DNA from: an uncultured virus (IMG/VR IMGVR_UViG_3300042477_000445)
Taxonomy: Duplodnaviria; Heunggongvirae; Uroviricota; Caudoviricetes
Reading direction: 5' to 3' (one strand)
DNA: 20,000 nucleotides
Virus record (IMG/VR): IMGVR_UViG_3300042477_000445
Coordinates: 54,863-74,862 of that record
Positions 1-20,000 of the stretch are shown in pieces (the stretch's first letter is position 1; every line of letters begins with the position of its first letter). A program made the translations under genes and the position numbers. The notes under the pieces were generated by a model. The model had not been told where the DNA came from. It saw only the letters and a list, made by a program, of their open reading frames with translations, and searched no databases.

Positions 1-69
1 CAAACATCCGAGTTACAAGCATCTGGACCAAATGGAGCAAATTGGTCTGGTTCGTTGGGAGTTGGATAG
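1..69 (+). CDS. 3' end of an upstream gene (partial, ...QTSELQASGPNGANWSGSLGVG*), probably virion-associated
   Basis: Frame 1 is open from base 1 to TAG at 67-69, just before the intergenic motif. Function is inferred from context only. Confidence 0.5.
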   Translation, partial: QTSELQASGPNGANWSGSLGVG

Positions 70-75
70 TATAAT

Positions 76-84
76 ACTATTTAT
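76..84 (+). promoter_or_regulatory. ACTATTTAT motif, candidate phage late promoter for the scaffold-capsid operon
   Basis: Same 9-mer recurs ahead of gene starts at 3847, 8768 and 11876, and as an 8-mer at 9223. Followed by GGAG SD (97-100) and ATG 109. Confidence 0.6.
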
Positions 85-108
85 TATACAATAAGTGGAG
101 AAACATAT

Positions 109-1917
109 ATGAGTTCAATGTTAGAGCAAGCAATTCTAGATGCTAAAGAATTAAAAGAAGCAGCAATTAAAAACGCCCAACAGTCCATTATCGAGAAATA
201 CTCTAATGAATTTGAAGGTGAGATAGAAAAACTACTAGAACAAGCCGCTGCTCCAGCTGATCCCGCTGCGGCTGCTCCCGCTGCTGATCCAATGGCCGGT
301 CTTGGTGCTGCTCCTGCGGCTGCTCCTATGCCCGGTATGACCATGCCAGGATCTGCTCCTGTTGATCCAGAAAAAGCAAAGTCAGACTCAGATAATAAAT
401 CTTCAATGTTTGATAAACTAAATTATGCTTTTAAAGACGGAGAAGTAATTGAAGATAAAATTTTCCCAACAGGACTTGTTGAGGTAGATTTAGATTCTTT
501 GTCAGAATTTAGTTTTGAAGATAATAAAAAAACACCAGAACAAATGGCGTTACAAGAACTTAAAAACCTTTCTCTTAGAGAGCAGATTGAAGAAGAAATG
601 AATGATGACGATGATTATGATTTCGATTCAGATTCTTTTCCATATGAAGACTCAGAAGAAGAAGATGATGAGAATGAAGAAGAATCAGAAGAAGACGAAG
701 AACTAGACGACGAAGAATTCGAAGATGAAGACGAATTAGAAATGGACGATGAAGATTTTGAAGATAAAGATATGGAATCCGATTCGGATGAATTAGCAGA
801 TTTACAAGATTATAATGATGAAGGTAGTGTTGACCTAGAAGACGAAGAATCCGATATGGACATTGATATTGAAGACGAAGAGTTTACAGACGACGAAGAT
901 ATGGAAGATGAAGATCTTTATGGCACAGAAGACGATGTAGGATTCCACGTTGATTACGATACAGACGAAGAGGATGAAGAATCCGAAGAAGACTATAATC
1001 CAGACGCTGACGTAGAAGATTTTGAAGATGAAGAGTCAGAAGAAGATGTAGACGAAGAAGAAGAGGACTCCGAGGAAGACGAAGAGGACGAAGAATATTA
1101 TTATGACGACGAAGAGGAAGATTCTGAGGAAGACGAAGAAGATTCCGAAGAGGACGATGAGGAAGAATCAGAGGACGAGGAAGAAGATTTAGATGAAGCA
1201 AGAGATTTAACAGATAAAGAAAAGTCTAAACTTGACGATATTATTTCAAGATTAGAGAGAGCCTCTAAGTCTATCGAAAAAGGTAGTGCAAAGAATATGG
1301 TTGATGCTTCTGCTCGTCAACTAAAAGATCTACTAGATTCTCTTAAGGGTTCGGATAAAGAAGAACTACAAGAAGCTATTAAACTTGATTGGAAGAGATC
1401 TGGTCAAAGATCTCCATTCACCGGTATGTTTAAAGAAGAGGCAGAGCATGATTACATGCTAGAGCAAGTTCAAGCACAAATTGAAGCATTAGAACAAGAA
1501 GTCGAAGAACTTCAAGAATCTAATAAAAAACTAAAAAGTGGTTTAAAAGAGTCAATTAATCTTGTTGAAAATTTAACTGATAAAGTTAAAAAATATGAAC
1601 AAAAATTGCACGAATCAAGATTATTGAATTATAAGCTACTATATACTAATAAGGCGCTATCAGATAGTTCCCTAAATGGACAGCAAAAAAATAAAATTGC
1701 TGAATCTATTGACGGTGCCAAGACAGCTGAAGAAGTAAAATTGCTTTATGAAACATTAAAAAGCACAATGCGGGATGGAACCAGTAGAAGTACACCCAAA
1801 TCATTGAGCGAGGCAGTTGAAAGACGTTCTTCTTCACTTTTGCTAAGAGGCTCTCGTGCGGAGCCTAAGAAGCAAGATGATTTTGCTGAACGTATGAAAC
1901 GGTTAGCAGGTTTATAA
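109..1917 (+). CDS. Prohead core/scaffolding protein (T4 gp22-like position) with long Asp/Glu-rich tract
   Basis: Directly upstream of the capsid gene. Coiled-coil N- and C-terminal parts, many [IL]-x-E motifs of the type cut by T4 gp21 protease, Ala/Pro linker, C-terminus FAERMKRLAGL. Confidence 0.75.
   Translation: MSSMLEQAILDAKELKEAAIKNAQQSIIEKYSNEFEGEIEKLLEQAAAPADPAAAAPAADPMAGLGAAPAAAPMPGMTMPGSAPVDPEKAKSDSDNKSSMFDKLNYAFKDGEVIEDKIFPTGLVEVDLDSLSEFSFEDNKKTPEQMALQELKNLSLREQIEEEMNDDDDYDFDSDSFPYEDSEEEDDENEEESEEDEELDDEEFEDEDELEMDDEDFEDKDMESDSDELADLQDYNDEGSVDLEDEESDMDIDIEDEEFTDDEDMEDEDLYGTEDDVGFHVDYDTDEEDEESEEDYNPDADVEDFEDEESEEDVDEEEEDSEEDEEDEEYYYDDEEEDSEEDEEDSEEDDEEESEDEEEDLDEARDLTDKEKSKLDDIISRLERASKSIEKGSAKNMVDASARQLKDLLDSLKGSDKEELQEAIKLDWKRSGQRSPFTGMFKEEAEHDYMLEQVQAQIEALEQEVEELQESNKKLKSGLKESINLVENLTDKVKKYEQKLHESRLLNYKLLYTNKALSDSSLNGQQKNKIAESIDGAKTAEEVKLLYETLKSTMRDGTSRSTPKSLSEAVERRSSSLLLRGSRAEPKKQDDFAERMKRLAGL
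586..1200 (+). repeat. Low-complexity GAA/GAC/GAT/GAG tract encoding ~200 aa of poly-Asp/Glu with imperfect EEEDSEEDEED repeats
   Basis: Read directly from sequence; only one Lys and one His in the tract. Confidence 0.9.
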
Positions 1918-1948
1918 TTAACTTAACTTTAACAAAGGAGAAAACACA

Positions 1949-3778
1949 ATGGCAAGTATAGTCGAAAGATTAACAGAAAATATTGTTGAAAGAAATCTCC
2001 TTCGTGAAGGCGCTGCCCTCTCAAAGAAATGGGAAAGAACAGGTCTTCTAGAAGGAATCGATAGTGAGATGACAAAGACAACCATGTCTCGTCTTCTCGA
2101 AAATCAAGCAAAGGAACTACTCCGCGAAGCTTCCACAATGTCCGCAGGTGACGTTGAAGGTTTCGCAGCAGTTGCATTCCCAATTGTTAGACGCGTATTC
2201 GGTGGTCTAATTGCAAATGAACTCGTTGCAGTTCAACCAATGAGCCTCCCAAGCGGTCTAATCTTCTTCCTTGATTTTACCTATAGCAATGACACAGGAA
2301 ACAAAACATTCGCTGGTGCAGTCGGTGGCCAATCTATTTACGGCGGTAACGTTGTAGCTAGCCAAATCACTGGTGGTGTTAGCTTAACTGGTGTTGATGC
2401 AAGTGGCGTACAAAACCTAGAAAAGAGCTTCTACTCTTTAAATAACGGTTTCTCAAGCGTAACTGGCTCAAGAGTGCTTAATCATTCTTGGAATTATGGC
2501 AACGCTGGTAAGGCTGGTGCATCTTCTACGGTTGTTGTTTACCAAACTTCCAGCTGGACAGACGTTGGTCTATCAACTGCTACAGGTAGTTCATTAACTG
2601 GCTCAACAGATGCAGCGTTCGTCGCATACGATCCAGATGTTCTTGCAGACACTTCTGCTTTAACATACCAAAAATTAAGACTATTCTTTGATTTGGGAAC
2701 TTGGAATCAACTAGATAGAAATAATCTAGTAGCAATCAACATTACTGGTTCAACAATTTCTGGTTCATTGGTTAGAAGACTAACTAAATTGGGTCCAGTA
2801 AGCCAATCTTTAGATGTAGTTGTTAAAACAGATGCTGGTGCTCCAATTTCAGAAGTTGGTGTTGCCCCATCTATTGCATCAACAACTTTTGCAATTAGGG
2901 ATACATTAACAACTGGTAATTCTATAGGTTCTGTTCTTACCGATCTATATGGTCTAGAAGGCGCTGGATCTGGTTCAACATTGAATGGTCAGGATATTCC
3001 TGGGGCTAACTTTACAATTCCAGAGATTGACATCAAAGTTGATAGCATCGCTGTAACAGCTCAAACCAAGAAACTCAAGGCCAAGTGGTCACCAGAATTA
3101 GGTCAAGACCTAAATGCTTACCATAATCTTGACGCCGAAGTTGAGTTAACAAGCATCCTCTCCGAGCACGTTGCTCTTGAAATCGATCAAGAAATCCTCA
3201 ACGATCTCGTTAAGGGTGCAACAGCTGGTACTAAGTACTGGAGCCGTAGACCAGGTAAGTTTGTCAACCGTGACACAGGTGCAAGCATCACATCAGTTGG
3301 TGCCCCACCAGACTTCACAGGTAATGTCAGCATGTGGTATGAAACACTCATTGAAACAATCAATGACGTTTCTGCTCAAATCCACAGAAAGACAAGACGT
3401 GGTGGTGCAAACTTCCTCGTAACTTCACCAGAAGTTGCTAACCTCCTAGAGTTCACCTCTGGTTTCCGCGCTGATGTCAGCATGGAAGACCTAAAGGGCG
3501 GTTCAGTTGGCGCAGTCAAGGCTGGTAGCCTCAGCAAGAAGTTTGATCTTTATGTTGATCCATATTTCCCACGCAACCTAATCCTAGTTGGTCGTAGAGG
3601 CAAGGCATTCCTCGAAAGCGGTTATGTCTACGCTCCATACGTCCCACTAATGATTACACCAACAATCTTCGGTACAGAAGACTTTGTACCAAGAAAGGGT
3701 CTAATGACTCGCTACGCCAAGAAGATGGTTCGTCCAGACATGTATGGCCTAGTAGTTTGCCAAGACCTAATTGGTTAA
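1949..3778 (+). CDS. gp23: Major capsid protein, T4 gp23 family
   Basis: Family motifs FPIVRRVF..LIANELVAVQPMSLPSGLIFFL, VTAQTKKLKAKWSPELGQDLNAYH.LDAE.EL..ILSE...EID.EI, YAPYVPL and PRKGLMTRY. AAGGAG SD at 1935-1940. Confidence 0.96.
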   Translation: MASIVERLTENIVERNLLREGAALSKKWERTGLLEGIDSEMTKTTMSRLLENQAKELLREASTMSAGDVEGFAAVAFPIVRRVFGGLIANELVAVQPMSLPSGLIFFLDFTYSNDTGNKTFAGAVGGQSIYGGNVVASQITGGVSLTGVDASGVQNLEKSFYSLNNGFSSVTGSRVLNHSWNYGNAGKAGASSTVVVYQTSSWTDVGLSTATGSSLTGSTDAAFVAYDPDVLADTSALTYQKLRLFFDLGTWNQLDRNNLVAINITGSTISGSLVRRLTKLGPVSQSLDVVVKTDAGAPISEVGVAPSIASTTFAIRDTLTTGNSIGSVLTDLYGLEGAGSGSTLNGQDIPGANFTIPEIDIKVDSIAVTAQTKKLKAKWSPELGQDLNAYHNLDAEVELTSILSEHVALEIDQEILNDLVKGATAGTKYWSRRPGKFVNRDTGASITSVGAPPDFTGNVSMWYETLIETINDVSAQIHRKTRRGGANFLVTSPEVANLLEFTSGFRADVSMEDLKGGSVGAVKAGSLSKKFDLYVDPYFPRNLILVGRRGKAFLESGYVYAPYVPLMITPTIFGTEDFVPRKGLMTRYAKKMVRPDMYGLVVCQDLIG

Positions 3779-3801
3779 TCAACTAAGGGTTAATTAAGCA
3801 G

Positions 3802-3834
3802 AACCCCTGTCAGGGAAACTTGACAGGGGTTTTG
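3802..3834 (+). terminator. Rho-independent terminator after the capsid gene
   Basis: AACCCCTGTCAGG-GAAA-CTTGACAGGGGTT: 13-bp stem (one G-U) with GNRA tetraloop, followed by a T-rich tail, about 23 nt after the stop codon. Confidence 0.9.
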
Positions 3835-3846
3835 TGTTTCTGATAA

Positions 3847-3855
3847 ACTATTTAT
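3847..3855 (+). promoter_or_regulatory. ACTATTTAT motif, candidate promoter for the envelope-protein cassette
   Basis: Lies just after the terminator and before AAGGAG (3859-3864) and ATG 3870. Confidence 0.6.
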
Positions 3856-3869
3856 CAAAAGGAGAAACT

Positions 3870-5741
3870 ATGAAAAAACTTTTATTATCTTTATTATTGT
3901 TGACTGCATGTGGCGACGATTTAGGTTGGGAACACAAAGAAACAAAACACGATTGTGCTGATGCAGTTGTTGGAGACAGCGGTGTTTGTAATTTATGTCA
4001 AGACGTAACGGAGACAAAAGATGAGCAATCTGGAACAGAAGAAGTTGTTAGCGATGTTGCTGACAGTACCCAAAGTGACGTTCTCGCTGACAGTGGGAGC
4101 GATGACGCTGACGTTTCTGTCCCTGATGGCGTTACAGGAACGGACACAGAAGATACGCAAGATGCACAAGATGTACCAGAAGATGTAACTCAGGACGTTG
4201 CTCCACCACCAGAATGTGTTACGGCGACCGATTGTGTCGTTATAGCTTTGCCTTGTGTGGCACCAGATTGCCAAGAAGGTAAGTGTGTTAAAGTTCCATT
4301 TGATACACCATGTTCCGATAATAATGAATGTACGGCAGGCGATCAATGCCAACTTGGTGTATGTGTTGCTGGTATTCAAATTAATTGTGACGATCTAGAA
4401 TCTTGCACATTAGATTCTTGCGAGGCAGATAAAGGTTGCGTACATTTGCCAGTTGATGCAACTTGTGTCGATGGAGATGGTTGCACCGCAGAAGATATTT
4501 GCAAAGATGGTAAATGTGTAGGCGGTAAACCATTTAATTGCGATGATGGAAATGTTTGCACAGATGATACTTGCGAGACATTTGGTAAGGATGAAATTCA
4601 TGTTTGTAATCATTTGCCAAATCAAGCGACTTGTACAGACAACGATGTTTGCACATTAGATGATGCCTGTGAGGGTGTTGTTTGCAAATCAAAAGCAGTT
4701 GCTATTTGTGATGATAATAATGTTTGTACAGACAATACTTGCGATCCAGCAAATGGTTGTGTTTATTTAGCAAATGTAGCAACTTGTACCGACAATGACG
4801 CTTGTACTGTGAATGATTTATGCTCCGAAACTGTTTGTAAATCTGGATTAGTATTAAGTTGTGCAGATAATAATGAATGTACAACTGATCTATGCAAGTC
4901 AGAATCAGGTTGTTATTTTGAGAATAACACAAATGTTTGTAGCGATAATAATGTTTGTAGCATTGACGATAAGTGTGAGGCAGGATCATGTATTGCTGGC
5001 GCTCAAAAGGTTTGTGATGACGCTAATCTTTGCACCGTTGATTCATGTGATGCTGTAAATGGATGTGCTTCCGTAAATGCTGTTGATGGTACAAAATGTG
5101 CTGAAGGCGTCTGTAAAGACGGCTCTTGTGCTTGTGTAAGCGGGTTTGGCTGTGCTTTGCCTGCCTTCGTATATACTGGCGATGTGACTGCTGGTATGTT
5201 AGGAGGAATGGGTGGTGGTGTCGGTCCAAAGATGGGTTGCCCTGCTACTGATGTTTTAATCGGTTTAGGTTTTGATTTCAGTAATGGTCAAAAAACAGCC
5301 ACTAGAACAACTGCCGTTTGTGGTAAAGTTACAATTGAACAAAATGGAACTGTCATAACAACTCAAACAACTACACAAAAATCAGGTGGTTCTGGATGTT
5401 TTGGTTGGGATCCTTCAACTCCAACTCCGCTTGTAGTTTGCAAGAGTGGTTGGGCTGTTGTTGGTATTAAAGGCAAAAAACCCGGAGGCACTCTATTCAA
5501 TTCTGTAAAAGTTGTTTGTGGTAAACTCGATGTTGCTGGCAAACCAACTGGCGAGACAGAAGTTTTAAATGTAGAAGGAACACTAGGCTCAGGTGTTGAT
5601 CAAGAAGTATTATGCCCAGAAAAAACAATTGCTCGTTATTTTGAGACAAGAGCTGGTTGTGGGCAAGATGCTTTGACTATGTATTGTGCTACTGCAACAC
5701 CAGATTGTACTGGTCAAGAATTAATTTGTAAGGATTTATAA
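3870..5741 (+). CDS. Cys-rich repeat lipoprotein: acidic linker, Dictyostelium/myxobacterial CTDC-type repeats, C-terminal beta-prism (jacalin/VMO-I-like) domain
   Basis: Start moved to ATG 3870 (SD AAGGAG). Signal MKKLLLSLLLLTA-C with lipobox LTAC; ten CxDxxxC[TS]xxxxC units; C-terminal three-fold repeat (CPATDVLIGL / CKSGWAVVGI / CPEKTIARYF). Confidence 0.8.
   Translation: MKKLLLSLLLLTACGDDLGWEHKETKHDCADAVVGDSGVCNLCQDVTETKDEQSGTEEVVSDVADSTQSDVLADSGSDDADVSVPDGVTGTDTEDTQDAQDVPEDVTQDVAPPPECVTATDCVVIALPCVAPDCQEGKCVKVPFDTPCSDNNECTAGDQCQLGVCVAGIQINCDDLESCTLDSCEADKGCVHLPVDATCVDGDGCTAEDICKDGKCVGGKPFNCDDGNVCTDDTCETFGKDEIHVCNHLPNQATCTDNDVCTLDDACEGVVCKSKAVAICDDNNVCTDNTCDPANGCVYLANVATCTDNDACTVNDLCSETVCKSGLVLSCADNNECTTDLCKSESGCYFENNTNVCSDNNVCSIDDKCEAGSCIAGAQKVCDDANLCTVDSCDAVNGCASVNAVDGTKCAEGVCKDGSCACVSGFGCALPAFVYTGDVTAGMLGGMGGGVGPKMGCPATDVLIGLGFDFSNGQKTATRTTAVCGKVTIEQNGTVITTQTTTQKSGGSGCFGWDPSTPTPLVVCKSGWAVVGIKGKKPGGTLFNSVKVVCGKLDVAGKPTGETEVLNVEGTLGSGVDQEVLCPEKTIARYFETRAGCGQDALTMYCATATPDCTGQELICKDL
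4311..5096 (+). repeat. Five tandem ~51-aa double units (A+B, 4 Cys each) of Cys-rich repeat
   Basis: Example: CTDNDVCTLDDACEGVVCKSKAVAI + CDDNNVCTDNTCDPANGCVYLANVAT. Units are diverged at DNA level. Confidence 0.9.
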
Positions 5742-5743
5742 CA

Positions 5744-6694
5744 ATGAAAAAACTGCTCTTAACTCTCTTTTTATTACTATTATCAAATACTGCCAATGCT
5801 TGGGAAGCAACAGTTGGGCTTGGTGGCTATGGTAGGATTTTTGACGAAAAGGATCAGTTAGGAGCAGTTTCAAAACATGAAAGTTTAATTCCAGAATTTT
5901 CAGGTGGGTTGGCATTGAATGGATCATTTCTGTTTGATGCCAGCCCTTCTTTTAGAATTGGTCCAGATTTAATGCTTGGATACGGCTGGTTGTCTGCCCA
6001 AGTAAATGAAAGGTTTGGAACAAGTTTGCAAAATCAAACTATTATTACCTCTCTAAATGTTCAGTATCAAATTTATGATTTTAGAGTTTCTGTAAAGCCC
6101 GGCTTTGTTGTCAATACTCTAACCGCTGGATACACAGATAAAATTGACTCTGACACAGGTTTCTCTTCGTCCTTAAGATTTTCAACGGATCTATTTTCAT
6201 CAGCAAGATTTTTTTTTGAGCCACAGGTTTTATTCTCTCCCTCTGTAGAATCAAAGAATTCTTTTGTTCCATCGTATAGTTTAACTTTGGGCTTTGAAAA
6301 AATCTTTTCGCCAAAGAAGGTTCCTGCTCCCGTTGTGGAGAAACCAGTAGAAGTAAAGCCAGCAGTGAAAACACCAGAACCAGTTGTTGAACCTATTAAA
6401 CTTCCAGAACCAGCAACCCCAGTTAAGCAACCAGATCCACCAGTTAAAGTTGAGGAAACTAAAGTAGAACCTCAATTAAATGTTGAGTCAAAAGGATACT
6501 TGGAAAACATATTAAAGGTTCATAAAGTATTAAAATCATCCATTAAAATAATTTATAGTGAAGATAAGATTCTTAAAGAAAAGGCAGAAAAATTAGCAAC
6601 TTGGTTTGCAGAGCGTGGAGTAAGTAAAGAAGATATTGTTCTAACAAACACGCTTGAAACAAAAGGCATAAGAATAGAAATTCTCAAAAAGTAG
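5744..6694 (+). CDS. OmpA-like outer-membrane protein: beta-barrel, Pro-rich linker, degenerate OmpA C-terminal domain
   Basis: Sec signal ending ANA|W; amphipathic strands ending YSLTLGFEKIF; P/V/E/K linker; KAEKLATWFAERGVSKEDI...GIRIEI resembles OmpA_C RA..V..YL...GI...R...NRRVEI. Confidence 0.7.
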   Translation: MKKLLLTLFLLLLSNTANAWEATVGLGGYGRIFDEKDQLGAVSKHESLIPEFSGGLALNGSFLFDASPSFRIGPDLMLGYGWLSAQVNERFGTSLQNQTIITSLNVQYQIYDFRVSVKPGFVVNTLTAGYTDKIDSDTGFSSSLRFSTDLFSSARFFFEPQVLFSPSVESKNSFVPSYSLTLGFEKIFSPKKVPAPVVEKPVEVKPAVKTPEPVVEPIKLPEPATPVKQPDPPVKVEETKVEPQLNVESKGYLENILKVHKVLKSSIKIIYSEDKILKEKAEKLATWFAERGVSKEDIVLTNTLETKGIRIEILKK

Positions 6695-6700
6695 GATAAT

Positions 6701-8764
6701 ATGTTAAAGAAAATAATACCGCTTTTATTTTTAGTCTCCTGTTCGCAAGAGACAGCAGCGCCCACTATTCAAGGGGGCATTGGCTTTGACATACAGCAAG
6801 ACACCACCATCATTGTTAAAGATATAGAACAACCAGATGTTATTGAATCAGACACAGAACCAGTGGAAGATACACAGGTAGAAGACGCGGAAAATGACCT
6901 AGAAAATACGGAAATAATAGAAGTAGAAGAAGATGCGGTCGAAGATGTTGAGCCTCCTGTAGAGGACACAGAAGAGCCTGAATGTATTGATGAAGACGGC
7001 GATGGGTTTGGTGAAAACTGCAACTTTGGTATTGATTGCGATGACTTCAATCCAAACTTTGGAGATGTATGCCCAGATTGCTCAAAGGCTGGAACTATAG
7101 GCTGTACTTGTTCTGGCAAGCCTTTATCGTGTTATGAATACGATCCAGCGACAGTAGGAAAAGGCTTGTGTAAAAAAGGTCAGCAATTATGTACAGACGG
7201 CTTCTGGAAAGCATGTAGCGGGAGCATTGGACCAGCACCAGAACTCTGCGACTTCAAAGACAACGACTGCGATGGCGAAACAGACGAGGGCGTAAAATCA
7301 ACTTGTGGTAATTGTGATCTAACTTGTAATCAACAAACTATTGGTTCTGGTGGTAAAGGATGGAATCTAAATAGTGAAAATGCTACAGGGCTTGGTTTGG
7401 ATCCACAAGGTAATGTAACTCTTGATTTATCAGCGATCTCGCTCAACTTGAAGTTTATTTGGATCGCAAACTCACCAAATAACACTGTATCCAAAGTTGA
7501 TTGTAAGACCATTACAGAAGTTGGTAGATTCCAAGTTTGCTCAGACCCTTCAAGAACTTCTGTTGACCTTGAGGGAAATGTTTGGGTTGCTTGCCGTGGC
7601 GATGGTGCCGTAACAAAAATTATCGCAGATAAAACAAAATGTGCTGATAAAAACGGCAATGGTATTATTGAAACATCGACAAGCTCACAGCCAATAGGCA
7701 ATGATGAGTGTATCAAGTTTATTGTAAACCCCGGCAAAGGATCTTATGCTAGAGGTGCCGCTGTAGATAAAGAAAATCATGTATGGATAGGTTATTGGAA
7801 CCAAAAAACAATGGTTCGTCTTAATGCCAACACTGGCGCAACGATGACGGAAATTCCATTGGGTGTATCGCCCTATGGTTTAGTAATTGACCAAAAGGGA
7901 ATGATCTGGGCGCAAGGTGAGTTCAACACGCTGGTCATGATAGACCCTTTGACACAAGTCGTTACAAAGAATAATACCTTACCACAACTAAAGTTCCCTG
8001 CTAGTGCTTACGGGCTTAATGTAGATAAGTATGGTCGTTTGTGGGTTGCTTCGGGCAACAAAGCATCTGTTTATGATCCCAAGACATTACAATGGAAGGT
8101 CGTTAACATGAACTGGGGTGGTGGTCGTGGTGTTGCTACATCAAATGATGGTTATACTTATGTCGCCGTAGATGGTTCAGGCGGGGCAGTAAAAATAAAT
8201 GGCAATGTTGATCCACCACAAGTAGAAGGTTTTATCAAGGGAGCAGGAAGCCCTGTCGGTGCTGCTATTGACTATGATGGTTTTGTTTGGGTCGTAAATC
8301 AAGGTGGTTCAAGCGCAACAAAGATGGATCCAAATACAATGTCTGCGGTAGGAACTGTTTCAGTTGGTTCATCTCCATACACATACTCAGACATGACTGG
8401 TTATACTCTAAACTACTTTACTGCGCCAAAAGGTCAATACAGCACAGTATTCTTTGGAAGTGTATCATCAAACCCAATAACAACTTCCACAATGAAACAA
8501 GTGTGGCAGTCAATTTCAGCAGAAGCGGATCTTCCAGAAGGGACAGCATTGAGGTTTAGATTAAGAGCGGGCAATACAAAAGTAGAACTAGAAAATGCTA
8601 AATGGTCTGAGCCTATTGATTTTCCGCCAGAAGTATTTCCTTATGATCTTACCAAGGCAAATATTATCGGCAACATGCTACAAGTTGAAATACAGTTGAC
8701 AACAAAAGATAAAAAGGTTGCTCCAACTCTAAAATCTATAACGGCGAAGTCCAAACTGATTTAA
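6701..8764 (+). CDS. Lipoprotein with MopE-type putative metal-binding motifs, Vgb/streptogramin-lyase-like beta-propeller and C-terminal beta domain (myxobacterial type)
   Basis: Lipobox LVSC; CIDEDGDGFG..DCDD and PELCDFKDNDCDGETDEG motifs; blades FIWIANS, PSRTSVDLEGNVWVA, PYGLVIDQKGMIW, YGLNVDKYGRLWVA, AIDYDGFVWVVN, SPYTYSDMTG. Confidence 0.8.
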   Translation: MLKKIIPLLFLVSCSQETAAPTIQGGIGFDIQQDTTIIVKDIEQPDVIESDTEPVEDTQVEDAENDLENTEIIEVEEDAVEDVEPPVEDTEEPECIDEDGDGFGENCNFGIDCDDFNPNFGDVCPDCSKAGTIGCTCSGKPLSCYEYDPATVGKGLCKKGQQLCTDGFWKACSGSIGPAPELCDFKDNDCDGETDEGVKSTCGNCDLTCNQQTIGSGGKGWNLNSENATGLGLDPQGNVTLDLSAISLNLKFIWIANSPNNTVSKVDCKTITEVGRFQVCSDPSRTSVDLEGNVWVACRGDGAVTKIIADKTKCADKNGNGIIETSTSSQPIGNDECIKFIVNPGKGSYARGAAVDKENHVWIGYWNQKTMVRLNANTGATMTEIPLGVSPYGLVIDQKGMIWAQGEFNTLVMIDPLTQVVTKNNTLPQLKFPASAYGLNVDKYGRLWVASGNKASVYDPKTLQWKVVNMNWGGGRGVATSNDGYTYVAVDGSGGAVKINGNVDPPQVEGFIKGAGSPVGAAIDYDGFVWVVNQGGSSATKMDPNTMSAVGTVSVGSSPYTYSDMTGYTLNYFTAPKGQYSTVFFGSVSSNPITTSTMKQVWQSISAEADLPEGTALRFRLRAGNTKVELENAKWSEPIDFPPEVFPYDLTKANIIGNMLQVEIQLTTKDKKVAPTLKSITAKSKLI

Positions 8765-8767
8765 CAA

Positions 8768-8776
8768 ACTATTTAT
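8768..8776 (+). promoter_or_regulatory. ACTATTTAT motif 4 nt before the transglycosylase ATG
   Basis: Fills most of the 16-nt intergenic gap; no SD present. Confidence 0.55.
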
Positions 8777-8780
8777 AGTA

Positions 8781-9296
8781 ATGTTAGTTATTTTTAAGCT
8801 GAGTTTCTGGATCAGCTTATTGTTCTCTTGTAGACCAGTAGATCCAGTAATAAGCAACAAAATAATTGATTCAGTTGAGTTTCAGGAATCGAGAGGTGTA
8901 GCTTCTGTAAGAGATAATGGTTATTGTGTTGGGTTAATGCAGATAGATAGAAGATATTCTCCAATACAAAAACCTTATTTAAAAATTCCTTATCTCAATC
9001 GAATCATTGGCGTGCGAATGCTTCGATATTGGCATAAGCAGGCGAGAGGTGATATGAATCATGCTCTTGCGGCCTATAATTGTGGATATGCTGGATTAAA
9101 TACCACTTGCGGTTCTGGATATGCCAGCGCCGTTTTAAATAGAAATCTTGTTCGTAAGAGAAAGAATCCCGAAAGTTGTTTTATTATGGGAAATATTATT
9201 AATTATTATTTCGACAATAAACACTATTTAGTTAAGTGGAGAAATAAATTATGGCATTACCAACAATCACCCCGGCATCAACGACAACAACGGTAA
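8781..9296 (+). CDS. Lytic transglycosylase (SLT/family 1) with predicted lipoprotein signal
   Basis: Three SLT motifs in order: QES (catalytic Glu-Ser), GLMQI, ALAAYNCG. Hydrophobic N-terminus ending LLFS-C. Confidence 0.85.
   Translation: MLVIFKLSFWISLLFSCRPVDPVISNKIIDSVEFQESRGVASVRDNGYCVGLMQIDRRYSPIQKPYLKIPYLNRIIGVRMLRYWHKQARGDMNHALAAYNCGYAGLNTTCGSGYASAVLNRNLVRKRKNPESCFIMGNIINYYFDNKHYLVKWRNKLWHYQQSPRHQRQQR
9223..9230 (+). promoter_or_regulatory. ACTATTTA motif upstream of the neck operon, inside the transglycosylase 3' end
   Basis: 8 of 9 match to the motif; followed by TAAGTGGAGAAA (identical to 92-103) and ATG 9251. Confidence 0.5.
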
Positions 9297-10501
9297 GATT
9301 ATCATCTTCCGCAACAGCAACAGAAGCTTCAACCGCTTCAAACTATCCGTTCAGCATATACACAACAGATCAATACTTCTTGACTGGAGCGGCGGAGCAA
9401 GTTGCCTTTGTTTATAAAATGTTAGGCGGCGATGTATTAGATATTGAATTAAGAAATCAAAATGTATTTTCTGCTTACCAAGCCGCTTGTATGGAATATT
9501 CCTACCTTGTAAACATTCATCAAGCAAAGAACTCTCTACCAAATATGCTTGGTGCAACAACAGGAACTTTTGATCATAAGGGTTCTCTTTTGTCTGGTCC
9601 AACCGGCTCAAACGTTGCATTAAAGTTTCCAAGATTCCAAGCACAACTACCAAGAAATGTTGCCAAAGGTTTTGGAGCCTCTGTTGGGGTTGGCGGTGAT
9701 GTTCCTGTTTATTCAGCATCAATTAATTTAACCTCAAGTGTTCAAGATTATGATTTACAAGCAGCAGCAGACGAAGCATTAACTGCTGCTGGAAAATCAA
9801 ATTTAGTTGGCAAAAGAGCAGTTGTAACAAAAGTTTATTATGTAACTCCAAGAGCTATGTGGAGATTCTTTGCTTATTACGGTGGTATTAATGTCATTGG
9901 TAATATGACAACCTATGGTATGTATACCGATGATTCTACGTTTGAAGTCGTTCCCACTTGGCAGAATAAGCTTCAAGCTATGATGTATGAGGATTCAATC
10001 TATACAAGAACTTCTCATCACTCTTATGAGATTGTGGACAACAAATTAAGACTATATCCAGTGCCAGCAGTTACAGACGTAACAAAGATGTATTTTAGAT
10101 TTTACATCGTTCCCGACGCTTGGGAAGCAGGAACTTCAAATGATGGTATTGGTGGCATCAATAACCTAAACACTCTACCTTTCGAGAATATACCCTATAC
10201 TAACATCAATAGCATAGGAAAGCAATGGATCAGAAGATATGCATTAGCTTTGTCAAAAGAAATGCTTGGTCAAATTCGTGGTAAGTTTGGAGGAAATGTT
10301 CCATCTCCAGGAGTTACAATCACTCTTAATGCAACCGCTTTATTAGGTGAAGCCGAGAAAGAAAAGACTGCATTAAGAGATGAATTGGTTAAAGTTCTTG
10401 ATGAATTAACATATACCAAGATTACAGAAACACAAGCCAGCATAGCCAAGAATGCTGCGGAAACAATGAAATACGCACCACTACCAATCTTTGTAGGATA
10501 A
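9251..10501 (+). CDS. Neck / head-tail adaptor protein, T4 gp13-like
   Basis: C-terminal WIRRYALALSKEMLGQIRGKF..PG..ITLNA..L..EA..E...L..EL...PLPIFVG pattern, N-terminal LGG.V.DIEL, and position at the start of the neck cluster. Confidence 0.8.
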   Translation: MALPTITPASTTTTVRLSSSATATEASTASNYPFSIYTTDQYFLTGAAEQVAFVYKMLGGDVLDIELRNQNVFSAYQAACMEYSYLVNIHQAKNSLPNMLGATTGTFDHKGSLLSGPTGSNVALKFPRFQAQLPRNVAKGFGASVGVGGDVPVYSASINLTSSVQDYDLQAAADEALTAAGKSNLVGKRAVVTKVYYVTPRAMWRFFAYYGGINVIGNMTTYGMYTDDSTFEVVPTWQNKLQAMMYEDSIYTRTSHHSYEIVDNKLRLYPVPAVTDVTKMYFRFYIVPDAWEAGTSNDGIGGINNLNTLPFENIPYTNINSIGKQWIRRYALALSKEMLGQIRGKFGGNVPSPGVTITLNATALLGEAEKEKTALRDELVKVLDELTYTKITETQASIAKNAAETMKYAPLPIFVG

Positions 10502-10505
10502 TTAA

Positions 10506-11003
10506 ATGGCAAAAAAGAATCAGTTTACACAACCAGCAGCTCCTCCGCCTCCGATGTTTATTAACCAACCGGAGAGAGACTTTAATAAACAAATAGTTAC
10601 AGAGGTCGCTGAAAGAGTTAGTGGTCAACCTATTCTTTATTATCCAATTGATATTGATTCAACAGATTTTCATCCTCTTTATGGTGAAGCAATAACAAAG
10701 ACATTTCTTCCACCAGTTAGAGTATACGCCTTTGTTGAATTTTCTGGCAAGTACATAGAAACAAAAGTAGATAAGTTTGGTTTAGAAAAAGATACAACGA
10801 TGACAGTTCATTTCCACAAGAGAAGATTAACAGAAGATCAGGATCTTTATGTTAGAGAAGGTGATTTTATTCTACACAATGGAGTTCTCTACGAGATTGT
10901 AAAATTATCCGAACCACCTTCTCCTTATGGTCAAACAGAGAACAGAGTAGAAATAACAGCAACATGTATTAAGAGCAGAAAGGGTCTATTCAACGCACAA
11001 TAA
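10506..11003 (+). CDS. Neck / head-closure protein, T4 gp14-like
   Basis: GQPILYYP...HPLYGEA, KFGL, VREGDFI...LYEI pattern; follows the gp13-like gene. Confidence 0.7.
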   Translation: MAKKNQFTQPAAPPPPMFINQPERDFNKQIVTEVAERVSGQPILYYPIDIDSTDFHPLYGEAITKTFLPPVRVYAFVEFSGKYIETKVDKFGLEKDTTMTVHFHKRRLTEDQDLYVREGDFILHNGVLYEIVKLSEPPSPYGQTENRVEITATCIKSRKGLFNAQ

Positions 11004-11013
11004 AGGTATATAA

Positions 11014-11859
11014 ATGGACACATCATATAAACAACAAGACAATCCAACACCAGTTTCTACTTTTGAAACAATTGATATGGCAATGTTTACTTGGTTAAAT
11101 GAAACTCTTGATGTTCATGCCACAACGAACGAAGGTATTAAGAAAGTTCCTGTTGTTTGGTTTACAAGAGAAAGAGCATTTCAAATTAAAGAAGAAAGAG
11201 ATAATAGAGATAATAATGGATTTTTAGATTTTCCACAAATTCAATTAGCAAGAACTACAATGGCATTAACAACAAAAGCAGAAAGTCCATTACCAGGGAT
11301 ATTTAGAAAAGGCATAGATTATAAAAATAATCAGTTTGGATTCTGGAGAAAAGTACAACAAGATAAAACAAAAAACTTCGCTAATGCTAAATCACAAAGA
11401 GTCTATGGTCAACCAAATTTTAAGTTTAATAATAATGAAATTGTATATGAATGGGTATTTACTCCATATCCATCATATTATGACATAACTTACGAAGTGT
11501 CAATGAAGTCAATTTATATACAGCAAATTAATGAAATGATGGCTCCGCTACAAAGAATTATTGTTCCATATAATGCTGGTGTATTTATGTTGAGGTATGG
11601 AGGTTTTAAGTATGAAGCCTTTGTTGATAAAGCAATGAATTTTACAACAAACTCTCCAGACATAGGAGAGGCAGAAAAAATTTATGAATCCAAATTTACA
11701 GTTAAAGTTTTAGGGTTTACAACGACGAGTGATACTAATCAGACAACTCCAAATACTGTTTACAGAGAGACTCCGGCAAAAGTCAGGATCAATCGTGAGA
11801 GAACTATTTTGGGAGATATAAATACAAATGGTGATCCAGATACTCCATATAGAGAATGA
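11014..11859 (+). CDS. Tail completion / sheath terminator protein, T4 gp15-like
   Basis: KVPVVW...ER, PQIQL.R, P..YDITYEVS pattern; lies between neck and sheath genes. Confidence 0.65.
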   Translation: MDTSYKQQDNPTPVSTFETIDMAMFTWLNETLDVHATTNEGIKKVPVVWFTRERAFQIKEERDNRDNNGFLDFPQIQLARTTMALTTKAESPLPGIFRKGIDYKNNQFGFWRKVQQDKTKNFANAKSQRVYGQPNFKFNNNEIVYEWVFTPYPSYYDITYEVSMKSIYIQQINEMMAPLQRIIVPYNAGVFMLRYGGFKYEAFVDKAMNFTTNSPDIGEAEKIYESKFTVKVLGFTTTSDTNQTTPNTVYRETPAKVRINRERTILGDINTNGDPDTPYRE

Positions 11860-11875
11860 TTTTGAGATTCTTAAA

Positions 11876-11884
11876 ACTATTTAT
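11876..11884 (+). promoter_or_regulatory. ACTATTTAT motif, candidate promoter for the tail operon
   Basis: Intergenic, 27 nt before sheath ATG 11912, with AGGAG SD at 11899-11903. Confidence 0.6.
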
Positions 11885-11911
11885 TAGGAGTTACTCATAG
11901 GAGAAAAGTAA

Positions 11912-14851
11912 ATGGCAGTAAAAGCTTTCAAGTTTGCATCCCCAGGCATCTTTTTAAATGAAATAGATCAATCACAAGTTGCAGAATCTCCTGCATCAGT
12001 TGGACCAATCATCATTGGTAGAGCAGAAAGAGGGCCAGCAATGCGTCCTGTTACAGTTGCTTCTTACGATGAGTTTGTACAAACGTTTGGTGAACCGGTT
12101 GCTGGTGGAGATTCTTCTGGAGATGTTTGGAGAAGTGGTATTCCTTCTGGTCCAACATATGGTGGTTATGCTGCTCAAGCTTGGTTGGCAAACAACCCAA
12201 CAGTTACATTCGTAAGATTATTAGGAACACAAGCTGATAATCCAGAATCTACAAGTTTAAATAATCAAGGGAAAGCAGGATGGACAGTTGGAAGCCCAAC
12301 GCCTTCTGCCCCTAAAGGTGCTTATGGATTATTTGTTTTTCCTTCATCATCTGAATCTTCTGTTATAATGGCTGGTTGTTTAGCTGCTGTTTGGTATTGC
12401 TCTGGTACTGTTCCAGTGCTCTCTGGTACTTTGTATGGTACGTCATCTCCAAAACAAAATAATGGTATTATGATTAATAGTACTAGTGGTCTTTTTTCTG
12501 TATATATGAGTGGAACTTCTGGTCAAGGAGTTGATACAAATACTGTTAAGTATTTCGATTTTAGCCCAACAAGTGATAAATTTGTTAGAAAAGTGTTTAA
12601 CACAAATCCACAAAATGCAAATACAGATTCTACCTCTGGTCCTTCAAATACAAGTACTTCTTTTTATGGATATTGGTTAGGAGAAACTTTTGAAAATGAA
12701 TTACCATTTATGGTTATATCGGGGTCTTCTTCTTATCCGCTAAACGGGGTTAATGGCGTATTAACAAATTCTGTTGGTATAATTTTACCAATTAAATTTG
12801 AAAATAGATTAGACAAACAAGCAAATGAAAGCAATGCAGCTAGAACAGGCTGGATCATTGGTCAGGGATCTTCTGGAGTTGTAGCTGACTTTTCAGCCAA
12901 AAATCAGAAGAAATTATTTAGATTTATTTCTCTTGATTATGGTGATTGGACAAGAAACAATTTAAAAGTAACAATCAATAATATTATTGCTCCACAAAAT
13001 GATGCGCAAAAATATGGAACATTTGATGTTGAAGTTCGAAGAGTGTATGACACTGATGCAAATAAAATTATTGTAGAAAGTTTTGTCGGTTGTACACTAG
13101 ATCCTGATTCTCCTAGTTATATCGCAAGAAAAATTGGAGATACATATTACAGTTGGGATGAATCTAATAGAATATTATCTGAAGTTGGGGAGAATCCAAA
13201 CAATTCTCAATTTATCAGAGTCGAAATGGCTCCTGACTATGTATCAAATGCAGGAGATATTCCGTTCGGCGTATTAGGTCCGCTAAAATATGACATTGCT
13301 ACTTTCGCTTCTCAGGCGAACGTTACAAATGGTGTTGGATTTGTTTACGGAACTTCAAGTTGTTTCGCACAAACTTCATCAGTCAATTTAACTGCCAGTG
13401 GTGGTCCATCAGATCAAGCATTTAGATTTAATTTTCCATCATTAAGAACAAGAGTGTCTTCATCAGAAGATTCTTTAACAACTTACAAATTAGCTGATTG
13501 GGGAGCTGCCACCACAAGAGCTGCTTCTTCTATTCTTTATAATGAAGGCGTTAATGATATTTTAAGATTACCATTGACTGGGTCTGGATTTTATACTGGT
13601 ATGGAAGGTGGTGGCTTATCTTATGCTTGGGCATTTAGCTTAGACGATGTTCGCGTAACCGGTTCACAGCTTACAGGAAGCACTTGGCAAAATAAATATT
13701 TTATTTGGACTGCTGGGTCAAAAACAAATTCTGGTATAAATGGTTCTTATACTGCTGTTAGTGGTACATTTGCACAACTTTTAAACACCGAAGGTGTAAA
13801 TTCTTTCACAACCACTTTCCAAGGTGGTACTGATGGATTTAACGTTATGGAAGGTGAGCCACTAAGAAATTCTGCAATGACAGTCGGATCTTCAACAGAT
13901 CAAAACAGCTATATCTACAATACATACAGAAGAGCAATTGATACGGTAAGAGATCCAGAATTTGTTCAAGGCAATCTCTTTACCATTCCAGGATTAGCTT
14001 ATGAGCCATTAACTCTATATGCTGCACAAATGGCAGAAAGTAGAGCAGATGTAATGGCAATTATTGATGCGTCTGGAGTAGGAGCCAATTTAGCTTCTTA
14101 TGTAACCAAACAAGAAAAAAGTGACAACGCACAAGGAACAGCAACTCCAAGAGTTGCTCCTGTTAGTGATGTTGTTACAAGAATGAAAGCTAGAAATTTA
14201 AATACAAGTTATGCTGCAACATATTATCCTTGGGTTCAAATTTCTGATTCTGTAACGGGTAAGATTGTTCCAATTCCATCATCAGTTGTTGCTCTCGGCG
14301 CAATGTCCTACAATGATAGTGTTCAAGCCCCTTGGTTTGCTCCAGCAGGATTTAATCGTGGTGGTTTATCAACCGGCAATGCAGGCGTAAACGTTGTTAA
14401 CATTGTTAAGAAATTAACATCTGCAGAAAGAGATCAACTCTATCCAGTCAACGTTAATCCAATCGCATCATTCCCAAATGAAGGAATTGTAATCTTTGGA
14501 CAGAAGACACTACAGGCAACTCCATCTGCTCTGGACAGAATTAATGTTCGTAGATTAATGCTCTACATCAAGAGAGGAATTAACATAATCTCAACAAGAG
14601 TTCTATTTGAACCAAATGTTCAAGATACTTGGAACAACTTTAAAGATCAAGCAGAACCATTCCTTGCAGATGTAAAAGCAAGATTCGGTTTGACGGATTA
14701 TAGATTAATTCTAGATGAGACAACAACAACTCCAGATTTAATCGATCAAAATATCTTGTATGCAAAGATTTTCTTGAAACCAACAAAAGCAATCGAATTC
14801 ATTGCAGTTGACTTCTTTATTACAAAATCAGGAGCTTCATTCAATATTTAA
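11912..14851 (+). CDS. gp18: Contractile tail sheath protein, T4 gp18 family
   Basis: FASPGIFLNEIDQS, IIG.A.RGP, YAATYYPWV, PWFAPAGFNRG, RDQLY...VNPIASFP..G..IFGQKTLQ...SALDRINVRRL, PTKAIEFI. Confidence 0.96.
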   Translation: MAVKAFKFASPGIFLNEIDQSQVAESPASVGPIIIGRAERGPAMRPVTVASYDEFVQTFGEPVAGGDSSGDVWRSGIPSGPTYGGYAAQAWLANNPTVTFVRLLGTQADNPESTSLNNQGKAGWTVGSPTPSAPKGAYGLFVFPSSSESSVIMAGCLAAVWYCSGTVPVLSGTLYGTSSPKQNNGIMINSTSGLFSVYMSGTSGQGVDTNTVKYFDFSPTSDKFVRKVFNTNPQNANTDSTSGPSNTSTSFYGYWLGETFENELPFMVISGSSSYPLNGVNGVLTNSVGIILPIKFENRLDKQANESNAARTGWIIGQGSSGVVADFSAKNQKKLFRFISLDYGDWTRNNLKVTINNIIAPQNDAQKYGTFDVEVRRVYDTDANKIIVESFVGCTLDPDSPSYIARKIGDTYYSWDESNRILSEVGENPNNSQFIRVEMAPDYVSNAGDIPFGVLGPLKYDIATFASQANVTNGVGFVYGTSSCFAQTSSVNLTASGGPSDQAFRFNFPSLRTRVSSSEDSLTTYKLADWGAATTRAASSILYNEGVNDILRLPLTGSGFYTGMEGGGLSYAWAFSLDDVRVTGSQLTGSTWQNKYFIWTAGSKTNSGINGSYTAVSGTFAQLLNTEGVNSFTTTFQGGTDGFNVMEGEPLRNSAMTVGSSTDQNSYIYNTYRRAIDTVRDPEFVQGNLFTIPGLAYEPLTLYAAQMAESRADVMAIIDASGVGANLASYVTKQEKSDNAQGTATPRVAPVSDVVTRMKARNLNTSYAATYYPWVQISDSVTGKIVPIPSSVVALGAMSYNDSVQAPWFAPAGFNRGGLSTGNAGVNVVNIVKKLTSAERDQLYPVNVNPIASFPNEGIVIFGQKTLQATPSALDRINVRRLMLYIKRGINIISTRVLFEPNVQDTWNNFKDQAEPFLADVKARFGLTDYRLILDETTTTPDLIDQNILYAKIFLKPTKAIEFIAVDFFITKSGASFNI

Positions 14852-14865
14852 TAGGAGAGTAATAT

Positions 14866-15441
14866 ATGGCACAGCCACCAGTTAAACCAATTTGGGCAGC
14901 AGATGCATCAGGTCTTGATCCAAAAAGATCATATAGATTTATTTTATATCTAAATGAAATTCCATCTTATTTTGTAAAATCAACAGGAGTTCCATCTTTA
15001 ACAATTAATGATGGTGGAACACATAAGTTCCTTGGACATGAATTTAAGTTTCCTGGTGGTGTGAAATGGGAAGGTGATATTACAATTAAGTTGGTTGATA
15101 CAATTGACTATAACATGGCTCAAAAGTTCATCGATCACATTAGAAAAGCTGGTTATGTTTATCCATCTAATTTCAGTGAATCATCAACGAGTCCAGAATT
15201 CTATAAGAAAACAATTTCAAAAGCAAAGTTTCCCTTCAAGCAAATTAAAATACAAAGATTAAATTCCGAGGGTTCAACTTTTGAAACATGGGTTCTTAAT
15301 AATCCTTGGATTTCTAAAGTTGATTTTGGAACTGCAAGTTATGATGACGAAAAACTACTCGAAGTTTCTGTAACCTTTAAGTATGACTGGGCAGAACTAA
15401 GAGAAGGCGATTCAGGAAACCCACCAGCATTCCCAAAATAA
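14866..15441 (+). CDS. gp19: Tail tube protein, T4 gp19-like
   Basis: Directly after sheath; PKR.YRF, PG.VKW..ITI, ETWVL...W...VDFG..SY, VTFKYDWA; AGGAG SD. Confidence 0.88.
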   Translation: MAQPPVKPIWAADASGLDPKRSYRFILYLNEIPSYFVKSTGVPSLTINDGGTHKFLGHEFKFPGGVKWEGDITIKLVDTIDYNMAQKFIDHIRKAGYVYPSNFSESSTSPEFYKKTISKAKFPFKQIKIQRLNSEGSTFETWVLNNPWISKVDFGTASYDDEKLLEVSVTFKYDWAELREGDSGNPPAFPK

Positions 15442-15453
15442 TAGGAGGTAAGA

Positions 15454-16146
15454 ATGCCCCTATTTTCTAATAAAAGTTCATTAACAAATGGTAAACAGGC
15501 TCAACAAGTATATCGTTTTTTGTTGAGAATAAAAGGCATTGATGCTGCTTTAATACAAGATGTTACTGCTCCATCCTTTTCAATTGGAACAGAAACTGTT
15601 AGTATGTTAGAGTATAAATTCAAGTATCCAACTAAACTAGATTGGAATGGTGAAGTTACATTTAACATAATACAAATTATTGATGATGATTTAATAACTT
15701 CCACTCTTGGATATTTTATGCAGAAGATATATAATTCAAGTTACTATGCAAGTCCGATGGGCATAGGAACTGGGGATAGAGATCTAGTTCTTCCAAATGC
15801 ATTATTTACTATAAGAGAAAATATTTCCAACTTTGCTAATAATGGTCCAAATAATGGTTATTCTAGAAGACCATCGGAAGGAACTGTATTAGATTTATCA
15901 AAACAAAAACTTTCTTATTCTTTGGGAACTGTTGAAATAAGATCATTGGATACAGAAGGAAAAACTTATGAAAGTTGGAAATTAAATAATGCATTCATAA
16001 CAAGTGTTACACCAGATAATTTTAGTTACGGCAGTGAAACAATATCTAAAATTTCTGTGAAAGTAAGTTATGATTGGGCATCCTATGGCTTTAGAGGTGT
16101 TTATGCCGAAGAAGATGCTGTTTCAAGAATACTAGGGGTATTCTAA
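15454..16146 (+). CDS. Second tail-tube-fold protein (gp19 paralogue, possible tube initiator)
   Basis: Same motif series as the preceding gene: YRFLL, APS, P.KLDW, ESWKLNNAF, SY, VSYDWA. AGGAGGT SD. Confidence 0.78.
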   Translation: MPLFSNKSSLTNGKQAQQVYRFLLRIKGIDAALIQDVTAPSFSIGTETVSMLEYKFKYPTKLDWNGEVTFNIIQIIDDDLITSTLGYFMQKIYNSSYYASPMGIGTGDRDLVLPNALFTIRENISNFANNGPNNGYSRRPSEGTVLDLSKQKLSYSLGTVEIRSLDTEGKTYESWKLNNAFITSVTPDNFSYGSETISKISVKVSYDWASYGFRGVYAEEDAVSRILGVF

Positions 16147-16158
16147 TAAGAGGTAAAA

Positions 16159-16989
16159 ATGAGTAATGTGAATAAATTTGGATTACCAAATAACTTTGGT
16201 AATCAGCAACCTTTTTCAAGACCAGCCGGGTTCTACCAAGTTCCAACTGATTTTGTAGAACTACCATCTCAGGGAAAATTTTATTCAAAAGATTCTCCTT
16301 TGTACGGTTTAGAAAAATTAGAAATTAAATATATGACAGCGAGAGAAGAAGATTTATTGGTTTCTCCATCGTTAAAAAAAGAAGGGGTTGCTATTGATAG
16401 AGTAATAGAATCATTATTAGTAGATAAAAATATTAGAACAAATGATTTATTAGTTGGAGATAAAACAGCAATATTAATTAATGCAAGAAAGAATGCTTAT
16501 GGAGCAGAATACAAATTTCCGTTTGTTTGTACAAAATGTGGTCACTTAAACGAACAAGAAGAATCCTTAGAGAATGTTAAATCTAAAGAAATAAAAGAAG
16601 ATGAATTTAGCAAAATTACAGAAAATGGAACAATTTTAATAACTCTTCCAAAGTCTAAAGCTACAGTTGAATTAAAAATTTTAACGAGCGAAGACGAGCA
16701 AATGATTACCAAGGCGATAGAAAAAAGATCAAAAAATAATCTACCACCAGAATCCCTGTTAACAAGATATCGCCAGATGTTTGTATCTGTAAATGGAGAT
16801 ACGGACATAGAATTTATTGTTAGTTTTATTGCAAATATGCCAATTGCAGACTCTGCTTTCCTAAAGAAAAGATATGTAATGTTAACTCCAGATGTTGAAT
16901 TTAAATATTCAAAACATTGTTCAGAATGTTCTACTCTGAATGAAGGAGAAGTGCCTATTTTGGCGAACTTTTTTTGGCCGGACTTATGA
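16159..16989 (+). CDS. Baseplate hub / tail assembly chaperone, T4 gp26-like, with two CxxC pairs
   Basis: VELPSQGKFY, IKYMTAREEDLL, LLVGDK..ILI.AR..AYG.EY, CTKC and CSEC, ending NFFWP. Lies between tube and tape-measure genes. Confidence 0.8.
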   Translation: MSNVNKFGLPNNFGNQQPFSRPAGFYQVPTDFVELPSQGKFYSKDSPLYGLEKLEIKYMTAREEDLLVSPSLKKEGVAIDRVIESLLVDKNIRTNDLLVGDKTAILINARKNAYGAEYKFPFVCTKCGHLNEQEESLENVKSKEIKEDEFSKITENGTILITLPKSKATVELKILTSEDEQMITKAIEKRSKNNLPPESLLTRYRQMFVSVNGDTDIEFIVSFIANMPIADSAFLKKRYVMLTPDVEFKYSKHCSECSTLNEGEVPILANFFWPDL

Positions 16990-16993
16990 TTTT

Positions 16994-17161
16994 ATGTATC
17001 TTCCTACTGAATATATAAATGCTCTCTATGAAAAAATTTATTATATGAAAACATATATGAATTGGTCTTTTGAAGAAGTATATATTTTACCAATTGTTCT
17101 TAGAAATTGGTTTTTTCAAAAATGGATAGAAGAAAAATCAAAAAATTTAGAAAGAGAATAA
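16994..17161 (+). CDS. Small tail assembly chaperone partner (lambda gpT / T4 gp51-like position); may be expressed as a frameshift extension of the upstream gene
   Basis: YEKIYYMK.YMNWSFEE.YILP...RNWF motif typical of small genes after tail chaperones. Frame is open across the upstream T7 run; ATG 16994 has no good SD. Confidence 0.7.
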   Translation: MYLPTEYINALYEKIYYMKTYMNWSFEEVYILPIVLRNWFFQKWIEEKSKNLERE

Positions 17162-17182
17162 TTAATAATAGAGGGATAAATA

Positions 17183-18889
17183 ATGGCAACTCCACCAGCA
17201 ACTCCACCAGCAACCGGTAGTGAATTAGCAGATACAATTGTTGATTTTGTTAAAAGCGTTCTTAGTAAAGCTACTGTAACTGCAACAGAAGGATATGGTG
17301 ATGCTATACAAAAAGCAGGTGCGGGCGCTCAAACACTTATACCATTAACAGATGCTCTTGAAAAATTTAGTGAAGCAAGCAACGCCGGAGCGATAAGTCT
17401 TGCTACAACAACTTTAAAATTAAAATTATTTGCAGATGCTGTTGAGACTAATTTACCAAAGTTTGGAAAAGAAGCTGCTTTAGAAATTAGAAATTTAAGC
17501 GCAGGAATCAATACTTTAGCGGCTGTTACAGAAAAAGAAACAAAAATTATTGCATCATTAGGTGAACTGGTAACTGGTAAATTTGGAACTGCGTTTAAAA
17601 ATCTTGCTCCCCTCATGACTGCCGCTGCTCAATCTGCTCAAGAGTTTGAAGTCAGAATGAACAAACTTGGTCAAGAAGAACAAGTAATTACAAACCTTAG
17701 AAAACAAGCAGATGAATTAAAAATGATGGGGATTTCTTATACGTCGCTTAAAGATGCAGCAGCGGAAGCTGTGGCTCAAATTAATTCATCTATAAAAGTA
17801 AATCAGGAATCTACAACTTCTTTTGATAATAATAGAAAGTCTATCCAAGAATTGTTGGCATTTAATAAAAAATTTGGAATTGAGATGGGAGAATCAGCAA
17901 AGGTTGTTAATTTAGTTAATGACGCTTTTGGAGAAGGAGTTGTCGGAGCAAATAAATTTTCTGATTCTATTATTAGATTTGCCCAGAAAACAGGGCAAGA
18001 TGCAAGCAAGGTTTTTCAAGCGTTTAATGGTCAATTAGATTATTTTGCAACAATGTCCTCAGAGAGAGCATTGCAAGCCTTTTCTAGTTTAGAAGCATAT
18101 GCAAAAAGAACTGGTGTTGAATATTCAAAAGTAATAAGCAACATGCAAGAGTTTGATGACATTGCATCTGGTTATGAAAAGATAGGAAAAATAAATAGAC
18201 TTCTTATGCAATTTGGCGCTTCAATAGATCCACAAGCGTTTCTTGAAGCAAGTCCAGAAGAAAAACAAAAATTACTATCAGAAGCAATGGCAAAAGCGGG
18301 AGAAACTTATGGAACATTTACGTCAGAAACAGCAAAAAGACAAATAGCATCTCAATTTGCTGGTCTTCTAGGAACGTCAGTTCAAGACGCGGCTGCAACT
18401 TTATCAGGTAATCAGGAATATATTAGAGCAAAAACAGCTGCTTTGGAGACAAAACCAACATTAGAATCTTATACGTCAGAAGATAGACAAAAATTAGCAG
18501 TAAGTCTATCCACAACAAAAGACCTACAAGAGGTAAGAGATGCTTTATTCGAGACAACTGAAGCAGTTAAGTATTTGGCAGACGGAATGAGAAGAGAACA
18601 ACAGATGAATATTAACCAAGTTTCTCAAGTATATAAAATGATAGGTGGTTTAGATGGACTTTTAGACAAAATTGCAAGGAGAAATGTTGAAGGAGTTGCA
18701 AAAATATCAGGTGAATCCATAAAGGCATTTGGTAGTGCAGTGGGAGATGTGTTAAATACTCCTATTAGAGATATGACTGATGCAACAAAAATGTCCGCCA
18801 AAGCAAGCGAAGTTGTTGCAAATATGCTACCTAAGCTTGGTAAAATTCTCGCGGGTGAAAGCGTTCAAAGCGCAACAACAGGTCAATAA
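17183..18889 (+). CDS. Tail tape measure protein (putative)
   Basis: Ala/Lys/Glu-rich, helical-looking, no Cys or Trp; canonical position after the chaperones; 568 aa, similar in size to T4 gp29. Confidence 0.75.
   Translation: MATPPATPPATGSELADTIVDFVKSVLSKATVTATEGYGDAIQKAGAGAQTLIPLTDALEKFSEASNAGAISLATTTLKLKLFADAVETNLPKFGKEAALEIRNLSAGINTLAAVTEKETKIIASLGELVTGKFGTAFKNLAPLMTAAAQSAQEFEVRMNKLGQEEQVITNLRKQADELKMMGISYTSLKDAAAEAVAQINSSIKVNQESTTSFDNNRKSIQELLAFNKKFGIEMGESAKVVNLVNDAFGEGVVGANKFSDSIIRFAQKTGQDASKVFQAFNGQLDYFATMSSERALQAFSSLEAYAKRTGVEYSKVISNMQEFDDIASGYEKIGKINRLLMQFGASIDPQAFLEASPEEKQKLLSEAMAKAGETYGTFTSETAKRQIASQFAGLLGTSVQDAAATLSGNQEYIRAKTAALETKPTLESYTSEDRQKLAVSLSTTKDLQEVRDALFETTEAVKYLADGMRREQQMNINQVSQVYKMIGGLDGLLDKIARRNVEGVAKISGESIKAFGSAVGDVLNTPIRDMTDATKMSAKASEVVANMLPKLGKILAGESVQSATTGQ
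17186..17214 (+). repeat. 12-nt tandem repeat GCAACTCCACCA x2.4 (ATPP-ATPP-AT) at the tape-measure N-terminus
   Basis: Read directly from sequence. Confidence 0.85.
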
Positions 18890-18901
18890 GGATAAAAATA
18901 T

Positions 18902-19576
18902 ATGGCATTAGAATTTGATATAGAAAAAATAATAGGTCAAGATACATCCAGCAAATTTGCTCCAAATTATGAAAATAATATTCGGAATAAAATGCTCGGA
19001 TATAACATTGTTTTTAAATTTCCAAACAATAATAATCCTGAAGAAAATTCTGTATCATTCCCTGCTTATACCAGCAAAGTAGACGATAGTTACAATACCA
19101 ATTTTAATTCGGAAAAAGTTTACGGTAGAATGGATCCAATACCAGTATACCAAGGAACATCAAGAACAATATCATTTGATCTTTCAATCCCATCAAATGG
19201 CCTTGCTCACTCCCAGGAAATTGCAAAAAAATTAAATATATTAGTTAAAAATACATATCCAATATATCAGAAATATAGTGATACAACAAATATAATAGCA
19301 TCTCCTCCATTAGTTGCAGTTTTTTTCTCTAATCTGATATACGATTCAAAGGATAAAACTTATTTGTTGGGTTATTTTGAAAGAGGTTTGTCAATATCAC
19401 ACGATTTAACAAAAGGTGTTTTTGCTAGAGGAAATGGATTTGAAGTATATCCGAAACTTTATTCTCTTAATTTTTCGTTGACAGTTTTACACAGTTTTTT
19501 ACCAGGCTATGTTAAATCAGCAAACGGAAACGAACCCGTAACAAATCCCATTAATATATTACAGGCGGTTAGATAA
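18902..19576 (+). CDS. Baseplate / tail-tube initiator protein (tube-fold, gp48/gp54 or CIS tube-like)
   Basis: FPAY....DSY......VYGRMDPIPVYQGTSRTISFDL and PPLV motifs; follows the tape measure. Confidence 0.7.
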   Translation: MALEFDIEKIIGQDTSSKFAPNYENNIRNKMLGYNIVFKFPNNNNPEENSVSFPAYTSKVDDSYNTNFNSEKVYGRMDPIPVYQGTSRTISFDLSIPSNGLAHSQEIAKKLNILVKNTYPIYQKYSDTTNIIASPPLVAVFFSNLIYDSKDKTYLLGYFERGLSISHDLTKGVFARGNGFEVYPKLYSLNFSLTVLHSFLPGYVKSANGNEPVTNPINILQAVR

Positions 19577-19920
19577 TGGCAATATCTAGATATAGAAAAA
19601 CAGATAAAACAAAAAATATCGATGAAGACTATAAGAAAGTTTTTTCTAGTAGATTTGGTCCAACTGGTCTTGTTCAATATACGACAACCACAATAAAACA
19701 ACCAACTGATGAAGAATTATTAAACGTTACTTATGCAACAGAAACATGGGCGTTAGGTAAAAGATTATACAAGCTTTCATTTAAATATTATGGTGACTCA
19801 CAATATTGGTGGTTAATAGCATTGTTTAATAAATTAGGAACAGAAGCAGATTTAAAAGTTGGTGATACTGTCAATATACCTTTACCACTTGATATCGTAT
19901 TAAATTTATATGGATTTTAA
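19576..19920 (+). CDS. Baseplate wedge protein, T4 gp53 / LysM-like
   Basis: RLYKLSFKYYGDSQYWWLIALFN....LKVGDTVNIP motif; TAATG stop/start coupling with the upstream gene. Confidence 0.82.
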   Translation: MAISRYRKTDKTKNIDEDYKKVFSSRFGPTGLVQYTTTTIKQPTDEELLNVTYATETWALGKRLYKLSFKYYGDSQYWWLIALFNKLGTEADLKVGDTVNIPLPLDIVLNLYGF

Positions 19921-19922
19921 AT

Positions 19923-20000
19923 ATGAGCAATTCCCTTAACATATATTTTCCAGTAGGTAATTTAAATCATCAAGGTTGGTTAACGGACTTTATTACTCCT
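19923..20000 (+). CDS. 5' end of next gene (partial, MSNSLNIYFPVGNLNHQGWLTDFITP...), probably a baseplate component
   Basis: ATG 2 nt after the previous stop, open to the window end. Function is inferred from synteny only. Confidence 0.5.
   Translation, partial: MSNSLNIYFPVGNLNHQGWLTDFITP

What the first reader, a model, noticed from the sequence alone, without database searches (positions are those of the whole stretch)
3847..9296. Four-gene cell-envelope cassette inserted between capsid and neck genes of a myophage
Seen: after the capsid terminator come four co-oriented genes, all with export signals (lipoboxes LTAC, LVSC, LFSC and one Sec signal ANA|W). The first three are tightly coupled (gaps of 2 and 6 nt) and preceded by the same ACTATTTAT motif as the structural operons. 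Known: virion proteins assemble in the cytoplasm and lack such signals, and disulfide-rich proteins fold in the periplasm. Inference: the phage devotes 5.4 kb of late expression to remodelling the infected cell surface (adhesin, OM barrel, propeller lipoprotein, peptidoglycan cutter). Possible roles are receptor masking/superinfection exclusion, holding neighbouring cells in contact before lysis, or an unusual lysis/vesicle route. I know of no described phage system with this composition.
Basis: partly seen in the sequence, partly recalled or inferred. Interest (0 to 1): 0.88.

Follow-up and report, generated by a model that had tools for sequence, protein, structure and literature searches.

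The report
Exported surface-protein genes in lake phage
An uncultured T4-type lake phage carries, between its capsid and neck genes, genes for proteins that are sent to the infected cell's outer membrane, chiefly a sugar-binding head on a stiff stalk paired with an OmpA-like barrel, a design that resembles the cell-to-cell contact proteins of myxobacteria but whose role in infection is untested.

Summary
Four co-oriented genes with export signals lie at 3870-9296 between the gp23-type capsid gene and the neck gene, and the join is not an assembly error. This scan met the same cassette before on other DNA (e1-5859509, e1-5859519).

The block is not one cassette but three units.
- **A-B:** a phage-specific pair that was linked wherever the flanks could be read. 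A has a lipobox, an acidic tether, a stalk with 49 cysteines and a jacalin-fold lectin head. B has an 8-strand outer-membrane barrel, a proline-rich linker and a small periplasmic domain.
- **C:** an NHL/YVTN-type propeller lipoprotein. The phage copies fall in two separate places in a Myxococcota tree.
- **D:** an exported GH23 lytic transglycosylase. It stays at this site in 7 close relatives that lack A-B-C.

In related phages A-B(-C) lies elsewhere, directly upstream of the lysis cassette.

My best reading is a surface adhesin display. It shares its architecture with myxobacterial TraA/TraB but shows no detectable homology to them. Receptor masking, help with lysis and host-fitness roles are not excluded.

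The host is unknown: the phage has 33% GC and the Myxococcota relatives 57-71%. I rate it a new variant of phage-encoded envelope genes, with moderate to high interest.

The parts
1949..3778 (+). Major capsid protein (gp23 type); left flank of the insertion site
   Evidence: Pfam Gp23 2.3e-69 and PHROG 138 1.1e-69
3798..3835 (+). Stem-loop terminator after the capsid gene
   Evidence: 17-pair stem followed by a T run. The identical sequence stands before D in relatives L152 and L153, which lack A-B-C
3847..3855 (+). Promoter-like motif ACTATTTAT, 14 nt before the start of A
   Evidence: 8 exact copies on + and 0 on - in the contig; the motif class is present in 42 of 42 relatives' capsid-neck spacers
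3870..5741 (+). A: 623-aa lipoprotein. Lipobox LTAC (Cys14); acidic tether, residues 20-110 (27 D/E against 3 K/R); disulfide-rich stalk, residues 111-424 (49 Cys, Dicty_CTDC repeats); jacalin-fold lectin head, residues 425-623
   Evidence: Pfam PF00526 4e-19. Head model pLDDT 89.9. Foldseek gave 78 PDB matches at E<=1e-3, and all those listed are jacalin-related lectins. Invariant Cys14. Cys counts
5744..6694 (+). B: 316-aa OmpA-like protein. Sec signal ANA|WE; 8-strand outer-membrane barrel, residues 21-188; disordered Pro-rich linker, 193-248; small alpha/beta C-terminal domain, 247-314
   Evidence: AlphaFold model on a 30-sequence alignment. Foldseek top matches are OmpA, OmpX, OmpW and Ail, E 1e-7 to 1e-6. 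Weak NCBIfam hit to the TDE1717 barrel family, 2.3e-4, below cut-off. No Pfam family
6701..8764 (+). C: 687-aa lipoprotein. Lipobox LVSC (Cys14); acidic tether; Cys-rich MopE-type module, residues 95-215 (16 Cys); NHL/YVTN-type beta-propeller; C-terminal domain
   Evidence: Pfam SGL 1.7e-9, Reg_prop and MopE motif. Profile against PDB: Pizza/PknD NHL propellers down to 1.9e-23. 253 homologues. Tree
8768..8776 (+). Second copy of the motif ACTATTTAT. It lies 2 nt after the stop of C and 4 nt before the ATG of D, with no Shine-Dalgarno sequence
   Evidence: The same tight motif-ATG arrangement is seen before all D homologues examined
8781..9296 (+). D: 171-aa exported GH23 (SLT) lytic transglycosylase with an N-terminal hydrophobic signal ending in Cys17. 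Its last 46 nt overlap the neck gene
   Evidence: Pfam SLT 7.4e-8, 32.4 bits against a cut-off of 21.3. Homologues at 54-64% identity in 9 other loci, 7 of them at capsid-D-neck without A-B-C
9223..9231 (+). Motif variant ACTATTTAG inside the 3' end of D, 19 nt before the neck gene start
   Evidence: The same variant is seen before the neck gene in relatives
9251..10501 (+). Neck/adaptor-type gene (416 aa); right flank of the site
   Evidence: PHROG 211, head-tail adaptor, 5.5e-9. It follows the capsid gene directly in 42 of 72 relatives

Best explanation
The block is genuine phage DNA made of three separately mobile units, each encoding exported envelope proteins.

**Shown or well supported**
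- A and C have conserved lipoprotein signals.
- B has a Sec signal and folds as an 8-strand outer-membrane barrel with a proline-rich linker and a small periplasmic domain.
- A ends in a jacalin-fold lectin domain carried on a stalk with 49 cysteines.
- A and B are 2 nt apart, and A lay directly upstream of B in every B locus examined.

**Inferred mechanism**
1. The genes are transcribed from the clade's structural-gene promoter motif.
2. The products pass through the Sec and lipoprotein pathways to the outer membrane.
3. B sits in the outer membrane, tied to the cell wall through its C-terminal domain, and partners A.
4. A is held by its lipid anchor and long acidic tether and projects its lectin head from the cell surface, where it binds a glycan.
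5. The infected cell thereby sticks to neighbouring cells, so that progeny are released next to new hosts or outer membranes come into contact.

This is the same anchor, cysteine stalk, lectin-like head and barrel-plus-wall-binding-partner logic as myxobacterial TraA/TraB, reached without detectable homology.

C is an accessory surface lipoprotein borrowed from Myxococcota. D is the lineage's own exported wall-cutting enzyme and is not part of the A-B unit.
For: - **Reality of the join:** two further records carry the same arrangement with every protein 100% identical, and four independent lake runs bridge both junctions.
- **Purifying selection:** 11 of the 13 variant sites listed in natural populations are third codon positions.
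- **Folds:** the B barrel has pLDDT above 90, and its best Foldseek matches are OmpA, OmpX, OmpW and Ail. The A head has pLDDT 89.9, and 78 PDB matches at E<=1e-3, all those listed being jacalin-related lectins.
- **Signals are conserved**.
- **A-B linkage:** A lies directly upstream of B in 10 of 10 metagenome loci and in L137 and L138. These cover at least three phage lineages and two genome positions.
- **B is phage-specific by sequence:** 0 of 5 Myxococcota genomes that carry C have it, and only 2 of 301 sampled Myxococcota genomes gave matches, both weak (E 1.4e-5 and 7.5e-4) and confined to profile positions 192-303, the linker and C-terminal part.
- **The head domain also occurs in proteins that IMG names MYXO-CTERM surface proteins**.
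- **TraA/TraB architecture, from passages I read:** TraA has a signal peptide, a lectin-like head, a cysteine-rich stalk and a lipid tag. TraB has a signal peptide, an outer-membrane barrel, a linker and an OmpA domain. The two genes form an overlapping two-gene operon, and overexpression makes cells adhere (PMC3325183; PMC12045341).
- **Context:** the same contig carries sugar-nucleotide genes (gmd, an fcl-like epimerase, a cytidylyltransferase), so surface glycans are a wider theme of this phage.
Against: - No sequence or profile similarity to a real traAB-like operon: hhalign probability 0.8% for B against the TraB-like protein and 3.2% for A against the TraA-like protein.
- A lacks PA14, TIGR04201 and MYXO-CTERM. 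B lacks a detectable PF00691 domain.
- B's barrel has 8 strands and is much smaller than the N-terminal part of TraB.
- The head of A is conserved among phages (66-87% identity), not polymorphic like the TraA head. It therefore probably binds one conserved ligand and does not discriminate kin.
- Surface exposure of A, glycan binding and A-B contact are all untested.
- Expression timing is not fixed: in L138, A is coupled to a nuclease gene and has no motif of its own.
- The host is unknown. The phage has 32.7% GC and the Myxococcota loci 57-71%.
- A-B-C is dispensable: the closest relatives lack it at this site, and B was not found in the 111- and 117-kb relative contigs, which are 61% and 64% complete.
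Confidence: 0.35

Rival explanations
1. Receptor masking or progeny protection. The lectin head of A, and perhaps C, binds the phage's own receptor glycan on the infected cell and on its debris. This blocks superinfection and keeps released virions from being lost on envelope fragments, as the T5 lipoprotein Llp does for FhuA (recalled, not read here).
For: A is an exported lipoprotein with a lectin-fold head that is conserved among the phages, which fits one fixed ligand. In this phage it lies behind the structural-gene motif. The same contig carries surface-glycan biosynthesis genes. The cassette is optional, as exclusion genes usually are.
Against: Known masking lipoproteins are small. A 310-residue disulfide stalk and a dedicated barrel partner are more than masking seems to need. 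Nothing identifies the receptor. There is no similarity to Llp, Cor, Imm or Sp families in PHROGs, where A, B and C have no functional family.
Confidence: 0.2
2. Accessory lysis or envelope-breaching module. A-B(-C), together with D, helps to breach the host's outer layers at the end of infection.
For: In related phages A-B(-C) lies directly upstream of a lysis cassette. That cassette holds an endolysin (a peptidoglycan-binding domain plus a C-terminal part carrying what looks like a LAS/M15 metallopeptidase motif; that reading is recalled, and no family search named the catalytic domain), an i-spanin-like protein, a protein with a signal peptide and a C-terminal membrane helix, and a holin-like protein. 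In the L147/L148 lineage a secreted protein with a GxSxG motif and membrane coiled-coil proteins lie beside A-B. In the window A-B-C lies next to the wall-cutting enzyme D.
Against: The lysis cassette is complete without them in G002, a close relative. The 335 nt upstream of its endolysin show no A, B or C. In L138 the promoter-like motif separates C from the endolysin. D keeps its place without A-B-C in 7 relatives. A lectin on a stalk and a propeller resemble no known holin, spanin or disruptin. A-B-C is optional.
Confidence: 0.12
3. Host-type surface functions kept running during infection (an auxiliary-gene reading). The phage supplies surface lipoproteins of the host's own kind, for example for attachment to prey or particles, to sustain the cell until lysis.
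For: C belongs to a large family with several paralogues per genome in freshwater Myxococcota MAGs, with up to 74% amino-acid identity. The phage copies lie in two separate bacterial clades. The head of A recurs in proteins that IMG names MYXO-CTERM proteins. A-like cysteine repeats lie within 9 kb of C homologues in 15 of 50 bacterial loci.
Against: B, and the A-B pairing, were not found in the bacteria searched. The phage copies are fully adapted to phage base composition (third-position GC 21-32% against 57-71% overall GC for the bacterial loci), so they are old phage genes, not fresh loans. No metabolic or uptake function can be read from the domains.
Confidence: 0.15
4. Virion components, or an assembly artefact.
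For: The genes lie inside the structural module, between the capsid and neck genes.
Against: The lipobox and Sec signals are conserved. A has 64 cysteines, which need an oxidising compartment. The genes are missing from the same site in 42 of 72 relatives and in the 7 closest ones. The join is reproduced in independent assemblies and runs.
Confidence: 0.03

Closest known systems
TraA/TraB outer-membrane-exchange pair of Myxococcus xanthus (PMC3325183 and PMC12045341, passages read)
   Same: Both are a two-gene, translationally coupled unit. One product is a lipid-anchored protein with a beta-rich, lectin-type head on a disulfide-rich repeat stalk. The other is a Sec-exported outer-membrane barrel joined by a flexible linker to a small periplasmic domain. 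The TraA paper itself notes that its repeats resemble Pfam PF00526, the family found in A.
   Different: No detectable homology. The anchor of A is an N-terminal lipobox, not a C-terminal MYXO-CTERM tag, so the polarity is reversed. The head has a jacalin fold, not a PA14-like one, and is conserved, not polymorphic. B has an 8-strand barrel and a roughly 70-residue C-terminal domain with no PF00691 match. The genes are carried by a lytic-type phage and not by the cell.
Phage-encoded outer-membrane proteins and lipoproteins: lambda Lom (Ail/OmpX-type barrel), lambda Bor, T5 Llp, Cor (recalled, not read here)
   Same: All are accessory, dispensable phage genes whose products go to the host outer membrane. 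B shares the 8-strand barrel fold with OmpX and Ail.
   Different: Those are single small genes, mostly of temperate phages. Here there is a linked lectin-stalk and barrel pair plus a 687-residue propeller lipoprotein in a T4-type phage. There is no family-level similarity.
OmpA (E. coli)
   Same: An 8-strand barrel, a proline-rich hinge and a C-terminal periplasmic domain. The full-length OmpA model is the best Foldseek match. The nearest ESM Atlas cluster for the C-terminal part is an OmpA-family cluster, at score 0.90, which is a lead only.
   Different: No Pfam OmpA match. The C-terminal domain is about 70 residues, and the profile search against PDB sequences found nothing below E 0.4.
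Jacalin-related lectins (banana lectin, Horcolin, ZG16, griffithsin)
   Same: The beta-prism I fold. An invariant G-C-G-Q-D loop lies near the C terminus, at residues 596-600, where these lectins carry a GxxxD sugar-binding loop (that motif is recalled).
   Different: No sequence-level Pfam match. The head has 11 cysteines, is about 50 residues longer than the lectins matched, and is fused to a stalk and a lipid anchor.
Specialised or exported lytic transglycosylases and signal-bearing endolysins (comparison for D)
   Same: A GH23 SLT domain with the E-S, GLMQ and AYNxG motifs visible in the sequence (the motif names are recalled) and an N-terminal export signal.
   Different: The same phage lineage also has an ordinary signal-less endolysin with a holin-like and spanin-like genes, so D is not the sole lysin. 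It has a promoter-like motif abutting its ATG, and in other phages it lies inside tRNA arrays.

Membership tests
TraA (myxobacterial outer-membrane-exchange receptor) | PA14-like variable head domain | tested here: not met
   No PA14 match in Pfam. The head folds as a jacalin-type beta-prism.
TraA (myxobacterial outer-membrane-exchange receptor) | TIGR04201 cysteine-rich repeats forming a stalk | tested here: not met
   NCBIfam gave 0 families for A at E<=0.01. A has PF00526 repeats instead, which PMC3325183 says resemble TIGR04201. hhalign of the A family against a TraA-like protein gave probability 3.2%.
TraA (myxobacterial outer-membrane-exchange receptor) | C-terminal MYXO-CTERM sorting tag | tested here: not met
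   A ends ...QELICKDL with no hydrophobic, Arg-rich tail. It has an N-terminal lipobox instead.
TraB | Outer-membrane barrel, linker, then C-terminal OmpA (PF00691) domain | tested here: inconclusive
   The barrel and linker are met by the model. PF00691 was not detected. The ESM Atlas gives an OmpA cluster at 0.90, a lead only. hhalign against a TraB-like protein gave probability 0.8%; the only aligned stretch is the C-terminal domain against the OmpA domain.
TraAB system | Adjacent, translationally coupled two-gene operon | tested here: met
   A 2-nt gap in the window. A lies directly upstream of B in 10 of 10 metagenome loci and in L137 and L138.
TraAB system | Mediates cell-cell adhesion and outer-membrane exchange | not testable with these tools
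   Needs expression and transfer assays.
Bacterial lipoproteins (lipobox, signal peptidase II) | [LVI][ASTVI][GAS]C after a positively charged n-region and a hydrophobic h-region (pattern recalled) | tested here: met
   A has LTAC and C has LVSC. The Cys is invariant in 17 of 17 and 18 of 18 sequences. For D the pattern is inconclusive: LFSC here, but LFTC, LLTC and LVVC in relatives. No SignalP-type predictor was available.
Jacalin-like lectin domain | Beta-prism I fold with a sugar-binding GG loop and GxxxD loop | tested here: inconclusive
   The fold is met. Pfam Jacalin was not detected by sequence. GGMGGG and GCGQD are invariant, but their role was not mapped onto a structure. Sugar binding is untested.
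8-strand OmpA/OmpX-type outer-membrane barrel | Eight antiparallel transmembrane strands after a Sec signal | tested here: met
   Eight strands between residues 21 and 188, with pLDDT mostly above 90. 44 PDB matches at E<=1e-3, led by OmpA, OmpX, OmpW and Ail.
GH23 / SLT lytic transglycosylase (D) | SLT domain with a catalytic Glu | tested here: met
   PF01464 at 32.4 bits against a cut-off of 21.3. The QES...GLMQ...AYNCG motifs are conserved in 8 of 8 sequences. Activity is untested.
Phage lysis cassette (holin, endolysin, spanin) | A, B or C belong to a holin, endolysin or spanin family, or are required parts of the cassette | tested here: not met
   No lysis PHROG for A, B or C. The cassette stands without them in G002.

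The most novel reading that the evidence does not exclude
The phage encodes its own outer-membrane contact and fusion device, working like TraA/TraB. Late in infection A-B would dock the infected cell onto neighbours and merge outer membranes, passing outer-membrane lipoproteins such as C, or the phage receptor, to uninfected cells and so preparing the next hosts. This would be the first case of a virus taking over bacterial outer-membrane exchange with its own non-homologous machinery.
Probability: 0.1. Interest if true: 0.9.

Novelty: new variant of a known kind. Interest (0 to 1): 0.6.

Why it matters
Phage genes that change the host surface are known mainly as small single genes of temperate phages. 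Here a lytic-type T4 relative that is widespread in lake metagenomes (24 runs hold at least 69% of the sampled words of the stretch) spends 5.4 kb on exported proteins.

Their core is a lectin-on-a-stalk plus barrel pair that has stayed linked across phage lineages while moving between genome sites.

If the pair makes infected cells adhere or exchange membrane, it would add a new way for phages to shape encounters with their next hosts. It would also give an independent, smaller model of the TraA/TraB design.

The repeated exchange of the propeller lipoprotein with Myxococcota also gives a handle on the host of a large group of uncultured freshwater phages.

Tried and rejected
- **A-B complex prediction** (mature A with the barrel of B, both as alignments): no verdict, score 0.00 against a mark of 0.32, and the controls were not run. 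This is no evidence either way.
- **RNA evidence:** no RNA holder was listed among the 24 runs, so nothing can be said about expression.
- **B profile against PDB sequences:** nothing below E 0.4.
- **Padloc** was not searched.
- **Maximum-likelihood tree with the default treekit search:** it did not finish in 288 s. I used FastTree instead, so the 'two captures' result rests on SH-like supports in an unrooted tree, and the direction of transfer is not settled. Six rows were dropped before the tree: L135, L136 and L137 (duplicates) and L088, L115 and L140 (fragments).
- **Host assignment to Myxococcota:** considered, left open. Gene sharing points there, but the GC gap of 33% against 57-71% argues against those particular MAG lineages.
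- **D as the phage's only endolysin:** rejected.
- **Simple enrichment of the motif:** not significant by count. The case rests on strand, position and conservation.
- **Literature:**
  - The search 'phage, jacalin, lipoprotein, outer membrane' gave 2 unrelated reviews (listing only).
  - In the preprint on myxophages (10.64898/2026.09.14.751636), a term search of the text found 0 occurrences of lipoprotein, outer membrane or lectin. Its supplements were not seen.

Full report
**What the window is**

The window is the last 20 kb of a 74,862-bp IMG/VR virus record that CheckV estimates at 33% complete. Its genes are those of a T4-type myophage structural module:
- an acidic scaffold protein at 109-1917;
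- a gp23-type capsid protein at 1949-3778 (Pfam Gp23, 2.3e-69);
- a neck/adaptor-type gene at 9251-10501;
- a sheath gene at 11912-14851;
- two tube-type genes and a baseplate hub gene.

The nearest cultured capsid relatives are distant: Flavobacterium phage vB_FspM_immuto at 47%, Microcystis phage Mel-JY01 at 48% and Rhodothermus phage RM378 at 40%.

**The observation**

A (3870-5741), B (5744-6694), C (6701-8764) and D (8781-9296) are co-oriented, with gaps of 2 and 6 nt between the first three.

The N-termini are MKKLLLSLLLLTAC (A), MKKLLLTLFLLLLSNTANA|WE (B), MLKKIIPLLFLVSC (C) and MLVIFKLSFWISLLFSC (D). These signals are conserved features, not chance strings:
- the lipobox Cys of A is invariant in 17 of 17 aligned sequences;
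- that of C is invariant in 18 of 18;
- the A-W-E cleavage region of B is invariant in 30 of 30;
- the Cys of D is kept in 8 of 8, although the residue before it varies (S, T or V), so a lipoprotein fate for D is likely but not secure.

A has 64 cysteines, C has 22, D has 5 and the barrel B has none. That is the pattern expected of proteins that fold in the periplasm or on the cell surface.

**The join is real**

- Two other IMG/VR records carry capsid-A-B-C-D-neck with every protein 100% identical.
- 24 lake or freshwater runs hold 69-100% of the sampled words of the stretch.
- In four of those runs, none flagged as a possible source, contigs cross both junctions without a single difference.
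- Where variant contigs differ, 11 of the 13 listed sites are third codon positions. The genes are therefore under purifying selection in nature.

**The motif**

- ACTATTTAT occurs exactly 8 times on the + strand and never on the - strand of the contig. Seven of the eight lie just upstream of a start codon, within about 40 nt.
- In the window the exact copies precede the scaffold gene, A, D and the sheath gene. A one-mismatch copy precedes the neck gene.
- A plain count with one mismatch is not above chance: 15 against 10.9 expected.
- The variant class CTA[ACT]TTA is present in the capsid-neck spacer of 42 of 42 relatives with a short spacer, against 1.7 expected. In 41 of the 42 it lies 16-34 nt before the neck gene and after a stem-loop terminator.

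I read it as this clade's promoter element for structural genes. That it is 'late' is an inference from the genes it precedes.

**What the four proteins are**

*A.* After the lipid-anchor Cys comes a 90-residue acidic tether (27 D/E against 3 K/R). A stalk follows at residues 111-424, with 49 cysteines and Dicty_CTDC repeats (PF00526, 4e-19). The 199-residue head was modelled at pLDDT 89.9. Its structural neighbours in the PDB are jacalin-related lectins: 78 matches at E<=1e-3, with Horcolin, rice JAC1, ZG16, banana lectin, Calsepa and griffithsin at the top. An invariant G-C-G-Q-D loop at residues 596-600 lies where such lectins carry a GxxxD sugar loop. That motif is recalled, not tested.

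*B.* The model has eight strands between residues 21 and 188 at high confidence, a disordered proline-rich linker at 193-248 and a small alpha/beta domain at 247-314. The best structural matches are OmpA, OmpX, OmpW and Ail. The ESM Atlas places the C-terminal part nearest an OmpA-family cluster at score 0.90, which is a lead only. Pfam finds nothing.

*C.* It has the same lipobox-plus-acidic-tether design, followed by a 16-cysteine MopE-type module and an NHL/YVTN-type propeller. The profile matches Pizza and PknD propellers down to 1.9e-23.

*D.* It is a GH23 SLT-domain enzyme (32.4 bits against a cut-off of 21.3) with its hallmark motifs conserved.

**The block is a composite, not one cassette**

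*D is a resident of the lineage.* Seven close relatives (neck protein 87-88% identical) have capsid, terminator, motif, D and neck with no A-B-C. Two of these have a different 1.3-kb insert before D. In L152 and L153 the terminator is letter for letter that of the window. In every D locus the motif abuts the ATG with no Shine-Dalgarno sequence, which suggests a leaderless message. In two other phages D lies inside tRNA arrays.

*A-B-C is an insert between the motif and D.* The motif is present on both sides of it, at 3847 and 8768. In three different contexts the stop codon of C is followed within 2-3 nt by AACTAYTTAT: before D here, before the neck gene in L084, and before the endolysin in L138. 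I infer that the motif serves as the joint of recombination.

*A-B is the linked core.* In 10 of 10 metagenome loci found with the B profile, an A homologue lies directly upstream. The same holds in viral records L137 and L138.

*C is optional.*
- It follows B in 3 of the 10 metagenome loci (L139, L140, L142) and in L137 and L138.
- In L146 and L147 at least 1.2 kb downstream of B has no C. In L147 that stretch encodes a 221-residue membrane coiled-coil protein, a 161-residue protein and then the endolysin.
- In L143 and L145 about 700 nt of downstream sequence gave no C match.
- In L141, L144 and L148 the contig ends too soon to tell.
- In L084 a 74%-identical C stands before the neck gene without D. 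The 31 nt upstream of it do not look like the end of B, which is weak evidence.

*The site is a hot spot.* Of 72 capsid relatives that have both the capsid and the neck gene, 42 have spacers of 94-231 nt and 30 have inserts of 394-2791 nt. Most inserts encode unrelated small basic or 'MGTKRVGLAR' proteins, and one encodes a lipoprotein.

**A second home next to the lysis genes**

L137 and L138 belong to a related phage. Its RuvC-like, primase, SbcCD-like and terminase genes are 40-59% identical to those of the window's contig and lie in the same order. There A (70%), B (45%) and C (48%) lie between the SbcCD-like gene and a lysis cassette. That cassette consists of:
- an endolysin with a PG_binding_1 domain, and a C-terminal part carrying what looks to me like a LAS/M15-type metallopeptidase motif (a recalled reading; no family search named the catalytic domain);
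- a 137-residue protein with an N-terminal membrane helix and a coiled coil;
- a 143-residue protein with a signal peptide and a C-terminal membrane helix;
- a holin-like protein whose sequence shows two hydrophobic stretches.

At least one further lineage (L147/L148) shows the same SbcCD ... A-B ... endolysin placement. L141 shows SbcCD directly followed by A-B before its contig ends. In L138, A is coupled to the stop codon of the nuclease gene, and the motif appears only after C. The timing of expression need not be the same everywhere.

The window's lineage has the same lysis cassette elsewhere (G002: endolysin 86% identical, holin-like protein 79%). The 335 nt upstream of that endolysin show no A, B or C. 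D is therefore not the only lysin, and A-B-C is not a required part of lysis.

**Relation to bacteria**

- The C family has 253 members at E<=1e-3 in the protein search. It is found, often as two to three paralogues per genome and in tandem, in freshwater and groundwater Myxococcota MAGs: 50 loci, up to 74% identity over residues 110-687.
- In a FastTree of 79 rows, the window's C and L084's C group with unnamed metagenome proteins (support 100), next to one Myxococcota clade. The L138/L139 C lies inside another Myxococcota clade (support 99-100). The tree needs at least three label changes. I read this as at least two separate exchanges. The tree is unrooted and fast, so the direction is open.
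- The head domain of A recurs in proteins that IMG names MYXO-CTERM proteins, at 46-56% identity.
- B was not found next to any of the 50 bacterial C loci, nor in 5 genomes that carry C. Among 301 sampled Myxococcota genomes only two gave matches, both weak and confined to the linker and C-terminal part.
- The phage genes are fully at phage composition (third-position GC 21-32%), the phage overall is 32.7% GC, and the bacterial loci are 57-71%.
- The host therefore remains open. Gene traffic points to Myxococcota, and composition points away from these particular lineages.

**How it most likely works**

A lipid anchor, a long acidic tether, a rigid disulfide stalk and a lectin head make up the design of a surface-displayed adhesin. 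A barrel with a flexible linker and a small periplasmic domain is the design of an OmpA-like wall-tethered partner.

This is the design described for TraA/TraB of Myxococcus. TraA has a signal peptide, a lectin-like head, a cysteine-rich stalk and a lipid tag. TraB has a signal peptide, a barrel, a linker and an OmpA domain. The two genes overlap, overexpression makes cells adhere, and the pair is proposed to act as a fusogen (passages of PMC3325183 and PMC12045341).

I fetched a real traAB-like operon from a Myxococcota genome. Its first gene encodes 703 residues with 71 Cys and a MYXO-CTERM-like tail. Its second encodes 503 residues with TSP_3 repeats and an OmpA domain at 3.6e-21. Profile comparison gave no homology: probabilities 3.2% and 0.8%.

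The resemblance is one of architecture, not of family. It also has differences: the anchor polarity is reversed, the head fold is different and the head is conserved, and the barrel is much smaller.

I therefore commit to 'surface glycan-binding adhesin pair that makes the infected cell stick to neighbours' at about 0.35. The rivals are receptor masking (0.2), a host-type auxiliary function (0.15), help with lysis (0.12) and virion parts or artefact (0.03). The remainder is left for roles I have not thought of.

The parts list itself (exported, outer-membrane directed, with the folds as stated) I hold at about 0.85.

**Novelty**

Phage-encoded outer-membrane barrels and lipoproteins are known. 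A linked lectin-stalk and barrel pair with a propeller lipoprotein in a T4-type phage is not something I could find: two literature searches, plus a term search of a myxophage preprint.

The same cassette was already noted twice by this scan on other DNA. My tests agree with those notes on the mobile set, the resident wall-cutting enzyme, the lectin-stalk and barrel pairing, and the repeated exchange of the propeller gene. What I add is the comparison with TraA/TraB, tested and found to be analogy only; the placement next to lysis cassettes in related phages; and the motif-flanked structure of the units.

Noticed in passing
G000:C1:238-8649 (locus L186; about 46-54 kb upstream of the window): The phage contig begins with a run of sugar-nucleotide genes: a CTP_transf_3 cytidylyltransferase, a class-III aminotransferase, a glyoxalase-like gene, a TIM-barrel gene, an SDR, an MptE-like gene, an fcl-like epimerase, GDP-mannose 4,6-dehydratase (1.2e-125) and a mannose-6-P-isomerase-type cupin. 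The phage may therefore also alter surface glycans, the likely ligands of a lectin.
   Followed up: partly
window 8768-8785 and D homologues in L150-L158: The promoter-like motif ends 4-5 nt before the ATG of D, with no ribosome-binding site, in all 8 sequences looked at. This suggests a conserved leaderless transcript.
   Followed up: partly
window 9251-9296: The last 46 nt of D overlap the start of the neck gene and contain that gene's own motif copy (9223-9231). The basic tail of D (...WHYQQSPRHQRQQR) is kept only in loci where D abuts the neck gene, and differs in the tRNA-array copies.
   Followed up: partly
L148 5797-7112 and L147 3122-4285: In another phage lineage A-B is flanked by a 277-residue secreted protein with a GHSRGG (GxSxG-type) motif, a 155-residue coiled-coil protein with one hydrophobic stretch, and a 221-residue membrane coiled-coil protein, just before the endolysin.
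   Followed up: no
30 of the 72 capsid-relative loci L002-L081 that have both genes (for example L041 1785-2399 and L060 6154-6609): Inserts at the capsid-neck junction of other relatives mostly encode a recurring family beginning MGTKRVGLAR/MGTKRVGWAR, followed by a small basic MGKKRR protein. These are possibly head decoration or internal proteins. One relative (L068 3269-4213) has a 314-residue lipoprotein there.
   Followed up: no
L155 40-1397 and L158 147-3243: D homologues of other phages lie inside tRNA gene arrays of 4 and 7 tRNAs.
   Followed up: partly
window 109-1917: The scaffold-type protein has an extremely acidic central region of about 250 residues, made almost entirely of D/E-rich repeats.
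   Followed up: no
window 7241-7291 (within C): High-GC loose ends from other organisms attach to this stretch in all four runs laid. It encodes part of the Cys-rich module of C (residues 95-215), which Myxococcota proteins share.
   Followed up: no
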